IMG/VR virus record: IMGVR_UViG_3300045412_000547
DNA from: a virus
Direction: 5' to 3' (one strand)
DNA: 64,000 nucleotides
The notes below the pieces were generated by a model, which was given only the letters and a program-made list of their open reading frames with translations, was not told the DNA's origin and did not search any database. Positions 1 through 64,000 of the stretch are shown piece by piece. The translations under genes were made by a program, and so were the position numbers. Position 1 is the first letter of the stretch. Each line of letters starts with the position of its first letter.

Positions 1-339
1 TTGCAATTTCACAAGGATTAAACCAAACAAAAAGCCCTTGTTCATAACAATTTTGTACGTACAGGCTATTAACTGTTATAACCCAGTCTGTACGAAAGCT
101 AGTAACACGCTCTACTTTACAAGCTTTAATCTACAGTAGAACGATCGAGTTAAACTAACTCGAGTTCAGCTTCTGAATCAACGAAGCCAGCTGCAGCAAG
201 AATTGCATCAGCCTCTTCGAGACTCATGGCCATGTCGAAGTTGTCTTCGGCATTTAATATGATTTGCTATTGATAAACCGGCATGCCCCGGTACTTGCAC
301 TCATGAACTCCACTGTTCAATCGATTCCAATACAGGCCC
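1..339 (-). ncRNA. ssrA: tmRNA (3' tRNA-like end lies beyond the window start)
   Basis: Minus strand begins GGGCCTGTATTGGAATCGA, matching the tmRNA 5' pattern GGGGCTGxTTxGGATTCGAC. A resume context (ATTAAAT-GCC) opens a tag frame at 251->150: AEDNFDMAMSLEEADAILAAAGFVDSEAELELV*. Confidence 0.9.
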
Positions 340-353
340 AGTTAAGAAAGAAC

Positions 354-427
354 TCGCGGGGACAGGATTTGAACCTGCGACCTACTGGTTATGAGCCAGC
401 CGAGCTACCAGTCTGCTCCACCCCGCA
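354..427 (-). tRNA. tRNA-Met(CAT), initiator (fMet)-like; CCA not encoded
   Basis: TGCGGGGTGGAGCAGACTGGTAGCTCGGCTGG-CTCATAA-CCAGTAGGTCGCAGGTTCAAATCCTGTCCCCGCGA. Close to the bacterial fMet tRNA body, with weak 1:72 pair (U:G) and A11:U24. Confidence 0.9.
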
Positions 428-430
428 ATT

Positions 431-1024
431 TTATTTAAGCCAAATATAACCAGGATCTAGAGCCTGGGTATCTAAATAATCCCAAACTAGCCAGTTATTC
501 GTCTTCTTTATTGCCTCAACTACATTATAAATCAGAGCATTTAAATCATCTATATGCCAAACATCATCTAAAAGACGTTTACCTGAAGTTCTAGATTTAT
601 GAGCAATATGATCGGAATATGAATAAGCAAACCCTGTGAAAGGAGGTATCATACATCCCATTGAACAGAGTACTCCTTGCATACGAGATACCAATTCTTT
701 AGCGCCTACAGAATGCATTGTGACTATAACCCCTACTGGTTTTCCTAGCAAATGCTTTTTACCTTCAATTTGAGTCATTTTTTCAAATAAAGTCTGCATC
801 GGTGATCCCCATGAATCCCAATAGGTGCCAGAACAGAAAATAAGACCATCACTACTTCTAATAATTTTTCTAACTCGTACCCAGTCAAAGGAAGGCTGAA
901 GATGCACTATTTTAACTTTTATTTCAGAATCTTTTTTTAATGTAATCTTTCTAATCTTTTTAATTAAATGTCCGGTATTTCCGGATCTTCCTCCAAGGGA
1001 ACCATTAATGATCGTTATGATCAT
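431..1024 (-). CDS. NAD(P)H-dependent FMN reductase / flavodoxin-like protein
   Basis: IINGSLGGRSGNT, SDGLIFCSGTYW and LLGKPVGVI motifs of the flavodoxin-2/FMN_red fold. Confidence 0.8.
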   Translation of the reverse strand: MIITIINGSLGGRSGNTGHLIKKIRKITLKKDSEIKVKIVHLQPSFDWVRVRKIIRSSDGLIFCSGTYWDSWGSPMQTLFEKMTQIEGKKHLLGKPVGVIVTMHSVGAKELVSRMQGVLCSMGCMIPPFTGFAYSYSDHIAHKSRTSGKRLLDDVWHIDDLNALIYNVVEAIKKTNNWLVWDYLDTQALDPGYIWLK

Positions 1025-1058
1025 TTGAATATATTATAGAAAAATACTTAGTATTCAA
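1025..1058 (-). promoter_or_regulatory. sigma70-like early promoter (example of class TTGANW-N16-TAAWAT)
   Basis: TTGAAT(1058-1053)-N16-TAATAT(1036-1031)-N6-ATG. The same spacing recurs upstream of the genes starting at 3758, 4345, 12196, 13806, 14443, 14681, 19692 and 57174. Confidence 0.7.
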
Positions 1059-1067
1059 GGAAATTAT

Positions 1068-1073
1068 TAAATA
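1068..1073 (+). promoter_or_regulatory. T4-like late promoter core TAAATA (example of class TAARTA-N5-7-start)
   Basis: TAAATA-N5-GTG. The same geometry occurs before about 16 other starts, mostly structural genes, and resembles the T4 late promoter TATAAATA. Confidence 0.7.
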
Positions 1074-1078
1074 TAAAT

Positions 1079-3490
1079 GTGACCACAATACCAATTAATA
1101 TAGGCTTTTTGCCAAATACAATATTGCTTGGCTACAATTTTGATTATACCACGGGAATGTATTTAAGCTCTAATTTAAATTCAAATTTAGATGGGGTATC
1201 GGGTTTTGACTTTTATTCAGAGTATAAAAATTTATCTTCTAATAATCCTCCTTTTTCAGGTAAAAAAATTACCTATCAAATTATTAATGACAATACAATA
1301 AGTGTATCGCTCACATCCATCACAAACCCGGGTATTTACGATATTATTATTACCAATAATGGAGGGTATTTTAAGACATCAAATTTAAATACATTATTTC
1401 AACAAGAACCAAATGATATAAACGAATCACCAACACCTACGCCAACAGTAACTTGTACACCGACTAATACACCAACACAGACTCTTACAAATACAATTAC
1501 ACCTACGGTTACCCCTACAAATACAATAACGCCAACAGAAACGATTACTCAGACACCTACAGAGACACCGACAGTTACCCCGACAAATACAACAACACCA
1601 ACAGAGACACCCACACAGACACCGACAGTTACTCCTACAAATACAATAACACCAACAGAGACAATTACTCCAACAGAGACAATTACACAGACACCAACTG
1701 TAACGCCAACAGAAACGATTACTCAGACACCTACAGAGACACCGACAGTTACTCCGACAAATACAACAACACCAACAGAGACACCTACAGAGACACCGAC
1801 AGTTACCCCGACAAACACAATAACACCAACAGAGACACCCACACAGACACCGACAGTTACTCCAACAAATACAATAACGCCAACAGAAACGATTACTCAG
1901 ACACCTACAGAGACACCGACAGTTACTCCTACAAATACAATAACACCAACAGAGACACCTACAGAGACACCGACAGTTACTCCTACAAATACAATAACAC
2001 CAACAGAGACAATTACTCCAACAGAGACAATTACACAGACACCAACTGTAACGCCAACAGAAACTGTTACTCCTACTAATACCGTTTCACCTACTTCATC
2101 ATTAACTCCAGGCTCTACCCCTTCATCAACTCCAACTGTAACGCCAACAGAGACACCGACAGTTACTCCTACAAATACAATAACGCCAACAGAGACAATT
2201 ACTCCAACAGAGACAGTTACTCCGACAAATACAACAACACCATCTCAGACAATTACTCCGACAAATACAACAACACCATCTCAGACAATTACCCCAACAA
2301 AAACAGTTACCCCGACAAATACAACAACACCATCTCAGACAATTACTCCGACAAATACAACAACACCATCTCAGACAACTACCCCAACAAATACAACAAC
2401 ACCATCTCAGACAATTACTCCGACAAATACAACAACACCATCTCAGACAATTACACAGACACCAACTGTAACGCCAACAAAAACAGTTACCCCGACAAAT
2501 ACAACAACACCATCTCAGACAATTACTCCGACAAATACAACAACACCATCTCAGACAATTACTCCGACAAATACAACAACACCATCTCAGACAGTTACCC
2601 CGACAAGTACTTTAGGCGATGAAATATTATTGATTGCTACTCCTCCGGATAAAGTAATATTAATTAACCCTGCAGTTGCAGGTGATTATGTAGAGCAGAT
2701 TCACGGAGTAACATCTACCCCGACACAAACGGTTACACTTACACCAACTTCTACTCGAGCGGCTCCGTTTAACCCTGCTAGTATCGTCGGCCTAAAGTTG
2801 TGGCTGAAAGCCGATGCGGGCGTGACGGTAGATGCGAGCAACCGAGTGACTCAGTGGAGCGACCAAAGCGTGTCTGGCCTTAACTTTGTTCCAGATTTTC
2901 CAACTCTTGACATCACCAAAACCGCAAGCCACGCATCTTTTAACGGCAAACCTGTCATCACCTTTGTGACATCTAACAACGGCGGCGATGTCGGCCTGTT
3001 TGTGAACAGCCCCTTCACCAGCCGTTCTGTTTTTGTAGCCTATAAGCTAAACTCAGTTGAAAGTTTTGAGTATTCAGTCTTGTACGAAAACAGCGGCATA
3101 AACCTTTACGCCAGCTATGAATACAACAATCGTCTTTTTGGTGGATACTTTAATAACTTTTTTGATTCAAACACGCCTTCGGAGCTTGGTCAGGCTTATG
3201 TTCGGGCTTGTTTAAGCGACAGCATCTACGATGAAGAAACGGAATCATTCGATAATCCGATAAACTTTTTCCTTGGATTGACGGCAGATGGGTCGCACAA
3301 CGGCGCAGGATTTTTCGACCGACCGGCAATCGTCATTGGGAACGGAAATGCAAGATTGGCTTTGCCGGGCGGATTCTTGAACCAACCCTTTGAGGGGGAT
3401 TTGGCAGAAATCTTGGCCTATGATGAGGTGGTTTCAAGTGCGGATAGAATAGCCATCACAAATTATCTCAAAAATAAATACAATATATGA
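1079..3490 (+). CDS. Thr/Pro-rich (mucin-like) stalk protein with C-terminal LamG/ConA-like domain; probable virion appendage
   Basis: About 110-aa N-domain, about 400 aa of TPT(E/N/S)T repeats, then [11 protein letters not shown]...VTQWSDQS...[10 protein letters not shown]...YLKNKY, typical of LamG-like jelly-roll modules. Confidence 0.75.
1427..2606 (+). repeat. Degenerate coding tandem repeats (18-36 bp units) encoding [18 protein letters not shown]
   Basis: Repeated acaccaacagagac, actccgacaaatacaacaacaccatctcagacaatt and related units. Confidence 0.95.
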
Positions 3491-3525
3491 TGCTTCCTAT
3501 TTTTCTCTGCTTACTCCTCTCCTCC

Positions 3526-3608
3526 TGCTCGGGTAAGATTCAAACCCACAGGTGCTTTCGCACTAACGGTTTTTAAGACCGCAGCTTTAGACTGCTAGCT
3601 AACTGCCC
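3526..3608 (-). pseudogene. Degenerate tRNA: Ser-type body with long variable arm, TAA anticodon, 3' acceptor strand lost
   Basis: GGGCAGTTAGCTAGCAGTCTAAAGCT-GCGGT-CTTAAAA-ACCGT-TAGTGCGAAAGCACCT-GTGGG-TTTGAAT-CTTAC, followed by CCGAGCA, which cannot pair with the 5' GGGCAGT. Confidence 0.75.
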
Positions 3609-3610
3609 AA

Positions 3611-3684
3611 CGCACCCACCAGGAATTGAACCTGGAACCTACAGATTAGAAATCTGTTGCTCTATCCAATTGAGCTATGGGTGC
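3611..3684 (-). tRNA. tRNA-Arg(TCT)
   Basis: GCACCCATAGCTCAATTGGATAGAGCA-ACAGA-TTTCTAA-TCTGT-AGGTTCCAGGTTCAATTCCTGGTGGGTGCG folds as a full cloverleaf. Confidence 0.95.
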
Positions 3685-3686
3685 CC

Positions 3687-3758
3687 TAGGGCCAAGGGGA
3701 TTCGAACCCCTATGAAAGGCTTGAAAGGCCTCTATCCTAACCATTAGATGATGGCCCC
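3687..3758 (-). tRNA. tRNA-Glu(TTC)
   Basis: GGGGCCATCATCTAATGGTTAGGATA-GAGGC-CTTTCAA-GCCTT-TCATAGGGGTTCGAATCCCCTTGGCCCTA. Confidence 0.93.
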
Positions 3759-3828
3759 ATAGTTTATAATTTTATTTATTAAAATATAAAAGTCAATATA
3801 TTTTTAGAAAGCGACTAAATAATTATAT

Positions 3829-4296
3829 ACGAAAAATAAATCAAGCTTATTAAAAAGAATAATCAAAGGCACAATTAAATTAGGGTTAGTTGCAGTTTTG
3901 ATAGGAGGGGCTTTTATTTACGGTTGTATAACTAATACGAATAATTATAAAGCGTTCCTTCCTAATTCTTGTTTTGTAGAGAGTGTTTATTTTTCTTCAC
4001 AAGCTAGCTTAATTTTAAAAATATCCGGAATCACAGATAGTAAGCTTTTTTTGTATAGGTATCAGGAGGTACAACCCAACCTTTTGATGTACAATAAAAA
4101 AATATTTGGCCATGCAATTGTTGTATTTGAATATAGCGGTATACTCTGGATTTATGATCCAAATCATGGTACTATGTATATTGGGTCTGCTGTATATTCA
4201 GAATTTGAAAAAAAATTAGAAGTTATAAAGTATATTGAAGAAACACAAAAAGTAAAAATTATAGAATACTTTTTTATTAATGATTTTAGAATATGA
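3829..4296 (+). CDS. Putative lipoprotein with transglutaminase/papain-like Cys-His-Asp motif (track start 3898; frame open from 3823)
   Basis: NSCFVES...GHAIVVF...IYDPN. The upstream in-frame extension from ACG at 3829 adds a basic plus hydrophobic leader ending FIYG-C. Confidence 0.5.
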   Translation, partial: TKNKSSLLKRIIKGTIKLGLVAVLIGGAFIYGCITNTNNYKAFLPNSCFVESVYFSSQASLILKISGITDSKLFLYRYQEVQPNLLMYNKKIFGHAIVVFEYSGILWIYDPNHGTMYIGSAVYSEFEKKLEVIKYIEETQKVKIIEYFFINDFRI

Positions 4297-4344
4297 GCCG
4301 GTGTTGATTGACTTTAAATTTTTTTATTATAAAATAATTTTTTA

Positions 4345-4416
4345 GCCCCTTTAGTTGTAATGGTAAAACCCGCGATTTGTAATCGCGAGATCCGAGTTCG
4401 ATTCTCGGCGGGGGCT
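4345..4416 (+). tRNA. tRNA-Thr(TGT)
   Basis: GCCCCTTTAGTTGTAATGGTAAAACC-CGCGA-TTTGTAA-TCGCG-AGAT-CCGAG-TTCGATT-CTCGG-CGGGGGCT. One acceptor-stem mismatch; has its own TTGACT-N16-TAAAAT promoter at 4308-4335. Confidence 0.88.
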
Positions 4417-4434
4417 ATTAGCCTAATATGATTA

Positions 4435-4767
4435 CTACCCAGATCGTGTGGGTGTAGTGCTCGGAATTCTTGTAGGTGTGGGTGTAGTGCTCGGAATTCT
4501 TGTAGGTGTAGGTGTAGGTGTAGGTGTAGGTGTAGGTGAGGGTGCAATTGTTGGTGTGGGTGATATAGATGCTGTAACAACTCTTAAAGCATATTGATCG
4601 TAAATATAATATGCGGTAACTGCGGGTACTACAGAACTAGAATCTGTAAACTCATATCTTACTGATGTTATTGCAGGATAGGTAGAGCTATCTAATCTAG
4701 TCAAATTAACGTATGCACCTTCTACCTTAGATTGAAACGAATCAACATATGTCATTGTAACGGCCAT
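4435..4767 (-). CDS. Small protein with C-terminal Thr/Pro tail; probable virion protein
   Basis: About 65-aa beta-rich head plus SPTPTIAPSPTPTPTPTPTPTRIPST repeats. Late motif TAAATA-N5-ATG at 4778-4773. Confidence 0.7.
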   Translation of the reverse strand: MAVTMTYVDSFQSKVEGAYVNLTRLDSSTYPAITSVRYEFTDSSSVVPAVTAYYIYDQYALRVVTASISPTPTIAPSPTPTPTPTPTPTRIPSTTPTPTRIPSTTPTRSG

Positions 4768-4783
4768 GTAATTATTTATTAAA

Positions 4784-5146
4784 TTACTTTAAAGTTGCTA
4801 GATATTTTAGCCTGTTTAATGCTACAAGCATTTCGTCTCTTATATTTAGTAAATCTGTATCTTGTACAGAAAATTCAGTTGAATAACTAATAAGTTTTTT
4901 AATATATAGATCAATAAATTCAATTAAATTAGAGTTTTCTAAATTTTGTAGTTCTAGGTGAAATATTGTTTTAGCTTTGGGGCGACCGTATTTTCCTATA
5001 AAAACCTCGACAAATTCATCGATTAGTTTATCTAGCACTTCATATGTTTTACCTAAAGCTTTATGCAAGCTAAATTCAGTTGTCTGCCAATGAAAAATTC
5101 TAAGTTGTTGTTGTAAGGTAATTAACGGGGTTATGACAGGGCTCAT
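4784..5146 (-). CDS. Ferritin/Dps-like four-helix protein (DUF5856-like)
   Basis: LRIFHWQT...HKALGKTYE...LIDEFVEVFIG...LLNIRDEML pattern. Confidence 0.75.
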   Translation of the reverse strand: MSPVITPLITLQQQLRIFHWQTTEFSLHKALGKTYEVLDKLIDEFVEVFIGKYGRPKAKTIFHLELQNLENSNLIEFIDLYIKKLISYSTEFSVQDTDLLNIRDEMLVALNRLKYLATLK

Positions 5147-5189
5147 AAATTTACTTATAAAAAACGACTAGTTTGCTATATATATATTT

Positions 5190-5411
5190 ATGGCGGCAGG
5201 CAAAACAGTATTACACAGTAAACCTGGTACATTTACTTCTCGTCATAGAGTTCGTTTTCTAGGAAACGATAAAGTAACACCGGTTTTCTACTCTGGGCAT
5301 AATTTAGGACACGGCAGTTATATGACCGGTCAAGTAAATGGAAAAACTGTTGAAGATGCAAACGGTAAACCTATACCTTTAAGACAAATAGGTGAATTAA
5401 AAAATGTCTAA
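5190..5411 (+). CDS. Hypothetical small basic protein
   Basis: 73-aa ORF with coding-like composition; its 3' end overlaps the convergent gene. Confidence 0.6.
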   Translation: MAAGKTVLHSKPGTFTSRHRVRFLGNDKVTPVFYSGHNLGHGSYMTGQVNGKTVEDANGKPIPLRQIGELKNV

Positions 5412-7087
5412 TTTTCTCTTCTTAGCTCTTTATCGTAATGTACAAACCTATCGTGTTCTATAGGTGACATTAATAAAATAGCACTTTGAATCTTGTTTTC
5501 TTTTGTCTGTTGGTAGATATAAGACATCCATGTCTGTTCATAAGGATGGGCCCATTTAACATCTAAAAACATTTTTTGATTTCCTTCACGAGATACAATT
5601 TGAGGCCAGTTGCAGTAATATATTTCTCCATCTGCATATGGTACTCCTTGAAATGATTTTATATTTTTAAAAACAGTTTTAGGGGCATTGGGATCTAAGC
5701 CAAGCTTGGGAAGACGGGTTTTATATGGAAAATATTCTTGACGCTTGACTTGAGGTAAATTATACCATGCCCATTGTGTGCTGTTATCACCAAAAAATTC
5801 TTTAAAGCTAAATTTAAGAAAATCATAATTCTCCTTATTCATTATACCAATAAGCTTATGATAAAAATTATCTGTATAGCGAGGAAAACCGAGAGGACAT
5901 ACCTCAGACGTCCTAGGCATGATAAACATATCATCTTCTAAAAATATACTATAATCGCAACTTGTTTCTGCAAAATGCTCTGCGGCAAATTGACGCCCTC
6001 CGCAAATTCCTATATTATCTTTTTTAATTCTTTTAAAATTATATGTATTACAAAGCGCTTCATATTTTTCATTCGTAGATAGGTCTGTGCTATTATCTAT
6101 CAAGTAGTTTTCCGTACGAGTAATAAATTTATCGTGATACAAATAAGAGATACAAAGCTTTTCAAACTGGTCTGGTGAATTAAACGTTAGTACATATAAG
6201 GCAATTTTCGCATTTGATATATTCTTTTTATTTTTTGATGTAGTTGTAATTCTTGTTTTTACAGTATCGTTTTTAAGGTGTTCAAAAAACATTCCAATTA
6301 AACCATTATCTTCTAAAATAAATCTATCGTAATCTTCTGGTCTTTGATGGGCCATGATTGTAAAAATTGACTCTTCTGTTCCCATATAGTCTTCATAAAG
6401 AGATTGTTGCAGTAACCCATAATAGTGACCATTGGCTTGTTTGATATAATCAATATGACCACCGAAAAAACCACCTCGGCAAACATATTTTACATATTCA
6501 ACATCACAGTACCGATTCATTCCCTCTCGATCAAAACCATGTATTTCATTATTACCCTCATAAGGAAAAGATAAAAATAGAAACTTTTGTAGTAGCTGCT
6601 CTAATTTATCTTGTACTCTGTCATGGGTAAAATAACCCGGGTGTACTGTGTTTGTTATTCCTCCGTCTATCCATACTAGATAATCTGAATTAAAAGGATT
6701 AAAACACGACTGATCATGTAACATAAACATTTTCGACATGACCATTGGATTATATAGTTCAAGAGTAGCTTGTGTACTGTTTTTTAACCACTCTGCCTGG
6801 TTAGACCATTGAGGATCTTTTCTTAATTTTTGTACTTGATCGTAAAAATCAAATTTGTGAACAAACTCATCTATTTCCTTAATATAGACTCTTGTATTTT
6901 CTTTTTTACGATACTGCCAAACTAAATCTTCGTATTTTTTTTCAATATATACACACATATTAATATCTGCTTGGAGTAACTTTATAAAATTATCTATATA
7001 ATGTTGAAAAGGTCTCTTGAAGCCTTCTCCGGCAGAATCCCTCCGTAGATCCCAAATACCCGTTACAAATGTTATATTCTTAGACAT
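5408..7087 (-). CDS. Two-domain glycosyltransferase: HtrL/WlaTC-like plus GT2/GT-A-like
   Basis: N-half: ITFVTGIWD, YLVWIDGG, GGFFGG, MGTEESIFT. C-half: LYVLTFN, IDNS, NIGICGGRQ, IFLEDD. Confidence 0.75.
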   Translation of the reverse strand: MSKNITFVTGIWDLRRDSAGEGFKRPFQHYIDNFIKLLQADINMCVYIEKKYEDLVWQYRKKENTRVYIKEIDEFVHKFDFYDQVQKLRKDPQWSNQAEWLKNSTQATLELYNPMVMSKMFMLHDQSCFNPFNSDYLVWIDGGITNTVHPGYFTHDRVQDKLEQLLQKFLFLSFPYEGNNEIHGFDREGMNRYCDVEYVKYVCRGGFFGGHIDYIKQANGHYYGLLQQSLYEDYMGTEESIFTIMAHQRPEDYDRFILEDNGLIGMFFEHLKNDTVKTRITTTSKNKKNISNAKIALYVLTFNSPDQFEKLCISYLYHDKFITRTENYLIDNSTDLSTNEKYEALCNTYNFKRIKKDNIGICGGRQFAAEHFAETSCDYSIFLEDDMFIMPRTSEVCPLGFPRYTDNFYHKLIGIMNKENYDFLKFSFKEFFGDNSTQWAWYNLPQVKRQEYFPYKTRLPKLGLDPNAPKTVFKNIKSFQGVPYADGEIYYCNWPQIVSREGNQKMFLDVKWAHPYEQTWMSYIYQQTKENKIQSAILLMSPIEHDRFVHYDKELRREN

Positions 7088-7985
7088 CTTTTAAATAATT
7101 AGTAAATATTTTATAAAAGCTATTGGCTTCCTCGGAAAGATAGCTAGTTCTTTCCCCCGGTGAGTAGAACCACCATAAATCAAAAAACTTTAAATCAAAC
7201 ATTTCAGGAAAAACTGAATACAATGAACTGAAGATAGGTTCTTCTGTACAATATATTTTTTTGTCTATATATAATTTAAGCATTTCTCTATATCTTCCAA
7301 AAAAAATGTTATATATATCTTTGTAGCCTCCAAAAAACCCTCCTACTAAATGCCATCTTAAAAATGGTTTGTTTAATAATTTATAATATTGTTGAACTAT
7401 GAGTTCTTGATTTTCGACCATGCCCTGCATAGGCAGAGCACAAAAAAACATTTTGCTTAAATTAAGACTATCATAAATCTTATTAGCTAGTCTAGGGCTA
7501 AAAATATTGTTTAAATTATGTGGATAATACCATTCATTATTAATAGGAATACGTAGTTCAATTCCTCCTACTTTTTCAGGAAATATTCCGTGATGAAAAA
7601 GGCCCGCGTCAATCCAAAAAGCGGTTTTTGTATCAAATATACTTTCATCTAATACTTGCTTTACCCAATATGGTTTAGAATAACAGAGTATTTCATTTCT
7701 ATTTTTTGCTACTATGCTATCATAAATTTCTTTTTTAAAATCCAAAAAATCATCGTGATATTCAAATGTAGTTAAAGGCTGTCCAATTATTTTAAAATCG
7801 TTTTTAGCATAAATAGAACAAAATTTTTGAGTTCTTTCTACTTCTTGCGTATCTGTAAATAAGACTAGCGGTCGTCCTAGCTTTAAAATATTAATGAGTG
7901 TTGTTTGGTATACAGCTAAGTCCCACCCACGACCTCCGTAAATACTATTATCTTTACAACCGTATATACAAGATACTAATGTCAC
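7080..7985 (-). CDS. HtrL/WlaTC-like glycosyltransferase
   Basis: FWIDAGL, LVGGFFGG and CTEEPIFS motifs shared with 5408..7087. Confidence 0.7.
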   Translation of the reverse strand: MTLVSCIYGCKDNSIYGGRGWDLAVYQTTLINILKLGRPLVLFTDTQEVERTQKFCSIYAKNDFKIIGQPLTTFEYHDDFLDFKKEIYDSIVAKNRNEILCYSKPYWVKQVLDESIFDTKTAFWIDAGLFHHGIFPEKVGGIELRIPINNEWYYPHNLNNIFSPRLANKIYDSLNLSKMFFCALPMQGMVENQELIVQQYYKLLNKPFLRWHLVGGFFGGYKDIYNIFFGRYREMLKLYIDKKIYCTEEPIFSSLYSVFPEMFDLKFFDLWWFYSPGERTSYLSEEANSFYKIFTNYLKDV

Positions 7986-8013
7986 TTAATAATTTATATT
8001 TCAAACTTGTGAT

Positions 8014-8625
8014 TCAAGATAATAATTTTTTACACTCATCTATAAAAGTTTGTTGTCTATCAGGTTGTCTGACTTGAAAACAATGAAATGTATTGTTATC
8101 GTAGTATGTACCAATACCAAACTCAAAATTATGAATACCGCGATCGCATTTCCAGAGAGGTATTAAAGATTTTGTAGGAAATGAAAACTGAATATCAATG
8201 TTTTTTTGTTTTGCAGCAATACTGAATCCCTCACCAACATCTATTTCTTTATCTTCATAAAATCCACCGCAGAATGAAGTATAACCTACTTTAGTATATA
8301 TAAACCGAGTAAAATTTAAAAAACTAGGTGCTACATATGCCGATGAATTTGAAGATTGTGCATTACCGTAAATAACCGGGTTTTTAGAGATAATATTTTC
8401 TGCTATTCGAAATACATCTGGTTTTAAAGGTATTAAATCAATATCTATTATTGAAACTGAATCCCACTGTTCATTCTTAAGAAATGCTTCTATTGCATCG
8501 TGATGATTAGTTTCAAATTCTTTCTGTAATAGCGGAATTTCAAACTTATCAAATACTTTCTTTTGGTAATTTACAATATCAGAATTTAAATCTGTTTTAT
8601 AAAATGAAACTATTTTATGTATCAT
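8014..8625 (-). CDS. Putative GT-A fold glycosyltransferase
   Basis: DxD motif (IIDID) after a hydrophobic strand; lies inside the GT run. Confidence 0.5.
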   Translation of the reverse strand: MIHKIVSFYKTDLNSDIVNYQKKVFDKFEIPLLQKEFETNHHDAIEAFLKNEQWDSVSIIDIDLIPLKPDVFRIAENIISKNPVIYGNAQSSNSSAYVAPSFLNFTRFIYTKVGYTSFCGGFYEDKEIDVGEGFSIAAKQKNIDIQFSFPTKSLIPLWKCDRGIHNFEFGIGTYYDNNTFHCFQVRQPDRQQTFIDECKKLLS

Positions 8626-9382
8626 GGTTTATTTGAATCCATTCACTTGGGTATAAGTCTATAGTATTTAAATTTGAATATCCAGAACCAAACCATTTTT
8701 TATAATGAGGAGCTATAACTTTCTTGTTTTGATTTTTATTTAAGTATGCAGCCCACCAGCTAAAAGTTGAATTCGATATAATATTATCTTTACAAAGAGT
8801 CATTAAAATAAAATCTTCATAGTCTTGAAGAGAAATAAATATACAATTTAAATGTTTAAAACTTTCTTTACACCAATCAATATCATCAGAAAAAACACTA
8901 AACTTTTTACAATAAGTATGCTGTATAGCATTATCATAGTATTTTAAAGGCATAGTAGGATGATAGTCTAATTGATTAAGGTAATCCGTTCTTCGAACAT
9001 GTATACCGCATGTATTATCTATATACGGATACATGAACCGTAGGGTTTCTACTAAATTAGATTTAAATGAAAATAATTCTAAAATTTCATGTTTTATATT
9101 AAGAAAAAATTTTTCACTTTGATAATAGCCTCTAAAATCATATGATTTGTCTAAAGTAATATCATAATAATTCCATTGCTTTTGTTGATACACATTAAGA
9201 GGAACAGAGTTTACAATGGGACCAATAGGTTCTTTAAAAATATGATCAAATAACATACAAAAATTAAATCCATATTGCATATTATTTTTTTTAGCTGTAG
9301 CAATAGTTGCAGCTACTTGAAAAAGTTTATTACCAAACCGACCGTTTTTATCGTTAAAGACAAGTATCGGAGACATTTTCAA
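8615..9382 (-). CDS. alpha-1,2-fucosyltransferase (GT11)
   Basis: GRFGNKLFQ, GYYQSEKFF, IHVRRTDY, FSDDIDWC and ISNSTFSWWAAYL signature motifs. Confidence 0.92.
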   Translation of the reverse strand: MKMSPILVFNDKNGRFGNKLFQVAATIATAKKNNMQYGFNFCMLFDHIFKEPIGPIVNSVPLNVYQQKQWNYYDITLDKSYDFRGYYQSEKFFLNIKHEILELFSFKSNLVETLRFMYPYIDNTCGIHVRRTDYLNQLDYHPTMPLKYYDNAIQHTYCKKFSVFSDDIDWCKESFKHLNCIFISLQDYEDFILMTLCKDNIISNSTFSWWAAYLNKNQNKKVIAPHYKKWFGSGYSNLNTIDLYPSEWIQINHDT

Positions 9383-10196
9383 ATATTTTTTGTTTATAGT
9401 TCATATTATCGTGAATATCTGTAACGTCGAATTTATCTTTATAATTTAAAGTCATTATGTTAAAAATTAACTCTTCGGACGGTATAACATTATGATTTAA
9501 AAACTTAATATATAGTTCCCAATAAGGCTCATACATCTCGTTTAAAACACTAATATGTCCTCCCCAGAAAAAACCAAAAATGCATTTGTTTAAAACCATT
9601 GAATCCTCTATTTTCGCAAATTGATTTATATCAAATCTCCAAAGTTGTGATATGTTTGGTCCACCAAGCCTATAAATTAAAAATTTATTATTAGATAATC
9701 TGCGTGCTAAATTATCGGAAAATTTTTCACAATTTTCTTTTAAAGAAAAGTCGGAATGTATTCCGGCTGAAATTTGACAATCAGCCCATACAAAAAAATC
9801 TGAACTAAAAGGATTTAATTTTATAGCCTCTTGAATAAGAAAATACTTCATTAAAACAAGAGGAGCATACTCTCTCAAATAGTTAATTATGCCGTTTCTA
9901 TATACTTCAGGGGTATCATATTTTTCGTTAAAAAGGTCTTTATCTATTAATTTGTCCATTAGAATTTCTTTTGTCCAGGGTATGTTAACGAAATTATCAC
10001 TATTTCGGTGGTCAGGAATATAAAAATCTGGAACAGAATTATAGCTTATTAATGGAAGCTGGGTATCTAAATTTTTTCTATACCCGGTTTCGTAAATAGA
10101 AAAGTGTCTTCTAAAAAGAGGATGATTAATATTATCTCTTTGTAGATCTGTACAGCATGTGACGTATGTTACTTTATGAGTCATATCTACGTCCAA
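9354..10196 (-). CDS. HtrL/WlaTC-like glycosyltransferase
   Basis: VTYVTC, NPFSSDFFVWAD, GFFWGG and PSEELIF motifs. Confidence 0.65.
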   Translation of the reverse strand: MDVDMTHKVTYVTCCTDLQRDNINHPLFRRHFSIYETGYRKNLDTQLPLISYNSVPDFYIPDHRNSDNFVNIPWTKEILMDKLIDKDLFNEKYDTPEVYRNGIINYLREYAPLVLMKYFLIQEAIKLNPFSSDFFVWADCQISAGIHSDFSLKENCEKFSDNLARRLSNNKFLIYRLGGPNISQLWRFDINQFAKIEDSMVLNKCIFGFFWGGHISVLNEMYEPYWELYIKFLNHNVIPSEELIFNIMTLNYKDKFDVTDIHDNMNYKQKIFENVSDTCL

Positions 10197-10941
10197 ATTT
10201 AACCTTATTCACTTCGTAGTATTTATCTGAATAAACAGGTATATGATAATAAGGATCATTTAAATTTTTATCATGGCCTAGGTGAATTGGTCCTTTGTTA
10301 CGTTTGGTGTACCAAGCCTGTTTGTTTTTAATACGCATTAAGGCTTCATCATCTTCAGCCCCCCACGTCAAAAATTCTTCATTAAATCCACCTACTTCTT
10401 TAAGGGCTTTTGTACCGCAAATAAAAAACCCGCCCATGGTTCCAAATCCTGCGCTATGTCTATAAATGAAGTGTTGTTTATTTATATTAGATTCTATATC
10501 ATCAAACTTTTCTAGATTTAGATTAAAATCTATAAACTGATATCTCTTTTCTAAAGGTATATCTATAAGCTGGTATGTAAAAACTGCATTGTCTTTATAT
10601 GAAGCAAGTACATCCTCTTTAAATTCGTCATAATAACTATTATGAAAGTAGCAGTCCGAATCGATTATAGCAAACACATCTGAGTTGTTATCCTGGTGGT
10701 TTAACGCAAAATTAATTTTTTTACTTCTTTGATAGTATTTATCATTTAATGGAATATGTATTGAATCTTCTATATTTTTATTAATAGAGAAATCAAACAA
10801 ATTACATTTAGAAGGTATTAAATTTTTATTTAAATATGAAACAAGTTCCTTAGCTTTATACCAACAAAATTTAGTATTTTCTAGGCGTATAGGATCCCCG
10901 TTATCCCAAAACAGCATATTAAAGGAGAACTCAGGAAACAC
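10174..10941 (-). CDS. GT2/GT7C-like (galactosyltransferase-type) glycosyltransferase
   Basis: RSKKINFA, IIDSD and VGGFNEEFLTWGAEDDE (GT7 C-terminal WGxED motif), plus HLGH. Confidence 0.8.
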   Translation of the reverse strand: MFPEFSFNMLFWDNGDPIRLENTKFCWYKAKELVSYLNKNLIPSKCNLFDFSINKNIEDSIHIPLNDKYYQRSKKINFALNHQDNNSDVFAIIDSDCYFHNSYYDEFKEDVLASYKDNAVFTYQLIDIPLEKRYQFIDFNLNLEKFDDIESNINKQHFIYRHSAGFGTMGGFFICGTKALKEVGGFNEEFLTWGAEDDEALMRIKNKQAWYTKRNKGPIHLGHDKNLNDPYYHIPVYSDKYYEVNKVKFGRRYDS

Positions 10942-10942
10942 A

Positions 10943-12196
10943 TCAACTTACAGTATTAGCTAGAAAACCTGTAATTGGGTCTTGCCACCCTTTTGATTCG
11001 CTATGGGGCCAGACAATCCAGCTATGAGGTGTAACCTCGGTATTAAATTCTCTCCACACTTTACAATATTTATCCGGGTCATTAAACATTCTTGCAATTT
11101 CTTCTTTATCAGCATCTTTTCTGTACAGGTCTTTGCCCTCTTTATCTTTAAACGCCACGCACCAGAAATCGTAATCTTTTAACGGCACTTTATCGTACCC
11201 TACATCAATACAATGCTTAAAAATTCTCAAGAACGACTTTTCCCATTCTGTTTCATTAGAATATGGATAAGGATTAGGTGCTAAATAATTATCGATTGTA
11301 TATTTTTGTACTGCCCTCTTTTTAAAATGAAGCCCAGTATATTTCTCATAATCACGAAGAGTTCGTTTTTTGCCAAAGCCATATTTACCAAAATCTATGT
11401 CTCTCTTTTCACCGTCCATTTCAAATAGCTTGCGGTTTCTCAAATGTGATTTGTTATTTTTTTCAATCCAGTTTTTATCGTCATCCCACTGCTTAGTTCT
11501 TCCTTTACGAGTATACTCATGCCATATTACTACACGATGAGGGTGAAATAAATCGTAACCGTTTGTAAAAGCGCGTACTGCAATACTAATTTCTTCACCA
11601 TGAAAATAGTAGTTTGGGTCATGAGATACTTCTTTACAGAATTTTCCTAAAGTAAAGCAGAAATGTGCAGAATAAAATCTAGCAGGAATAGGTTCATCCC
11701 TTTGTTGCCAATCATCAATAGATGCAGGAAGAAAAAATACGGCGCCTTCAGGAATAAATCTATCAAAGTTCATTTTCCATGGAACATGAATACGTGCAGC
11801 AGGATCGTTGTCCGGGTCAAAACTAGGAATGTAACCGGTTAATAAAGGCTTTTTATGGCCTTTCTTTTTTAATTGATTGATCATTCCTATCAAAATCTCA
11901 TCCCAATTTTCTACGAAACGGTGGTGACTATCTAATTGAAGAGTATAATCTTCTCCGTTATAATACTGCTGAATCATATTTCTAGCCCAGCAGGTACCCA
12001 GACTTTTTTCATAAGGTACATCTAAAAATAGAAAACGCGGATCATTTTTAAATTTACTAATATCCTCTTTTTCATCATGCTGCCAACAAACAACTATTTT
12101 TAAATCATCAGGATTTTTAGCTTTTTCAACTAAATCTGTAAGAGTTGGAATAAGTTGGGGATCTCTATAAGAAGCTATTTGAACGAATATTGACAT
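10943..12196 (-). CDS. GT60-like GlcNAc transferase (Skp1-hydroxyproline / polypeptide GlcNAc-transferase family)
   Basis: SIFVQIASYRDP, GTCWARN, LQLDSHHRF..NWD, FHGEEI...RAFTNGYD and RTLRDYEKYTG, the characteristic motif series. Confidence 0.85.
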   Translation of the reverse strand: MSIFVQIASYRDPQLIPTLTDLVEKAKNPDDLKIVVCWQHDEKEDISKFKNDPRFLFLDVPYEKSLGTCWARNMIQQYYNGEDYTLQLDSHHRFVENWDEILIGMINQLKKKGHKKPLLTGYIPSFDPDNDPAARIHVPWKMNFDRFIPEGAVFFLPASIDDWQQRDEPIPARFYSAHFCFTLGKFCKEVSHDPNYYFHGEEISIAVRAFTNGYDLFHPHRVVIWHEYTRKGRTKQWDDDKNWIEKNNKSHLRNRKLFEMDGEKRDIDFGKYGFGKKRTLRDYEKYTGLHFKKRAVQKYTIDNYLAPNPYPYSNETEWEKSFLRIFKHCIDVGYDKVPLKDYDFWCVAFKDKEGKDLYRKDADKEEIARMFNDPDKYCKVWREFNTEVTPHSWIVWPHSESKGWQDPITGFLANTVS

Positions 12197-12237
12197 ATTG
12201 TTTTATTTTATAATATCGGAGTTAAAATTCAATAGGT

Positions 12238-12675
12238 TTAAGCGATCGCATTAAAAGCTCTACAAAATGTAGCAATGGCATCAGTTTCCCTACTCACACT
12301 GGTATATGACTCATAATCTCCGTACGGGTCATCTTGAGTAGCCACCGAAGAAGTGGGGGCTTTTTTAATCTTTTCATTTATTAAAGTAAAAAGTTGATTT
12401 GTTGTTACATCAGAAAAAGCTCTGTTTATAAAATCTTTTATCTGATTCACTGTCATTTTGCCTTTAAGCTCGGTAAATGGATCGGTATATAAACCAAATA
12501 TAAAATGAGGTAGGTATTTCATAGTTATAAGAGCGCAATCTTTAATAACATGATAGGCAGCAGGATTGAGTATTTGAACCCCTGTATCAGGAGATGAGCT
12601 TGCTTTTTTAGCTGGGTTAAACAACTTAGCTTCTTTTGCCTTACTATTTTGAATAATAATGTCTTCGAATGTCAT
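12238..12675 (-). CDS. Hypothetical protein
   Basis: 145-aa ORF coupled to the upstream gene by an ATGA overlap. Confidence 0.6.
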   Translation of the reverse strand: MTFEDIIIQNSKAKEAKLFNPAKKASSSPDTGVQILNPAAYHVIKDCALITMKYLPHFIFGLYTDPFTELKGKMTVNQIKDFINRAFSDVTTNQLFTLINEKIKKAPTSSVATQDDPYGDYESYTSVSRETDAIATFCRAFNAIA

Positions 12676-13130
12676 GTTAATATGTTATCAAAGGTGTTCT
12701 TAATATCAAATGCCGGGATACAACTTATTTCAATACCGTAGAACTTAAATATTTCGAATGCTCCATGATCTTCTTCGTAGATAGTACCAAAAACAACATG
12801 CTTAATTTGATGAGCTGCAATATTTATAGCGCAGCATCTACAGGGAAGCAATGTAACAGCAATTAACCGAGCTTGACCTACTTTTATACGAGATAAAAGA
12901 TTTGTTTCAGCATGGATCATAAATTTTCTGCGCTTATTTCTGCATGACCAAAACCCTCTAGGCGGCTTGAACCCGGGCATAAGACCGTTATAGCTAACAC
13001 CTAATACGCCGTTATGATAATCAAGGGCGCAAGCACCTACTTTTCTAAATGGATCTTCGCTCCGTAATGACGCACCATAGGCAAGCGTCATTGCATGTTT
13101 TTCCCATGAAACTCTAGCTTGTGTAATCAT
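12672..13130 (-). CDS. dCMP deaminase
   Basis: RSEDP..KVGAC, YNG, IHAETN and PCRCC zinc motifs. Confidence 0.9.
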   Translation of the reverse strand: MITQARVSWEKHAMTLAYGASLRSEDPFRKVGACALDYHNGVLGVSYNGLMPGFKPPRGFWSCRNKRRKFMIHAETNLLSRIKVGQARLIAVTLLPCRCCAINIAAHQIKHVVFGTIYEEDHGAFEIFKFYGIEISCIPAFDIKNTFDNILT

Positions 13131-13806
13131 CTAAAATCTTTTTAGCTTCAGATTTTAAATAAGGAACAGGGTAGACACTAAAATTCTTTTGATCTCTATC
13201 ATAATAAACTATACCAAATTGCGATGGTTTTAGTCCAGTCATATTCGCATACATAAAAGCATATATTGAAATTTGAAGACTATAGAGATTATATTCACAG
13301 TCGGTTAAATGTTGTACCGGGGAAAGAAGAAACCTACCGTAAATATTTGTAAGATTAAACTTTTTATTAGTTTTAAAATCGTAGATTGAAAACAAACCAT
13401 TTTCTTCATTTTTAATAACATCTGCGGTGCCCGCTACTTTATACTCGTGACAAAACAATTTATGTTCGTATAGGCAATTTTTACAATCTTTAAAAATTTC
13501 TAAGTCATCTAAAGAAGCTGCAATAGAGACCTGCTCTGGGTCGCTCTCATCAATTTTATTATGCTTTTGATAAACTTCTATAATCTTGTGAATTTTAGTA
13601 CCGTATTCCTTGCTTTTAGTATTATTTTCTTTCCATTTATCTTTAATTTCTTGAACTGTTACACCTTCGCGTTCTGCTACCCGAGAAGCGTTTTTTTCTA
13701 AATCGAATGGTTCTTTATATTTGTTTAAAAGGGAGGTCGTTGAAATATAAATTTCTTTAGTAACCGGGTGCCTATATGTATGAGACTTTTCATCAAAAAC
13801 TAACAT
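13114..13806 (-). CDS. PD-(D/E)XK exonuclease
   Basis: FDEKSHTY, GTKIH, AGTADV, IYDFKT and YSLQISIY motifs. Confidence 0.85.
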   Translation of the reverse strand: MLVFDEKSHTYRHPVTKEIYISTTSLLNKYKEPFDLEKNASRVAEREGVTVQEIKDKWKENNTKSKEYGTKIHKIIEVYQKHNKIDESDPEQVSIAASLDDLEIFKDCKNCLYEHKLFCHEYKVAGTADVIKNEENGLFSIYDFKTNKKFNLTNIYGRFLLSPVQHLTDCEYNLYSLQISIYAFMYANMTGLKPSQFGIVYYDRDQKNFSVYPVPYLKSEAKKILDDYTS

Positions 13807-13836
13807 TTAAATATTTTATAAGAAACAGAATGTATA

Positions 13837-14040
13837 TCAAGAAAGAACGTAAACACAAGTAAATGTCCAACCAAGTGCAGATCTATGAATTAATGTGCAG
13901 CCCATTTTTTTTAATCTTTCATCTAATAATTCGTACCATTGTTGATCAACATTAAGAATAATAGAATTTCTTTTACTATCGATGAGAATATCGTCAGTAA
14001 ATTCTTCGCACACTGCTAAGCAGTTGCTTACCAGTTTCAT
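13837..14040 (-). CDS. Hypothetical protein
   Basis: 67 aa; TAAATA-N5-ATG upstream. Confidence 0.6.
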   Translation of the reverse strand: MKLVSNCLAVCEEFTDDILIDSKRNSIILNVDQQWYELLDERLKKMGCTLIHRSALGWTFTCVYVLS

Positions 14041-14048
14041 ATATATAT

Positions 14049-14267
14049 TTAGTCATTTTCTTCATACTCCCCCTCACTATTTTGAAAATCTAAATCAGTC
14101 TCAAGCTGTATATCTGCTTGACCAGCACCTTGACTTAAAGCGCGTAAAAAAATATCTATTTCATTATCTTTTAAATAAAGAATACCTACATCTTTTTTGT
14201 TAATAAAAACAGAAACATGCGAGGAGTTACCCGCCCGGGTAATAGCCCTCAATTCAATTAAATTCAT
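14049..14267 (-). CDS. Hypothetical protein, acidic C-terminus
   Basis: 72 aa; ATGA-coupled to 14264..14443. Confidence 0.6.
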   Translation of the reverse strand: MNLIELRAITRAGNSSHVSVFINKKDVGILYLKDNEIDIFLRALSQGAGQADIQLETDLDFQNSEGEYEEND

Positions 14268-14443
14268 TTATTTTCTGTATTTTGCAAGATACTTACTAAT
14301 TTATTAAATAAAGTACCGACCGGTATAAATTCTGCCGGGCGAATAACACCTCTTGCAGAACAAACTTCAATAAGACCAGCCAATACTTTAATGTCTTCAA
14401 CTGTGAGTGATGTTGATATTTCTTTAGTATTTTCGTTTTCCAT
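14264..14443 (-). CDS. Small hypothetical phage protein (59 aa, absent from the ORF track)
   Basis: MENENTKEISTSLTVEDIKVLAGLIEVCSARGVIRPAEFIPVGTLFNKLVSILQNTENK*, preceded by TTGAAA-N16-TAAAAT-N6-ATG. Confidence 0.75.
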   Translation of the reverse strand: MENENTKEISTSLTVEDIKVLAGLIEVCSARGVIRPAEFIPVGTLFNKLVSILQNTENK

Positions 14444-14477
14444 AAAGCTATTTATTATAAATTATAATCTTTTTCAA

Positions 14478-14681
14478 CTACTCTAAAAATCCTTTATCTA
14501 AGTCATAAACAATTTTATTATCAAAATTTAAAATTTGTAATACATCTTCTTTGTAAAGATCCAATTCGTCGAGAGCCTTTTTGTGGGCGCTATAGACATC
14601 ATCAGCGTCGACTTTAAGTTTTTTAATTTGTTTGCCGGAACTTTGGTCAGCTATAACAACTGTATATTTTTCTATAAACAT
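14478..14681 (-). CDS. Hypothetical protein
   Basis: 67 aa; TTGATT-N16-TAAAAT-N5-ATG upstream. Confidence 0.65.
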   Translation of the reverse strand: MFIEKYTVVIADQSSGKQIKKLKVDADDVYSAHKKALDELDLYKEDVLQILNFDNKIVYDLDKGFLE

Positions 14682-14734
14682 AATATATTTTATGTTATGG
14701 GTTTTTTAAATCAATATAATAAATTTTTTAAGTA

Positions 14735-15205
14735 ATGATTGTTTTTAAAATATCCCCCACAAAAAAATCGTTGTTTTGGTTTAAAAATAGAAATATTGAC
14801 TTAAAAGCAATGTCATATGCAACGACTTTATTATTTAGTAAGATAATTAAAAAAAGAAAAATGGTTCATAAAGAAATTAAGATTAAAATTACAAAAAATT
14901 TTGACAGTTCATATAAATTTTATACTAACAGACTATTTATTTCAGGTTTTTATAGTTACGACGACTATTCTAGAAAAGAATTTGTTATAGAGTTTTTTAA
15001 AAATTACTTGCATGAACTTTGCCATTGGTATCAATCTGAAATACTTAAAGTTAGAGCAACATCGTTAAGCTATACAAATAAAGATTTTATTTTAAATAAT
15101 AGAAAATATAGAAAAAATAAATGGGAGTTGCACGCTAGAAAATTCGAAAAAGAAAATTTAGTCTCGTTTATAAATTTTTATGCACATTACAAAATTAACT
15201 ACTGA
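14735..15205 (+). CDS. Putative zinc metallopeptidase (HExxH)
   Basis: YLHELCHWYQ...NKWELHAR. Confidence 0.65.
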   Translation: MIVFKISPTKKSLFWFKNRNIDLKAMSYATTLLFSKIIKKRKMVHKEIKIKITKNFDSSYKFYTNRLFISGFYSYDDYSRKEFVIEFFKNYLHELCHWYQSEILKVRATSLSYTNKDFILNNRKYRKNKWELHARKFEKENLVSFINFYAHYKINY

Positions 15206-15537
15206 GCCTTTTTTTCTATCCATGTCTTATATAGATAAGCAACGGAAGGGTATGTCAGAGCGGTTAGAAGCCCGTACAAAAAAGAATAGTTATACATAAT
15301 TGCAGTTATAAGCCCCACAAGCATACTAGTCCAAAAAGAAAAACATATATAACAAGAAGCTAGTTTACCTATCCATTTATTTCTCACAAGTAGATAAGTA
15401 TCAAATTGTTCGTTTAAATATATTTCTGGAGATAAAAACCCCCCTATAGTGCTCTTCAAAGGGCTATAAAACCAGATTAACAAAATTGTTAAAGTGACCA
15501 AAAGCCCGGTTAAGTAGGTTTGGATAATTCCTTCCAT
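15199..15537 (-). CDS. Small membrane protein with CxxC (DUF1360-like)
   Basis: Three hydrophobic segments; GKLASCYICFSFW. Confidence 0.55.
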   Translation of the reverse strand: MEGIIQTYLTGLLVTLTILLIWFYSPLKSTIGGFLSPEIYLNEQFDTYLLVRNKWIGKLASCYICFSFWTSMLVGLITAIMYNYSFLYGLLTALTYPSVAYLYKTWIEKKAQ

Positions 15538-15710
15538 ATAGCCTCTATATATCTAGATTTTAAACTAGCTTTAGCACAACTGCTACATCCAGTTGTATTT
15601 AAATTTTTTAGTTCATTATTGTATCTTTTTCTAACCTCTTCACAAACAGGTATTTCGTTTGGACAGGGCTGATTTTCGTCAAAAAATTTATCTAGTAGCT
15701 GCGTGTTCAC
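15510..15710 (-). CDS. Small four-Cys protein, paralog of 20260..20469
   Basis: FF...PCPNEIPVCEEVR..Y...GCSSC....K..YI. Confidence 0.65.
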   Translation of the reverse strand: MNTQLLDKFFDENQPCPNEIPVCEEVRKRYNNELKNLNTTGCSSCAKASLKSRYIEAIWKELSKPT

Positions 15711-16383
15711 TTAAAATATTATTTATTTCACTACCCGTATAAACACCACGTAAGTATTTATATTGTATGTCGTAAACTATATTTTTATCCTTATTATAAT
15801 CTATAAGCTTTTTAAGTCTCGTTTCTAGATCTATATCTGTAGTTTTTTTGTATATTTCAAAATCAAAAATATTGCTAACCCAAAAATATATATTATTTGA
15901 TTCGCTTTTGAGCTTTTTATAATTTTTAATTAAATCTAAATGTATAAACTCTTTTTGTATATTTTGAAATTTTTTTAACGCATCAAAATATTCTTTTCGA
16001 GAGCTAAAATTATTTTCTACAAACAATCTACGCTTTTTTTCATAATATGATACATTTAAATTCTCGACATCTATCTTAAAAATTGAATTTTTATATCTTT
16101 TCTTAAAACTAACTACAAGGCCTTCCAGGTTAGATGCACCGTCAAAAAACCTGCAAAAATACTCATAAAATTTTAATTGAGTTTGACTCAAATCGAAAAA
16201 AATCATTTTTTTAAAATTATTTTGGCTAGCTATTTTAATAGGCTTCATACCACAAGCGGGACCAAAAAAAACATCTTTGTTGCTTCTATAGTCATAGCAA
16301 GGTTCTGAGTTATGAACTCTTACATAATCATTAAATTTTACCATCTGTAAAAAATAAGGAGATTTTAAATAAGATTTTTTCAT
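15688..16383 (-). CDS. Hypothetical protein, possibly Rossmann/SAM-binding-like
   Basis: FFGPACG, IFFDLS..QL, FIHLDL and FWVSNIF resemble methyltransferase-fold strands. Confidence 0.4.
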   Translation of the reverse strand: MKKSYLKSPYFLQMVKFNDYVRVHNSEPCYDYRSNKDVFFGPACGMKPIKIASQNNFKKMIFFDLSQTQLKFYEYFCRFFDGASNLEGLVVSFKKRYKNSIFKIDVENLNVSYYEKKRRLFVENNFSSRKEYFDALKKFQNIQKEFIHLDLIKNYKKLKSESNNIYFWVSNIFDFEIYKKTTDIDLETRLKKLIDYNKDKNIVYDIQYKYLRGVYTGSEINNILSEHAATR

Positions 16384-17723
16384 ACTACGTGTTTAAGATA
16401 TTTTTCTAACCCTTGCTTAAATTCATCAAGAGTTGCTTGTTTTGAATTATTTTTAGAAAAATTATTTTTAGAAAAAATTGAGCTGCTAAATAATTTTAAA
16501 AAATCTTCTAAATATTCTAATTTTAAATTATTATCTTGCGCAGCTTTTTCTAATAAATTATATTTTTCTTTATCATATTCTCTTAAATTTTCTATTGTGG
16601 CATCATCAAAAAAAGAGTTAAAAGCATTATTTGCATCATAAATTTCTTTTTTATTTTCTATTTTTTGTTTATAAATATTTTTTACAAATTCAACAGCGTC
16701 TAGTAAAGAATAATAGTTACTATTTTTAGGTAAAAATTTAAAAACAATTGATTTTAATGAATTTTCAAAGAAGTCTACTAGATATTTCAGTTCTAAAAAA
16801 CTCATATTTTCTAAAGACATATTTACAGGGTGAACCACATGCTGAAAATATACATCTGTTTCAAATTTATTAGCTAATACTGCTATGTTTAGCAAGTCGT
16901 GTATATTTTCTTTACATAGTACAGTAGAGATAAAAAATTTTTTATTTTTTTCTTTTAAAATATTTTTAAATATATTGCAGTTTTCTATAACTTTTTCATA
17001 ACTTGAATTTTTTCTAATATTTTCATATACCTCTTTTGTACCTCCGTCTATAGAGACTCCTAAATTTAGGTTAAGTTTTTTAAGAATTTTCTCTACTTTA
17101 GATGAAAAAACCGTTCCGTTTGTTTGAATAAAAATATTTGCTTGGGATTTATTATCTAATAAAATATCAAATATATCACTATAGATTTTTATTAAGAACG
17201 GTTCACCACCATAAAAATTTATTTGCTTTGCATTGAGAAGAAAAGGGGTGAGTTCTTTTAAAAAGTTATTATTGTAATATGGCGATATATAAGCAGGTCT
17301 GTTTTCCCTATTTTTTCTTATAGAAGAAGAAAAAACCCCGTTACACATTTTACACTCTAAATTACATGTATTGTCTAATTCTAAATCTAACCTATATGGG
17401 TATTCAAGTCCTTTATAAACATTATCCGGTGCATCATAATGAGTAATTTTTAATAATTTAAATTTTTCCATATCTAAGAAATACTTGCACTGAAAGCAGC
17501 CTTTTTTAAAAGAAAAGTTATCTAATTCCTTTCTTAGCTCTTTAATTTTTTCTCCATTCCAAATCTGTAAAAGAGTTTGGTCTGGGTATTGGCCTAATGT
17601 AAAAGACCGGTTTGCACAGCAAACACTGGCTATTCCTTTATGACCAAGATAAAGATTTGTATGAGGAGCTTGGCACATAGTTCCCAAGTTTCGTCTTTTA
17701 GAAATAAATTCGTTTTTCGTCAT
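16380..17723 (-). CDS. Radical SAM protein with N-terminal SPASM/twitch-like domain
   Basis: CNLECKMC (CxxxCxxC), FYGGEPF, QTNG and SIDG; N-terminal C..P...CC...IWNG...C..C. Confidence 0.9.
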   Translation of the reverse strand: MTKNEFISKRRNLGTMCQAPHTNLYLGHKGIASVCCANRSFTLGQYPDQTLLQIWNGEKIKELRKELDNFSFKKGCFQCKYFLDMEKFKLLKITHYDAPDNVYKGLEYPYRLDLELDNTCNLECKMCNGVFSSSIRKNRENRPAYISPYYNNNFLKELTPFLLNAKQINFYGGEPFLIKIYSDIFDILLDNKSQANIFIQTNGTVFSSKVEKILKKLNLNLGVSIDGGTKEVYENIRKNSSYEKVIENCNIFKNILKEKNKKFFISTVLCKENIHDLLNIAVLANKFETDVYFQHVVHPVNMSLENMSFLELKYLVDFFENSLKSIVFKFLPKNSNYYSLLDAVEFVKNIYKQKIENKKEIYDANNAFNSFFDDATIENLREYDKEKYNLLEKAAQDNNLKLEYLEDFLKLFSSSIFSKNNFSKNNSKQATLDEFKQGLEKYLKHVV

Positions 17724-17757
17724 TTAAAAAATTAAATTATACATTAATATATATAAA

Positions 17758-18450
17758 GTGAACAAAATAATAAAAGAGTTTCTTTTTAAAAATGAAAATT
17801 TAGATTGGTTCATTTTTAACAGTGGGCTGCCTTGGTTGAGACTAGACATTAACGTTCCTTATAAGGATATATACAAAGAAGCATTGGACGTGTCCAACTT
17901 ATTTCTAGAATATAGAGAATCAAGTAATAAGGGCTGGAAAGGGATATGCATACACGGTGTTACTGAAGAGCATATTTATGACTATACAGCGTACAATGAA
18001 TTCATGCGTTTAGATCAAAAAAATATCCCATATAAATTTACAAATATTTCTAAAAAATGCCCAGTTACAACAAATTTTTTAAAAACCGCTTTTTTTAGAA
18101 CCAATTTTTTTAGAGTTAGATTTATGCTTTTAGAACCTGGAGGGTTTATAGAGCCCCATGTAGATATGCCTAAAAAAACATTAGCACCTATTAACATAGC
18201 TATCAATAACCCGGAAAAATGTGTGTTTAAAATGAAAGGTTATGGCTTTGTACCGTTTGTTCCTGGCGCTGCTTTTATGCTCGATACTAGTAATGAACAT
18301 GCGGTCTATAATGGTAGTCAAGAACCTAGAATTCATATGATAGTACACTGTGATTATGAAAATTTAAGCATTACTCAAAAAGAAGACTGGAATGAACTGG
18401 TTAATCGGTCCCTTCTTAAAACCTTGTCTAATACTAAATTATTTGGTTAG
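17758..18450 (+). CDS. 2OG-Fe(II) oxygenase, Asp/Asn beta-hydroxylase-like
   Basis: RVRFMLLEPGGFIEPHVD...HAVYNGSQEPRIH. Confidence 0.8.
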   Translation: MNKIIKEFLFKNENLDWFIFNSGLPWLRLDINVPYKDIYKEALDVSNLFLEYRESSNKGWKGICIHGVTEEHIYDYTAYNEFMRLDQKNIPYKFTNISKKCPVTTNFLKTAFFRTNFFRVRFMLLEPGGFIEPHVDMPKKTLAPINIAINNPEKCVFKMKGYGFVPFVPGAAFMLDTSNEHAVYNGSQEPRIHMIVHCDYENLSITQKEDWNELVNRSLLKTLSNTKLFG

Positions 18451-18454
18451 AATT

Positions 18455-18862
18455 TTAAATTGTTTTTAACACATATTCTTTAGCTTGTTTTAGATTTTTT
18501 ATATGCGGTATTTTAGAAGCTAAAATTTTAATGAGAGTACCTTTCACAAAGTCTTTTTCGTCGTCGTGCGGTACAATAATAGTCGCTGTTGTTGTAAATG
18601 AATCTGTATCCTCGTCTTTAATTGGTGTTTTGGTTTTAAAAACGTCGTGTTCGTCACACCTACATACTGTTTTAGTATAGACATATTTTCCTTTTTTATA
18701 AATTTTTAAATCAAATATTTCGTAATCAAATCCTAATTTATGAACTGATTTTTTTGTAAAATAAATAAAAAATGTTTTCCCGACAAACCCTTTTTTAGGT
18801 ATATCGCTTTTAATATCAACACCTAAGATTTTAATACTATAGCAAGTATTTGTACAAAACAT
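18455..18862 (-). CDS. Hypothetical protein
   Basis: 135-aa ORF. Confidence 0.5.
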   Translation of the reverse strand: MFCTNTCYSIKILGVDIKSDIPKKGFVGKTFFIYFTKKSVHKLGFDYEIFDLKIYKKGKYVYTKTVCRCDEHDVFKTKTPIKDEDTDSFTTTATIIVPHDDEKDFVKGTLIKILASKIPHIKNLKQAKEYVLKTI

Positions 18863-18864
18863 AA

Positions 18865-19692
18865 TTAATAATTACTTAATGCGTCTATATATTTTGAATA
18901 ATTAATATCTTTTTCAGGTATAAGTTCAAAGCTTTCCTTAAAATTAAACTTTATTTCTGGATTATAATTAAGCATTGTTTCTTCATTTATAAAATATTTT
19001 TTAACAAATAAATTTTCTTTTACATAAAGTACAAATTTACTGTTATTAGGAATTATACCTATCCCTATAGCTATTCTAGTATTAAAATCATTAGGAGTAG
19101 AAAGAGAGCCATGAACGAGTCTTGGGTTCATTACCAAAAGATCTCCAGAGTTAAAAGGCAAAACAGTTTTAGCTTTTGGTAATAGCTTATCACGGTAATT
19201 ATTAAGACCCAGAGTGACGCCCACCCCTCTAATATAATTTTTAAGAATTTTATGAGTTTTAGGAATTACATATAAAGGGCTAGATTTTTTATCTATATCT
19301 TCTAATGAAAACCACAATGTAAAAGAAGAAGTAATACTATCCTCTTCTATAAGAGAAATATCTTGGTGTATTTTACATTCATTAGTGCCACCAGGGTACT
19401 TTATTATATAATTTGAAATTACTATTTTATAGTTTACAAACAGCTCATTAATTAAGGGTTGTAGTTCTTTTTTTATAAGTTTTAAGACATTCCTTTTATA
19501 TGCTATATTTGGACTCATAGCTGTATTGACATGGTTAATGTTTTTTGATGTGTATAATTCTAGTTTTGATGAGGGTTTATTTTTTAAATAAAAGCTATAT
19601 AATTTTTTAATTGTTAATTTAGTAATCACGTTTCTCAATACAACAAACCCTTCAGATTCTAATGCTTTGTTGCTATCAAAATTAATAAGCAT
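18865..19692 (-). CDS. Phytanoyl-CoA dioxygenase (PhyH)-family 2OG-Fe(II) oxygenase
   Basis: EGFVVL, HQD, WFSLED, IPKTH, GDLLV..RLVHGS...R. Confidence 0.85.
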   Translation of the reverse strand: MLINFDSNKALESEGFVVLRNVITKLTIKKLYSFYLKNKPSSKLELYTSKNINHVNTAMSPNIAYKRNVLKLIKKELQPLINELFVNYKIVISNYIIKYPGGTNECKIHQDISLIEEDSITSSFTLWFSLEDIDKKSSPLYVIPKTHKILKNYIRGVGVTLGLNNYRDKLLPKAKTVLPFNSGDLLVMNPRLVHGSLSTPNDFNTRIAIGIGIIPNNSKFVLYVKENLFVKKYFINEETMLNYNPEIKFNFKESFELIPEKDINYSKYIDALSNY

Positions 19693-19747
19693 TAAATATT
19701 TTATATTAAATTAGTAGTTTTTCAAATTTTTGTAAATAAGTAATCTT

Positions 19748-20299
19748 GTGAATGACTTAAACTTTGATCTTTTTAATAAGCCTTACTTATTTATAAGCAC
19801 AAAATTTTATTGTTTTAGAGACCATAAATACTTTGAACAAGAGTCTAATAACTTTTTGTCTTTGTCAAGATTTTTAGGTACAAATATATTTTTTGATAGT
19901 AATGAACAAAAGGCAGAATATAGTTTATTATCCTTATCACCAAACAGTGATCAAAATTTTTTAGATAAATCTATAGTAATTAGAAATTATCCAGAGAAAA
20001 AAGTTTTATTGTTTGTATTAAACCAGTTATTGGACATAGATAGTATCGTGCTAGACTCTACATCTGATAAGTATGAAAATATTATATTAACTGAAGATGC
20101 ATTTATGGTAGGTGATGTAGAAAAAACGAGTGATACTTTTTTAAAAATAAAATATAGCTATAAAAATAATATAGAGATAGATAATAATAATAGCATAGAT
20201 ACAGAATGTAAGTTTATGTTTTTAGACGAAAATATAGAGCCTGCATTTGATAGCGATGGTTATATATTACCTAGCTTAGATTTAAACAGCATAATATAA
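19748..20299 (+). CDS. Hypothetical acidic protein
   Basis: 183 aa; TAAGTA-N5-GTG upstream. Confidence 0.55.
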   Translation: MNDLNFDLFNKPYLFISTKFYCFRDHKYFEQESNNFLSLSRFLGTNIFFDSNEQKAEYSLLSLSPNSDQNFLDKSIVIRNYPEKKVLLFVLNQLLDIDSIVLDSTSDKYENIILTEDAFMVGDVEKTSDTFLKIKYSYKNNIEIDNNNSIDTECKFMFLDENIEPAFDSDGYILPSLDLNSII

Positions 20300-20469
20300 T
20301 AGTTTTTAATATTAGTTACTTCACATGGAGTGCATAGATTCAATGATTGAACAAATTTAATTTTTTTTAAATAATCTTTCCGGTGCTTGTCGCATTCCTC
20401 TATTTCCTTAGGGCATGGCATTGCAAAATTAAAAAAATTTTCAGCTATATTATAAAAATTACTCTCCAT
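20260..20469 (-). CDS. Small four-Cys protein, paralog of 15510..15710
   Basis: FF...PCPKEIEECDKHR..Y...LCTPC....K.YYI. Confidence 0.65.
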   Translation of the reverse strand: MESNFYNIAENFFNFAMPCPKEIEECDKHRKDYLKKIKFVQSLNLCTPCEVTNIKNYYIMLFKSKLGNI

Positions 20470-21256
20470 AAAATTGCTTGGCCTCTAAAAAATATTTATT
20501 ATAAATATTGTTAAGTTTTATCTTTAAAAAATCTGATAAAAAGTTAGCTACATAGCTTGAAAAATATAGTTTATTTTCTAAAAAATTATATTTTTCGAGA
20601 CCTATAAAATGAACAATTTTAGCTAACTCTAAATTATCTAGTGTCAGAAGATCTGTAGTAGTATTATATGATTGAGGTAAAAAATTAATGTGATCTTTAA
20701 AGTAAAAATTAAGTGGTTCTTGATTACCGTTAAACTTAGTTTTTTTACATAATTTTATAAGTGAAGTAGATGTTTTAGCTTTTAAAAATTCTCTAGGAAT
20801 AAGCATTACCCCGGCATTAAACCCAAAAAATTTGTTTTCGAAATAATATTCATTAGTTGCCTTGTGAAGTTTACAAACGCTAAAATTATCTACTTGAAAT
20901 ATATCTAGAAAGTTTGATAAGCACAATATATCCGTATCAAGATATAATATGCTTTTGTATTTTTTAAGTTTAAATATTTCAAATCTAAAAGCAGGAGAAA
21001 ATGACCAGTCTCTTTGTTTAGAAAACCCGATACCGTCATATTTTTCAATACAAATATGGTGTATAAAATAATTTTTAAATTTAAATTTTTCGAGAATGGG
21101 AGTAAAAAACACTTCTTGATCTTTTAGTACAAATAAATTTATATCTAAATTAGAAATATCGTTATTCTTGTTAATACTATACAATGCTATTTTAAATAAA
21201 TCTAAATAGTAGCTTGAGTCCAATACAAAAACTAATGAGTGATCACTTTTTTTCAC
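20459..21256 (-). CDS. Glycosyltransferase family 8
   Basis: ILYLDTDI, FNAGVML, NQEPLN, LPQSYN and IVHFIG motifs. Confidence 0.88.
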   Translation of the reverse strand: MKKSDHSLVFVLDSSYYLDLFKIALYSINKNNDISNLDINLFVLKDQEVFFTPILEKFKFKNYFIHHICIEKYDGIGFSKQRDWSFSPAFRFEIFKLKKYKSILYLDTDILCLSNFLDIFQVDNFSVCKLHKATNEYYFENKFFGFNAGVMLIPREFLKAKTSTSLIKLCKKTKFNGNQEPLNFYFKDHINFLPQSYNTTTDLLTLDNLELAKIVHFIGLEKYNFLENKLYFSSYVANFLSDFLKIKLNNIYNKYFLEAKQFYGE

Positions 21257-22529
21257 ATGAAAATCCTTTTTTCTCTATCCAATATGGAAAATACGATTTT
21301 CTAAATTTTTGTGTTAAGCAATATTTATATGCTTTGTTTTTTAGCGAAACGTCTAGCCATAAAAATTCTTGAACTAAATTTTTATCTAAATACGGATACC
21401 TGGTTTCGATTCCAAAAGATCCTAGTATTTTTTCATCTTTTTCTAAATAATCTTTCATTGTACCGTTAAAAAAGTTTTTCCATGGAAAAATAGTTTTTAG
21501 ATTAGTTGGATATAAACCACCAAAACAGCTGTTATCTGTGTATTTTTCACCATTAAATCCGTAATCAGAATATATTTCATCTGCTCCTGTACCAGAAATA
21601 TAGACACGAGCTTCTATACGATTACAGTAGCTGCCAATATAGGAAAGACAGTATGCCGAAGAGTCTTTAAAATAATTAAAATCTAAATATTTTTCCGGTT
21701 CAGAATTATTTAAAAGGCTTTTTATTGTTAATGCTTTACTAAAAGTGTCAAAAGTATGCATGTAAAGTTTATTGCCTATAAATAAACCTCTATTAGCAAT
21801 AATTTGTTTATTTTCGTTATTTAAAATTGATATAAAGTTAGAAAATTTATTTTTGTAAAGAAAATATGCGAGTAACCCGCTATCAACACCGCTAGACATA
21901 CCAACACAAAACTTTTGAATAGGGATTCTTTTTAAAATTGCTGATTTTAGTGCTTTATTAAAATTTGTTAAGGTGTTATTTTTTTGTTTAGTGCAAAATT
22001 TAAAAATATTGCTTTTTATATTAAGTTCTTTGGTTTTAGTGTTGTATCTATAAATAGAATTTGGATTTACTGTTTGTATATTCTTTGATAACCCTTTAAG
22101 ACCGCTTTTAAGAGACGATATTAGTAATTTACCGTTTTCAGTTGAGTAATATAGGGGCTTTGTTCCAAAAATATCTCTAAAAAAATAGATATTTTTTGTC
22201 TTTATATTTAAATAAGCTATAGAATATTCGCCGTCTGATGTATTATGAAAATTATAGACATCGTTTAATAGATAAGGCAAATAACATGTATCGCTTTTAA
22301 ATTTTTTAGGGTAATTATATAATTCGCCGTTAAAAAAATAGAATGAATTGTTATAGAATAGCGGTTGTAATGTTTTAGATCCAGTAATATGCAATAGATT
22401 ATGTATAGAACAAAAATCTTTATGAACTGTAACTTCTGTATGATCCGGTCCTCTTTTTTTAAGAAATAAATTATTTGCTTTTAGTATGTTAATATCATTA
22501 GGACAAGTTGAAAAAGAGAAGCTACACAT
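21243..22529 (-). CDS. Asparagine synthetase (glutamine-hydrolysing)-like amidotransferase
   Basis: N-terminal Cys (MCSF), RGPD, FNGELYN, RDIFGTKPLYY, SSGVDS, SGTGADE and RYPYLD. Confidence 0.88.
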   Translation of the reverse strand: MCSFSFSTCPNDINILKANNLFLKKRGPDHTEVTVHKDFCSIHNLLHITGSKTLQPLFYNNSFYFFNGELYNYPKKFKSDTCYLPYLLNDVYNFHNTSDGEYSIAYLNIKTKNIYFFRDIFGTKPLYYSTENGKLLISSLKSGLKGLSKNIQTVNPNSIYRYNTKTKELNIKSNIFKFCTKQKNNTLTNFNKALKSAILKRIPIQKFCVGMSSGVDSGLLAYFLYKNKFSNFISILNNENKQIIANRGLFIGNKLYMHTFDTFSKALTIKSLLNNSEPEKYLDFNYFKDSSAYCLSYIGSYCNRIEARVYISGTGADEIYSDYGFNGEKYTDNSCFGGLYPTNLKTIFPWKNFFNGTMKDYLEKDEKILGSFGIETRYPYLDKNLVQEFLWLDVSLKNKAYKYCLTQKFRKSYFPYWIEKKGFSCEKK

Positions 22530-22543
22530 ATTAATATATTACA

Positions 22544-23296
22544 ATGTTTGAGTCATTTTTAAAGGATCCTATTGTATCCGAATTTATTTTAAATTATAGA
22601 AAAATAGATTCAAATAATAAATTTTGTAAGGGAAATATATTTGGTATTAATTTAGACAAGCAAAAAAACATTGTTTCGGAAAAATTTTACTTTACAACAT
22701 CTTTTATTTTATCGAAAAAGCAAGTTTTAACCTTTTTACCTACCTATAAAGACTTATATAAATATTATAAATTTCTAGATTTATCCGATAACCCTCTTTG
22801 TAAAAGGGGTGTAACATTTGCTGTAAAGAAATGTTCAAAAGGTAATATTACGACACAATTTCATTTTAAGGTACCTGCGATTTATTATTCGTCTCCTAAG
22901 ATGCTGCAATGTCAAGCAACATTATTACCTAAAAGAATATTTGACGGAACAGAACTTTATGGTATAAGTTACGAGTATGTATCTAATATTGGTTATCCGA
23001 AAACTTATGTTTATTTTAAAAATAGACAGTCAAAAGAATATTTTAGAGGCATATTAGGACAAAAAATAGACTGTGCAGTTATAGAATACACGCATTCTGC
23101 ATTTGGAGAGAAAATAATTTTAATTAATTCGAAATTTAAAAACGATAAAATGTTTCCTCCGGTAAGCAAAAAATTAACTTATAAAAACTTTGGATATTAT
23201 CTTAATAAGTCGGAATACTCCGCATACATATATCCTAAAGCATATAAACAACTAGAAAATCAAGGCGAAGTTGACACCCTTTCATTTTTAAAATGA
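22544..23296 (+). CDS. Hypothetical protein
   Basis: 250-aa ORF; first gene of a three-gene plus-strand run. Confidence 0.55.
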   Translation: MFESFLKDPIVSEFILNYRKIDSNNKFCKGNIFGINLDKQKNIVSEKFYFTTSFILSKKQVLTFLPTYKDLYKYYKFLDLSDNPLCKRGVTFAVKKCSKGNITTQFHFKVPAIYYSSPKMLQCQATLLPKRIFDGTELYGISYEYVSNIGYPKTYVYFKNRQSKEYFRGILGQKIDCAVIEYTHSAFGEKIILINSKFKNDKMFPPVSKKLTYKNFGYYLNKSEYSAYIYPKAYKQLENQGEVDTLSFLK

Positions 23297-24069
23297 ACTC
23301 TACTGATCATTACAGAAAAATTGGTGATTATTATAATCGCACAACCGAAGCATGGATAGAAACGTATAGAAGAACGCAATCATTTAGATTTGATCAGTAT
23401 CTTGATAAACACGATGAAATATTAGAATCTAAAATTTTTTTTAAAAAAGACGGCATTTATCTAGATGCAGGGTGCGGTGATTTTTCGTTTTCTCAAAAAA
23501 TTTGTAAAAAAAATAAAAAAATAAAAATATTTGGCGTCACACTTAGTGATAAACAAGTTGAAATTGCTAAACCTAGATGCTTAGAAAACTGTAATATTTT
23601 TAAACAAAATTTTGAGACGCTAGACTTTCTAGATAATAGTTTTGATGGCTGTTTCTTTGTTGAAAGCTTTTCTCATGCTATAAACAAAGAAAAAGTCTGT
23701 AAAGAGATTAAGAGAGTGGTTAAAAATAATGGTAGAATATATATTCTTGATTTAAACTTAGAAAAAGATGTTAGGAAAGATAAGACTTATTGGGGATGGT
23801 ACAATATATTTTATTTTTTACCCATAAAGTACAGAAAAAGTTTAAAAATTTTCGAAAAATATTTTATAATTAGTAAAACTTCTACAAATATTAAAAACTA
23901 TAGAAAAGATTTTTACAAAAAACTTAGACCTAATGTTAATTTTATGAATTGTGAATGTACGTATAACAATTCTGATAGTTTAACAGAATACGGTAAGTAC
24001 CATAATCTTCAAAATACATATAACTTGCCTGTAGTTTGGTCTGAGTTTAGCATGATTAATCAAAAATGA
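23293..24069 (+). CDS. Class I SAM-dependent methyltransferase
   Basis: YLDAGCG, GVTLSDKQV, DNSFD, ESFSH and EIKRVVKNNGRI. Confidence 0.88.
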   Translation: MNSTDHYRKIGDYYNRTTEAWIETYRRTQSFRFDQYLDKHDEILESKIFFKKDGIYLDAGCGDFSFSQKICKKNKKIKIFGVTLSDKQVEIAKPRCLENCNIFKQNFETLDFLDNSFDGCFFVESFSHAINKEKVCKEIKRVVKNNGRIYILDLNLEKDVRKDKTYWGWYNIFYFLPIKYRKSLKIFEKYFIISKTSTNIKNYRKDFYKKLRPNVNFMNCECTYNNSDSLTEYGKYHNLQNTYNLPVVWSEFSMINQK

Positions 24070-25022
24070 TATATTTTCCAACAAAAACACCATTACCGAA
24101 TTATAAAGATTTCCCTTTTCTTTATAATCATTATAGTACGTTTAAAGGTAAAGATGTTTATTCGTCCTATATTTATTGGATACTTAAAAACCATGGAATT
24201 AAAGATATAAAACTAGTAGATACAGTCAAAAAAACAGAAAGATCAGATTTTATATTTTTTCATTTTGATAATTTAAAGCAATTTGATTTTAATACATCTG
24301 CTAGAAAAGTACAATTTATATCAGATAGGCCTTTAGTAAACGGGTGTAGTATGTACTTAACTTCAGACCATACAGTGTGCTCTGGCCATGCAAAGCTTGA
24401 TACGTCTAGCGCTTTTTCAATACTAAACAAAACATATTCAGTAGAAATGACATTTTTTCCGGAACCTTTACCGTGCGGTTTAAAGAAATGTAAAGTTAGT
24501 TACCCACCTAAAAAAGCTGTGTGTATGGGTTTATATGACAATATAGATAAAGACCTGTTAAGAATTATAGAAGAAAAAAATGATTTAATTGAAGGCTATA
24601 TATTAAGTCATAAAATTAGTAAGAAAAATTTAGAAATAATAAAAAATATAAAGTTTGAGTTATATAATGAAACTAATAATAATAAAGGCGATGAAGATGT
24701 ATTTTTCTTTATAAGAAATAAAGAAAGTGGGTATAATTATGCGGGGTACAAGCATCCGAACCGGTTGTTCATATCATTTTTTTGCAATGTTCCTGGTTTT
24801 TTTCAGGGAGAAAATGTAATTAATGCAAATAAAAAATCCGAGTATGATTTTATTGAAATAAGCTCTGTATTTGATTTTATCACTAAACTCTCTCTGTATA
24901 TTAGTAATGAAAAGTTGTTTTTAAATATTTTAAATCAAATAAAGTCTAGAGAAAAAGAAAATAGTGAGGAAGATGTTGTTTGGTTTTTTAAGAAAATTAT
25001 CCAACAACTAAAAACTTATTAA
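24066..25022 (+). CDS. Hypothetical protein, possibly GT-B-like
   Basis: DVFFFIR...YKHPNRLF resembles the nucleotide-binding half of GT-B; weak. Confidence 0.4.
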   Translation: MIYFPTKTPLPNYKDFPFLYNHYSTFKGKDVYSSYIYWILKNHGIKDIKLVDTVKKTERSDFIFFHFDNLKQFDFNTSARKVQFISDRPLVNGCSMYLTSDHTVCSGHAKLDTSSAFSILNKTYSVEMTFFPEPLPCGLKKCKVSYPPKKAVCMGLYDNIDKDLLRIIEEKNDLIEGYILSHKISKKNLEIIKNIKFELYNETNNNKGDEDVFFFIRNKESGYNYAGYKHPNRLFISFFCNVPGFFQGENVINANKKSEYDFIEISSVFDFITKLSLYISNEKLFLNILNQIKSREKENSEEDVVWFFKKIIQQLKTY

Positions 25023-26259
25023 GTTGATCGGTTACTTCTTGTATAGATAATTTTTCTGGCCATTGTTTTGTAGCTTCAAACAGAAGGTTTCTGTCATCAT
25101 TTTTTAAGTATATAGTATCGTTTTCAATATCTATAGAAAAATTAGTTGTGTTATCTACTAATTTACCAGTTTCATCTCTTTCAAATAAAAGATGATTTAT
25201 AGCGTAAGAATTAGTATTAATACTAATACTAAAAGGATCAAAAACAATTTGCTGAGCTACATAATCAATAGTTGGAATAGATATAACCTCTACGCTGTGT
25301 TCATTAATTTTTATTCCAATTAATTTTACCTCGACACTATTATTTGACTTAGTAATTACGTTGTACTTGTAAAAATTATTAATTTCTTGAGCAATACTTG
25401 TATAATAAGTAACAAACGAATCCTTATTATAAATGATACAGCCTTTAAAATTATTAATATTATTAATAATACTATCGTCATTTATAATCCATTCAGGTGA
25501 AGGAAGTAGACACTTAGGCCACGATGTAAGCATATCAAGAGGGATTAGATAATTTTTTATATCAATGCTTTCTTGTTCCTTTTTTGCGGCATCTTCTAGC
25601 TCTGCTAGCGTTTTTAATGACTCGCTCGAAAAAGGACACCCTTTAGATAGTCTTTTTTCGAGCACTTTACGTTCTTGATCAAATTCAGAAAATAAAAACT
25701 TAAAATGTTTATTAAGTTCTTTTTTATAGTTAGTAAATGAAATTTTAAGTACAGATTTTTTATTAGATAATGATTCTAAAGTAGAAATCTTAAGGACGTC
25801 GCACCCGGGTTTTACTTTTTCAAGAAATAAGACTTTTGGTGTCAGTACACTAGAGTTTTTATCGGTAACTATACTATATTTTTTTAGCTCTAAGATAGTT
25901 TTACGCTGAATTTTTTGAAATGGAAATTTTTTAATATGCGGTTCAAACTTTTCATTAAACATAAACACAGGTGAAAATTCAAAAGGTAGTTCAGGAATAG
26001 ATATACAGTCAAGCTTATTAAGATTTATTATAACTTTTTTACCGAGTTTTAAATCAAACGTCTCAAATTCTGTATCCAAATTAACATTAAAACATAAATT
26101 TGTTATATCTACATCTGGAAAAATGCTTTTTATGGTTTTAGGGTTATTAGTAAACAATGACCAAAAAAGAAAATTATCGTCCTGGTCGTAAACACATTTA
26201 ATAATAACTTTTTCTAAAAGTTTTGCATAAACAATATTATTAGGTATACCCGGCTCCAT
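24997..26259 (-). CDS. Hypothetical protein (possible tail-fibre assembly-associated)
   Basis: 420 aa directly downstream of the fibre genes; helical segment ending ..WPKCLLPSP. Confidence 0.4.
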   Translation of the reverse strand: MEPGIPNNIVYAKLLEKVIIKCVYDQDDNFLFWSLFTNNPKTIKSIFPDVDITNLCFNVNLDTEFETFDLKLGKKVIINLNKLDCISIPELPFEFSPVFMFNEKFEPHIKKFPFQKIQRKTILELKKYSIVTDKNSSVLTPKVLFLEKVKPGCDVLKISTLESLSNKKSVLKISFTNYKKELNKHFKFLFSEFDQERKVLEKRLSKGCPFSSESLKTLAELEDAAKKEQESIDIKNYLIPLDMLTSWPKCLLPSPEWIINDDSIINNINNFKGCIIYNKDSFVTYYTSIAQEINNFYKYNVITKSNNSVEVKLIGIKINEHSVEVISIPTIDYVAQQIVFDPFSISINTNSYAINHLLFERDETGKLVDNTTNFSIDIENDTIYLKNDDRNLLFEATKQWPEKLSIQEVTDQLNKFLVVG

Positions 26260-26294
26260 AAAATTATGTATGTGATTTATAGTTGTAAATCAAC

Positions 26295-26825
26295 TTATGG
26301 ATAGCTAATTGTACGTCCAACTTCTAAGTTTGTGCCGCAATTCTGTGAGTCTCTTACATAAAAATTATGTGCACCTCTCGTTACATTAAATGTTGCTTCA
26401 TTACTACCGTTAGTCACGTACCAGGTACCGTTCCAATGAACTGTATAAGGCGCACCTGCATCGCTACCGCTACAGGTAACCTTTATTTGACCAGAATTAC
26501 CAGCATTGTCACCTGTAAAAATTTTAACGCCGTTAATAGCAGGCAATCCATTATAAGCTGCATAAAATTCGCTAAATCTGGTTGGTCTCCAGCGTACAGA
26601 AGGACCTGTATATGTCCAAGATACATTGTTTGTACCGGCCGGGCGAGGCGTATTACTCATTTCTGATTGATTAGGCATGCAAACACCAGCATTAGTGGCA
26701 TTAGCAGGTGTACCACCGCCCATATATTGTAATTCTCTTTGATCTAAAGATGTAGGTATATTTCCTAACGTTTTTAGAGTGTTGATTTGTGCCACACTAA
26801 GAGCACCGGATGATTGTAATTTCAT
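26295..26825 (-). CDS. Tail-fibre tip / adhesin-like protein
   Basis: N-terminal SSGALSVAQI...RFSEFY pattern of fibre-tip proteins, then a beta-sandwich-like C-terminus; overlaps the S74 fibre gene. Confidence 0.55.
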   Translation of the reverse strand: MKLQSSGALSVAQINTLKTLGNIPTSLDQRELQYMGGGTPANATNAGVCMPNQSEMSNTPRPAGTNNVSWTYTGPSVRWRPTRFSEFYAAYNGLPAINGVKIFTGDNAGNSGQIKVTCSGSDAGAPYTVHWNGTWYVTNGSNEATFNVTRGAHNFYVRDSQNCGTNLEVGRTISYP

Positions 26826-28567
26826 TTATTATATTTATTTTTACAGCACTTACTTAAAAATGCTAGTTCTTTTATTGCTTCAACTAAAAGAGGTACAATT
26901 CTTTCATAATCAACAGCTTTTTGACCGTTTTCTCTAGTAATAACGGCGTTTGGTAAGACCTTTTCAACTTCCTGGGCAATAACACCATAGCTACTACCTG
27001 TTTTACCTGAAGCACTATTCCAGTCGAATTCAACGCCCCTAATTTCTTTTATTTTTTCAAGAGAGTTAGAAATAATTTTAATATTCTCTTTTAAATTAAT
27101 ATCAGATGTTGAAAATGCAGTTATATCCCCTGTTGCATTCAATGTTCCATTAACCTGCAGTAGCCCGGATCCGGGCTGTAATGTTAACGAACCGGTAGGG
27201 TTAATTGAAACTGAAGACCCTCTAATTGAAATATTACCCGTGGGGTGCATTTCAACACTATTAGTAGGGTTTATATAAACAGGACCAGCTTTACCTAGGT
27301 AAGTATTATCCGAGTCTATATGCATATTACCGCTTCTTGCACGTATAAACATACCACCGGTACCAGCGGAAAGGCCTATATAACCATTTGAGCCAGTACG
27401 TACCATGAAATTATTATCATCTCCGCCGGGGCGAGGAGCAAAACTTGTAGAACCTGAAACTGAAAAATGAGCATTATATTGATTAGCACGAGCTGCCCAT
27501 GATTCCGTACCAATACCCACAAACGGACCATCAGCTATAACCATGGCCGTATTAAGACCTGCAGGATGAATATTATTATCACCATCAAACCGAGCTATAG
27601 ATTGTTGAGATGTATCTCTTTGCCAAACTACTAGTGCAGGAGACAGTTTATTAGTATTTATTACTGATAATGCACTAGTGGTTGAAATAATAGTTTCTAA
27701 ATATGTTAAATCTCCATATACTGATAAATTGCCAGTTATGGTTGCATTACCATCAAAATTTACATTATTTCTAAATAGTGCAAACCCAGAAAAATCTAAG
27801 TCAGGAGAACCAGTATCGCCGTTAATAGGTGGAGTAAATACAATATTATTATTACTATTAAGAGTAATAAGGGGTAGATTATCTCTTTCTAACAATAAGC
27901 TATTTTTACCAATAATATAAAAATTACCACTTAAGCTTTCAATGGTGTTTTGATTAGCACGAATTTGAATCTGGTTAGGGTTTGGGGTGGTTCCGTTAAT
28001 ATATAATCTATCATCAACATTGACTTTAGCCTCTAAACTATTTCGTACGGCCCTGTTTCTAGCATCACCAAAATAAAAGCTTTGGTATAATGCACATAAA
28101 GACCAAAATGTTGCGTCTAAATTAATTTTACTATAAGTTTGTTGAATTGAATTAGGCAGACCTGTATCATTGTATTCAAGATTAAACCCATCTCCTATAA
28201 GATCTCTAGACACTCTCCATAGACCTCCAATGGCTTCGGGGTTTTCTAATGAGTTAGGGTATGGTAAGGGGCCGGCCACGTCCCATGATTGACCGTTATA
28301 AGAGAATAAATTACCCTGTTTAGTATCAAAAATAGTATCACCTATAAAAGCAAGGGAACTAAATAAAAGTTTATTACTAGTTCTACCTAAAAATAAGCTG
28401 CTTACAGGTCTTCCTCCGTAGGAAATACCATCTCCAACAAACATGCGTTGTGTGTCAACAGTATACCCTAATTCACCTTCTGCAAGTATAGTATTTACTC
28501 GATCATTATTTTGACCACGGCGTACCAAAATTTTAACTAATGTATCTGCTGTAATTTCTATTGCCAT
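26822..28567 (-). CDS. Tail fibre with Mtd-N-like anchor and C-terminal peptidase S74 intramolecular chaperone
   Basis: ILVRRG...GELGYTVDTQRMFVGDG at the N-terminus; SDINLKENI...GVEFDW...GVIAQEVEKVLP...VPLLVEAIKEL at the C-terminus. Confidence 0.9.
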   Translation of the reverse strand: MAIEITADTLVKILVRRGQNNDRVNTILAEGELGYTVDTQRMFVGDGISYGGRPVSSLFLGRTSNKLLFSSLAFIGDTIFDTKQGNLFSYNGQSWDVAGPLPYPNSLENPEAIGGLWRVSRDLIGDGFNLEYNDTGLPNSIQQTYSKINLDATFWSLCALYQSFYFGDARNRAVRNSLEAKVNVDDRLYINGTTPNPNQIQIRANQNTIESLSGNFYIIGKNSLLLERDNLPLITLNSNNNIVFTPPINGDTGSPDLDFSGFALFRNNVNFDGNATITGNLSVYGDLTYLETIISTTSALSVINTNKLSPALVVWQRDTSQQSIARFDGDNNIHPAGLNTAMVIADGPFVGIGTESWAARANQYNAHFSVSGSTSFAPRPGGDDNNFMVRTGSNGYIGLSAGTGGMFIRARSGNMHIDSDNTYLGKAGPVYINPTNSVEMHPTGNISIRGSSVSINPTGSLTLQPGSGLLQVNGTLNATGDITAFSTSDINLKENIKIISNSLEKIKEIRGVEFDWNSASGKTGSSYGVIAQEVEKVLPNAVITRENGQKAVDYERIVPLLVEAIKELAFLSKCCKNKYNK

Positions 28568-28568
28568 A

Positions 28569-29249
28569 TTATGATACCATTAAAAAATTACCGTTTTTCC
28601 ATAATTTTCCTGGTGTTGCGGGAGCAACTGTTGGAAGGTTATCTATACCAAAGCCAGTTCCATTAATATTTTGATTAATAGTTCTTAAGGATGAAATATT
28701 AATTGTAGATGGGTCAACATAAATTTGATTACTGGCATTAATTTTAATAGTATTGTTATCATAATTTATAGAGATTGGAGCAGTAGGCCCAGATTTGTAT
28801 AATCCTGTAGTTGCTCCTAGATATACGCTTGAATGCACGTTTGCTGCACTAATTGAATTTAATGTTAAGGAAAGCTTTCCTTGTGCATCAAAAACAATAG
28901 AGCTTCCATCTACTCTTGATCCAATATACATATAAGCAGATTTACTGCTAAAATTAGGGAAATTGTTTACATCAACACCGGTTAAAGTGTATAGCTTATT
29001 ATCGCCTGTATTAAAAATAAGATCGCCTACCTGGGCAAACTTAAATAAACTAATTGTGGTATCTAAATTTCCTTGGTAAAATTTTGTTGAGACTGAATTT
29101 CCTCCTGCTGTAGACCCGTCACCAACGAATAATCTTCTCGATTGGACGTCGGTTGTAAAGCCAAGTTCACCGTTATCTAAAATAACGAGTTTTCTTTCTA
29201 CATCCGTACCACGTCTTATTTTTATCTTAGCTATTGTTACACTTGCCAT
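28569..29249 (-). CDS. Short tail-fibre protein with Mtd-N-like domain
   Basis: IKIRRG...GELGFTTD..RRLFVGDG, paralogous to the N-terminus of 26822..28567; ends PTVAPATPGKLWKNG. Confidence 0.75.
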   Translation of the reverse strand: MASVTIAKIKIRRGTDVERKLVILDNGELGFTTDVQSRRLFVGDGSTAGGNSVSTKFYQGNLDTTISLFKFAQVGDLIFNTGDNKLYTLTGVDVNNFPNFSSKSAYMYIGSRVDGSSIVFDAQGKLSLTLNSISAANVHSSVYLGATTGLYKSGPTAPISINYDNNTIKINASNQIYVDPSTINISSLRTINQNINGTGFGIDNLPTVAPATPGKLWKNGNFLMVS

Positions 29250-29288
29250 TGAAATTATTTATTTATTTTATTTAGATTCAAAGGGTAT

Positions 29289-30893
29289 TTAACCTACTCT
29301 GACTATATCATTTTCTAGAGGGCCATAACTGACAGAATCCTTTAAAATATCTAAAATCTGTACTTGGTTATTATAAATCTTTTCAAAGCACCTATTAATT
29401 ATATTGTTTTGAAGTATTTCATTACTTCCTATAAAATATGTCATATCCTGTTCAAAAGAAATATTTTTATATTCAATCGGAAATAAGTATCTTGCTCCAT
29501 TAAAAACAAGATTATTAAAATTATCTCGTGACGCAACAAATTTTCCTTTAATCTGATCTCTAAATCTACAAATAGCTGTTAAAAGTTTAGAAAAAGATTT
29601 ATTTAATGCCCAATTTTGAACATATTCGTTTTTAGAAATTTTAATTTCATCAAAACTATATATATCAAAATCGTTTATAGATAAAACGTCATATAAATTA
29701 ATACTATCATGAAGCTGGACTATTTTTCCAACGTTATTATACCATAAAAACACAAAGATTTGTTCTTCTCCGTTCATATTAATAGAATCTGCCCACTTAA
29801 TAACTTGGCTGCTATCGACATAAACACGATAAAACAAAAATTTTCCTATATTTACATTGGGTTTAGATATAAATCGCTTATAGATGTTTTTTGATGTAAC
29901 AATATAAAAAATGTTATTATTGGTTTTCGAAAAAAACGTACATTTTAATACTTCTCCGGCAACTAGGTTTAATGAAATTATATTTTTTTGAGAAAAGTTA
30001 TTATTATATACAAATAACTTTTTATCCGTTGTTAAAACGTAAAACTGCCCAATATGATCTGAATTTATATGTATAGGGTATGATGAAAGAAAATCTATAA
30101 ACAGCCTATATGTCGACAACCAATTTAAATTATAATCATATCTTTTAATTGTTTTGTTACCTGAATCTAAAACAAAAATTTCATTATTATAAATAGTAAA
30201 AGATTCGGGGCTATTAAATTCTGTTTTATCTCTTGTTGACCCGTACCCGCCTATACTTTTCTCATATATAGGAATATTTTTATAGATATTATCATCAGTT
30301 AAAAACCCCGAGGCATCGTATTTTAAAAGATAATTTGATCCTTTGTCAAGAACAAACATTTGATTTAACGAATTAAATTCGATTCCGCGTATATTATTAA
30401 AAATAACTCCTGAATCAATATATGTAGAATCTGATTGATAGGTAAGATTACCAAATGTATTGTAAAAGTTAGATATAATCGTAGAAATTGTACCTGAATT
30501 ACTTAAAAACATAGTGTATTCATCTTTATTATTATTTCTTTGAACTGAAATAATAGTTGTGTTGTCTATGTTATTAAAACCTCTTCCTGCAAAAGAATAA
30601 AATTCATTAGTACTTAACCCTCTTTTCCAAGTTAAGTTATTATCGGACACTGAAGAAAGGCCGAATGTAGCGGTAGTTGAAATGGGTATTATATTTGAGG
30701 ATATCTTACTATATCTATACAAATATAATAAATTAAAATATAGTTTTTCAAATTTTGAATTAATAATATTATTCGTTACTAACTCATTTGGTTGTAATTT
30801 TATTTTTTCAAAATTAAAAGGTAGCTCTATATTATCGCCTAAATAACGATCATATAATAAACCATATTCTTCAAAAATAGAATTTATATTCAT
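29289..30893 (-). CDS. Virion/baseplate protein with NHL-type beta-propeller
   Basis: MFVLDKGSN and FNSPESFTI..IFVLDSGNKTIKRYD repeats. Confidence 0.65.
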   Translation of the reverse strand: MNINSIFEEYGLLYDRYLGDNIELPFNFEKIKLQPNELVTNNIINSKFEKLYFNLLYLYRYSKISSNIIPISTTATFGLSSVSDNNLTWKRGLSTNEFYSFAGRGFNNIDNTTIISVQRNNNKDEYTMFLSNSGTISTIISNFYNTFGNLTYQSDSTYIDSGVIFNNIRGIEFNSLNQMFVLDKGSNYLLKYDASGFLTDDNIYKNIPIYEKSIGGYGSTRDKTEFNSPESFTIYNNEIFVLDSGNKTIKRYDYNLNWLSTYRLFIDFLSSYPIHINSDHIGQFYVLTTDKKLFVYNNNFSQKNIISLNLVAGEVLKCTFFSKTNNNIFYIVTSKNIYKRFISKPNVNIGKFLFYRVYVDSSQVIKWADSINMNGEEQIFVFLWYNNVGKIVQLHDSINLYDVLSINDFDIYSFDEIKISKNEYVQNWALNKSFSKLLTAICRFRDQIKGKFVASRDNFNNLVFNGARYLFPIEYKNISFEQDMTYFIGSNEILQNNIINRCFEKIYNNQVQILDILKDSVSYGPLENDIVRVG

Positions 30894-33800
30894 TAGTTAA
30901 TCCATTTAATTTTATTTAGCTTTGAATACCCAGGTGTTGTTTGTTCTAAAAAATTAATAACTCGAGATTCAAGCGCATTTTTTAAATCACTATTAGTAAT
31001 ACCAGTGTTTTTAATAATTAAATTATAGTTTGTAGATTTAGAACCAGGAGTAGAAAATCTAAAAAACCGTTCAATTTCTTCCATATAACTCCTTTTTCCA
31101 CAAGCTATATCAAAATTAACTGAAAGTATAGGCAAATCTTCTTTATTTTGAAAATAAACATCAAAATTATTTAAAGGTGTACTGTAGAGATAAAAACCTT
31201 TAATTTTAAAGTTACTTAGAACATAAGCAGGCTTTTCAAGGTAGTTAAACAGGGGTAATGAATTGGTATATATACTAGTACCTACAAAAAACGGTCTGTC
31301 TAATAAGTTGCTAAACTTAAATTTTCTGGGTGCAAATTCTACTCTTTTTATCTCATAACTATCTATAAAAAGTGACATAAATCCTTTATAGGAGTCGTAG
31401 CGAACAGCAAAATGATGATAACCAGGATCTAACGATGAAAGGCTTGTTATTATTTCGAGATTTTGATTTTGAGAAGTTGCAAAAACATTTACTAATTTAG
31501 TTTTTACGTTTAAATTTGAAGAGGAGTATTTAGGTTGAATATAATTTCTTAAAAAGTTTGAATTTGTAAAATTTGAACCAAAAGCCGTAGTAATATTTGA
31601 AAATGTAGTATTAAGAACAACACCATCATTATTTAAAGTAATAAATTTTAACTTATTACTAGAAAGAGGCGCTTGTTGTGTAATGATGGGGTAATTTACG
31701 GCGCCGTTTTTATCAATTTCAGAAACAAAATCAATATTAAAGTTTTTATATGTAGTATCGGTAATAACACCGGATAAAATGAACGTTCTATCTTGTGTAT
31801 ATTTAATAAATTTATTTTTATCAAATAAAATCCATATATTTTGATCAAAATCGAAGTTAAACGAATCTACTGTATAATTTATTTTAAATGCTGTTAGTAT
31901 TGGTACAGAATTACCTTCAAAATCTTTCCATTTAATTATAGTGTTAGTACTTTCCTTTAAATAATAAATATCGTTGCCTACTTTTTTACTAATACGACCA
32001 GGTGTCATATATACATAATCATTGTAATATACGAATGATTGAACATTTGAAACTGTTATTGAAGGAAACTCACCTACAGGAGACCTTCTTTTAATAATAT
32101 AATCAGGATCTGCAGTTACATCTTCAACATTCATATTTACTAAATCAGCTCTGTAAAATTTATTTACAAAAGAAGGTCCTGCAGGTACTTTACACAAGAA
32201 AAACGCATCATTATAGTCATAATCGTAATTTATAACATATTTTATCTCACCATTTTCATCTATAACAGATTTTTCATGTGTATTCAAATTAGACATTCTA
32301 ATAAATTTATTATTTTCTAGTAATACGTAGTAGTTTTCAAAGCCATCAAATCTCAAGACACCTAGTACTTTACTTGAAAATTCTATACTTTGTAAAAATT
32401 TCATATCAGTGTTAAAAATTTCTATATTTTCTTTGTTATTAATAAAAATAGTTGGTGTGACTGTGTTATAATTGAAAATACCGAACCCATCTCCAGCAAA
32501 ATTTCCTATTAATTGATAGCCTATTGGTTTTGACCAATCATCAGAATAACCAAAAAAGCACATAGTAAATTGATTAGTATTTTCTATGCTTGATAAATTT
32601 ACTGTATATGAATATCTATTACCATCAAAAACAAACTCTGTTTGATTTTCAATAGAATTATCGTAAGCAGAAGAACCGTTAATAAATTTATAGTTTGCTA
32701 AGTTTTTTTGAACTAAATTAGGTTCAAGTGTGCGTAAAAATCCTTTTACATACTGGGGACCAATATGTTGATACGCGTAATAGGTTCCCGGTTCAAAAAT
32801 AAGATCTGAAGGTTTATCAAATACCTCTACTCCATTGAGAATAGCTCTAGCTTGATCAAATAAACACTCAAAAACAGAAACATAACGTATAGCTTGAAAT
32901 TCACTACCGCTTAGCGCATCAAAAAACGATATTTTAGCAGGATCATAATATCTATCTACCCATATAGGCTTAACATCTGAATTAATACTACCGGATAGCC
33001 ATGAACATAAAAATGTAGAATCTGTTTCTTCTATAGTTTCTCCATAATGAGATGTATCTTTATAGTCCGCTTTCTTTTTAAACACTTTATCTGCTTTTAA
33101 AGGATGATCTCCAGCGATAGCACCAGCTTCTATTAACCCGGCATCATTAATATTAAGTTGTTTATATGGATAAAAGTTATACGGTATATGAAAATATGTT
33201 ACTTGATCTGGAAAAAATTGAATTAAATTGGTAAACGCATCGTAAGACATAGAAATATTATCGTTACCTAATATTTGATTTGATCCAGAAAATATTTTTT
33301 TATAGTCTCTAAATTCTACAGAAGGTTCAAAAATAAAAGGGTTGCTTCTTGATTGAAAATTTTCCGGGGTTGATGTATTTTTTAATGATAATAGATTAAG
33401 ATTAAGAGTGTTATTCGAAAGAGTATAATATTGATTATGTAATAAAATATTAGAATTTACGTTTTCAAAGCTTCTATTTTCATTAATATCTTGTGAATTG
33501 TTTTTAAAGTTTTTTTCATATGAAACCCACGAGTCGTAAATTTTAGTATCGTTAGATACTTCGGGTCGATACATAAATTTCCATAAACTAAGAGACGAAT
33601 AAGGAACAGAGCCAGCTGTAAGAGGATCTGACAATACTAATTTGTTTGTAGTATTGTTTAATTCTAAAAATTTTGGAACATCATTAAGATTTTTTAAAAA
33701 TACTATAGCATCTGTGTCTTTATCATAAATATAGCTAAAGATTTGCGGACTATATAATCCTAAACCATCGGCATTAGCATCTACAGCAAAAGTTAAATTA

Positions 33801-34282
33801 TTAGTTATATCTACAGTAAGATATCTTGAAATTCCTTTATCTTCATGACTAATTTTACATTTATTTTCATCTAAAAAGAGAATATCAAAAAAATATCTTT
33901 GATCCATTTCAGATAAAGATCCAGAAACAGCAACTGCTGCTACTGTTGAGCCAATATCTTTTTGCTGCACTACCCAAAATTTAGAAAAAGTAGTAATATC
34001 GGGTATAGCATTACCTGCTATATATGTTGAGAATCCCTCATCTTGTAAAGGGCTAAGCTGTTTTAAAGATAATACATCTGAAATAATTTGCTTTTTAGAT
34101 AAAAATAAATTTGAAAAATTATTAATTGAATTATCGTTTGCGTCTTTTAAAACTTCTGGTGCATTGAAGGATATATTTTCTTCTAGATTAAAAGGTTTAT
34201 TTTTAAAAATAACTGTATTATCCTCAGAATAAACTGCAGAAAGAGATCTAAAATTTAAGGAATTTAAAATGTTTATGTTCAT
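30893..34282 (-). CDS. Large virion/baseplate protein (beta-rich, LamG-like C-terminus)
   Basis: 1129 aa; GYHHFAVRYD...LFIDS LamG-like segment and propeller-like repeats; late motif upstream. Confidence 0.55.
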   Translation of the reverse strand: MNINILNSLNFRSLSAVYSEDNTVIFKNKPFNLEENISFNAPEVLKDANDNSINNFSNLFLSKKQIISDVLSLKQLSPLQDEGFSTYIAGNAIPDITTFSKFWVVQQKDIGSTVAAVAVSGSLSEMDQRYFFDILFLDENKCKISHEDKGISRYLTVDITNNLTFAVDANADGLGLYSPQIFSYIYDKDTDAIVFLKNLNDVPKFLELNNTTNKLVLSDPLTAGSVPYSSLSLWKFMYRPEVSNDTKIYDSWVSYEKNFKNNSQDINENRSFENVNSNILLHNQYYTLSNNTLNLNLLSLKNTSTPENFQSRSNPFIFEPSVEFRDYKKIFSGSNQILGNDNISMSYDAFTNLIQFFPDQVTYFHIPYNFYPYKQLNINDAGLIEAGAIAGDHPLKADKVFKKKADYKDTSHYGETIEETDSTFLCSWLSGSINSDVKPIWVDRYYDPAKISFFDALSGSEFQAIRYVSVFECLFDQARAILNGVEVFDKPSDLIFEPGTYYAYQHIGPQYVKGFLRTLEPNLVQKNLANYKFINGSSAYDNSIENQTEFVFDGNRYSYTVNLSSIENTNQFTMCFFGYSDDWSKPIGYQLIGNFAGDGFGIFNYNTVTPTIFINNKENIEIFNTDMKFLQSIEFSSKVLGVLRFDGFENYYVLLENNKFIRMSNLNTHEKSVIDENGEIKYVINYDYDYNDAFFLCKVPAGPSFVNKFYRADLVNMNVEDVTADPDYIIKRRSPVGEFPSITVSNVQSFVYYNDYVYMTPGRISKKVGNDIYYLKESTNTIIKWKDFEGNSVPILTAFKINYTVDSFNFDFDQNIWILFDKNKFIKYTQDRTFILSGVITDTTYKNFNIDFVSEIDKNGAVNYPIITQQAPLSSNKLKFITLNNDGVVLNTTFSNITTAFGSNFTNSNFLRNYIQPKYSSSNLNVKTKLVNVFATSQNQNLEIITSLSSLDPGYHHFAVRYDSYKGFMSLFIDSYEIKRVEFAPRKFKFSNLLDRPFFVGTSIYTNSLPLFNYLEKPAYVLSNFKIKGFYLYSTPLNNFDVYFQNKEDLPILSVNFDIACGKRSYMEEIERFFRFSTPGSKSTNYNLIIKNTGITNSDLKNALESRVINFLEQTTPGYSKLNKIKWIN

Positions 34283-35806
34283 TTATATATACTTATTAGA
34301 GTATGGTATATCAAATAAAGAGCTATTTCCTAGTGATTTAAACGTTGGTATAGAAGAAAGAATTGAAATATTTACTAATTGATTAGGGTCAACAAATTCT
34401 AATACTGTTGATGAATCTCTTAAATTATAATTTATATCATTAACTAAATGTAAATTATTAATATTATATATTGATTGTTTATATAAATTAAATGAAATAG
34501 TGTATATATTAACATCAAAATTACCTAAAATTGCAGTTACGGACGCTGTATAAGATGTAGGGTCTATATTAGAAGGCCTATATAAAAATTTTATTGCATA
34601 GCTTTTAGGGTCTGCAAAATCAGCTCCTATTCTTAAAATGTTTTCCCCTTCATATGTATATGTAGGTACTATATCTTTATTAATAACTAGAGTTTTATCT
34701 ATGCCGTCACTGTAAATTATTTTAAGTAATTTAAAATAATTATCATCAATGCTTGAAGGATTAATAGTGAGAGTAAAATCACCTTTAAAATCACCTAAAA
34801 AAGTATTATACGATCTTTTTTGAACTGGGTATCCCCAAGGAAAAAATAAACCCCCGTTTGCCGTTGCAGCGAAATTGTATGACGATGCTGTAAGTAAATA
34901 GTAGTACGTTTGTATATCATTATTGACCTGTTGCTGTGTAAATGCATAGTTAAAGATTTTAGTAACTGCAATATTTCCAGTAAAATGTTCGGAATGATTA
35001 CCATCGGTATTAAGATCTTCGGGGGCTCCGCCAATTTGAAAAGGGGATATTGAAGAACCGCTTGAATTAGCAGCTGCCCCAGATATATTTAAATCTATGC
35101 CACTAACATTTAATAAAAAGGTTAAAGGTAGATTTGCAGCGGGTCTTAAATATTGTTTTTCGCCATTAATATATAAATTTGCAATATTTGAAGATCTATT
35201 AAAAGTCACCGCTACATGATTAAAGCCAGTTGTCTTAAGGGGTGAACCACTTGTTTCAAAATATATACAGTTACATCCCGGGCCATAAACGTTGGTACTA
35301 CCTATACCGCTGTAAGCTTTACCAGATCTAGAAACTTGAAGAAGATATCCGGGAGAGAGAGCCCAGTGTCCGTGAGAAATAATTCTTCTAGGGTTAGGAG
35401 TCGGTTGTGTATTGTGTCCTGAAAAAATAGATATTAAAGTAAAACTATTATTATTAAAATCAAAATTATCACTGTCTATAAATCTAATATTACTTAATTT
35501 TGTAGCAGATAAATTAAAAAACTTTCCATTATTGCCTACAATACTTACTCTACCTATTTTTTGATAAGAAGAGATATCATTTACAGACAAATTACCGTAA
35601 TAACAGTAAGGATTAAATGATTCTATATATAAATTAGCTATTTGAGGGAAGCTGGCCAAGGAAACCGAATATATACCGTTATTCACAGTGCATAAATAAG
35701 AAAAAAACGTGCTATAAATAGGATCTACAAACAAGTAGCCGTTTATACAGTCAGGTTTTTGTATGGGTAATTGGTATGAAGACAGTGTTATTGAAAAATT
35801 CTTCAT
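34283..35806 (-). CDS. LamG-domain virion protein (start revised from 35869 to ATG 35806)
   Basis: FNHVAVTF...LYING...FQIGG...FTGNI...IFNYAFT; TAAATA-N5-ATG at 35817-35804. Confidence 0.75.
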   Translation of the reverse strand: MKNFSITLSSYQLPIQKPDCINGYLFVDPIYSTFFSYLCTVNNGIYSVSLASFPQIANLYIESFNPYCYYGNLSVNDISSYQKIGRVSIVGNNGKFFNLSATKLSNIRFIDSDNFDFNNNSFTLISIFSGHNTQPTPNPRRIISHGHWALSPGYLLQVSRSGKAYSGIGSTNVYGPGCNCIYFETSGSPLKTTGFNHVAVTFNRSSNIANLYINGEKQYLRPAANLPLTFLLNVSGIDLNISGAAANSSGSSISPFQIGGAPEDLNTDGNHSEHFTGNIAVTKIFNYAFTQQQVNNDIQTYYYLLTASSYNFAATANGGLFFPWGYPVQKRSYNTFLGDFKGDFTLTINPSSIDDNYFKLLKIIYSDGIDKTLVINKDIVPTYTYEGENILRIGADFADPKSYAIKFLYRPSNIDPTSYTASVTAILGNFDVNIYTISFNLYKQSIYNINNLHLVNDINYNLRDSSTVLEFVDPNQLVNISILSSIPTFKSLGNSSLFDIPYSNKYI

Positions 35807-35814
35807 ATTATTAT

Positions 35815-38715
35815 TTAACAGGGTATTTGTATAGTAAACACGGGCCCTGAGCCGCTTACTCTTACCCATCCAGTAGTTGGAACCACATAAGGAACAGTGG
35901 ACGGGTTAGTAAATACCGCTCCAACTATAGAGCTAAGCGCGGGGTTAACTTCTAATAATCTCCAGTTAGGAGACGCCCAATTATCATGTGTAATAACGTA
36001 ATTATTAAATGTTGTTGTTCTATAGAAAGGGTCGCCTCCGGTAGGAGGATATGTTAAGACATAGCAATCGTTTATATTAGAAGGAGCACCACCTAATAGT
36101 CTAATTTGAGAAGGACCAGAAGTGGGTGTTAATGTAACTGTAGGCGTTATAGTTGGTGTCTGTGTAGGGGTCTGCGTAGATATATTCGTAGTTGTAACAG
36201 AGGGTGTGGGAGATGAGGTAACTGTCTGTGAAGGTGTAATAGAAGGTGTAATAGTTTCGGTAGGTGTAACTGTTTCTGTTGGTGTGTTAGATGGCGTTCT
36301 CGTCGGTGTAGGTGTAAACGAAGTTGGGGTGTTTGTCGGGGTAATAGAGGGAGTAGATGTAATAACAAAATCTTCGCTTTTGTTATTATTAATTACCCCG
36401 TTTATACCAAAATTTTTAATTTCAAAGTTGCTACCGCATAAACCGGAGCTATAACTTAAACCACAATAAACTGCATCTGGTAAAGGTTTAGCATAATAAT
36501 TTTCTGGTAATGTAAAAGTTGCATAATTAAAATAATTTTCATAATTATATTTTTTAAGATCTATTACTACTGTTTTACCGAAATCAGTGAATCTAACTCT
36601 TGCTTTGTGAAATTCAGGTGTGGCATCACCTGTAATTTGTTGATATAGATTAAAAGGAACAGAATATGCTGATCCGTTTAAAGATTGAGATGTATAAATT
36701 AATGGCCAATAATAACAGTAAGGGCCTCTTATTGTTATTGAATTAGGTATACCCACGTCTCTACCTGGTACTATACCAAAACTCGATAATGCAAAGTTAC
36801 CTTTTAAATCAAACCCTATACCTATCAAGCCACCAGATATACCGTCAGATGTCATTTTTGCTGGTATGTATCCGGCATCATTAATCCATGCTGAAATTCC
36901 AGAAACAGCAGTATAGCCAAGCCCCGGACCCGGTCCACCTCCGCTTATAGTTGGTACGAAATTATTTACTAAGAAAACACAGAATCCCTCATCGCCTATT
37001 GGGTTAGCACCATAACAAGCATATTCAAACGAAATAGTTAAATCTGCTTTAGTGCTAAATGATTGCTGTAAGATAAATGAACCGGCTTTTCCGTTTATAG
37101 GCATTTGATAAAAATCAAAAGAGAATGGTGACGGTGTGGGACGTGGTGTCTGAGTCGGTGTTTTTGTAGGTGTCGATGTATTTGTAGGAGTGGGCGTCTC
37201 CGTATATCCAATAGTTTTTGTTGGAGTAGGTGTGGGTGTATTACTTCTTGTATTTGTTGGAGTATGAGATGGAGAAATCGTAAGGGTGGGTGTTACGGAG
37301 GGTGTGGCGGTCGGTGTAAGACCTGGTGTTACAGTATTAGTCGGTGTGATCGTAGCTGTGGGTGTAGGTGTAAAATTAACTGTACGTGTTGGTGTTGTCG
37401 TTGGTGTACTTGTAGTAGTAGATGTAGGTGTTTGTCCAGGAGTCCTAGTGGGCGTCGGTGTGACTGTTCTTGTAGGTGTTAAAGATATTGTTGTTGTAGG
37501 GGTAAGGGTTACTGTAGGAGTAGGTGTAAAAGATGGAGTAATCGTTGGTGTAGGGGTAATTGAAGCTGTTGGAGTGGGGGTAGGAACTTCAATAAACGAG
37601 TTTAAGGATAAAGAAAATAAATCGCCTCCTTGAATTTCCTGGTTTGTTAAAATGATTGTGTCTGTGATGGTGTCTGGTACTATAGTGAAAGATTGATACG
37701 TAGAATTATTTTTAAACCCTAGCTGCCCAAAATCATTTCTACCACATCCAGCTATTATATCACCGCCTACCGAATTAGGTGTAGATGAAACACCAGCAGT
37801 ATAGCTGTACCCTCCAAAAACCCTACTTAACCTTACTGAATTTGATAATACAGTCCATGAATTCTTTGGTGTTGTGTTCCCTAAACCTAGCTGCCCGTAT
37901 GTGTTGTTACCTGTAACCCAAGCTCGACCATTTGAGGAAAGAGCTATACTATACTCGGCCCCGGCGTGTATACCTCTATATTTACCGTCAATTCTTCTAA
38001 AAGTATATTGTATAGAAGGCGATGCCCCTATGCCTAGTTGACCGCTAGAATTATCACCAACTACATACAAATCATATTCTTGTGTTGTAGGGCTATTAAT
38101 ATTACCAGACAGTAATAAAGCATGTGTTAATCCGCATTTTATATTTGACCATACACCCGTAGTAGGTGTCCAAGATGTAAATTGAGTACCTGTATTTCCT
38201 AAGCCTAGTTGACCTTGAAGATTACTTCCTGCTACATACAAAACACCGTTATTACGTATTGCATATGAGAATGCACTGCCTGCTGCTATAGAAGTATATG
38301 TAAACCCACCATCATTAGTAGTATTAAAAAGAGTTCTACTTATTTTATCACCGCTACCTAATTGACCGTGGTTATTTCTACCAGTTCCATAAATTCTACC
38401 ATTTGTTAAATTAATTGCTAAAGAGTGATCTACACCGGCTCCAATACTTGAATATAAACCGGAAATTAGTTTAAAAGTTACTCTTTTAAAATTAGTTCCG
38501 TCTCCTAACTGTCCAAAAGAATTATTACCTGCAGCAGATAATACTCCTGTATTGCTCAGTAATAATGAATGAGCGCTTCCAGCTGCAACTTTAGTAAGAG
38601 AATTTAATGGAAAATAAGAGTCTTGTGATGTAAGTGAAAATAGTAACGAAGAATCCTCTAGTCCTAATTGACCATGTTGATTACCACCGTAACGAGAGAA
38701 AATATTAAGAGCCAT
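35815..38715 (-). CDS. RCC1-repeat + PT stalk + legume-lectin-like domain + PT stalk + small C-domain
   Basis: About seven GxNxxGQLG RCC1 repeats; two TPTPT tracts; GDEGFCVFL...GPGLGY...IGIGFD lectin-like motifs. Confidence 0.8.
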
Positions 38716-41700
38716 TAGTACACCCCAAATTCATAAGTTCCGTTTTTTATATTTAAATTACCAGGCCAGTTTAGCACGCTATGTGGTTTAAAATACGATG
38801 GTAAATTGTGTAATTCAAAATAAGAACTAGACAAACCAAAAGCAATATGAAGCATATTAGATGAAGGCATGTACATATTAGTAGATACATTATTTAAAAT
38901 TCCGTTTATATATCTATATTCATATTTAAAAATATAAGAAAAATCTGATGTATCTTTACCTATAAAAGTTAAAACAAAAGTATTATTATCTGTGTTAAAG
39001 GAAAATAGAGGTTTTTCAAAATAATTAATATTAATGTTGTGGTAATTTGAATTATTATTAATCCTTAGTGTTAAGTTACCGGAGGGTTCTGCAGAAACTA
39101 CACATAGATTGGTACTATCAGACATTAAGGTATAATTATTTTCAGGGAATATGTAATTAGTATATGCAGAGTTTGGATATTCATTAAATAATTTATTTTC
39201 TAAAAGACTATAAGAATAAATAGATGGTGTAACTGTTTTATAAATGGAGCCGCTTAAAACAGGATACAAATTAAAAGAAGCTACATAAAGTTTTTTTTCA
39301 TTTTCACTAAAAAACACTGTAGATGTATTTTCAAAATTTCTATTTCTACCTTTATATACTAAATTGCTAGTATTTGATACGTTACGCAATGTACCGCTAT
39401 TAAAATCAAAATTTATTTTTTCAAAAATTACATAATTTTCAGTTTCTAATAGCAATACATCATAATAAACGTCAAAATTTATTAATTTATTATTAATTTC
39501 ATTTACAACTTCATTATTATTTTTATCATTATAATATTTTATAAATAATGCACTCAGTGCTGATGATACTGGTTCAATAATTGTACTATTTGCGTTTCGA
39601 AAATAAAAATCGCCATAATTAATGAAGTTTGTTTGATATATACTTTGTTTTTGACTAATTGTTGTTATGTTTTGCAAATAAGTTGTTAGTCTTCCAGGTA
39701 CTCTGAGATTTATAAAATTGCTTCTTTCGGTATAGAGAGGCTCATTAAAAGATATGGGCCTACCACACGGAGATTCACCGTTTATTAATAAAAAAGACCC
39801 ATCCACGTTTGTTAAAGCAGATAATGGCGGTTTAAAAGTAAAATCTGCAGCAAAACCATACACTGGCCGGTAACCTGGCGCTGCTGGATTAGCCCCTCCA
39901 TCAATTAATTCACTGTAATAAACACTAGTTGCAGCAGGGTTAAAGCTAGGATTATCACTTGGATAATCTATTAATTTAGCAGATGAATTTGATACAAATG
40001 TATGTCCGTCCTTAAAATTACAATCAAATGTCTGTATTACAAATTCAGAACAAAATATTTCTGGTTGAAAAACATATGAAATTAAATTTTCAAACTCATT
40101 TTCTGGCAAATTATAAGAAGGTACCCCGTTATTATAGAAAAAAGTAGATAAAGGAGAATTTTCTGAGTAGTTACCAATATAATAATTAGTATAGCTATAT
40201 GGAACGTAATACCCTGTACCCGGCGGAATATTTGTAGTTGTTTTTAATGCAAATTCATATACAAAAGGATCAAATTGACCACCATTTACGATGGAACAAA
40301 ACCTTAATCCTTCTACATCTCTTGTACCGGCTGTTGTTGGTAAAGGCCGTAACGGTTCTGTAAATTTAAATAACCCGTAATTATTACCATATACATCCGA
40401 CTTAAATTGTACTAAATTCTTAAAAGTATTAATTAAAGTTTTTTGTCTTTGATAGATGGGAAATTTATCTGCCGGTACAAGTTTATAGATGTCTTCATTA
40501 GCCCATACATTTTTAAGGTGTGTTTTAAAAAAATCTTGAGGATCGGTTCGTCTATGAATACCGGAATCAGAATACTCTAGAGATTGATCTCGAGATTGGT
40601 AAGCACGAAATGTTTGAAGTTTATTATCTGTATATACATCACCAAATCTATACTGATTTGCGATATTAATCTTGTTAAAATAGTTATATTCTACAAATTT
40701 AAAGGGTGAATTAAACTCTTCAAACGTTGTACTTTCAACATTTCCATATTTTTCTGGATCAGGAAATATATAGACTGAATTAGAGGCTAAGTTATTTTTA
40801 TCAAAAAACGGTTTAAAATCAAAAGAAGTAAAAGTAGCTAAACCCAGCTTATCCGGCTTAAAAAATCCACCGATATGTTTAATTGAAGTATTACTTTCAT
40901 TAGCTACAGCTGCTACTGTAGGGTATCTTTTGTTTAGATAGTTGGCATAAGAATTTTTAGCTTTATATACAACACCAGAAAGAAAATTATTAATAGTTGA
41001 GCCTGTTGAAACATAATAAAAATCTGTACCAATATATTTTTCAATTTCTAATTCTTCATTATTTAGATTAAGATTTTCATAGGTTTCTGTGTTAAACGTA
41101 TTGATAAAATCTTTGTCTTTTAAATAATAAAATTGTTTAGAGGAAGAGACCGTAGGTGTTATTACGAAATTATTTGTTCCTAATTCCGTTAAGAAAAACG
41201 GATAGCTTGTCATAGCCTGAACTACACTTCTAGCAAAGTCTAATGTTATATAAGGGTCACTATTATAAACATTTAGATTGAAATATTCTTTTCTCTCACC
41301 AGACGGGTTATATGCTGTTAATGAAACATTCGGACTTATATCAAAATAAGAATTTGACGTATCATAAAGTTCTTCTACTTCTACAGAAATATTATTACGA
41401 ATATCAGACAGCGAAACATTTAAAGTCTTTATTATTTCGATTAAATCATCGGCTTCTAATGCTTTAGAAATTTCATTGTAAACTCCTTTTTTAATACCAA
41501 AATTTGATCCGCGTAAATTATTTTTAACTGAAGCAGTTTTAACGTCGTCCCTTAGAGAGCTATAGTAAATACAAATTTCTTTAATTTTTTTAGCGTAAAA
41601 AGGTATAACTGTTGCAATTTCTCTGGGATTATTAAAGTCTACATTTGAAATAAACCGTTTTTCGTCTGGAGTAATGTAGTTTAAGGTTATTTCATTTAAT

Positions 41701-41945
41701 AAATTTACATATAAATCCTTAAGAGAAACTTTATTAGCCTGATCTAAGTTATTTTTATATGTATACCATCTGGTTAAATAGTTTTTATATTTTCCAAGAA
41801 ATATTTCAGGTGTTGTAAAAACTTCATTACTATACGTTAACCATTGTTTAAAAGTAAAAGGATTGTCTTTATCCAAGCCGTTTTTATTGCCAGAAATTAC
41901 CGATACGTCTAGTGTATTATTCTGTAGCTCAAGCATGTTTGGCAT
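38715..41945 (-). CDS. Large virion structural protein (baseplate-associated)
   Basis: 1076 aa inside the tail module; TAAATA-N5-ATG upstream; no recognised catalytic motif. Confidence 0.55.
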
Positions 41946-41984
41946 TAAATTATTTATTACTAACTACTAAAATGAAAAGTACTA

Positions 41985-43253
41985 TTATACAGATCTGCCT
42001 ACTTGAAAGTACTTTCTTCCGGATAGCGTCAAAACAGGTGCTTTTGAAGTATATACCAAAATATTATTTTCGGATGATACTGTTGGCATCTTTAAATCCC
42101 AGGGCACTATATCTAAATCTCTTACAATACTTGTAATTCTACACCCTATAGAATATGAATCGTCTGGAGGGCCAGCAAAAAGCAAACCAATTGTTTTCCA
42201 TGCAGATGCAGAAGGTACATTCGAGCTTAGTAATGCAAACATCGCGGAACCCGAGTCACCGCCTCCACCGGGTGAAACATTACCCTGTACATAGAAACTG
42301 TCACTAAACCAGCTTCTATATCCACTATATAGTCCAACATTTGCATAGCCAAGTTGATATACAGATAATTTACAAAAATTACTAAACCCAGGAAAACCTA
42401 TAGGGCCTTTTGTTCTGCCTGATCTAAAAATAGGTGATCGGTAATTAAGAGATGTTGGATCTATTAGAGAATCAATTTCGTGATCTGATGCAAATTTATA
42501 AGGTGGCATCTCACTAAAATTTACCACCCTTCCACTGCTAAGAGGGTCTATTAAATTATAACTAGAAAGTTGTAAAATAGCTGCATCTACAGATGTGCCT
42601 TGGATATAACCATATGGGTCTAGAGAAGGAGAAATATTACCTATGAGTACTGGTCTCTTACATTTTCCTATATAATCAATACTTGAATCTGTATTTCCAT
42701 AACTATTACTGGAAGGTGAACCTGGTTGTCTACCACTTAATTCAAGCGTGTTAATTTTCCCTAAATTATTAGCTGTTGTAGAGCTCACTGCTGTAGATAC
42801 CTGAGATGCTGCATAAACATGGTTATTGCTTAAAGCTACAACCTGCCCGTCGGATTTATCTCTAACGATTAAACCAAGAGTAGCATCTGATGAGTTTATA
42901 TTTATACTACTTATGCCTCCCACAAGAGGTCTATATCTTATCCTATTACTTTTAACAGGTTCAACGTTTTCACTATTATTATGGCATGCAGTGGTTGCTA
43001 TTGTTTGGTGTAAAATTGTTTCCTGAACGTCCGTTAATACTATTTCTGTTTCAATTTCTAAATTCTGAGGAATAATCATATTTGAAGGTAATTGTGAAAG
43101 GGGTAACTTTTCTTTTACCAGTAAAATTAAACACATCTGTTCTGTAGATTGACCGTTTGTAATCTTAGGACCTACAAGAGCCCCTTGTACGTTATAGGGT
43201 AATTCTTTAAATTTACCTTCTCTGATCCATTGTAATGTTTTATATATATTCAT
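41985..43253 (-). CDS. Trypsin-like S1 serine protease, Nal1-like
   Basis: LSNNHV, VDAA and GGDSGS triad motifs; RPLVGGIS, ATLG, SGRT; Nal1-type N-domain (LVKEKLP...IP...TDVQE). Confidence 0.85.
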   Translation of the reverse strand: MNIYKTLQWIREGKFKELPYNVQGALVGPKITNGQSTEQMCLILLVKEKLPLSQLPSNMIIPQNLEIETEIVLTDVQETILHQTIATTACHNNSENVEPVKSNRIRYRPLVGGISSININSSDATLGLIVRDKSDGQVVALSNNHVYAASQVSTAVSSTTANNLGKINTLELSGRQPGSPSSNSYGNTDSSIDYIGKCKRPVLIGNISPSLDPYGYIQGTSVDAAILQLSSYNLIDPLSSGRVVNFSEMPPYKFASDHEIDSLIDPTSLNYRSPIFRSGRTKGPIGFPGFSNFCKLSVYQLGYANVGLYSGYRSWFSDSFYVQGNVSPGGGGDSGSAMFALLSSNVPSASAWKTIGLLFAGPPDDSYSIGCRITSIVRDLDIVPWDLKMPTVSSENNILVYTSKAPVLTLSGRKYFQVGRSV

Positions 43254-46200
43254 TAGTAATTTAATATATTTATTGTGCCTATCATATTGCTATGCACTGT
43301 GCACTGATAAAAAATAACATTAGGTGTACCGCTTGTAGGAGTGAATAATACTCTACCACTTGTTTTACCATTAACAATATCGTTATTATAAGTACCGTTT
43401 ACAGGATTTGTTGTATCACCACTTGCGTTTCTCAGAGCAAACGGATGACCTCCTAGATTAAGTATAAAATCATAATTTGTTCCACGGTAACAAGTAAGTG
43501 TGGGATTATTAGTTCCAAATTGTGAAATGTTATAGTATTGTCCAGGAGCAGAAACAGTTAAAGGCACAAAACTCGCAATATAAGTACTATTCACAATAGG
43601 TAATGTAACCGTTGGCGTGGGTGTGGGTGTAACCGGTAAACCAGATGCTGTGGGTGTAGGTGTAATATTGATGCAGGCCGAGCTGGTGGCCGAAGTGGGC
43701 TTACCTCCAAGAGTGCCTGTAAACCCAGAGCTAGTCGGGCAGTAGTAAATCGTCAGGTTAACGTGGGTGCCAGAGAAAACATTATTCCCCACCGTGGGAG
43801 CATTGCCCTGCATGGTGATGCTGGTAAGGCTGGTGCAGCCTTGGAACGCAGCATACCCAATGCTGGTCACGCTGTTGGGGATGGTGATGCTGGCAAGGCT
43901 GGTGCAACTAGCGAACACATAACCCCCAATGCTGGTCACACCGCTACCGATGGTGACGCTGGTAAGGCTGGAGCAATTTTCGAACGTCTGAGACCCAATG
44001 CTTCTCACGCCGCTACCGATGGTGACGCTGGCGAGGCCGGTGCAACTTTGGAACGCATAATCCCCAATGCTGGTCACGCTGTCGGGGATGATGATGCTGG
44101 TAAGGCCGGTACAATGAAAGAACGCAAAAATCCCAATGCTGGTCACGCTGGTGGGGATGGTGATGCTGGAAAAGCTGCAACCAGCGAACGCATTATTCCC
44201 AATGCTTCTCACGCCGCTACCGATGGTGACGCTGGCAAGGCTATTGCAACTAGAGAACGCATAATCCCCTATGCTGGTCACGCTGTCGGGGATGGTGATG
44301 CTGGCAAGGCTGCGGCAATTATAGAACGCATAAGTCCCAATGCTGGTCACGCTGTTGGGAATGGTGATGCTGGCAAGGCTGATGCAATTATAGAACACCC
44401 AACCCCCAATGCTAGTCACGCTGTCGGGGATGGTGACACTGGCAAGGCTGAAGCAACCAGAGAACGCTTCATTCCCAATGCTGGTCACATATAAACCAAT
44501 TTTTACAGCGGTTAAAGTTTTGTTGACGTTCCAGCTAGACTTGTACAACACCGTATCACTGCTGGTGCTGGTGGTTCCATCACTGTAATAAAAAATAGTC
44601 ACAGATGATGTACGGGTGGGGGTTAATGTTGGTGTGCTAGTAGGAGTTGGCGTGGGTGTGGGTGTAACCGGTAAACCAGATGCTGTGGGTGTAGGTGTAA
44701 TATTGATGCAGGCCGAGCTGGTGGCCGAAGTGGGCTTACCTCCAAGAGTGCCTGTAAACCCAGAGCTAGTCGGGCAGTAGTAAATCGTCAGGTTAACGTG
44801 GGTGTTATAGAAAACATTATTCCCCACCGTGGGAGCATTGCCCTGCATGGTGATGCTGGTAAGGCTGGAGCAGCCTTGGAACGCACCATACCCAATGCTG
44901 GTCACGCTGTTGGGGATGGTGATGCTGGCAAGGCTGGTGCAACTAACGAACGCATAACCCCCAATGCTGGTCACGCCGCTACCGATGGTGACGCTGGTAA
45001 GGCTGGAGCAACCAGTGAACGCACTATTCCCAATGCTGGTCACGCCGCTACCGATGGTGACGCTGGTAAGGCTGGTGCAATTATTGAACGCAATATCCCC
45101 AATGCTGGTCACGCTGTCGGGGATGGTGATGCTGGTAAGGCTGGAGCAATATTCGAACGCATGATGCCCAATGCTGGTCACGCTGTTGGGGATGGTGATG
45201 CTGGAAAGGCTGGTGCAATAAGAGAACGCCTCCGACCCAATGCTAGTCACGCTGTTGGGGATGGTGATGCTGACAAGGCTGAAGCAACCAGAGAACGCTT
45301 CATTCCCAATGCTGGTCACATATAAACCAATTTTTACAGCGGTTAAAGTTTTGTTGACGTTCCAGCTAGACTTGTACAACACCGTATCACTGCTGGTGCT
45401 GGTGGTTCCATCACTGTAATAGAAAATAGTCACAGATGATGTACGGGTTGGTGTAGGTGTTATTGTAGGTGTAGGTGTTATGGTGGGTGTAGGTGTAATA
45501 TTGATGCAGGCTGAGTCGTCGGGCACGGTGGGCTTACCTCCAAGAGTGTCTGTAAACCCAGAGCTAGTCGGGCAGTAGTAAATCGTCAGGTTAACGTGGG
45601 TGCTTGAGAAAGCGCCATCCCCCACCGTGGGGGCATTCCCCTGCATGGTGATGCTAGTAAGGCTAGTGCAATTAAAGAACGCATAATCCCCAATGCTGGT
45701 CACGCTGTTGGGGATGGTGACGCTGGCAAGGCTGGTGCAATTAAAGAACGCAAAATTCCCAATGCTGGTCACGCTGTCGGGGATGGTGACGCTGGCAAGG
45801 CTGGTGCAACCATAGAACGCACTATACCCAATGCTGGTCACGCTGTTGGGGATGGTGATGCTGGTAAGGCTGGAGCAATTTCTGAACGCACCATACCCAA
45901 GGCTGGTCACATATAAACCAATTTCTACAGCGGTTAAAGTTTTGTTGATGTTCCTGCTGGAATCTAACAACACCGTATCACTGCTGGTGCTGGTGGTTCC
46001 ATCACTGTAATAGAAAATAGTCACAGATGATGTACGGGTGGGGGTTAATGTTGGTGTGCTAGTAGGAGTTGGCGTGGGTGTTGGTGTAGCAGGATTGCCC
46101 GATAATGTTGGCGTGGGTGTAGTAGGATTGCCCGATAATGTTGGCGTGGGTGTAGTAGGATTGCCCGATAATGTAACCGAAGGAGTTGGTGTGGGTGTAG

Positions 46201-46492
46201 TAGGATTGCCCGATAATGTAACCGAAGGAGTTGGTGTGGGTGAGGGCAATGGGTTATTTAGCGTTATATTATTTTTAGCCACAACTATATATCCTGAATT
46301 ACTAATAAAATGGGTAAATTGCGGGGCAATATCGAATGGTCTGTAGGTTCTTAGGACGTATTGAGATGGGGCTACTATTTGTACCGCACATAAAGAAGCG
46401 CTAATCGAGCTTAATGCTATAGGTACTTCAAAAGGATATTGAAATACGGAGTATTTACCAAAAGAATCGCCAGGCAAAATAATCTGATTCAT
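43253..46492 (-). CDS. BspA-type (LRR_5) triple-module protein on PT stalks with C-terminal cupredoxin-like domain
   Basis: 21 LTSITIPNSVTSIGxxAFxxC repeats in three capped modules; C-terminal NPTLT..RG..Y.F...GHPF...YQCTVHSNMIG. Confidence 0.9.
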   Translation of the reverse strand: MNQIILPGDSFGKYSVFQYPFEVPIALSSISASLCAVQIVAPSQYVLRTYRPFDIAPQFTHFISNSGYIVVAKNNITLNNPLPSPTPTPSVTLSGNPTTPTPTPSVTLSGNPTTPTPTLSGNPTTPTPTLSGNPATPTPTPTPTSTPTLTPTRTSSVTIFYYSDGTTSTSSDTVLLDSSRNINKTLTAVEIGLYVTSLGYGAFRNCSSLTSITIPNSVTSIGYSAFYGCTSLASVTIPDSVTSIGNFAFFNCTSLASVTIPNSVTSIGDYAFFNCTSLTSITMQGNAPTVGDGAFSSTHVNLTIYYCPTSSGFTDTLGGKPTVPDDSACINITPTPTITPTPTITPTPTRTSSVTIFYYSDGTTSTSSDTVLYKSSWNVNKTLTAVKIGLYVTSIGNEAFSGCFSLVSITIPNSVTSIGSEAFSYCTSLSSITIPNSVTSIGHHAFEYCSSLTSITIPDSVTSIGDIAFNNCTSLTSVTIGSGVTSIGNSAFTGCSSLTSVTIGSGVTSIGGYAFVSCTSLASITIPNSVTSIGYGAFQGCSSLTSITMQGNAPTVGNNVFYNTHVNLTIYYCPTSSGFTGTLGGKPTSATSSACINITPTPTASGLPVTPTPTPTPTSTPTLTPTRTSSVTIFYYSDGTTSTSSDTVLYKSSWNVNKTLTAVKIGLYVTSIGNEAFSGCFSLASVTIPDSVTSIGGWVFYNCISLASITIPNSVTSIGTYAFYNCRSLASITIPDSVTSIGDYAFSSCNSLASVTIGSGVRSIGNNAFAGCSFSSITIPTSVTSIGIFAFFHCTGLTSIIIPDSVTSIGDYAFQSCTGLASVTIGSGVRSIGSQTFENCSSLTSVTIGSGVTSIGGYVFASCTSLASITIPNSVTSIGYAAFQGCTSLTSITMQGNAPTVGNNVFSGTHVNLTIYYCPTSSGFTGTLGGKPTSATSSACINITPTPTASGLPVTPTPTPTVTLPIVNSTYIASFVPLTVSAPGQYYNISQFGTNNPTLTCYRGTNYDFILNLGGHPFALRNASGDTTNPVNGTYNNDIVNGKTSGRVLFTPTSGTPNVIFYQCTVHSNMIGTINILNY
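43600..46080 (-). repeat. Three near-identical module duplications, each containing 69-bp LRR tandem repeats (4, 7 and 10 units)
   Basis: Caps such as caccgtatcactgctggtgctggtggttccatcactgtaat and aaacccagagctagtcgggcagtagtaaatcgtcaggttaacgtgggtg each occur three times. Confidence 0.95.
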
Positions 46493-46511
46493 ATGTTATT
46501 ATTTATTTTTT

Positions 46512-48086
46512 TTAAGATAAATTTACAACTCCATTTACAAAAATACCTGTAAATTGATAATTATTTCCTGGAGTACTATTTAATTTATATCCAAAAGATG
46601 TACCTAATCTATCTGTTGTAAAATTAATAAAACTTCTAAAACTACCGCTTAAATTTACAGTCATAGTAACAAAATCAATCGAACTACCACCATTATTAAA
46701 ATAAACAGTATCAGCATAGTTGTAGGGTGAAACGGAATTAATTTCTATCTTTTGACCCGGGCTAACATTTTCTGGACCTACTAAAGAAAATAGAAAGTTA
46801 GTACTAGAAGTTAATGACGGTGTCACACTGGGCGTTGCTGTTGTTGTAGGAGTAACCGGTAAACCAGATGCTGTGGGTGTAGTGCCCGGAATTCTTGTAG
46901 GTGTAAGCGTTTGGGTAGGGGTAGGGGTAGGTGTTGGTGTTGTTGTAGGAGTAACCGGTAAACCAGATGCTGTGGGTGTTGGTGTAGCAGGATTGCCCGA
47001 TAATGTAACCGAAGGAGTTGGCGTGGGTGTAGCAGGATTGCCCGATAATGTAACCGAAGGAGTTGGCGTGGGTGTAGCAGGATTGCCCGATAATGTTGGC
47101 GTGGTGGGAGGGGTAGGAGTAGGGGTAGTCGGTAAACTAGATGCTGTTGATGTCGCTGTAGGTGTAATGCCCGGAATTCTTGTAGGTGTAAGTGTCTGAG
47201 TAGGTGTTTGTGTAGGGGTGGGTGTTGCTCCGGTATTAAAATATACGTTTCCTGCTATAAATGTACTGAAAAATTGTGGGTATGATTTATTAAACCCTTG
47301 TAGGCTATAACCAAACGGCTGACTAATTCTTGTTGATTCAAAGTCAACCTGAATTCTAGCTCTACCATCTACCCATATACGCATGGGGGGAATAGCAGGC
47401 AACCCTCCAGTGCTTACCCCATTAAAACAAAAACTATCTAAATAGTTTTCAGCTGAAAATAAAGAAATATCTTCAACAGTATTATTACCTTCAACACAAT
47501 ATGAAAATGGGTTCGGTGTTGTCGAAGGAGTAATTGAAGGAGTAATTGATGGAGTGCTTGTTTGAGATGAGGTTGGAGTATTGGTAGGTGAAGGAGTTAG
47601 TGTAGAAGTAGCGATAGGAGTAGGTGAATTTGAAGGTGTAGGTGTTTGTGTTGGTGTTTCTGATCGTGTTTCTGATGGTGTTTCTGATGGTGTGACTCCT
47701 ATAGTTAGTGTAGGGGTGCAGGTATTCGTGATTGTAGGTGTATTTGTAGGAGTTTCTGTTTGTGTTGGCGTTGCTGTTAAAGTATTGGAAGGCGTAGGTG
47801 ATTTGGTAACTGAAGGTGTAGGTGATTTGGTAACTGAAGGTGTAGGTGTATTTGTAGCTGTTTGAGAAGGCGTTACTGATGCGGTTGGTGTGTTCGAGGG
47901 AGTTATAGAAGGAGTAGGTGAATTCGTTGGGGTTGATGTTACAGGTATACCTAGATCCGCAGCGATGCCCACAAATCCTTCTTGCATAATTTTTTCAAAA
48001 CTCGTGCGACTTAATCGCTCTCTACGTAGACGATCGTTTGTACTTAAGTTGTCTAAAACCCGCGGATCTTTTTTACGCACAGCCAT
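46512..48086 (-). CDS. Thr/Pro-rich stalk protein with two copies of an about 90-aa beta domain
   Basis: Basic N-terminus, then PT tract, domain 1 (..NYLDSFCFNG..QPFGY..), PT tract, domain 2 (..NYADTVYFNNG..TSFGY..). Confidence 0.7.
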   Translation of the reverse strand: MAVRKKDPRVLDNLSTNDRLRRERLSRTSFEKIMQEGFVGIAADLGIPVTSTPTNSPTPSITPSNTPTASVTPSQTATNTPTPSVTKSPTPSVTKSPTPSNTLTATPTQTETPTNTPTITNTCTPTLTIGVTPSETPSETRSETPTQTPTPSNSPTPIATSTLTPSPTNTPTSSQTSTPSITPSITPSTTPNPFSYCVEGNNTVEDISLFSAENYLDSFCFNGVSTGGLPAIPPMRIWVDGRARIQVDFESTRISQPFGYSLQGFNKSYPQFFSTFIAGNVYFNTGATPTPTQTPTQTLTPTRIPGITPTATSTASSLPTTPTPTPPTTPTLSGNPATPTPTPSVTLSGNPATPTPTPSVTLSGNPATPTPTASGLPVTPTTTPTPTPTPTQTLTPTRIPGTTPTASGLPVTPTTTATPSVTPSLTSSTNFLFSLVGPENVSPGQKIEINSVSPYNYADTVYFNNGGSSIDFVTMTVNLSGSFRSFINFTTDRLGTSFGYKLNSTPGNNYQFTGIFVNGVVNLS

Positions 48087-48223
48087 TTATATTATTTAAG
48101 CACTACAAAAGCATTCTTCTAAAATTAATTTCCTGTCTTAAAATCATCACCTTTTTTTATAGCATAACTAATAAATTGTCAAAATCTTTAGTTCTTTTTA
48201 TATATCCCAATTAATTATTAATT

Positions 48224-49333
48224 TTATGTTATAACGAAATTACCACCTATATCATCGTATCCAACGCCCTGTTGCGTGCCTGGTGTTTGAGTAACAGATG
48301 GTGTTATAGAGGGCGTTATAGTATTTGAAGGGGTAATAGAGGGCGTTATAGTATTTGAAGGGGTAATAGAGGGCGTTATAGTATTTGAAGGGGTAATAGA
48401 GGGCGTTATAGTTCTTGTAACTGAAGGTGTAACTGTGCTTGTAGAAGTACGGGTTACTGTATTTGTCGGTGTTGCTAAAGGTGTCTTGGTAGCTGTAGGT
48501 GTTGGTGATAAGCCAGGGGTTGCAGTATTTGTAGGAGCAGGAGTATTAGTCGGCGTTGTTTGAGGTGTAGGTGTATTAGAAGGGGTTGCTAAAGGCGTTG
48601 ATTGAGGCGTCGTTGTTGGTGTTGCTGTAGGAGTTCTTGTAGGTGCTAAAGTTGGAACAGGAGTATTTGTTGGTGTAGGTGATAAGTTCGGTATAAGCGT
48701 GGTTGTAGGTGTAGATGTGGCCGTCGACGTGGCTGTAGGTGTAGATGTGGCCGTCGACGTGGCTGTAGGTGTAGATGTGGCTGTAGGTGTAGATGTGGCT
48801 GTCGACGTGGCTGTAGGTGTAGATGTGTTTATTGGTGTGGCTGTAGGTGTAGGTGTGTTTGTTGGAGTTGCAGTCGACGTGGCTGTAGGTGTTAAATCTG
48901 GTGTAGAAGTTGCTTGAGGTGTACCTGTATTTGTTGGTGTTTTAGTTATAGTTGGTGTAACAGAGCTTGTTATATTAGGAGATACGTATGGTGTACCTGT
49001 TTGAGTAGGAGTAAGAGTAGGAGTAGCTAATGACGTTTTAGTGGGCGTTTGTATAGCGGTTCCAGTTGGCGTATTAGTTATTGTAAGGGTAAGGGTTGGA
49101 GTTGGTGTCAATAACGCAGTTGGGGTTAGTGAAGGACCAGAGGAAGGCGTTGCTGTAGGAGTCGGCGTGGATGTTATTGAAGCAGTTGGTGTTTGTTTGG
49201 GTTCTATTGCTTGATCTCGAGCTACAGGGTCTTTACCTAATACAGACTTATATAAAGGAGAAAGTCTATCTAATTTATTTTTTCTTTTAAAGTTATTATT
49301 ATTAATAACTTCTTCAATAGGTAATATGGCCAT
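48224..49333 (-). CDS. Almost entirely mucin-like Thr/Pro-rich protein
   Basis: About 300 aa of TPT/ATST repeats between a 45-aa basic head and a 15-aa tail; includes 30-bp tandem repeats at about 48305-48411 and 48705-48890. Confidence 0.75.
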
Positions 49334-49336
49334 ACA

Positions 49337-52300
49337 TTACTCCAATACATTTAATCCTTTTGAAAGATAAAAAGAAAACAGATTTTCAACTATTCCCTTA
49401 TCTGATATCCAGTTTGTATATGAACTATTAAATGGAGATAAAGTAGTAAGACCGTCTTTCCAATTTATTATGTTATTGTAAAAAGTATTTTCCGGCTTAT
49501 CTATAAATTCAAAAAATTTATAGTAGTTTCCTATATAAGATCCAGATATTGTATCAGATGCTACTAATCCCCATCCCCAATCATTAGAATAAGATGAAAG
49601 AGGTACTGTGCTTAAAAGTGTAAATCTAGATTCATTTACTAGATTGTATGTGTCGGAAAATATTTCATATGCAATAATAGGTACCCCTATTGAAATTTTA
49701 CTAGTAAGAACAGATAATTCAGTACCGCGATTTACAGCATAATAAGAATTATTTACAGATCCTTTATCATAAAAATTTAAATTAAATTTATTTTGATCGC
49801 CCCATAAAATATTATGTTTTAATGAAAGTAAATTAACTAATCTTTTTAGGTTAGGAGGAAACGGATAGTTATAATCTTCAAATTGAATCCCTAATTCGTA
49901 GCAAAACGATATTAGCGAATCAACATTACATTTGTCAATATCACCATTATTATCAATAAAATTAGCTATTTTTTCATAAACAGTCTTACCTAGTGTATAC
50001 GGCATAGAACTTACATTACCTACTATTGTTCCTAAAAACGTATCTAAAAAATTGTTATAGCTAAGCATAAAATCTTGAAAAGTAATCTGCTTATAGTATT
50101 CCGTCATATCAAAATTTTCATTTTCTTTTGTAAGTTCATACTTACCATTGGAAGAATATATATTAAAGACTGCAGAAGTACCTGTAATGGTTCTAACTAA
50201 GGATTCAGAATACATGTATTTGTTAATCCATCTAAATCCGTTCCAATCGCCGTATGCTTGATATCTTTTTTCCTCCCATGCAGAAATAGGATAAGATGTA
50301 TCATCCAGCATACCCGGTAATAATGAAGCACTGTTTATCGGGTATGGCGGGTAAAACGCATCCACATAATAAATTCTTCCATCAATGTTATTAATAGCCC
50401 ATATATACTGAGATGTATCACATATAATACCGTCAATGCTTTGAATATGACTTGTGTTATTAGCAGACCCTACCTTAACATCTGTACGTTGGGCTGTATA
50501 TGCATCAATACGTGAAATAGTATCCCGATCATGTGAAACCCATGCATTCTGTCCACCATCTACACAAATATTACCAATTAATCTAAAGCCGGACAACGGA
50601 TATTGAGGAATTAAATTGCCGTTAAAATCATATTTAAATAAATAATCGTTCCTAGATGATAAACTAAATGCACTTATTGTAGAATTGTTTAAGCAGGTTA
50701 CCCAAACCATTTTATTTCTATCTACGCAAACTTCTACCGGTGAGTATAATGGTACGAACGGAATTACTTTTATTGTACTGCCGTATGTATTGTATTTTAT
50801 TAGTAGAGAGCTTATCGGGTGCGTATAAGCAACCCAAAGATTATTATCAAAATCAGTATCTACAGAAGAAGGTAGAAGAGTATTTTCACCAGCAAAACCG
50901 CTAAGCTGAGGTAAATTATAATCAGAACTTAAATGATAAACTAAATTTTGATAATGCGGGTATGCTATATTTGTTATGACACCCGACAGCGCATGTACTT
51001 TAACTGTTGAAATACTGTCAAACAAGGATACCCATATATCTGAATTTTTATCTAACGCAATACTATTAGGAGCAGCGCTACTTAATACCGGTGATCTATA
51101 ATTCAAATAAGCTACATTACCACTTGAATCTATAATAGTCTTAAAAGAAGTAAAGTCGAAAGAAGATAAAATTTCACCGGTGTTAGCATTTAATTTAAGA
51201 AGAGTATCTGCTACACCGTCTGCTACCCATGGGCGGTAGTCTTCTTCTACACCAGCTCCGGAAATTGCACATGCAATAGCGTATTGATTTCTGTTTTCAT
51301 CAACAAATATATTTGTTTTTTGTGATGAGAGAAATATACCTACGGTACCTAAGCAAGAACTTATAATTTGCTGTCTAAAAAACCTTCCAATATATCTAGA
51401 TTGTGGCTGTGCGATCCAAGAGATAAGAGTATCTTTAGGAAAATTAACGGGGTCTTCTACTAATACGGAACCCGTAAGCACTACATTTTCTACTGAGTAA
51501 GGGCTTACTAGATATCCTTTGAAAAAGCCTCCAATAGTGTGCGGTGTCTCTTCATTAAAATCTTCATAAAAAGATATGCCTGTTAAAGGTGTATATGTTT
51601 CATTACTAAAAACCTTAGAATATTTGCATAAACCAAATTTTAAATCGTAGTAACCAGTAGCCGTTCTTGTATCCGTTAAAGATGATGATAGTGGTGGGTA
51701 TGTTTTTGTTGTATAGTTTTCGTTATCTTTAAATTTTATAACGAAAGGTATTTCTGAATTTTGCCAGCTATGGTATGGTATGTCGAACGAAGTTGCTGAT
51801 AAATGACCTTCGCCGTCAATACCGTTAGTAGTAATAGAAAGACGTTGAGCAGGGTTATGTCTAACCTTAATAATAGGCATAGTAGTATAATTAATATTTT
51901 GAAACCCGCCCGGTGGGTAAAGAACAAAATCAAAAATATTACTGTATGTTGAATAAAAATCTTTAAACTTACTATTATCAATGGACGCAAAAATAATTAT
52001 TGGGTTTTCTCTTGATGTGTAATTTTTTACTTTATCATCAACGTAGTGTGCTTCGCATTGTCCAGTTGTACCACAAAAGAAGGACCCAGGATCATTTTTG
52101 TTACACAAAACTAATTGCTTATTATCATTTATTCTTGCATAAATTAAAACATTAGTAGTGCTTAACTTATCAACAACAACATACTGTTCAGTGTCGCCTA
52201 TTTTAAATTTACCGTAAAATCTTGAAAGAAGTCTAAGATGTGACCATTTATCGCTGTAATACCTACTAACATTAAGATAATCACCAGAAGCACCAGAAGC

Positions 52301-52771
52301 ATAAAAATTTATTGTATAGCCTTCTGCACTTAATGCAGGCCAAGATTGCCAGCTAGAATACCGGCGCACTACTAATGGTTCAATTAGTTTACTAGCCGGT
52401 ACGTCATAAATTAACCTTTTAAAAACTTCAAATCTTATTTCATCATGAACAAAATCTCTTATAGTGATAATCGGCTGATAAGTATTATCAAAAGCGTTAC
52501 CCGCAGCATCGAAAACTGTTAAATTCGGTTTATATTTACCAGGCCATTTGTAAATGTGAATAGCTGTTAAATCTGAACTGTAAGTACCGTCACCAAAATC
52601 CCATCTAATTTTTTTATTGGAAATATTGTTTTCTGTAGAAAGTAGCGGAGATGTAGTAAAGTCCGGTACAAAAGTTAACGGTGTTATATCAATAGTATAA
52701 GAAGATAAGCTACTACGACCGGAATAATCTCTTACATCGTAAAAGAGATATGTAAAGTTTGTAGTTGCCAT
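49337..52771 (-). CDS. Baseplate protein with PKD domain and beta-propeller (gp7-position wedge component)
   Basis: WDFGDG...HIYKWPGKY..LTV (PKD); DxxxxxWV propeller repeats; follows gp6. Confidence 0.65.
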   Translation of the reverse strand: MATTNFTYLFYDVRDYSGRSSLSSYTIDITPLTFVPDFTTSPLLSTENNISNKKIRWDFGDGTYSSDLTAIHIYKWPGKYKPNLTVFDAAGNAFDNTYQPIITIRDFVHDEIRFEVFKRLIYDVPASKLIEPLVVRRYSSWQSWPALSAEGYTINFYASGASGDYLNVSRYYSDKWSHLRLLSRFYGKFKIGDTEQYVVVDKLSTTNVLIYARINDNKQLVLCNKNDPGSFFCGTTGQCEAHYVDDKVKNYTSRENPIIIFASIDNSKFKDFYSTYSNIFDFVLYPPGGFQNINYTTMPIIKVRHNPAQRLSITTNGIDGEGHLSATSFDIPYHSWQNSEIPFVIKFKDNENYTTKTYPPLSSSLTDTRTATGYYDLKFGLCKYSKVFSNETYTPLTGISFYEDFNEETPHTIGGFFKGYLVSPYSVENVVLTGSVLVEDPVNFPKDTLISWIAQPQSRYIGRFFRQQIISSCLGTVGIFLSSQKTNIFVDENRNQYAIACAISGAGVEEDYRPWVADGVADTLLKLNANTGEILSSFDFTSFKTIIDSSGNVAYLNYRSPVLSSAAPNSIALDKNSDIWVSLFDSISTVKVHALSGVITNIAYPHYQNLVYHLSSDYNLPQLSGFAGENTLLPSSVDTDFDNNLWVAYTHPISSLLIKYNTYGSTIKVIPFVPLYSPVEVCVDRNKMVWVTCLNNSTISAFSLSSRNDYLFKYDFNGNLIPQYPLSGFRLIGNICVDGGQNAWVSHDRDTISRIDAYTAQRTDVKVGSANNTSHIQSIDGIICDTSQYIWAINNIDGRIYYVDAFYPPYPINSASLLPGMLDDTSYPISAWEEKRYQAYGDWNGFRWINKYMYSESLVRTITGTSAVFNIYSSNGKYELTKENENFDMTEYYKQITFQDFMLSYNNFLDTFLGTIVGNVSSMPYTLGKTVYEKIANFIDNNGDIDKCNVDSLISFCYELGIQFEDYNYPFPPNLKRLVNLLSLKHNILWGDQNKFNLNFYDKGSVNNSYYAVNRGTELSVLTSKISIGVPIIAYEIFSDTYNLVNESRFTLLSTVPLSSYSNDWGWGLVASDTISGSYIGNYYKFFEFIDKPENTFYNNIINWKDGLTTLSPFNSSYTNWISDKGIVENLFSFYLSKGLNVLE

Positions 52772-54624
52772 CAGTACTCCCTTACAAGAGACTGTATAGA
52801 AGGTGTAACAACAACAATTTTATTTACAAAATCTATAACATTGTTTATGTAAGGGAATTTATAATAGGGAAGCTGGGTATCCTGTGAAATAATATCTATA
52901 TCATCATATGGATACACGGGATTATATATCACCATACTTACACCAGGAACTTGATATGTGTTTCCATTATAAAGTGTCTTTGTTTTAATATCATCAACAC
53001 CTTCTAAAGCTAATATTTCATTCGTTATGTCTGTAAAAGAAATTAGTTTTCCTAAATTATCTGAAGTAGTTGAAAAGTAATTTTTAAAAATATCGTAAAT
53101 TTGAAGTTTTAGTTCTTCAGGGTTTCTTTTGGCTGTTATGCTTCTGGTAATTTGCAAAGTAGCGTTGGTTGTTACATCGGGACTTAAAACAACATTAGGT
53201 ATATTAACTGCAAAATCTAAACCTACATAAATAGGATCTATAATTACGGGCTCGCAGGTAGTAATTTTTATATCTAAAAGATCATTGAGAATGATCTGTT
53301 TTTGAGCTGAATTAAGATAATTTACCCTCGTAGTAAGAGATGTTAATTTGTTGAGTCTCGGTACAGCGTAAATATATACATTATTAAAATTACAAGAATC
53401 AGAAAATTTTACTTGATTAAAGAGCACACGAGAATTTAAATTAGGTTTATCTACTCCCAAATCAAAATAATATTTTAAATGCCCGGAAGTATAATCCCAA
53501 TTATTAACAACTTTAGAAGAACAAATTATATTACCGTAATTTTTATCTATAAACGTTTTAAAGTCATTACTAGTTATTAATCTATACTGCGATTTAAATG
53601 TATTGAGAGCATTATTTTTAATGTTTTGAACGCTTTCACGTAAAACATACTGTGTAGAAGGATTGCTGTTCGTAAAAGTAATAAAAGTAGAATTATTATT
53701 ATCAATAAGATTTATACCGGAGGGAATAATATTAGATTTTATTTGATCAAACCTTAGTGTTGAGTAGAAAAACAATCTGCTATTATTAAGTTGATTTGAA
53801 CCTATCTCTCCTTTAGAGCCATTAGTTCTCAAATAATATATAGCAACTTCATCGTTTTCGTTAAGCTTTTTACCGGTAACATTATTACCAAATTTAATTT
53901 CGTATCTTTCATTTTCATTCATTCTTATTTCATATGTATTACTATTGCTTTTTTCAAGAAAAAGTGACTGTGTAGGGGACCATTGCTTCCAAGTAGGGTT
54001 ATTAGAATTATTTTCCTTTACATAAACATGAATATTAAAGTGATCTATTTCGATATTATTGCCATTTGAATCTACTATAGTAATCGTTAATTGTTCGAAA
54101 GGTTCACCTGTTGCAATATATGAAGGATATTCAGTCCATGTACCTTGATACAGTAAATTATTTTCCTCTAAATCAGTTAATCTTTCAAGTTCATTAGTTA
54201 ATTTTGTAAAGGTAATATCTTTATTAAAAGTATAGTTTATACCATTAACAGTGAAATAAGAATATCTAGCTATAGTATATGTACCCTGTTGAAGTGAAGT
54301 TGAACCTGTTGCTTCAAACGAAAGAATAGGTGTTTGATACCCTATGGGGTTGTAATTTAAAATTTTTACTATTTTATTAATATTGTCATATATTTCAGAA
54401 GTTGAAAAGTTACTTTCTGATGCAGTCCTATTTAAATAAAATAAAAGTACGTGATATGCGTAAGAAACTATATCGATAATTGAGTTTAAGTTACTTCCTT
54501 CATACCTTTGATCTGAAAATACATTAGATGTATTCAGTCGTTGAATAATAAGATTTTTAAGGCTAGTAGCATCGAATGCTACATAGCCGTCTGTAGGTAA
54601 TGAGTAATCACTAAATTCTGACAT
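52771..54624 (-). CDS. Baseplate wedge subunit, T4 gp6-like
   Basis: FD..SLK......L....FSD..YEGSNL..IIDIVSY, LNYNP, YEIKFGN..GK, YYLRTNG and QYRLITSNDF. Confidence 0.88.
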   Translation of the reverse strand: MSEFSDYSLPTDGYVAFDATSLKNLIIQRLNTSNVFSDQRYEGSNLNSIIDIVSYAYHVLLFYLNRTASESNFSTSEIYDNINKIVKILNYNPIGYQTPILSFEATGSTSLQQGTYTIARYSYFTVNGINYTFNKDITFTKLTNELERLTDLEENNLLYQGTWTEYPSYIATGEPFEQLTITIVDSNGNNIEIDHFNIHVYVKENNSNNPTWKQWSPTQSLFLEKSNSNTYEIRMNENERYEIKFGNNVTGKKLNENDEVAIYYLRTNGSKGEIGSNQLNNSRLFFYSTLRFDQIKSNIIPSGINLIDNNNSTFITFTNSNPSTQYVLRESVQNIKNNALNTFKSQYRLITSNDFKTFIDKNYGNIICSSKVVNNWDYTSGHLKYYFDLGVDKPNLNSRVLFNQVKFSDSCNFNNVYIYAVPRLNKLTSLTTRVNYLNSAQKQIILNDLLDIKITTCEPVIIDPIYVGLDFAVNIPNVVLSPDVTTNATLQITRSITAKRNPEELKLQIYDIFKNYFSTTSDNLGKLISFTDITNEILALEGVDDIKTKTLYNGNTYQVPGVSMVIYNPVYPYDDIDIISQDTQLPYYKFPYINNVIDFVNKIVVVTPSIQSLVREY

Positions 54625-54626
54625 AA

Positions 54627-55103
54627 TTAGTTAAATATAAACCCCGAATTACTTAATGTGCCTGGTATAGTAATGCCTGCTATTTTCATACGTGGAGCTG
54701 TAATAGTAAGCAAAATATAATACTGTTGATTTTCTTCATCAGGAATAACCTTGAGTGATTCTATTGAAACTCTATCTATTTCATATATTCCAATACCCCT
54801 TCGTATTTCCTGACCTATACTCTCAGCTACATTCATTGATATGGGTTCAAACAAGTAACGCGATAGACCTATCCCAAAATCTGGATTTAAGAGCTTTTGA
54901 CCTGGAAATGTATTAAAAAGATTAAAAAGTGACGATTTTATGGCACCTAAATCATATAATGCTTTTAAATCTTTAATTTCATCCTTTTTTAATAATTGAT
55001 TGTTTTTTGTAAATTGATATTCTAAATCTAGCTTTATATCGCTGTAAGTAAAGTTCTTAAATGTTTTTGTCGGTGCTTTAACAGATAGTATCTTGATAGC
55101 CAT
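54627..55103 (-). CDS. Baseplate wedge / sheath initiator, T4 gp25-like
   Basis: YSDIKLD...AIKSSLFNLFNT.PGQK..NPDFG..L..YLFEP. Confidence 0.9.
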   Translation of the reverse strand: MAIKILSVKAPTKTFKNFTYSDIKLDLEYQFTKNNQLLKKDEIKDLKALYDLGAIKSSLFNLFNTFPGQKLLNPDFGIGLSRYLFEPISMNVAESIGQEIRRGIGIYEIDRVSIESLKVIPDEENQQYYILLTITAPRMKIAGITIPGTLSNSGFIFN

Positions 55104-55161
55104 TAAAATATTTATAAAAATAACTATTTTTAAAATGGGTAGGAGAAGAATAAATAATTAT

Positions 55162-55785
55162 GTGAATAAAAAATTTGTCAAGTTGTTTGAAGCGACCATA
55201 TCTAGGTTTAATCGAGGTGGGTTTTTAGCTAGTGACAGAGTTTCGTTTGTTGACAATGTTTTACGTAATGATTATTTTAAAAAACAGCCAGAAGAATTAG
55301 CTAATGCAGTTAAAGAGTTAATAAATTGTGGTCTTAACTTGAGAGTAAAAAATATTAAGTCCACTTTTCCTGCTGTCGGGGGAGCAGGGAATCCAGATAA
55401 TTTTGGATATAGTTTCGCTGTTGAAGTTGCACCAGAAATAGCTCCAGGTAGATTGGATACTAATAAAACTGTTACCGTTCCTGCTGAACTTTTAGTACGC
55501 CAGGACGATGGTATAAATTTACCTCCCGTACCAGATTCGTTGGTAAGAAAAGATAGTTCATATATTAAACCTAAAAAAACATCAGATATTAAACAAGAAG
55601 AAATTCCCTTTTATCGCCCACATAATCAAACACATTTATCTAATGTAAATGGTAAAAATGTTGAGGGCGATAGAGAGCTTAAAAATATTAATGTTACAAT
55701 TCCGTCTTCGCCTGCTGTTGGTGTAAAAGACCCTGCCATATCAGGTTTTCCAGACAGTTATACGATAGCTTATTTACCTAAGTAA
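55162..55785 (+). CDS. Hypothetical late protein (start revised from 55093 to GTG 55162)
   Basis: TAAATA-N5-GTG in frame; this start avoids overlap with the divergent gp25 gene. Confidence 0.6.
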   Translation: MNKKFVKLFEATISRFNRGGFLASDRVSFVDNVLRNDYFKKQPEELANAVKELINCGLNLRVKNIKSTFPAVGGAGNPDNFGYSFAVEVAPEIAPGRLDTNKTVTVPAELLVRQDDGINLPPVPDSLVRKDSSYIKPKKTSDIKQEEIPFYRPHNQTHLSNVNGKNVEGDRELKNINVTIPSSPAVGVKDPAISGFPDSYTIAYLPK

Positions 55786-56722
55786 TATCGGATAGCTGTA
55801 TAAAACAGCTATAGCAATTTATTTCTTGGTCTACAACAAATGCGCTTCTGTATAAATGCTCTGCAATTATTAGAAGGTATTTTTTTTTAAGCTCTAAATT
55901 TAATTCAGTTTCATTATAGAATTTTTCATCTATAAAATTAAATAAACCTCTTAGTAAATTTACATAATCTGAATTAAATTTTTGCTCATTTTCAATTAAC
56001 GACTTTCTTAATGAAAGTATATTTTTAGATTGAATATTAGTAAGAATAAGTTTCAATACATCGTTAGTTTTGTTTTCAACTATAGATAACTTGCCTGAAG
56101 AAGATGCTTTATGTAGTTCGTTTATACATTTACGGAGATCGGGGTAAAAAGTTTTTACTATGTGTGCAACTTTTATTTTATCTTGTTCAGATATAGATAT
56201 ATTTTCATTCTTTAAAATATATAAACATCTTTTTGCAACAAAAGTAAGTGGAGGTACTAAATCTAGACTCTGGCATCTGCTTTGAAGAGCAATAATGATT
56301 CTGTGTTTATAGTTAGCAGTAAGAATAAAACGAGTAATTTTAGAGTGCTCTTCCATAGTGTTGCGAAGAGCTCGTTGTCCATCAAGAGAAAGACCGTCCG
56401 TTTCATCTAAAATTATAACTTTTATTTTGCCATCTATACTTTTAGTTTGAGCGAAGTTAGTAACTTTAGTTCGAATAGTATCAATACCGTTTTCATCACT
56501 TGCATTTATATATAAATACTGACACTTTAAAATATCATTAACAATAATTTTAGCTAATGATGTTTTTCCTATACCGGGCGTTCCTGTAAATAATAAATTA
56601 GGTATTTCATTTTTTTCAGTAAATGAATTAATAACAATTTTATTTTCTTCTGAGATAACAAAATCATCCAACGTTTTAGGTCTGTATTTTTCGACCCATA
56701 TATTATTAAAATCTAAACTCAT
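55778..56722 (-). CDS. Clamp loader ATPase subunit (T4 gp44 / RFC small)
   Basis: WVEKYRP, GTPGIGKTS, INASDENG, ILDETD, LQSRC and PDLRK.IN. Confidence 0.93.
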   Translation of the reverse strand: MSLDFNNIWVEKYRPKTLDDFVISEENKIVINSFTEKNEIPNLLFTGTPGIGKTSLAKIIVNDILKCQYLYINASDENGIDTIRTKVTNFAQTKSIDGKIKVIILDETDGLSLDGQRALRNTMEEHSKITRFILTANYKHRIIIALQSRCQSLDLVPPLTFVAKRCLYILKNENISISEQDKIKVAHIVKTFYPDLRKCINELHKASSSGKLSIVENKTNDVLKLILTNIQSKNILSLRKSLIENEQKFNSDYVNLLRGLFNFIDEKFYNETELNLELKKKYLLIIAEHLYRSAFVVDQEINCYSCFIQLSDIT

Positions 56723-57174
56723 TTACCAGAGGATCCAAAACCTTTATCATTTCTATCTGTTAACTCTGCTGTACCCCAATCTATAGCCATAGGTATATTT
56801 AAATATAATACAAACTGAGCAATGCGTTCCCCAGCTTTAATTTCATAGTCTTTGTCTCCTAAATTATAAAGTTTAATACCCGCGTCACCTCTATATCCAT
56901 TATCAATTATACCTGGATGAGCGAGTATACTGTGTTTAAAACCTAATCCGCTTCTACTTTCGACTTTAATCCAATATCCGTCTGGTATACTTGCAAATTT
57001 TAACCCGACGTTAACTATGTTATTACCTTTAGAGGGTATAATTTTATCTTCGATAGAATATACATCAAAACCAGTATCAGATTCATGATTTTTTGTAGGA
57101 AGTTTGGCATTGTCATGGGTCTTTTCAAATTTTAAAACAGGCATATATAATAAATTAGGATCGCTGTAATACAT
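56719..57174 (-). CDS. dut: dUTPase (trimeric)
   Basis: TGFD, RSGLG, GIIDNGYRG, ERIAQ and R..KGFGSSG motifs I-V. Confidence 0.95.
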   Translation of the reverse strand: MYYSDPNLLYMPVLKFEKTHDNAKLPTKNHESDTGFDVYSIEDKIIPSKGNNIVNVGLKFASIPDGYWIKVESRSGLGFKHSILAHPGIIDNGYRGDAGIKLYNLGDKDYEIKAGERIAQFVLYLNIPMAIDWGTAELTDRNDKGFGSSGK

Positions 57175-57222
57175 AATAACATTTTATAATGCAAACCACA
57201 AAATTCAACATAAGTAATTTAG

Positions 57223-57681
57223 ATGAGTGATGAACTTAACGAAATGGTTGGTGATTTACTAAATCAGCTTCAAACCGCAGAAAAAAAAGCTAAAGATGTT
57301 GAAAAAGAGAAAGACCCTTTAAAAAAGGAGAACTTAGAAAAATTTGTAATTGAGAATGCAGGCAGATTAGTTGAAGAAAGTTTAGGTATGATAAAAAATG
57401 TTAAGGACTACATAATTTCAGCTCCTGAACATAAAGATGTTACAGCGTTAGCAGATTTAGTTGCAGCTACCTCATCAGCTATTGAAACGTTGAACAAAAT
57501 AATTGTTACGGACAAAAGAAATGAAGCTATTATTAAGGTCAAAGAAATGGATATTAAAAATAGACAAGAAAAATACGAAGGAGAAATCCAGCCTAAGAAA
57601 TTATTATCCAGAGAGGAGGTGTTTAAGATGTTAATTGATGATAGAATAACGGATGCAAAAATTATTAAAGATAAAAATTAA
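57223..57681 (+). CDS. Helical protein, possibly terminase small subunit (gp16-like)
   Basis: Coiled-coil character; LVEESL...APE...ALADLV...LNK and LSREEV tail resemble T4-like gp16; late motif upstream. Confidence 0.4.
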   Translation: MSDELNEMVGDLLNQLQTAEKKAKDVEKEKDPLKKENLEKFVIENAGRLVEESLGMIKNVKDYIISAPEHKDVTALADLVAATSSAIETLNKIIVTDKRNEAIIKVKEMDIKNRQEKYEGEIQPKKLLSREEVFKMLIDDRITDAKIIKDKN

Positions 57682-59378
57682 CATTTAAAAAACTTATCAA
57701 AGAAATTCTTAAACACATTGTTAAAGTTAAATTTAATTTTTTCTGCTAACTTACTAAAGTCAAAGAAGTTAATAAAATTATTAATAAGAGCTTGAATCTT
57801 TGATTCGAAATCGGCAAAAGGATTAGATAAAGTAAAGTCATATAGACCGGACGTATCTACTGTAGGAGGAACAAAGTTACATACAACATCCTTTAAAGAT
57901 TGAACGAGCTGAAGTGCGCCGGCAGGATTAGCAATCATAGCTGGATTCATAACTATTGAAGGTCCTAGTTCTGCTAAAGTTTGTAGAGAGCCAAAATTAA
58001 CTTTAGGAATAATATTGGGTATTCCAAAATTACCTAATAAATTGGTTATTTGACTTATTGAACCTGTTATACCTGTGTTATCTAAATTAGGAATAAAATT
58101 ACCGGGTAAAAATGTAGAGAAATCTACTGACGGTAAACCTAAAGGTACTCCTAAGCTTGAAATTTCAGAAACATATTGAAATGCAGTATTTTGAGATAAA
58201 ATTTGAGTTAATTGGTTATCGAGTTTAGTTATCGGGTTAGTAAATCTTTGATTAAGTTCTCCTATAAACTCATTAACTCTAGGAGTAAAATTAGTAAAGC
58301 TATTTATATTTAAATTTTCTGTGGTTGTATAAAATCTATTACGATTAAAATCTTCTGCAGTATTAAAATACTGTGTATCTATAGCCGATGAAGTAGTTTC
58401 AGATGCAGATGCATTGTAAGATAATGTTGATTTTAATGATGCTAAAGATCTCTGTATTGTTGTAGGTGTGATAACAGGTTGAGCCTTTTTGTTTAGTAAA
58501 TCTAATTTTTGAGAAAGACCTTCAACCTTTACATCTATAAGATATCTATAGATTTTTTGAAGATTGGAATAAATTTCATTTTCTGAAAAGTTTCTAGGGT
58601 TATAAGCAACACTATCATTTAAATTACTGTAATATGAAATATAATTAAACGTTCTATAAAATTCTTTTTGTAAAAGCTTAACAAAAGAACTCATGTTCTT
58701 TACATTTTCATTGAAATAGTTTAGATCGGTAATAAGATTTACCGAATGTGCAACAGTGGGATCTAGTTTATCTATCATTACACCGCGCTTACAGTACTGA
58801 ATATTAACAAGGTTTGTTCTTAATAATGTAGTTGTTCTTCTGCTTAATTCTTCTGATATTTCTTTGGCATTATCGCTAAGCTTGTTATTTATAGATACCG
58901 GCCAGGTTACAGGTTGCGAATACTGAAATAAATGCGTATCAAAATAAGGAATAACTGCATCGTCTAGCTTAACTTTTGAATTTACTAATGATCCTATACT
59001 ATCACTAACATCGTCGTAATAGCTTTGTAATTTATTTTCGTTTTCTAGCTTACTTTTAGTCAAATCCTTAATAGTTTTTACTGTATTATTATATTTTTTA
59101 ACCCAATAAACTACAAATTCATTATTAAATTTATCTAAGTAAGTATTATCTAAAGAGGAATAAAAATCACTTAAAGCAGAAACTTGGTCGGATGCTTGAA
59201 TAGTAGCACGATAGTTAATTGCAGTGCTAAGTTCTGTTACGTAAGTTCCGACATAATCTATAAAATTGGTGTAATTTTTTATTGAATCTAGTGTTGAAGC
59301 GAGTTCTGTGTCTAAAAACTCAGGATAAAGTGTTTTATTAAATGTTTTATTATTTTGACTAGAAGAAGGAATAATCAT
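57678..59378 (-). CDS. Hypothetical baseplate-associated protein
   Basis: 566 aa, ATGA-coupled downstream of the hub gene. Confidence 0.5.
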   Translation of the reverse strand: MIIPSSSQNNKTFNKTLYPEFLDTELASTLDSIKNYTNFIDYVGTYVTELSTAINYRATIQASDQVSALSDFYSSLDNTYLDKFNNEFVVYWVKKYNNTVKTIKDLTKSKLENENKLQSYYDDVSDSIGSLVNSKVKLDDAVIPYFDTHLFQYSQPVTWPVSINNKLSDNAKEISEELSRRTTTLLRTNLVNIQYCKRGVMIDKLDPTVAHSVNLITDLNYFNENVKNMSSFVKLLQKEFYRTFNYISYYSNLNDSVAYNPRNFSENEIYSNLQKIYRYLIDVKVEGLSQKLDLLNKKAQPVITPTTIQRSLASLKSTLSYNASASETTSSAIDTQYFNTAEDFNRNRFYTTTENLNINSFTNFTPRVNEFIGELNQRFTNPITKLDNQLTQILSQNTAFQYVSEISSLGVPLGLPSVDFSTFLPGNFIPNLDNTGITGSISQITNLLGNFGIPNIIPKVNFGSLQTLAELGPSIVMNPAMIANPAGALQLVQSLKDVVCNFVPPTVDTSGLYDFTLSNPFADFESKIQALINNFINFFDFSKLAEKIKFNFNNVFKNFFDKFFKC

Positions 59379-60898
59379 AGTGCATTATTATTTAAAAATA
59401 AATTAGAACTAGCATAGGTTTTTACACATTTAATTTCGTTAGAATAATCCCCGTCCTTAAAAATATGTCTTACATTAACTATAAAATAAATACCTAGAAC
59501 TTTAGAGTCAAAATCATTTACTTGAATAGCACCCTGTCTATCTAGACCAATAAATCTACCTGCTTGTCTATGAGTAGATCCCACTGTAGTAAACGTGAGC
59601 ATTTGATTTAAAAATACACCAGCTCTTAAAAATTTATTTCTGCCTGCAGATAACCTTTGATCCGAATCAGTACTGTTTACAGAATATACGTTTTTAATAT
59701 TTTTATTTTTTTGCTTTAAGATACCGGGCAAATAGTTATTTGATGGGCTTCTGCTACCTCTTAATGTAGATACATAATTCTTATTATAAATATCCATTGA
59801 TGTTTCTATAGAATTTCTTTCAATATCAATGTTAAATGCTTTATCCCCGGTATTATAACTATGTACTAATCTAGCAACAAGAGCGTCTTGAGAATAAAGA
59901 CCGGGCATAAAGTCCGTAGTATAATGTGTTAAATTGTTCCATAAATTAAAATAAGCACCTATTTTTGGTGTAAATCTTATTTCTTGGACCGGTATAGTAT
60001 TTGTACTGTCGTTATACTCTCCGATAATATATGTTTCTAAGTAGTATTGATCACCGGTATCTCCATTACCGTTATAAGCCCTATCAAAAAAACTTTTTAA
60101 ACTAGCTAACTTAAAAGACCTGTTATGTCTTTCTATTTCTAAGAAGCACTGATCAAAATTATTACCTGCAGTACTTACATGGCGGCTAAGAAGATAGTTT
60201 AGACTGTCAATTGCTTTGTATTGTGCAGGAGCTGAAAAAAATATACCTGTGGCTCCTTGATCCCATTCTTCACTTATAGTTATACCTGGACCTTCTGTGG
60301 AATCAAATGTTTTTTCAAGCAATGCTCGTATTGCATCACCCGTATAAAGTTGACGCTGGATATCACTTAACTGAGTAGTATCACCTTGAAGTAATAAAGA
60401 TGTAGAAAAATCTACATTTTTTTCCTTTAAAATTTCATAGTAGTTATCCCAAAAATATAAAATTTTATGCTTTCTTCCCGGAGAATTATCATTTACTTCT
60501 TCGTTATTATAAATAGCAAAAATAAAATTCATTTTAAATATACTATCAATAATTACCGATTCTGAATCGCTAGTAGAATTTATTTCAATTTTTGGTTTTA
60601 TTTCAACAATTAGAAAATCTCTACTATCGCCTCTAAATAAAAACCCACGATTAGATGAATTAGCTAAATCGTTTGCAGCTTGTGGATCATTGCGTTCAAG
60701 GTAATCAAATGTGTTATCTAATATAATGTAACCTTGATGATAAAAAATTTCAAAACTATCTTCTATAACTAATTCTTTTACAGCTGCAGGCTTTATTTGT
60801 CTAGCTCTACCGTCAGCAGATTGTAAAAATACTTTAAATGTATAATAGTCATTTCCTATCTGACTACTTACTATATTAGATAAAGCAGGGTCGTTCAT
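59375..60898 (-). CDS. Baseplate hub protein (gp27-like)
   Basis: LVIEDS..G.I and G...RQAGRFI...GIYFIVNVRHIF...YSNEIKCVK, the C-terminal hub pattern. Confidence 0.7.
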   Translation of the reverse strand: MNDPALSNIVSSQIGNDYYTFKVFLQSADGRARQIKPAAVKELVIEDSFEIFYHQGYIILDNTFDYLERNDPQAANDLANSSNRGFLFRGDSRDFLIVEIKPKIEINSTSDSESVIIDSIFKMNFIFAIYNNEEVNDNSPGRKHKILYFWDNYYEILKEKNVDFSTSLLLQGDTTQLSDIQRQLYTGDAIRALLEKTFDSTEGPGITISEEWDQGATGIFFSAPAQYKAIDSLNYLLSRHVSTAGNNFDQCFLEIERHNRSFKLASLKSFFDRAYNGNGDTGDQYYLETYIIGEYNDSTNTIPVQEIRFTPKIGAYFNLWNNLTHYTTDFMPGLYSQDALVARLVHSYNTGDKAFNIDIERNSIETSMDIYNKNYVSTLRGSRSPSNNYLPGILKQKNKNIKNVYSVNSTDSDQRLSAGRNKFLRAGVFLNQMLTFTTVGSTHRQAGRFIGLDRQGAIQVNDFDSKVLGIYFIVNVRHIFKDGDYSNEIKCVKTYASSNLFLNNNAL

Positions 60899-61257
60899 GT
60901 TAGATACGTCTGTAATTCATCTATAACCTGTCGTACAAATGTAGGTTTTAATATTTTTAATGTAGTTCCAATATTAGGTATAATAATTGGGTTATAGATG
61001 TTATTTACTAGACATATTAACCACCAAAGATCAATCGTTTTGTAGGCGTTATAACTAATCATCGTCCAAGGAAGCCTCTGGCGTACGGTAATATAATCTA
61101 TCATAGTTTCATTAATAAGCTTAGGAAAATAAACAGTGTTAATAATATTATAGAAATATTGATTATTTTCTGTTTTAAAAAGTTTAAATATATTTTCATA
61201 CTTTGTATCACTTAAAGTAGGAAGCTGTAAAACTTTATTTTGATATATACCATTCAT
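60895..61257 (-). CDS. Baseplate wedge protein gp53-like (LysM-like)
   Basis: ISYNAY.TIDLWWLI..VNNI.NP...GT.LKI. Confidence 0.85.
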   Translation of the reverse strand: MNGIYQNKVLQLPTLSDTKYENIFKLFKTENNQYFYNIINTVYFPKLINETMIDYITVRQRLPWTMISYNAYKTIDLWWLICLVNNIYNPIIIPNIGTTLKILKPTFVRQVIDELQTYLT

Positions 61258-62651
61258 GCAGTTCTAAATATAGTTTGATTAAGTTGGTTGATTATACCAC
61301 CAAATTGATCTGTTGTATTTAATCCTAATAAATTTCGTTCTTCATTTGAAAGACTAGCAATATCGGCTGCAGCTTGTTGAGTATTTGTATTGACTGTATG
61401 AAAAAGTAAGTTTTTAGATTCCGAAAACATACTTTTTAAAGCGATAGTTATTTTATAAGCATCGGGAATTATAGCTTTAATATTTCTGGTAACTGTTCTT
61501 TGAGATACTGGTGTAGATTGATTAGATGTTGTAAGAGGCCTATTAAAACTACCTCCGGCGCCTCTACTAATTTCATTATTTAAATCATTACTATTTGTAT
61601 TTGCTGTGCTATTGTTTGTTTGGGGGGTGAACTGACGAGTTTCAACTGGTATAGTCAAATCTAATTCTCTTCTAGATCCTTGAAATTCAATTTGCATTCC
61701 TGTTACATAACAAAAAGGTAAAAATTTTACTCCAGGTATTCTAACTTCATATACAGGGGGCGGTTCAACAATAGATTTTGATTGACGCGCAGGTTTATTA
61801 TTGTAAAGAAGTAAGAATACAAGCTGCCAGTTACGCACAACATCATCATAAGTTAAAGAACCAGTATTAATTAAAGGAAAAGAGAACGTAATATCTTCAC
61901 CTTCTGTTGGATAATTAAAAAATTTAGCCCTTTCTTGAAAAGTATAATTGAGCGGGGCTTCTAATGTTTGTAATGCTTCCTGAGCATTAACAATACCTTC
62001 GACCCCGCCTTTTAATAGGCCTAAGAACGGGTTTGTTATATCGCCAGAAAAGCTATTACCGCTGTACCCTTGATAATTTTCAAAATATGGCAATACAAAT
62101 TCCCACCCAGTGTCTTTTGTAATGTATAAATTTCTGTAAGGCTCAAGCCAAGGTGACTGATCATACACATTATTCTCATCTCTAACATCAGAAGCAATTC
62201 TTCTTGTGATATCAGACAAACGAGTACTAATTACGGGTGTTGCTGTAGCACTGATCTGTTCCACTTGTTGTGCTGTAGTCTGGACATTACCTAAAGCACT
62301 ATTAATCATATTATTCATTTCATTAGCAGCTCCCTCTCCAAATATATTTCTAATTATCCCTTGAGCTGAATCTACTGATGCGCCAAAAGAATAAATTAAC
62401 TGAGATACAAGAGCATTAACTTTAAGTCGTTTTTCCTTCAGTATAATTGTCGGTACTTCTTTTCTAGCTTCAGAACCCGGTTTAGAATATGTCCAATAAT
62501 AGTCATTAGCCACATTTAAGCGACCACCCCTTTGACTGCTCCCCGGTGCTACTAGATAGGGTGGATTATAAGTAGAAAAAGGCCCTTGATTAAAAGTACT
62601 ATCTGCAGCAGTCTTATCTTTATAAGCAAAATTCCATATTAACCCCGCCAT
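61254..62651 (-). CDS. Baseplate / tail-tube cap protein (gp48-like)
   Basis: TFSFPL.N, EPPPVYEV.IPG...CYVTGMQIEF and IPDAYKITI; position between tape measure and gp53. Confidence 0.55.
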   Translation of the reverse strand: MAGLIWNFAYKDKTAADSTFNQGPFSTYNPPYLVAPGSSQRGGRLNVANDYYWTYSKPGSEARKEVPTIILKEKRLKVNALVSQLIYSFGASVDSAQGIIRNIFGEGAANEMNNMINSALGNVQTTAQQVEQISATATPVISTRLSDITRRIASDVRDENNVYDQSPWLEPYRNLYITKDTGWEFVLPYFENYQGYSGNSFSGDITNPFLGLLKGGVEGIVNAQEALQTLEAPLNYTFQERAKFFNYPTEGEDITFSFPLINTGSLTYDDVVRNWQLVFLLLYNNKPARQSKSIVEPPPVYEVRIPGVKFLPFCYVTGMQIEFQGSRRELDLTIPVETRQFTPQTNNSTANTNSNDLNNEISRGAGGSFNRPLTTSNQSTPVSQRTVTRNIKAIIPDAYKITIALKSMFSESKNLLFHTVNTNTQQAAADIASLSNEERNLLGLNTTDQFGGIINQLNQTIFRTA

Positions 62652-62666
62652 AAAATTATTTATTCA

Positions 62667-64000
62667 TTAAACAACAGAACGGGCTATGTTAGATCTATAT
62701 CTTAAAGCTGACGTTTCTGAATTATTAACAACAATATTATTTGGTCTATTATTCATTAAAATATTAGATGAAAAATCCTTATTTCTTATATCCTTGAGAA
62801 ATGGTATATGAGAGTCTACAGCTTTAAGCTGCTTGGCTTGAAGTAAAAGACTTTCTTTATAAAAATTTTCTAAACTAGAGAATTTTTTGTTTAAATCCTT
62901 AACCTCTTTTAAAAGTTTTTCGTTAGATTCTTTTGTTTTTATTGAAAAAGATTCAACAATATTATCTATAGGACCGCCTTTACGCACTGCAAAAAATTGA
63001 TCGTTCTTACTAAAGCGAAATGCCTGTTGACCGGAAAATAAAACTTTATCTTTTGTACTAATAAGGTCGCCCGCTTTTTTAACAGGCAATTCTGTCTTTT
63101 TACGTGTTCCATCAATGTCTTCTAACATATCTTCAATATATTTTGCGTCAGCGAAATCCTGTTCTAATGTTCTTTTAGACTTACCGGTAATTTTGTTCCA
63201 TGCATCTTTCCAAAAAGCAGCAGTAAAGATTTTTGAAAAGAAATCTCGTATTTGAATACCCGTATGAACAACACCCTCTCCAATCCAGTGACCTATTTTC
63301 TGTAGTTCTGTACCTAAAGAAAAGTTTGTGAAAAAATCTTCTAGCTCTTGACTAAAAAACTTAAAGAATGTCAAGTATGGTCCTTCTTTTTTATCTCCGA
63401 ATAAACTATCCCATGCCTTACCTATCCAGTAAGGCAGATCGGCTATCAAAAACTTCATAAACATACCAATCCCTTTATATAGCACCTCAGGAATAGCGGA
63501 AAAAATGAGCCCAAGCTTATTAAGCGTATCTTGTTCTTCAAAAATTTTTCTTATAATTGGTTCTATTTGTTTTAATGTTAAGAACGCAAGAGGAAATAAA
63601 AAACCACTAAACCAACCTACAACATTTAAACCTATAGTAGTAGCAGCAGCAGTTAAAGCAGCGTCATCGATTTTTTCACCTTTTATTTTTCTTTCAACTA
63701 ACTGAAAAATTGTATCTAATGTAGAAATAACAGAACCAATATAAGGTATTTTTCTAATTACTGTGCCAACACCAGGAATTTTTTCTAGCGCTTTAACTGC
63801 ATCTCCTAATTTACCGGCTAAAGACGCAAGAATATTTTTAGCACCATTAATAAACCCATTAAATGCTTTACCAAAACCTTGTAACGCTTTTTGAAAAAGA
63901 GGTTTAGGTTTATCAAGTTGTTTAGTAGTTGTTTCTAGTTCATCTATTAATTTCTCTATTGAATATCCTTCTTGTCGAAATTTCAATAATTCATCTAACA
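62667..64000 (-). CDS. Tape-measure-like protein, C-terminal part (5' end beyond the window)
   Basis: Frame is open to the window edge; amphipathic helical repeats (KIPGVG..KIPYIG) upstream of the gp48/gp53/hub genes. Confidence 0.6.
   Translation of the reverse strand, partial: LDELLKFRQEGYSIEKLIDELETTTKQLDKPKPLFQKALQGFGKAFNGFINGAKNILASLAGKLGDAVKALEKIPGVGTVIRKIPYIGSVISTLDTIFQLVERKIKGEKIDDAALTAAATTIGLNVVGWFSGFLFPLAFLTLKQIEPIIRKIFEEQDTLNKLGLIFSAIPEVLYKGIGMFMKFLIADLPYWIGKAWDSLFGDKKEGPYLTFFKFFSQELEDFFTNFSLGTELQKIGHWIGEGVVHTGIQIRDFFSKIFTAAFWKDAWNKITGKSKRTLEQDFADAKYIEDMLEDIDGTRKKTELPVKKAGDLISTKDKVLFSGQQAFRFSKNDQFFAVRKGGPIDNIVESFSIKTKESNEKLLKEVKDLNKKFSSLENFYKESLLLQAKQLKAVDSHIPFLKDIRNKDFSSNILMNNRPNNIVVNNSETSALRYRSNIARSVV

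Follow-up and report, generated by a model that had tools for sequence, protein, structure and literature searches.

A predicted tmRNA with a long, acidic, ELV-ended tag in an uncultured T4-like lake phage

The stretch of DNA analysed here (the window) is a 64,000-nucleotide sequence from IMG/VR virus record IMGVR_UViG_3300045412_000547. Its source is an uncultured T4-like lake phage with a G+C content of about 30%, and the phage genes within it include those for a baseplate wedge protein (phrog_219), a clamp loader (phrog_168) and a tail-fibre chaperone domain. At the start of the window, three genes lie on the minus strand:

1..339, minus: tmRNA gene, present as the 5' 339 nt of ~407, the remaining 3' ~68 nt lying beyond base 1
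354..427, minus: tRNA-Met(CAT), initiator-like (RF00005, 59.5 bits)
431..1024, minus: FMN-reductase-like gene (PF03358, E 2.5e-9), directly upstream of the tRNA-Met

Reading along the minus strand, the FMN-reductase-like gene (1024..431) is followed by the tRNA-Met(CAT) gene (427..354) and, after a gap of 14 nt, by the tmRNA, which begins with GGGCCUG from position 339. A tRNA-Met gene also stands beside the tmRNA in the related loci L011, L017 and L304 and in 8 of 24 loci, and is its sole recurrent neighbour; the two RNAs are probably made as one transcript that would be split by RNase P. A scan of window positions 1-1300 for sigma-70 promoters and terminators did no better than shuffled sequences. 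The tRNA-Met has initiator-like features when read from the RF00005 alignment (acceptor positions 2-7 GCGGGG, an A11:U24 pair and A73). Compared with E. coli tRNAfMet, however, U1.G72 replaces the C1xA72 mismatch and only two of the three anticodon-stem G:C pairs are present.

The surroundings of the locus vary among relatives. Long tRNA genes of 91-101 nt stand just upstream of the FMN-reductase-like gene in some of them (L001:3431-3523, L007:5862-5954, L008:400-492 and L009:5827-5927), those of L001, L007 and L008 being tRNA-Ile with anticodon TAT according to ARAGORN; these genes may contain introns. In the window, by contrast, the tRNA-Met and the tmRNA stand downstream of the FMN-reductase-like gene. 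A related phage contig of 158 kb has a group I intron (RF00028, 70.9 bits; L004:10100-10336, minus strand) within a few kb of its tmRNA, at a position that corresponds to L017:7675-7911 (minus strand). Far from the tmRNA, at window positions 44000-48000, G+C rises to as much as 46%, compared with about 30% elsewhere, over a BspA-type leucine-rich-repeat gene (43253-46492), which fits an imported module.

Run on the window, ARAGORN and Rfam (at the gathering threshold) report four tRNAs and no tmRNA, and RF00023 gives the truncated copy a local match of 6.5 bits only. The finders miss the tmRNA because the gene runs off base 1: alignment to relatives shows that the absent ~68 nt comprise the P2 3' strands, the T-arm and the acceptor 3' strand. 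The contig itself may end at base 1, and exact 25-mer scans of viral, genome and metagenome collections returned no match to the window's own contig or to the missing 3' end. A weak match to a permuted tmRNA in the window (16.3 bits) was rejected, as it borrows the T-arm of the neighbouring tRNA-Met.

Relatives were fetched from IMG/VR and JGI metagenomes using as handles the FMN-reductase-like gene, 70-73% identical copies of which occur in ten IMG/VR loci, and then the tag itself. Full-length copies were obtained from viral and metagenome contigs; within the part they share with the window their identity to it is ~90%, and they score 84.6-106.9 bits on RF00023, for which the gathering score is 47 bits (for example L002, 86.3; L003, 87.8; L306, 86.8; L304, 85.8 bits). 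The preliminary description of this DNA, which was made from its letters, had called the locus a phage tmRNA, and the scores of the relatives, a covarying fold and the phage genes of the window all bear this out. The ARAGORN and RF00023 run that it proposed fails on the window alone and succeeds on full-length relatives, whilst the tRNA-Ala-like 3' end that it expected next to base 1 is found in every orthologue, the window's own copy lying beyond base 1. Judged by these comparisons, window positions 1-339 (minus strand) appear to be the larger part of a functional one-piece phage tmRNA, with the following elements in 5' to 3' order of the RNA:

333..339, minus: acceptor-stem 5' strand GGGCCUG, with G1 at 339, followed by the D-loop-like UGGAAUCGA
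294..320, minus: 5' strands of the long helix P2, whose partners are outside the window; helices 2-4 have 94.7-99% of cells paired and 11 compensatory pairs
278..291, minus: PK1 hairpin stem CCGG ... CCGG; 100% paired, two of its pairs having switched from CG to UA on both strands
249..251, minus: resume codon GCC (Ala), after UUAAAU; high-posterior alignment to the RF00023 resume region in relatives
153..251, minus: tag frame of 33 codons, by translation, with its stop UAA at 150-152
145..163, minus: helix 5, a 6-bp hairpin whose loop contains the codon for Val together with bases 1 and 2 of the stop; 96% paired, three compensatory pairs
95..143, minus: PK2, two stems; 100% paired, compensatory change in 11 of 14 pairs
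44..92, minus: PK3, two stems; stem 2 94.7% paired, stem 1 blurred by an indel between two subgroups
1..40, minus: PK4, cut at the window edge; helices 78% and 100% paired

A fold model covering the acceptor, P2, the PK1 stem, helix 5, PK2 and the T-arm was written on 26 distinct sequences. In this model 98% of 1449 cells are paired and compensatory change is seen in 32 of 57 pairs, compared with 7-10 in slid controls. PK3 and PK4 together are 83% paired, with compensatory change in 18 of their 28 pairs, and PK3 stem 1 has compensated changes in the window itself (UACAG/CUGUA). Helix 5 occurs in the compensatory variants CGAGU/ACUCG, CGAAC/GUUCG and CGAGC/GCUCG. Substitution patterns of this kind argue that the tmRNA fold is maintained by compensatory changes.

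The acceptor stem also covaries, and the G3:U70 pair is present in all 25 complete members. At acceptor position 4, however, the window has C where 25 other members have G. A metagenome scan for the C4 variant returned L304, L306 and L312, which have the same 5' strand as the window and a 3' strand reading CAGGUCC-A; because relatives with this 5' strand carry CAGGUCC-A, the C4 change is evidently compensated (C4:G69) with G3:U70 kept. A first run with an nhmmer profile had suggested a Flavobacteriaceae origin for the RNA, an idea dropped after a Proteobacteria control (median 15.3 vs 14.7 bits). As the control scored alike and only the universal 3' domain matches, the RNA sequence points to no phylum.

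The tag encoded at 251..153 (minus strand) reads AEDNFD, then MAMSLEEADAIL, then AAAG and finally FVDSEAELELV, with its stop at 152..150. It has 33 residues, ten of them acidic and none basic, giving a net charge of -10, and the preliminary description was accurate both in this reading and in presenting the tag as roughly three times the usual length, acidic and lacking an Ala-Ala end, the last residues being ELV. The resume codon is likewise the one first proposed, GCC being found in 27 of 27 distinct sequences and aligned to the RF00023 resume region. ARAGORN, run on relatives L022, L029 and L035, returns the identical 33-residue tag with the identical resume codon. Frame, length and stop position are constant in the 32 relatives examined, except for one with a single extra residue, and the stop alternates between TAA and TAG with its place fixed.

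Several properties of the 27 distinct sequences suggest that the tag is translated and evolves as protein-coding sequence under peptide-level selection. Variable columns at codon positions 1, 2 and 3 number 11, 8 and 22, respectively, and pN/pS is 0.24 in the tag frame compared with 1.13 and 2.23 in the other frames. Twenty of the 33 residues are invariant, among them the hydrophobic residues F5, M7, M9, L11, I17, L18, F23, L30, L32 and V33. Some of the conservation may act at the level of the RNA: the codons TTC, GAC, AGT, GCA and CTT are used without any synonym in 27 of 27 sequences. That the last codons and the stop sit in the covarying helix 5 hairpin implies that the extension is built into the RNA and is no accident of read-through, and since the last four codons fall in helix 5, the ELV end may be partly an RNA constraint.

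AlphaFold predicts one helix in the tag, at residues 11-20, with a pLDDT of 69 (medium confidence) and no fold, and Pfam and ESM Atlas searches with the tag returned nothing. A folded domain or mimic was considered and set aside on these results, and no tool backed a likeness to UBA-type helix-MGF-helix motifs.

A search of IMG/VR with the core of the tag gave 96 loci, 80 of which were kept, with 53 distinct tags. These define a family whose core, MA[PM]S[LV].EAD[AE]IL-A-xx-G[FWY], is a nearly fixed acidic helix, carried by the window tag as MAMSLEEADAIL-A-AA-G-F. Family tags are ~30-35 residues long and share a layout: an ordinary start of the A-N-x-N type, the core helix, a few acidic residues and the end. 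It is the end that varies. The last three residues are ELV in 24 of the 80 loci, VAA in 21, LAA in eight, MAA in six and LVA in six; others include AVLV and, in one sister variant, LVE. A terminal Ala-Ala is thus present in 35 of the 80 wider-family loci, whereas the 24 loci of the ELV branch all end in ELV, with neither Ala-Ala nor any comparable pair of small hydrophobic residues. The wider viral family and the ELV branch have in common the core, the length class, the tmRNA architecture and, in our searches, an occurrence on viral contigs only; they differ in that most of the wider family ends in VAA, LAA, MAA or LVA, whilst LELV is the end of the ELV branch (24 of 80), a lineage of its own.

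The family also bears on the suggestion in the preliminary description that ILAAA, within the tag, is the usual degron buried by an extension. This does not hold. The last two Ala of ILAAA, residues 20-21, are the most variable of the tag (QH, QY, TA, ST, TT, VA or AA), the wider family has ILA-KH-G, ILA-QF-G or ILA-RF-G at this point, and ordinary ends are kept beyond it. By this comparison, residues 20-21 look like a turn after the conserved helix and not like a former C-terminus. A long tag is, moreover, compatible with a normal degron, because length runs through the whole family, members with ordinary ends included.

When 29 distinct RNAs are placed in an unrooted maximum-likelihood tree, a branch with 100/100 support and a length of 0.91 sets the ELV group apart from the rest. 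The ELV branch would accordingly appear, from the tree and the alignment, to be one well-supported lineage in which only the tag end has changed, and since the tags of bacteria and of the sister lineage have Ala at the end, ELV is presumably the derived state. Searched with a profile, 1.84 billion protein representatives gave 24 matches, nearly all of them short ORF calls over tmRNA tags, with the same pattern of ends. One match, an 862-aa protein (P0004) with nine exact repeats containing AAISLEETDALLTTGG, is due to repetition only and was treated as unrelated.

In the bacterial genomes sampled, the tag was not encountered above chance level. The core profile was positive in five of five related phage records (E 1e-14 to 1e-15) and in none of 401 Bacteroidota genomes; among 401 Pseudomonadota genomes a single match (E 0.006, with an internal stop) was at chance level. 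The narrow tag was absent from 185,579 species genomes, and megablast, blastn and tblastn searches of 50,697 phage records gave neither the narrow tag nor a cultured or deposited relative. A broad scan of genome contigs with a degenerate form of the core gave nothing tmRNA-like among the 120 matches listed, which is no measure of absence. In the collections searched, which are samples, the family is found only on viral contigs. Our literature search found no paper on the long-tag family (core MA[PM]S..EAD.IL).

A different tmRNA was seen in passing, at L303:406-791, L309:2049-2434 (minus strand) and on L310. It scores 103 bits, likewise has the acceptor pair GGGCCUG/CAGGUCC, and its CCA is encoded. 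Its tag has ~20 residues and ends in EMDLDLAVA, the C-terminal half resembling that of the ELV tag (F.D.E.[DE]L[DE]L). The gene adjoins clusters of tRNA genes, and as the genes of these contigs resemble nothing known, it is probably another phage tmRNA; a search of IMG/VR for a sister tag ending in DLDLAVA found none.

As regards the host, only three of 52 genes have Shine-Dalgarno motifs, against a background of 4%, a shortage that fits a Bacteroidota host without being proof of one. Candidate host phyla carry short LAA tags, namely GENNYALAA in Bacteroidota (at least 120 species) and AND[DE]x[FY]ALAA in Proteobacteria (at least 120), which is how the comparison with host-lineage tags proposed at the outset turned out. 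Neither SmpB nor a ClpP, Lon (Lon_C) or S41 protease (Peptidase_S41) turned up in five related contigs, a set that includes two rated 100% complete. No conserved protein gene flanks the tmRNA in these phages: its neighbours change between them, with a sugar epimerase at some loci and genes without known relatives at others. Neither the phage protease search nor the comparison of neighbours yielded a reader for the tag.

Compared with canonical one-piece SsrA (RF00023; tags such as GENNYALAA and ANDENYALAA), the phage RNA is alike in its G3:U70 acceptor, T-arm, P2 and PK1-PK4, in having an Ala resume codon after a U/A-rich leader and a stop in the helix-5 loop, and in the first five residues of its tag. 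It differs in that the tag has 33 residues instead of 9-10, with an acidic helix inserted and an ELV end, and in that the gene is in a phage, beside a tRNA and with no SmpB gene; CCA is not encoded.

The clearest precedent for a long tag with a different reader is cellular. Gur and Sauer are said to have described, in 2008, an extended Mycoplasma or Mesoplasma ssrA tag that is read by Lon. The Mycoplasma tag has 27 residues and is read by Lon along its length (PMC8403727). Like the phage tag, it is about three times the usual length, and an internal part of it is read by the protease; on the other hand, it belongs to a cellular tmRNA of a lineage that has lost ClpXP, is not acidic and ends in AFA. 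The likeness is one of length and logic only, and nothing links the phage tag to Lon.

Among phages, tmRNA has been found in 402 of 18,146 genomes (about 2.3%), and marine T4-like phages (Melnitz, HTVC008M and cyanophages) carry two-piece tmRNAs (PMC9004378). These phages resemble ours in being T4-like and in infecting streamlined aquatic bacteria, but their tmRNAs are circularly permuted and host-like, whereas that described here is in one piece with a family-specific tag. Published lists of phage tmRNAs include those of mycobacteriophage Bxz1 and other cluster C1 phages (PMC4131195). The Bxz1 tmRNA is also phage-encoded, one-piece and located among tRNA genes, and its tag of 25 residues is also acidic (net -7), free of basic residues and ended by LV; it differs in having no sequence relation to ours (no nhmmer match), an actinobacterial host and another tag core. 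Other tags of deposited phages are short and host-like, the long acidic exceptions being those of Bxz1 and of Cellulophaga phage phi38:1 (KC821614; L057:1503-1862, minus strand). The latter, a cultured phage with a Bacteroidota host, has a 22-residue tag containing EAVNAIL, near the EADAIL of the core; its tmRNA may be distantly related to the long-tag family, and the phage could offer a way into experiments.

In trans-translation, tmRNA is charged with Ala via G3:U70 and delivered by SmpB and EF-Tu, after which translation resumes on the tmRNA and the tag is added. In the phage, the RNA would be made together with the upstream tRNA-Met and charged by host AlaRS via G3:U70. Host SmpB and EF-Tu would then bring it to stalled ribosomes, the SmpB presumably being that of the host because the phage has none. 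Resuming at GCC, the ribosome would append the 33-residue tag, which would most probably serve as a three-part address: an ordinary start (A-E-D-N-F, like ANDENY or GENNY), a conserved helix and a short hydrophobic C-terminus. The helix would dock a candidate reader, such as an adaptor or the N-domain of a protease, of host or phage origin, and the C-terminus would engage an unfoldase. In the ELV branch, the Ala-rich end (AAVAA or ALAA) would have been replaced by ELELV, a change that probably weakens or redirects recognition by the protease, rather than abolishing it.

The E. coli tag is itself bipartite, SspB acting on the front and ClpX on the LAA. For the phage tag we favour an address with two readers, because hydrophobic residues are invariant in an otherwise acidic peptide and because the wider family keeps an ordinary end. 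On balance, we lean towards the view that the helix is a docking site for a putative reader and ELELV an altered protease signal. More tentatively, and as a possibility that we would rate below an even chance, the acidic helix might dock a dedicated reader other than the ClpX pore that sets the fate of unfinished proteins; the ELV branch would then have left the host ClpXP route, its products going to Lon, FtsH, a chaperone or a phage factor, or being shielded.

The ELV end could also mean, as the preliminary description had mainly proposed, that ribosomes are rescued without degradation, ELV being no degron at all, so that tagged products are released and persist and the acidic tail does no more than solubilise them. 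The ELV branch does lack the Ala-Ala of 35 of the 80 wider-family loci and of the candidate host phyla, its antepenultimate residue is Glu, the tag has a net charge of -10 and a sister variant ends in LVE. A mere solubility tail, however, needs no 20 invariant residues, many of them hydrophobic, the last two residues are hydrophobic in all members, and persisting truncated structural proteins would presumably be costly to the phage. We therefore regard rescue without degradation as unlikely.

Conversely, ELV might be an ordinary, host-specific ClpXP or ClpAP degron, if the host ClpX takes LV-COOH as it does LAA and the helix is a site for an SspB-like adaptor. A terminal Val does not exclude ClpXP, since tags ending in AAV and ASV are still ClpXP-dependent substrates in enterobacteria (PMC11003136); moreover, other phage tags end in AVA, QVA, MVA, ALV or VGV, and the wider family includes AVLV and LVA ends. 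Yet these precedents do not include Glu at -3, and the fixed ELV end on a long branch (0.91) suggests a specificity that has changed, not one that is drifting, so that an ordinary degron, too, seems improbable to us.

Two further explanations can be given hardly any weight. A decoy, soaking up host SmpB or obstructing trans-translation in the host, would suit phages without an SmpB of their own and has a precedent in the TLD-only RNA of mycobacteriophage DS6A (PMC4131195), but a decoy needs neither the mRNA-like domain and full set of pseudoknots nor the full, peptide-selected tag frame that are kept under selection here. A separately initiated micropeptide of 25-27 residues, begun at the in-frame Met7 or Met9 without trans-translation, would explain the invariant ATG GCC ATG, and such ORFs are often called by gene callers (P0003, P0006, P0010) in a phage whose genes are without Shine-Dalgarno sites anyway; against this, codons 1-6 change synonymously (GAC/GAT, GAA/GAG) and keep a typical tag start, and the frame lies exactly at the RF00023 and ARAGORN tag position.

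Phage tmRNAs are already known and listed in databases, whilst the function of their tags has been little studied, and our literature search found no paper discussing it. Members of the long-tag family are also easily overlooked: ARAGORN detected only four of 24 full-length members (L019-L047), reporting a wrong short tag in one of the four, and missed the other 20, whereas Rfam detected every family member tested. As ARAGORN is the usual annotation tool, long-tag tmRNAs are probably under-annotated in phage genomes. The family tag amounts to ~20 extra residues under clear peptide-level selection, and because these residues are selected and occur on viral contigs only, it appears that the phages write their own label on stalled products, beyond topping up host rescue. 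A possible yield is an orthogonal tag for degradation or capture, and the reader, if found, would show a virus rewiring bacterial protein quality control.

Follow-up and report, generated by a model that had tools for sequence, protein, structure and literature searches.

A mosaic phage protein with bacterial-type leucine-rich repeats: an NNT codon signature most likely explained by inheritance and selection

Abstract

P0121 is a mosaic phage protein carrying three BspA-type leucine-rich repeat (LRR) modules, in which four codons of each repeat unit vary strongly and mostly end in T. We consider it likely (probability about 0.7) that bacterial LRR units were imported into a phage structural protein, duplicated, and diversified by ordinary substitution under selection. 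The NNT pattern most likely reflects inheritance plus selection, because bacterial relatives in which no reverse transcriptase (RT) was detectable show it too. An initial annotation had put forward adenine mutagenesis by a diversity-generating retroelement (DGR) as its headline, and our analysis does not support that reading of the array.

Results

P0121 carries three BspA-type LRR modules

The window analyzed here is the whole 64-kb stretch of DNA, which covers part of a larger genome. Its 1079-aa ORF P0121 is laid out in Table 1. The Pfam LRR_5 profile matched the protein in five stretches with 557 bits (E=4.4e-170; cut-off 27.7). We extracted 21 tandem units with the pattern L..I.IP.SV..IG..AF..C, each starting at [IL]G..[AVT]F..C and 23 aa long, except for one of 22 aa, with a period of 69 nt. 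Their DNA scaffold is that given in the initial annotation, namely ATT GGG X X GCG TTC X X TGC x AGC CTT ACC AGC ATC ACC ATC CCC AAC AGC GTG ACC AGC, where X marks the four variable codons and x is codon 10.

Table 1. Features of the P0121 gene and its immediate surroundings (window coordinates).
Feature	Position	Strand	Basis
P0121 whole gene, 1079 aa, probable mosaic late structural protein	43253..46492	-	ORF; LRR_5 E=4.4e-170; tail-gene run
TAAATA box, 7 nt before P0121 ATG, putatively T4-late-promoter-like	46500..46505	-	read directly from sequence
N-terminal domain, aa 1-80, GC3 0.28, phage-like codons	46253..46492	-	composition
Pro/Thr-rich linker 1, aa 81-151, GC3 0.32, tandem 33/45-nt repeats	46040..46252	-	composition, repeats
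LRR module 1, aa 152-333: N-cap + 4 units + C-cap; GC3 0.48-0.70	45494..46039	-	units, composition
Pro/Thr linker 2, aa 334-348, GC3 0.13	45449..45493	-	composition
LRR module 2, aa 349-598: N-cap + 7 units + C-cap; GC3 0.50-0.72	44699..45448	-	units, composition
Pro/Thr linker 3, aa 599-625, GC3 0.30	44618..44698	-	composition
LRR module 3, aa 626-943: N-cap + 10 units + C-cap; recent module 2 paralogue	43664..44617	-	units, composition
Pro/Thr linker 4, aa 944-962, GC3 0.32	43607..43663	-	composition
C-terminal domain, aa 963-1079, GC3 0.18	43253..43606	-	tblastn to cyanomyovirus proteins
Protease-like gene downstream of P0121	41985..43253	-	PHROG protease family, E=3e-16

The P0121 modules belong to the known BspA-type/TpLRR-class family (Pfam LRR_5, PF13306). 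An AlphaFold model of module 3 (mean pLDDT 80) formed a regular solenoid with one main strand per unit, and Foldseek matched this model to the solved BspA-type LRR proteins 4GT6 (E=4.5e-12), 4FS7 and 4FD0 (TM 0.70). P0121 shares with BspA-type/TpLRR proteins (4GT6, 4FS7, 4FD0, PcpA 4CP6 and TpLRR 6MLX) the 23-residue unit of LxxIxIPxSV plus a variable IGxxAFxxC, a strong HMM match, the solenoid fold and the same four most variable positions. Motif alignment to a published scheme (PMC9525666) would place the X positions in the variable segment of the LRR rather than on the canonical concave sheet. Unlike these proteins, P0121 lies in a phage baseplate/tail module and lacks a signal peptide, its three capped modules are carried on Pro/Thr linkers between phage-specific end domains, and its codon composition is foreign to its own genome. 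GC3 is 0.48-0.72 in the caps and units, compared to 0.13-0.32 in the linkers and end domains and 0.15-0.30 in the 45 other ORFs of the window. Assembly chimerism was rejected as the source of this mosaic, because within one ORF phage-type linkers separate the three G/C-rich modules without a break in the reading frame.

Linker 3 resembles the linker of a neighboring gene (46927-46986), with 88% identity over 60 nt. Pfam returned no match for the N-terminal or the C-terminal domain, and word-indexed protein searches found no homologues of the N-terminal domain or of the N-cap within the searched length bands. The ATG of the downstream protease-like gene overlaps the P0121 TAA by one base (TAATG).

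The four variable codons end in T

The 84 X codons of the 21 units end in T (70), A (8), G (4) or C (2), exactly reproducing the manual count of the initial annotation. In the scaffold, C is the final base of 266 codons, G of 70, T of 59 and A of 3, and the T:C ratio is thus 70:2 at X versus 59:266 in the scaffold (Fisher p=5e-39). Given the amino acids and the codon usage of the 45 other ORFs, 47 T-ending X codons would be expected (sd 3.9), and 70 were reached in none of 200,000 simulations. This excess over what native codon usage predicts for independent codons counts against our explanation, which therefore relies on non-independence through founder inheritance. The scaffold departs from the window as well, with G or C at 336 of 399 third positions (84%) versus 77 expected. 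Codon 10, which had been described as mostly NNC, is NNC in 18 of 20 units. Fourteen of the 84 X codons have lost the T, 12 of them to A or G, and nearly all of these changes replace the amino acid (with E, Q, R or W).

Selection for translational accuracy, with C endings favored at conserved residues and relaxed at X, was rejected as the main cause. Other variable columns show no T excess, and the other conserved genes of the phage have a GC3 near 0.2.

Bacterial relatives share the scaffold and the signature

The closest relative that we found is an Opitutales gene encoding a 1074-aa secreted protein. Its consensus unit scaffold is identical to that of P0121 at 53 of 57 nt, including 17 of 19 third positions, and it is the best DNA match of module 2 (blastn, 79.7% over 473 nt; 78-81%). 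Its X codons are NNT in 57 of 64 cases, and an RVT_1 search detected no RT in the Opitutales genome, where matches were found in this gene and on three other contigs.

The signature is not confined to this gene. Among 81 bacterial LRR_5 arrays, T/(T+C) was higher at X than in the scaffold in 63, significantly so in 27 arrays from several phyla, and the reverse was never significant. The NNT signature occurs in bacterial LRR_5 genes of genomes that gave no RVT_1 match. The contrast between X and scaffold grows with DNA similarity to the P0121 array (rho 0.75, a partly circular measure). When X codons were pooled, the T fraction was near 0.65 in every codon box and A/G endings were depleted in four-fold boxes, a pattern consistent with third bases inherited from NAY codons. 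Within arrays, no LRR_5 columns vary more than the four X positions (2.0-2.2 bits), and the T excess is limited to them. Other variable columns such as codon 10 lack it, which counts against our explanation, and T-ending founder codons at X on a C-ending scaffold are not fully explained by it. In L011, one of the bacterial arrays, the third positions of the X codons appeared by eye to be less polymorphic than two-fold third positions of the scaffold. This also counts against our explanation, since pure neutral inheritance predicts otherwise.

Alignment of the three modules yielded six viral and two distant metagenome loci as relatives. Exact DNA patterns from the P0121 gene and scaffold matched nothing in viral or metagenome contigs, a related-locus search with the whole protein, which includes the variable peptides, found nothing, and looking up the identical protein yielded no contig. 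Protein searches with the whole sequence and with module 2 returned overwhelmingly LRR_5 proteins of a generic kind, with 8000 scored in one search and 423,959 representatives in the second. The N-cap is common to two AT-rich phage relatives (L001 and L003, LRR gene GC3 0.21-0.25) and is absent from the Opitutales gene. This sharing counts against our explanation, and transfer may have involved whole modules or units alone.

The phage relatives bear on a different history, in which an old resident array had its scaffold homogenized and made G/C-rich in situ by frequent, GC-biased gene conversion between units while selection shielded X at an AT-biased mutational state. The shared N-cap is in keeping with such a history; the T-ending X codons look native to the phage whereas the scaffold does not, the units are highly similar, and the differing unit numbers of the modules show that recombination is ongoing. 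Conversion within the phage, however, cannot produce the scaffold identity to a chromosomal Opitutales gene, and the contrast between X and scaffold in many bacteria is left unexplained. GC3 is unremarkable in the LRR genes of the phage relatives, and minority variants in the P0121 scaffold run from C to T (16 cases) rather than from T to C (one case), as expected if the scaffold is decaying towards the AT-rich composition of the phage. We therefore regard the resident history as unlikely, and favor import of bacterial units, with transfer probably running from bacteria to phage.

Units were duplicated and X residues diversified

Modules 2 and 3 have near-identical caps, and module 3 corresponds to module 2 plus a three-unit insertion. 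Across three paralogous units, 10 of 12 X codons are kept. The few differences between the two modules are single substitutions, mostly non-synonymous, and include non-adenine changes. By the Nei-Gojobori method, pS was 0.08-0.11 in the scaffold and 0.16 at X, and pN at X was 0.59, values that among paralogous repeats are distorted by recombination and saturation. The pN excess, the duplicated units and the difference in unit number bear out the second reading of the initial annotation, diversifying selection with repeat dynamics, and they support the view that diversifying selection probably drives X variation. That reading needs two additions: an NNT state inherited from a bacterial repeat lineage, and a G/C-rich scaffold foreign to the phage.

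The X positions might instead be unconstrained and drift neutrally, with positive selection and a binding function both unneeded. Their family-wide status as the most variable columns is compatible with drift, as is the unreliability of pN/pS among repeats. On the other hand, pN at X exceeds both pS values, and X third positions changed to A or G 12 times and to C only twice, yet synonymous T>C changes should accumulate freely under drift. Pro, Leu and Cys are absent from the 84 X codons and Arg occurs once, which indicates that the positions are filtered. Neutral drift is accordingly improbable.

Still less probable is a targeted process other than a DGR, acting on the LRR_5 lineage in bacteria and phages, that holds the third base fixed and rewrites the first two. 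The T excess in 27 of 81 arrays, never reversed and confined to four columns, would suit such a process, as would the steady X third positions of L011. Against it, we saw no candidate machinery, the pooled effect is modest and consistent with carry-over from NAY codons, and the contrast follows DNA relatedness, so the arrays are not independent. Recent paralogues, moreover, differ by single substitutions only. It is similarly very doubtful that NNT-locked X codons mark an LRR_5 lineage under an undescribed form of codon rewriting without a nearby DGR, or a TALE-like residue code.

No support for a DGR acting on the array

P0121 resembles DGR targets such as Mtd of Bordetella phage BPP-1 (PMC5758913, PMC8144416) in being a probable tail-associated ligand-binding protein of a phage in which a few codons hold nearly all variation, and in having variable codons of the stop-free NNY class. 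Of the 16 possible AAT>NNT products, 12 occur among its NNT codons at X, with no stop codon among them. The gene also lies inside a tail module, where phage DGR targets are usually found according to a published account (PMC10743442).

In the published detection pipeline, one of the two repeats has to lie no more than 1 kb from the RT and the other no more than 20 kb, and at least 75% of differences must fall at template adenines (PMC8144416). The window reaches about -20/+17.5 kb around P0121, and no RVT_1 or RT PHROG match was found among its ORFs of at least 150 aa. Searches of the window with the LRR region, the gene itself being masked (blastn, word 7, E 10; tblastn), recovered only Pro/Thr-linker DNA and no unit-like copy. 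Both results agree with the statement in the initial annotation that the window holds neither RT nor template.

With no template to align, adenine specificity was gauged by proxies, namely scaffold adenines and X third positions. That many scaffold variants hit adenines, as the initial annotation had it, held only in part: adenine columns deviate in 26 of 202 cells compared to 43 of 815 in other columns (OR 2.65, p=4e-4), but A>G accounts for 25 of the 26 changes, and nine adenine columns vary in at most one unit, six of them never. The rate of 26 in 202 is far below the share of non-A bases at positions 1-2 of the X codons, 57% (binomial p=2e-39). The invariant Ser of the scaffold keeps its adenine-bearing AGC codon in 75 of 83 cases. 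The third-position T has changed in 14 of 84 X codons. The X codons are spread over 2.1 kb in 21 units and three modules of LRR fold, with a separate and non-variable C-terminal domain, whereas a DGR target varies in a single C-terminal variable region (VR), encoded at the gene's 3' end and folded as a C-type lectin or an Ig-like domain. Neither of two large DGR surveys mentions LRR targets, and in one of them AAC, not the AAT that NNT codons would require, is reported as an exceptionally common template codon (PMC5758913, PMC8144416). The DGR reading thus failed every proxy test that we ran, while the alternative of selection and repeat dynamics is supported.

A DGR elsewhere in the larger genome, with an RT and a template carrying AAT at X, that rewrites the units by adenine-specific mutagenic retrohoming is therefore most improbable, given also the conservation of X codons between paralogous units and the identical signature in bacterial genomes without an RVT_1 match.

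Discussion

P0121 as a probable phage structural protein

P0121 belongs to a series of large tail genes on one strand, with gp25 (54627-55103) and gp6 (52771-54624) upstream of it, and co-oriented fiber-like genes surround it. The C-terminal domain (~100 aa) matched proteins in 257 cyanophage records by tblastn (34-41% identity, E to 1e-9), annotated as gp9 baseplate wedge/tail-fiber connector or as tail fiber, a homology of a single domain. P0121 shares with these cyanomyovirus proteins the C-terminal domain and a place in a T4-like baseplate gene run. Nothing beyond that domain is common to them, and no LRR modules were seen in the cyanomyovirus proteins. Judged from its sequence and gene neighborhood, P0121 is most likely a late structural protein of an AT-rich T4-like phage, presumably located in the virion. 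Its most likely role would be that of a multivalent adhesin or receptor-binding baseplate appendage.

Comparison with other repeat systems

TALE repeat-variable diresidues and lamprey VLR cassettes are also near-identical repeats in which a few fixed varying positions are thought to set binding specificity, and they evolve through duplication and shuffling. P0121 resembles them in having near-identical DNA repeats that vary at few fixed positions, but nothing indicates that each of its repeats reads one ligand unit or that cassettes are assembled somatically. Both systems have been cited beside the tandem LRR surface-protein loci of Flavobacterium psychrophilum, whose units of ~22 residues carry hypervariable positions modeled on one side of the solenoid and vary through unit recombination and rearrangement with no retroelement (Altae-Tran et al. 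2020, PMC10392669). The short LRR units with few hypervariable positions are similar to those of P0121. The F. psychrophilum arrays, however, consist of separate bacterial genes with secretion signals, whereas P0121 is one phage gene with three internal modules, and the codon-level NNT signature of P0121 is not described in that paper.

A model for the NNT signature

In the model that we favor, the 23-aa units would derive from a DNA-level repeat lineage that also builds secreted LRR_5 surface proteins of bacteria, with the closest found in Opitutales. The lineage would have been founded with NAT codons at the variable residues of IG-xx-AF-xx-C (D/N-Y ... Y-N). Duplication of units and blocks would then copy all third positions as well, so that the C of the scaffold and the T of X would change slowly. 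X replacements would arise as ordinary point substitutions, mostly at codon positions 1-2, and some T>A/G substitutions at position 3 would give E, Q, R or W. These replacements may be kept by diversifying selection acting on a stripe of the solenoid that would bind ligand. The outcome would mimic the NNT output of adenine mutagenesis of AAT with no retroelement required.

A fixed third base with variable first two bases is thus insufficient to call a DGR. Fast amino-acid turnover on young repeats founded with NAT codons would yield a DGR-like picture, in many bacterial LRR_5 arrays as well as here, and the finding that T is in excess across the family at precisely four positions of the repeat is a modest, testable observation in molecular evolution. 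For the phage, P0121 points to a modular adhesin assembled from bacterial surface-protein repeats, which may be useful to predict host or substrate, and it would be an example of bacterial adhesin parts borrowed by phages through Pro/Thr-linker recombination.

The LRR gene and its place in the phage

The whole finding lies in one ORF of this T4-like phage (GC near 0.3), which encodes the LRR protein P0121. P0121 matches the Pfam family LRR_5 (BspA-type leucine-rich repeats; E=4.4e-170), and Tandem Repeats Finder detected three arrays with a 69-nt period in the gene. All three LRR modules carry the same N-cap (..SSVTIFYYSDG..) and C-cap (..TMQGNAPTVG.. ..IYYCPTSSGF..). AlphaFold folds module 3 into a regular solenoid to which every unit contributes one main strand (mean pLDDT 80), and this model resembles BspA-type LRR surface proteins of known structure, namely 4GT6, 4FS7 and 4FD0 (TM 0.70 for 4FD0). 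Each unit has four variable codons, hereafter X codons. Aligned by motif to the LRR class scheme of PMC9525666, these would sit in the variable segment (IGxxAFxxC), outside the conserved LxxLxLxxNxL strand. In models of related bacterial LRR proteins, the hypervariable residues fall on a single side of the solenoid (PMC10392669). Two antisense frames cross the arrays (43763-44494 and 44798-45325, + strand; 243 and 175 aa, with GDGDAGKAGA-type repeats); that frame of the 69-nt unit contains no stops, which keeps them open, and they show no sign of being genes.

Features of the LRR gene, its phage setting and its closest bacterial relative
Feature	Coordinates	Strand	Remarks
LRR protein P0121	43253-46492	-	1079 aa, one ORF
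P0121 N-terminal domain			80 aa, without known family
Pro/Thr linker			between N-terminal domain and first LRR module
Three LRR modules of P0121			4, 7 or 10 units of 23 aa each; short Pro/Thr linkers between modules
P0121 C-terminal domain	43253-43606	-	117 aa
gp25	54627-55103	-	same strand as LRR gene, upstream
gp6	52771-54624	-	same strand as LRR gene, upstream
Fibre-like gene	26822-28567	-	Mtd_N domain at start, Peptidase_S74 chaperone at end
Adjacent fibre-like gene	28569-29249	-	Mtd_N domain at start
LRR_5 protein of Opitutales bacterium UBA5694	L023:182-3406		secreted, 1074 aa; DIHO01000016.1 (MAG)

The LRR gene is surrounded by large tail-type genes with PKD, RCC1, Laminin_G_3 and Mtd_N/Peptidase_S74 domains. 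A TAAATA box ends 7 nt upstream of its ATG, and its stop overlaps the start of a protease-like gene (TAATG). The C-terminal domain of P0121 has no Pfam match, but is 34-41% identical to a domain found in 257 cyanomyovirus protein records, annotated as gp9 baseplate wedge/tail-fibre connector or as tail fibre. We infer that the LRR protein is a late, virion-associated baseplate appendage. The C-terminal domain of P0121 also contains FYQCTVHSNM, a C-x2-H-x2-M motif preceded by GGHPF that is reminiscent of a type-1 copper site. Elsewhere in the tail module (30893-41945 and 49337-52771, - strand) runs a series of large proteins with varied binding-type domains, including an RCC1 propeller, Laminin_G_3 and PKD; two of its proteins exceed 1000 aa and match no family.

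A distinct codon signature at the variable positions

The initial annotation had described T-ending variable codons set in a G/C-ending scaffold, and this observation was confirmed. We extracted 21 units from the gene and compared the X codons (unit codons 3, 4, 7 and 8) with the rest of the unit. Endings at X were T 70, A 8, G 4 and C 2, and those of the scaffold were C 266, G 70, T 59 and A 3, so that T:C was 70:2 at X versus 59:266 in the scaffold (p=5e-39). Given the X amino acids and the codon usage of 45 other window ORFs, 47 T-endings would be expected (sd 3.9), and none of 200,000 simulations reached the observed 70. The scaffold likewise departs from that usage, with 84% G/C-ending codons against 19% expected; both halves of the pattern are real and far beyond chance. 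Among the 14 of 84 X codons that lack a T ending, 12 end in A or G, encoding E, Q, R or W, and just two carry a synonymous change to C. The X consensus is AAT TAT .. TAT AAT, and by our own count 79 of 84 X codons are NAT or one substitution away from it. Rough estimates, given that these are recombining paralogous repeats, put pS at 0.16 for X versus 0.08-0.11 for the scaffold, with pN at X near saturation (0.59). Third-position change is as slow at X as in the scaffold.

Adenine mutagenesis is not supported as the source of the pattern

One of the two readings offered for the signature was a diversity-generating retroelement (DGR), which mutates template adenines. Were the units derived from a template by adenine mutagenesis, invariant scaffold adenines would also be template adenines and would be mutagenised as well. 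Scaffold adenines change, as had been noted, but in only 26 of 202 cells, whereas 57% of bases at positions 1 and 2 of the X codons are not A (binomial p=2e-39). Of the 26 changes, 25 are A>G at first codon positions, swapping T/A, I/V, N/D and S/G, and six A-columns show no variation at all. In a scaffold adapted to a DGR, serine codons bearing an adenine should presumably be avoided, yet AGC encodes 75 of the 83 invariant serines. Moreover, X codons lose T in 14 of 84 cases and scaffold T-columns change in only 2 of 194 cells; the excess variation therefore tracks the codon rather than adenines.

Retrohoming would rewrite every template adenine of a tract together. Modules 2 and 3 have near-identical caps, and 10 of 12 X codons are conserved across the three paralogous unit pairs, which differ by single substitutions (C>T, T>C, G>C and T>A among them). 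The architecture also differs from that of a DGR, with variable codons spread over 2.1 kb and three modules of an LRR solenoid. LRR targets are not mentioned in two large DGR surveys (PMC5758913 and PMC8144416), one of which reports AAC as the exceptionally common template codon.

The initial annotation had stated that the window holds neither a reverse transcriptase nor a template. In line with this, ORFs of at least 150 aa gave no RVT_1 or RT-type match, and blastn and tblastn searches for a copy of the LRR region, with the gene masked, matched only Pro/Thr-linker DNA. The window extends about 20 kb from the gene in one direction and 17.5 kb in the other; the detection pipeline of PMC8144416 places one repeat at most 1 kb, and the other at most 20 kb, from the RT. 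Taken together, the parts, adenine, non-adenine, paralogue and architecture tests give the DGR interpretation no support.

The BPP-1 DGR target has Mtd_N as its N-terminal domain; around the two Mtd_N genes of the window, neither a C-type lectin VR nor an RT or template was seen. The linker DNA at 44618-44698 is 88% identical over 60 nt to 46927-46986 in a neighbouring gene (46512-48086), and weaker matches occur in 1079-3490, 35815-38715 and 48224-49333. Pro/Thr linkers may act as recombination joints for domain shuffling.

Many bacterial LRR_5 arrays carry the same signature

In L011, the first bacterial homologue, T:C was 88:4 at X versus 230:189 in the scaffold, and by eye the X third positions look steadier than scaffold two-fold third positions. 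We sampled 80 LRR_5 loci from one-genome-per-species contigs, added two fetched earlier, and analysed the 81 arrays with at least six units (loci L011-L092; Firmicutes, Bacteroidota, Verrucomicrobiota, Spirochaetes and others). T/(T+C) was higher at X than in the scaffold in 63 of 81 arrays (Wilcoxon p=8e-9). The excess was individually significant (p<1e-3) in 27, and in none in the opposite direction. Arrays of several phyla show it at the IG-xx-AF-xx-C codons, especially L013, L023, L047, L055 and L026. In pooled data, the T fraction at X was about 0.65 in every codon box, compared with 0.40-0.57 in scaffold codons and elsewhere in the genes, and four-fold boxes at X were depleted of A/G endings (for GGN, T 0.50 and A 0.11 at X versus T 0.26 and A 0.25 in the scaffold). 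The excess is confined to the four X columns and is absent from other variable columns. The contrast grows with DNA similarity to the window array (rho 0.75), a correlation that is in part circular, since arrays with codons in common also score higher in blast. Of five strong-signature genomes searched for RVT_1, three, including the Opitutales one, gave no match, and two had RTs on other contigs only; these genomes are MAGs, in which absence is not proof.

The closest relative of the window array is the Opitutales gene (L023). In the scaffold, their consensus units have 53 of 57 nucleotides in common, including 17 of 19 third positions, and mean unit-to-unit scaffold identity is 0.825 between them versus 0.874 within the window array. 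With variable codons included, blastn aligned the two at 79.7% over 473 nt. NNT makes up 57 of the 64 Opitutales X codons (consensus GAT GAT .. TAT AAT), and the genome has matches in this gene and on three other contigs. The Opitutales protein is likely a relative of the donor lineage.

Origin of the repeats

Caps and units of the LRR gene have a GC3 of 0.48-0.72, against 0.13-0.32 for its linkers and its two end domains; all other window ORFs lie at 0.15-0.30. Together with the Opitutales match, this contrast points to import of the repeat DNA, either as entire modules or as units alone, which would have come from a bacterium of moderate GC. Minority variants in the scaffold comprise 16 C>T and one T>C, as would be expected if it were decaying in an AT-rich genome. 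AT-rich phage relatives have the same N-cap, in LRR genes of ordinary GC3 (0.21-0.25); the Opitutales gene does not. One 26%-GC viral contig (L001, IMGVR_UViG_3300001487_000135), probably from a relative of this phage, encodes an LRR protein of 229 aa that has this N-cap too. There the LRR gene adjoins glycosyltransferase-like and radical-SAM-like genes, like the glycosylation cluster of the window (5408-25022).

In the simplest account, the units would have been copied recently from a founder that had NAT at each of the four variable positions: third bases would be carried along as units multiply, while amino acids would change by ordinary substitutions kept by selection. The uniform T fraction across boxes and the scarcity of A/G endings in the pooled family data fit such third-base carry-over from NAY codons. 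Unit birth and death can be seen directly in the three additional units that module 3 has over module 2, its paralogue.

P0121 is thus most likely an adhesin-like LRR_5 appendage of this T4-like phage, made of bacterial-type repeat units; its codon signature, most likely inherited, is common to many bacterial relatives. It is unlikely, though still conceivable, that a more unusual process lies behind the four variable codons.
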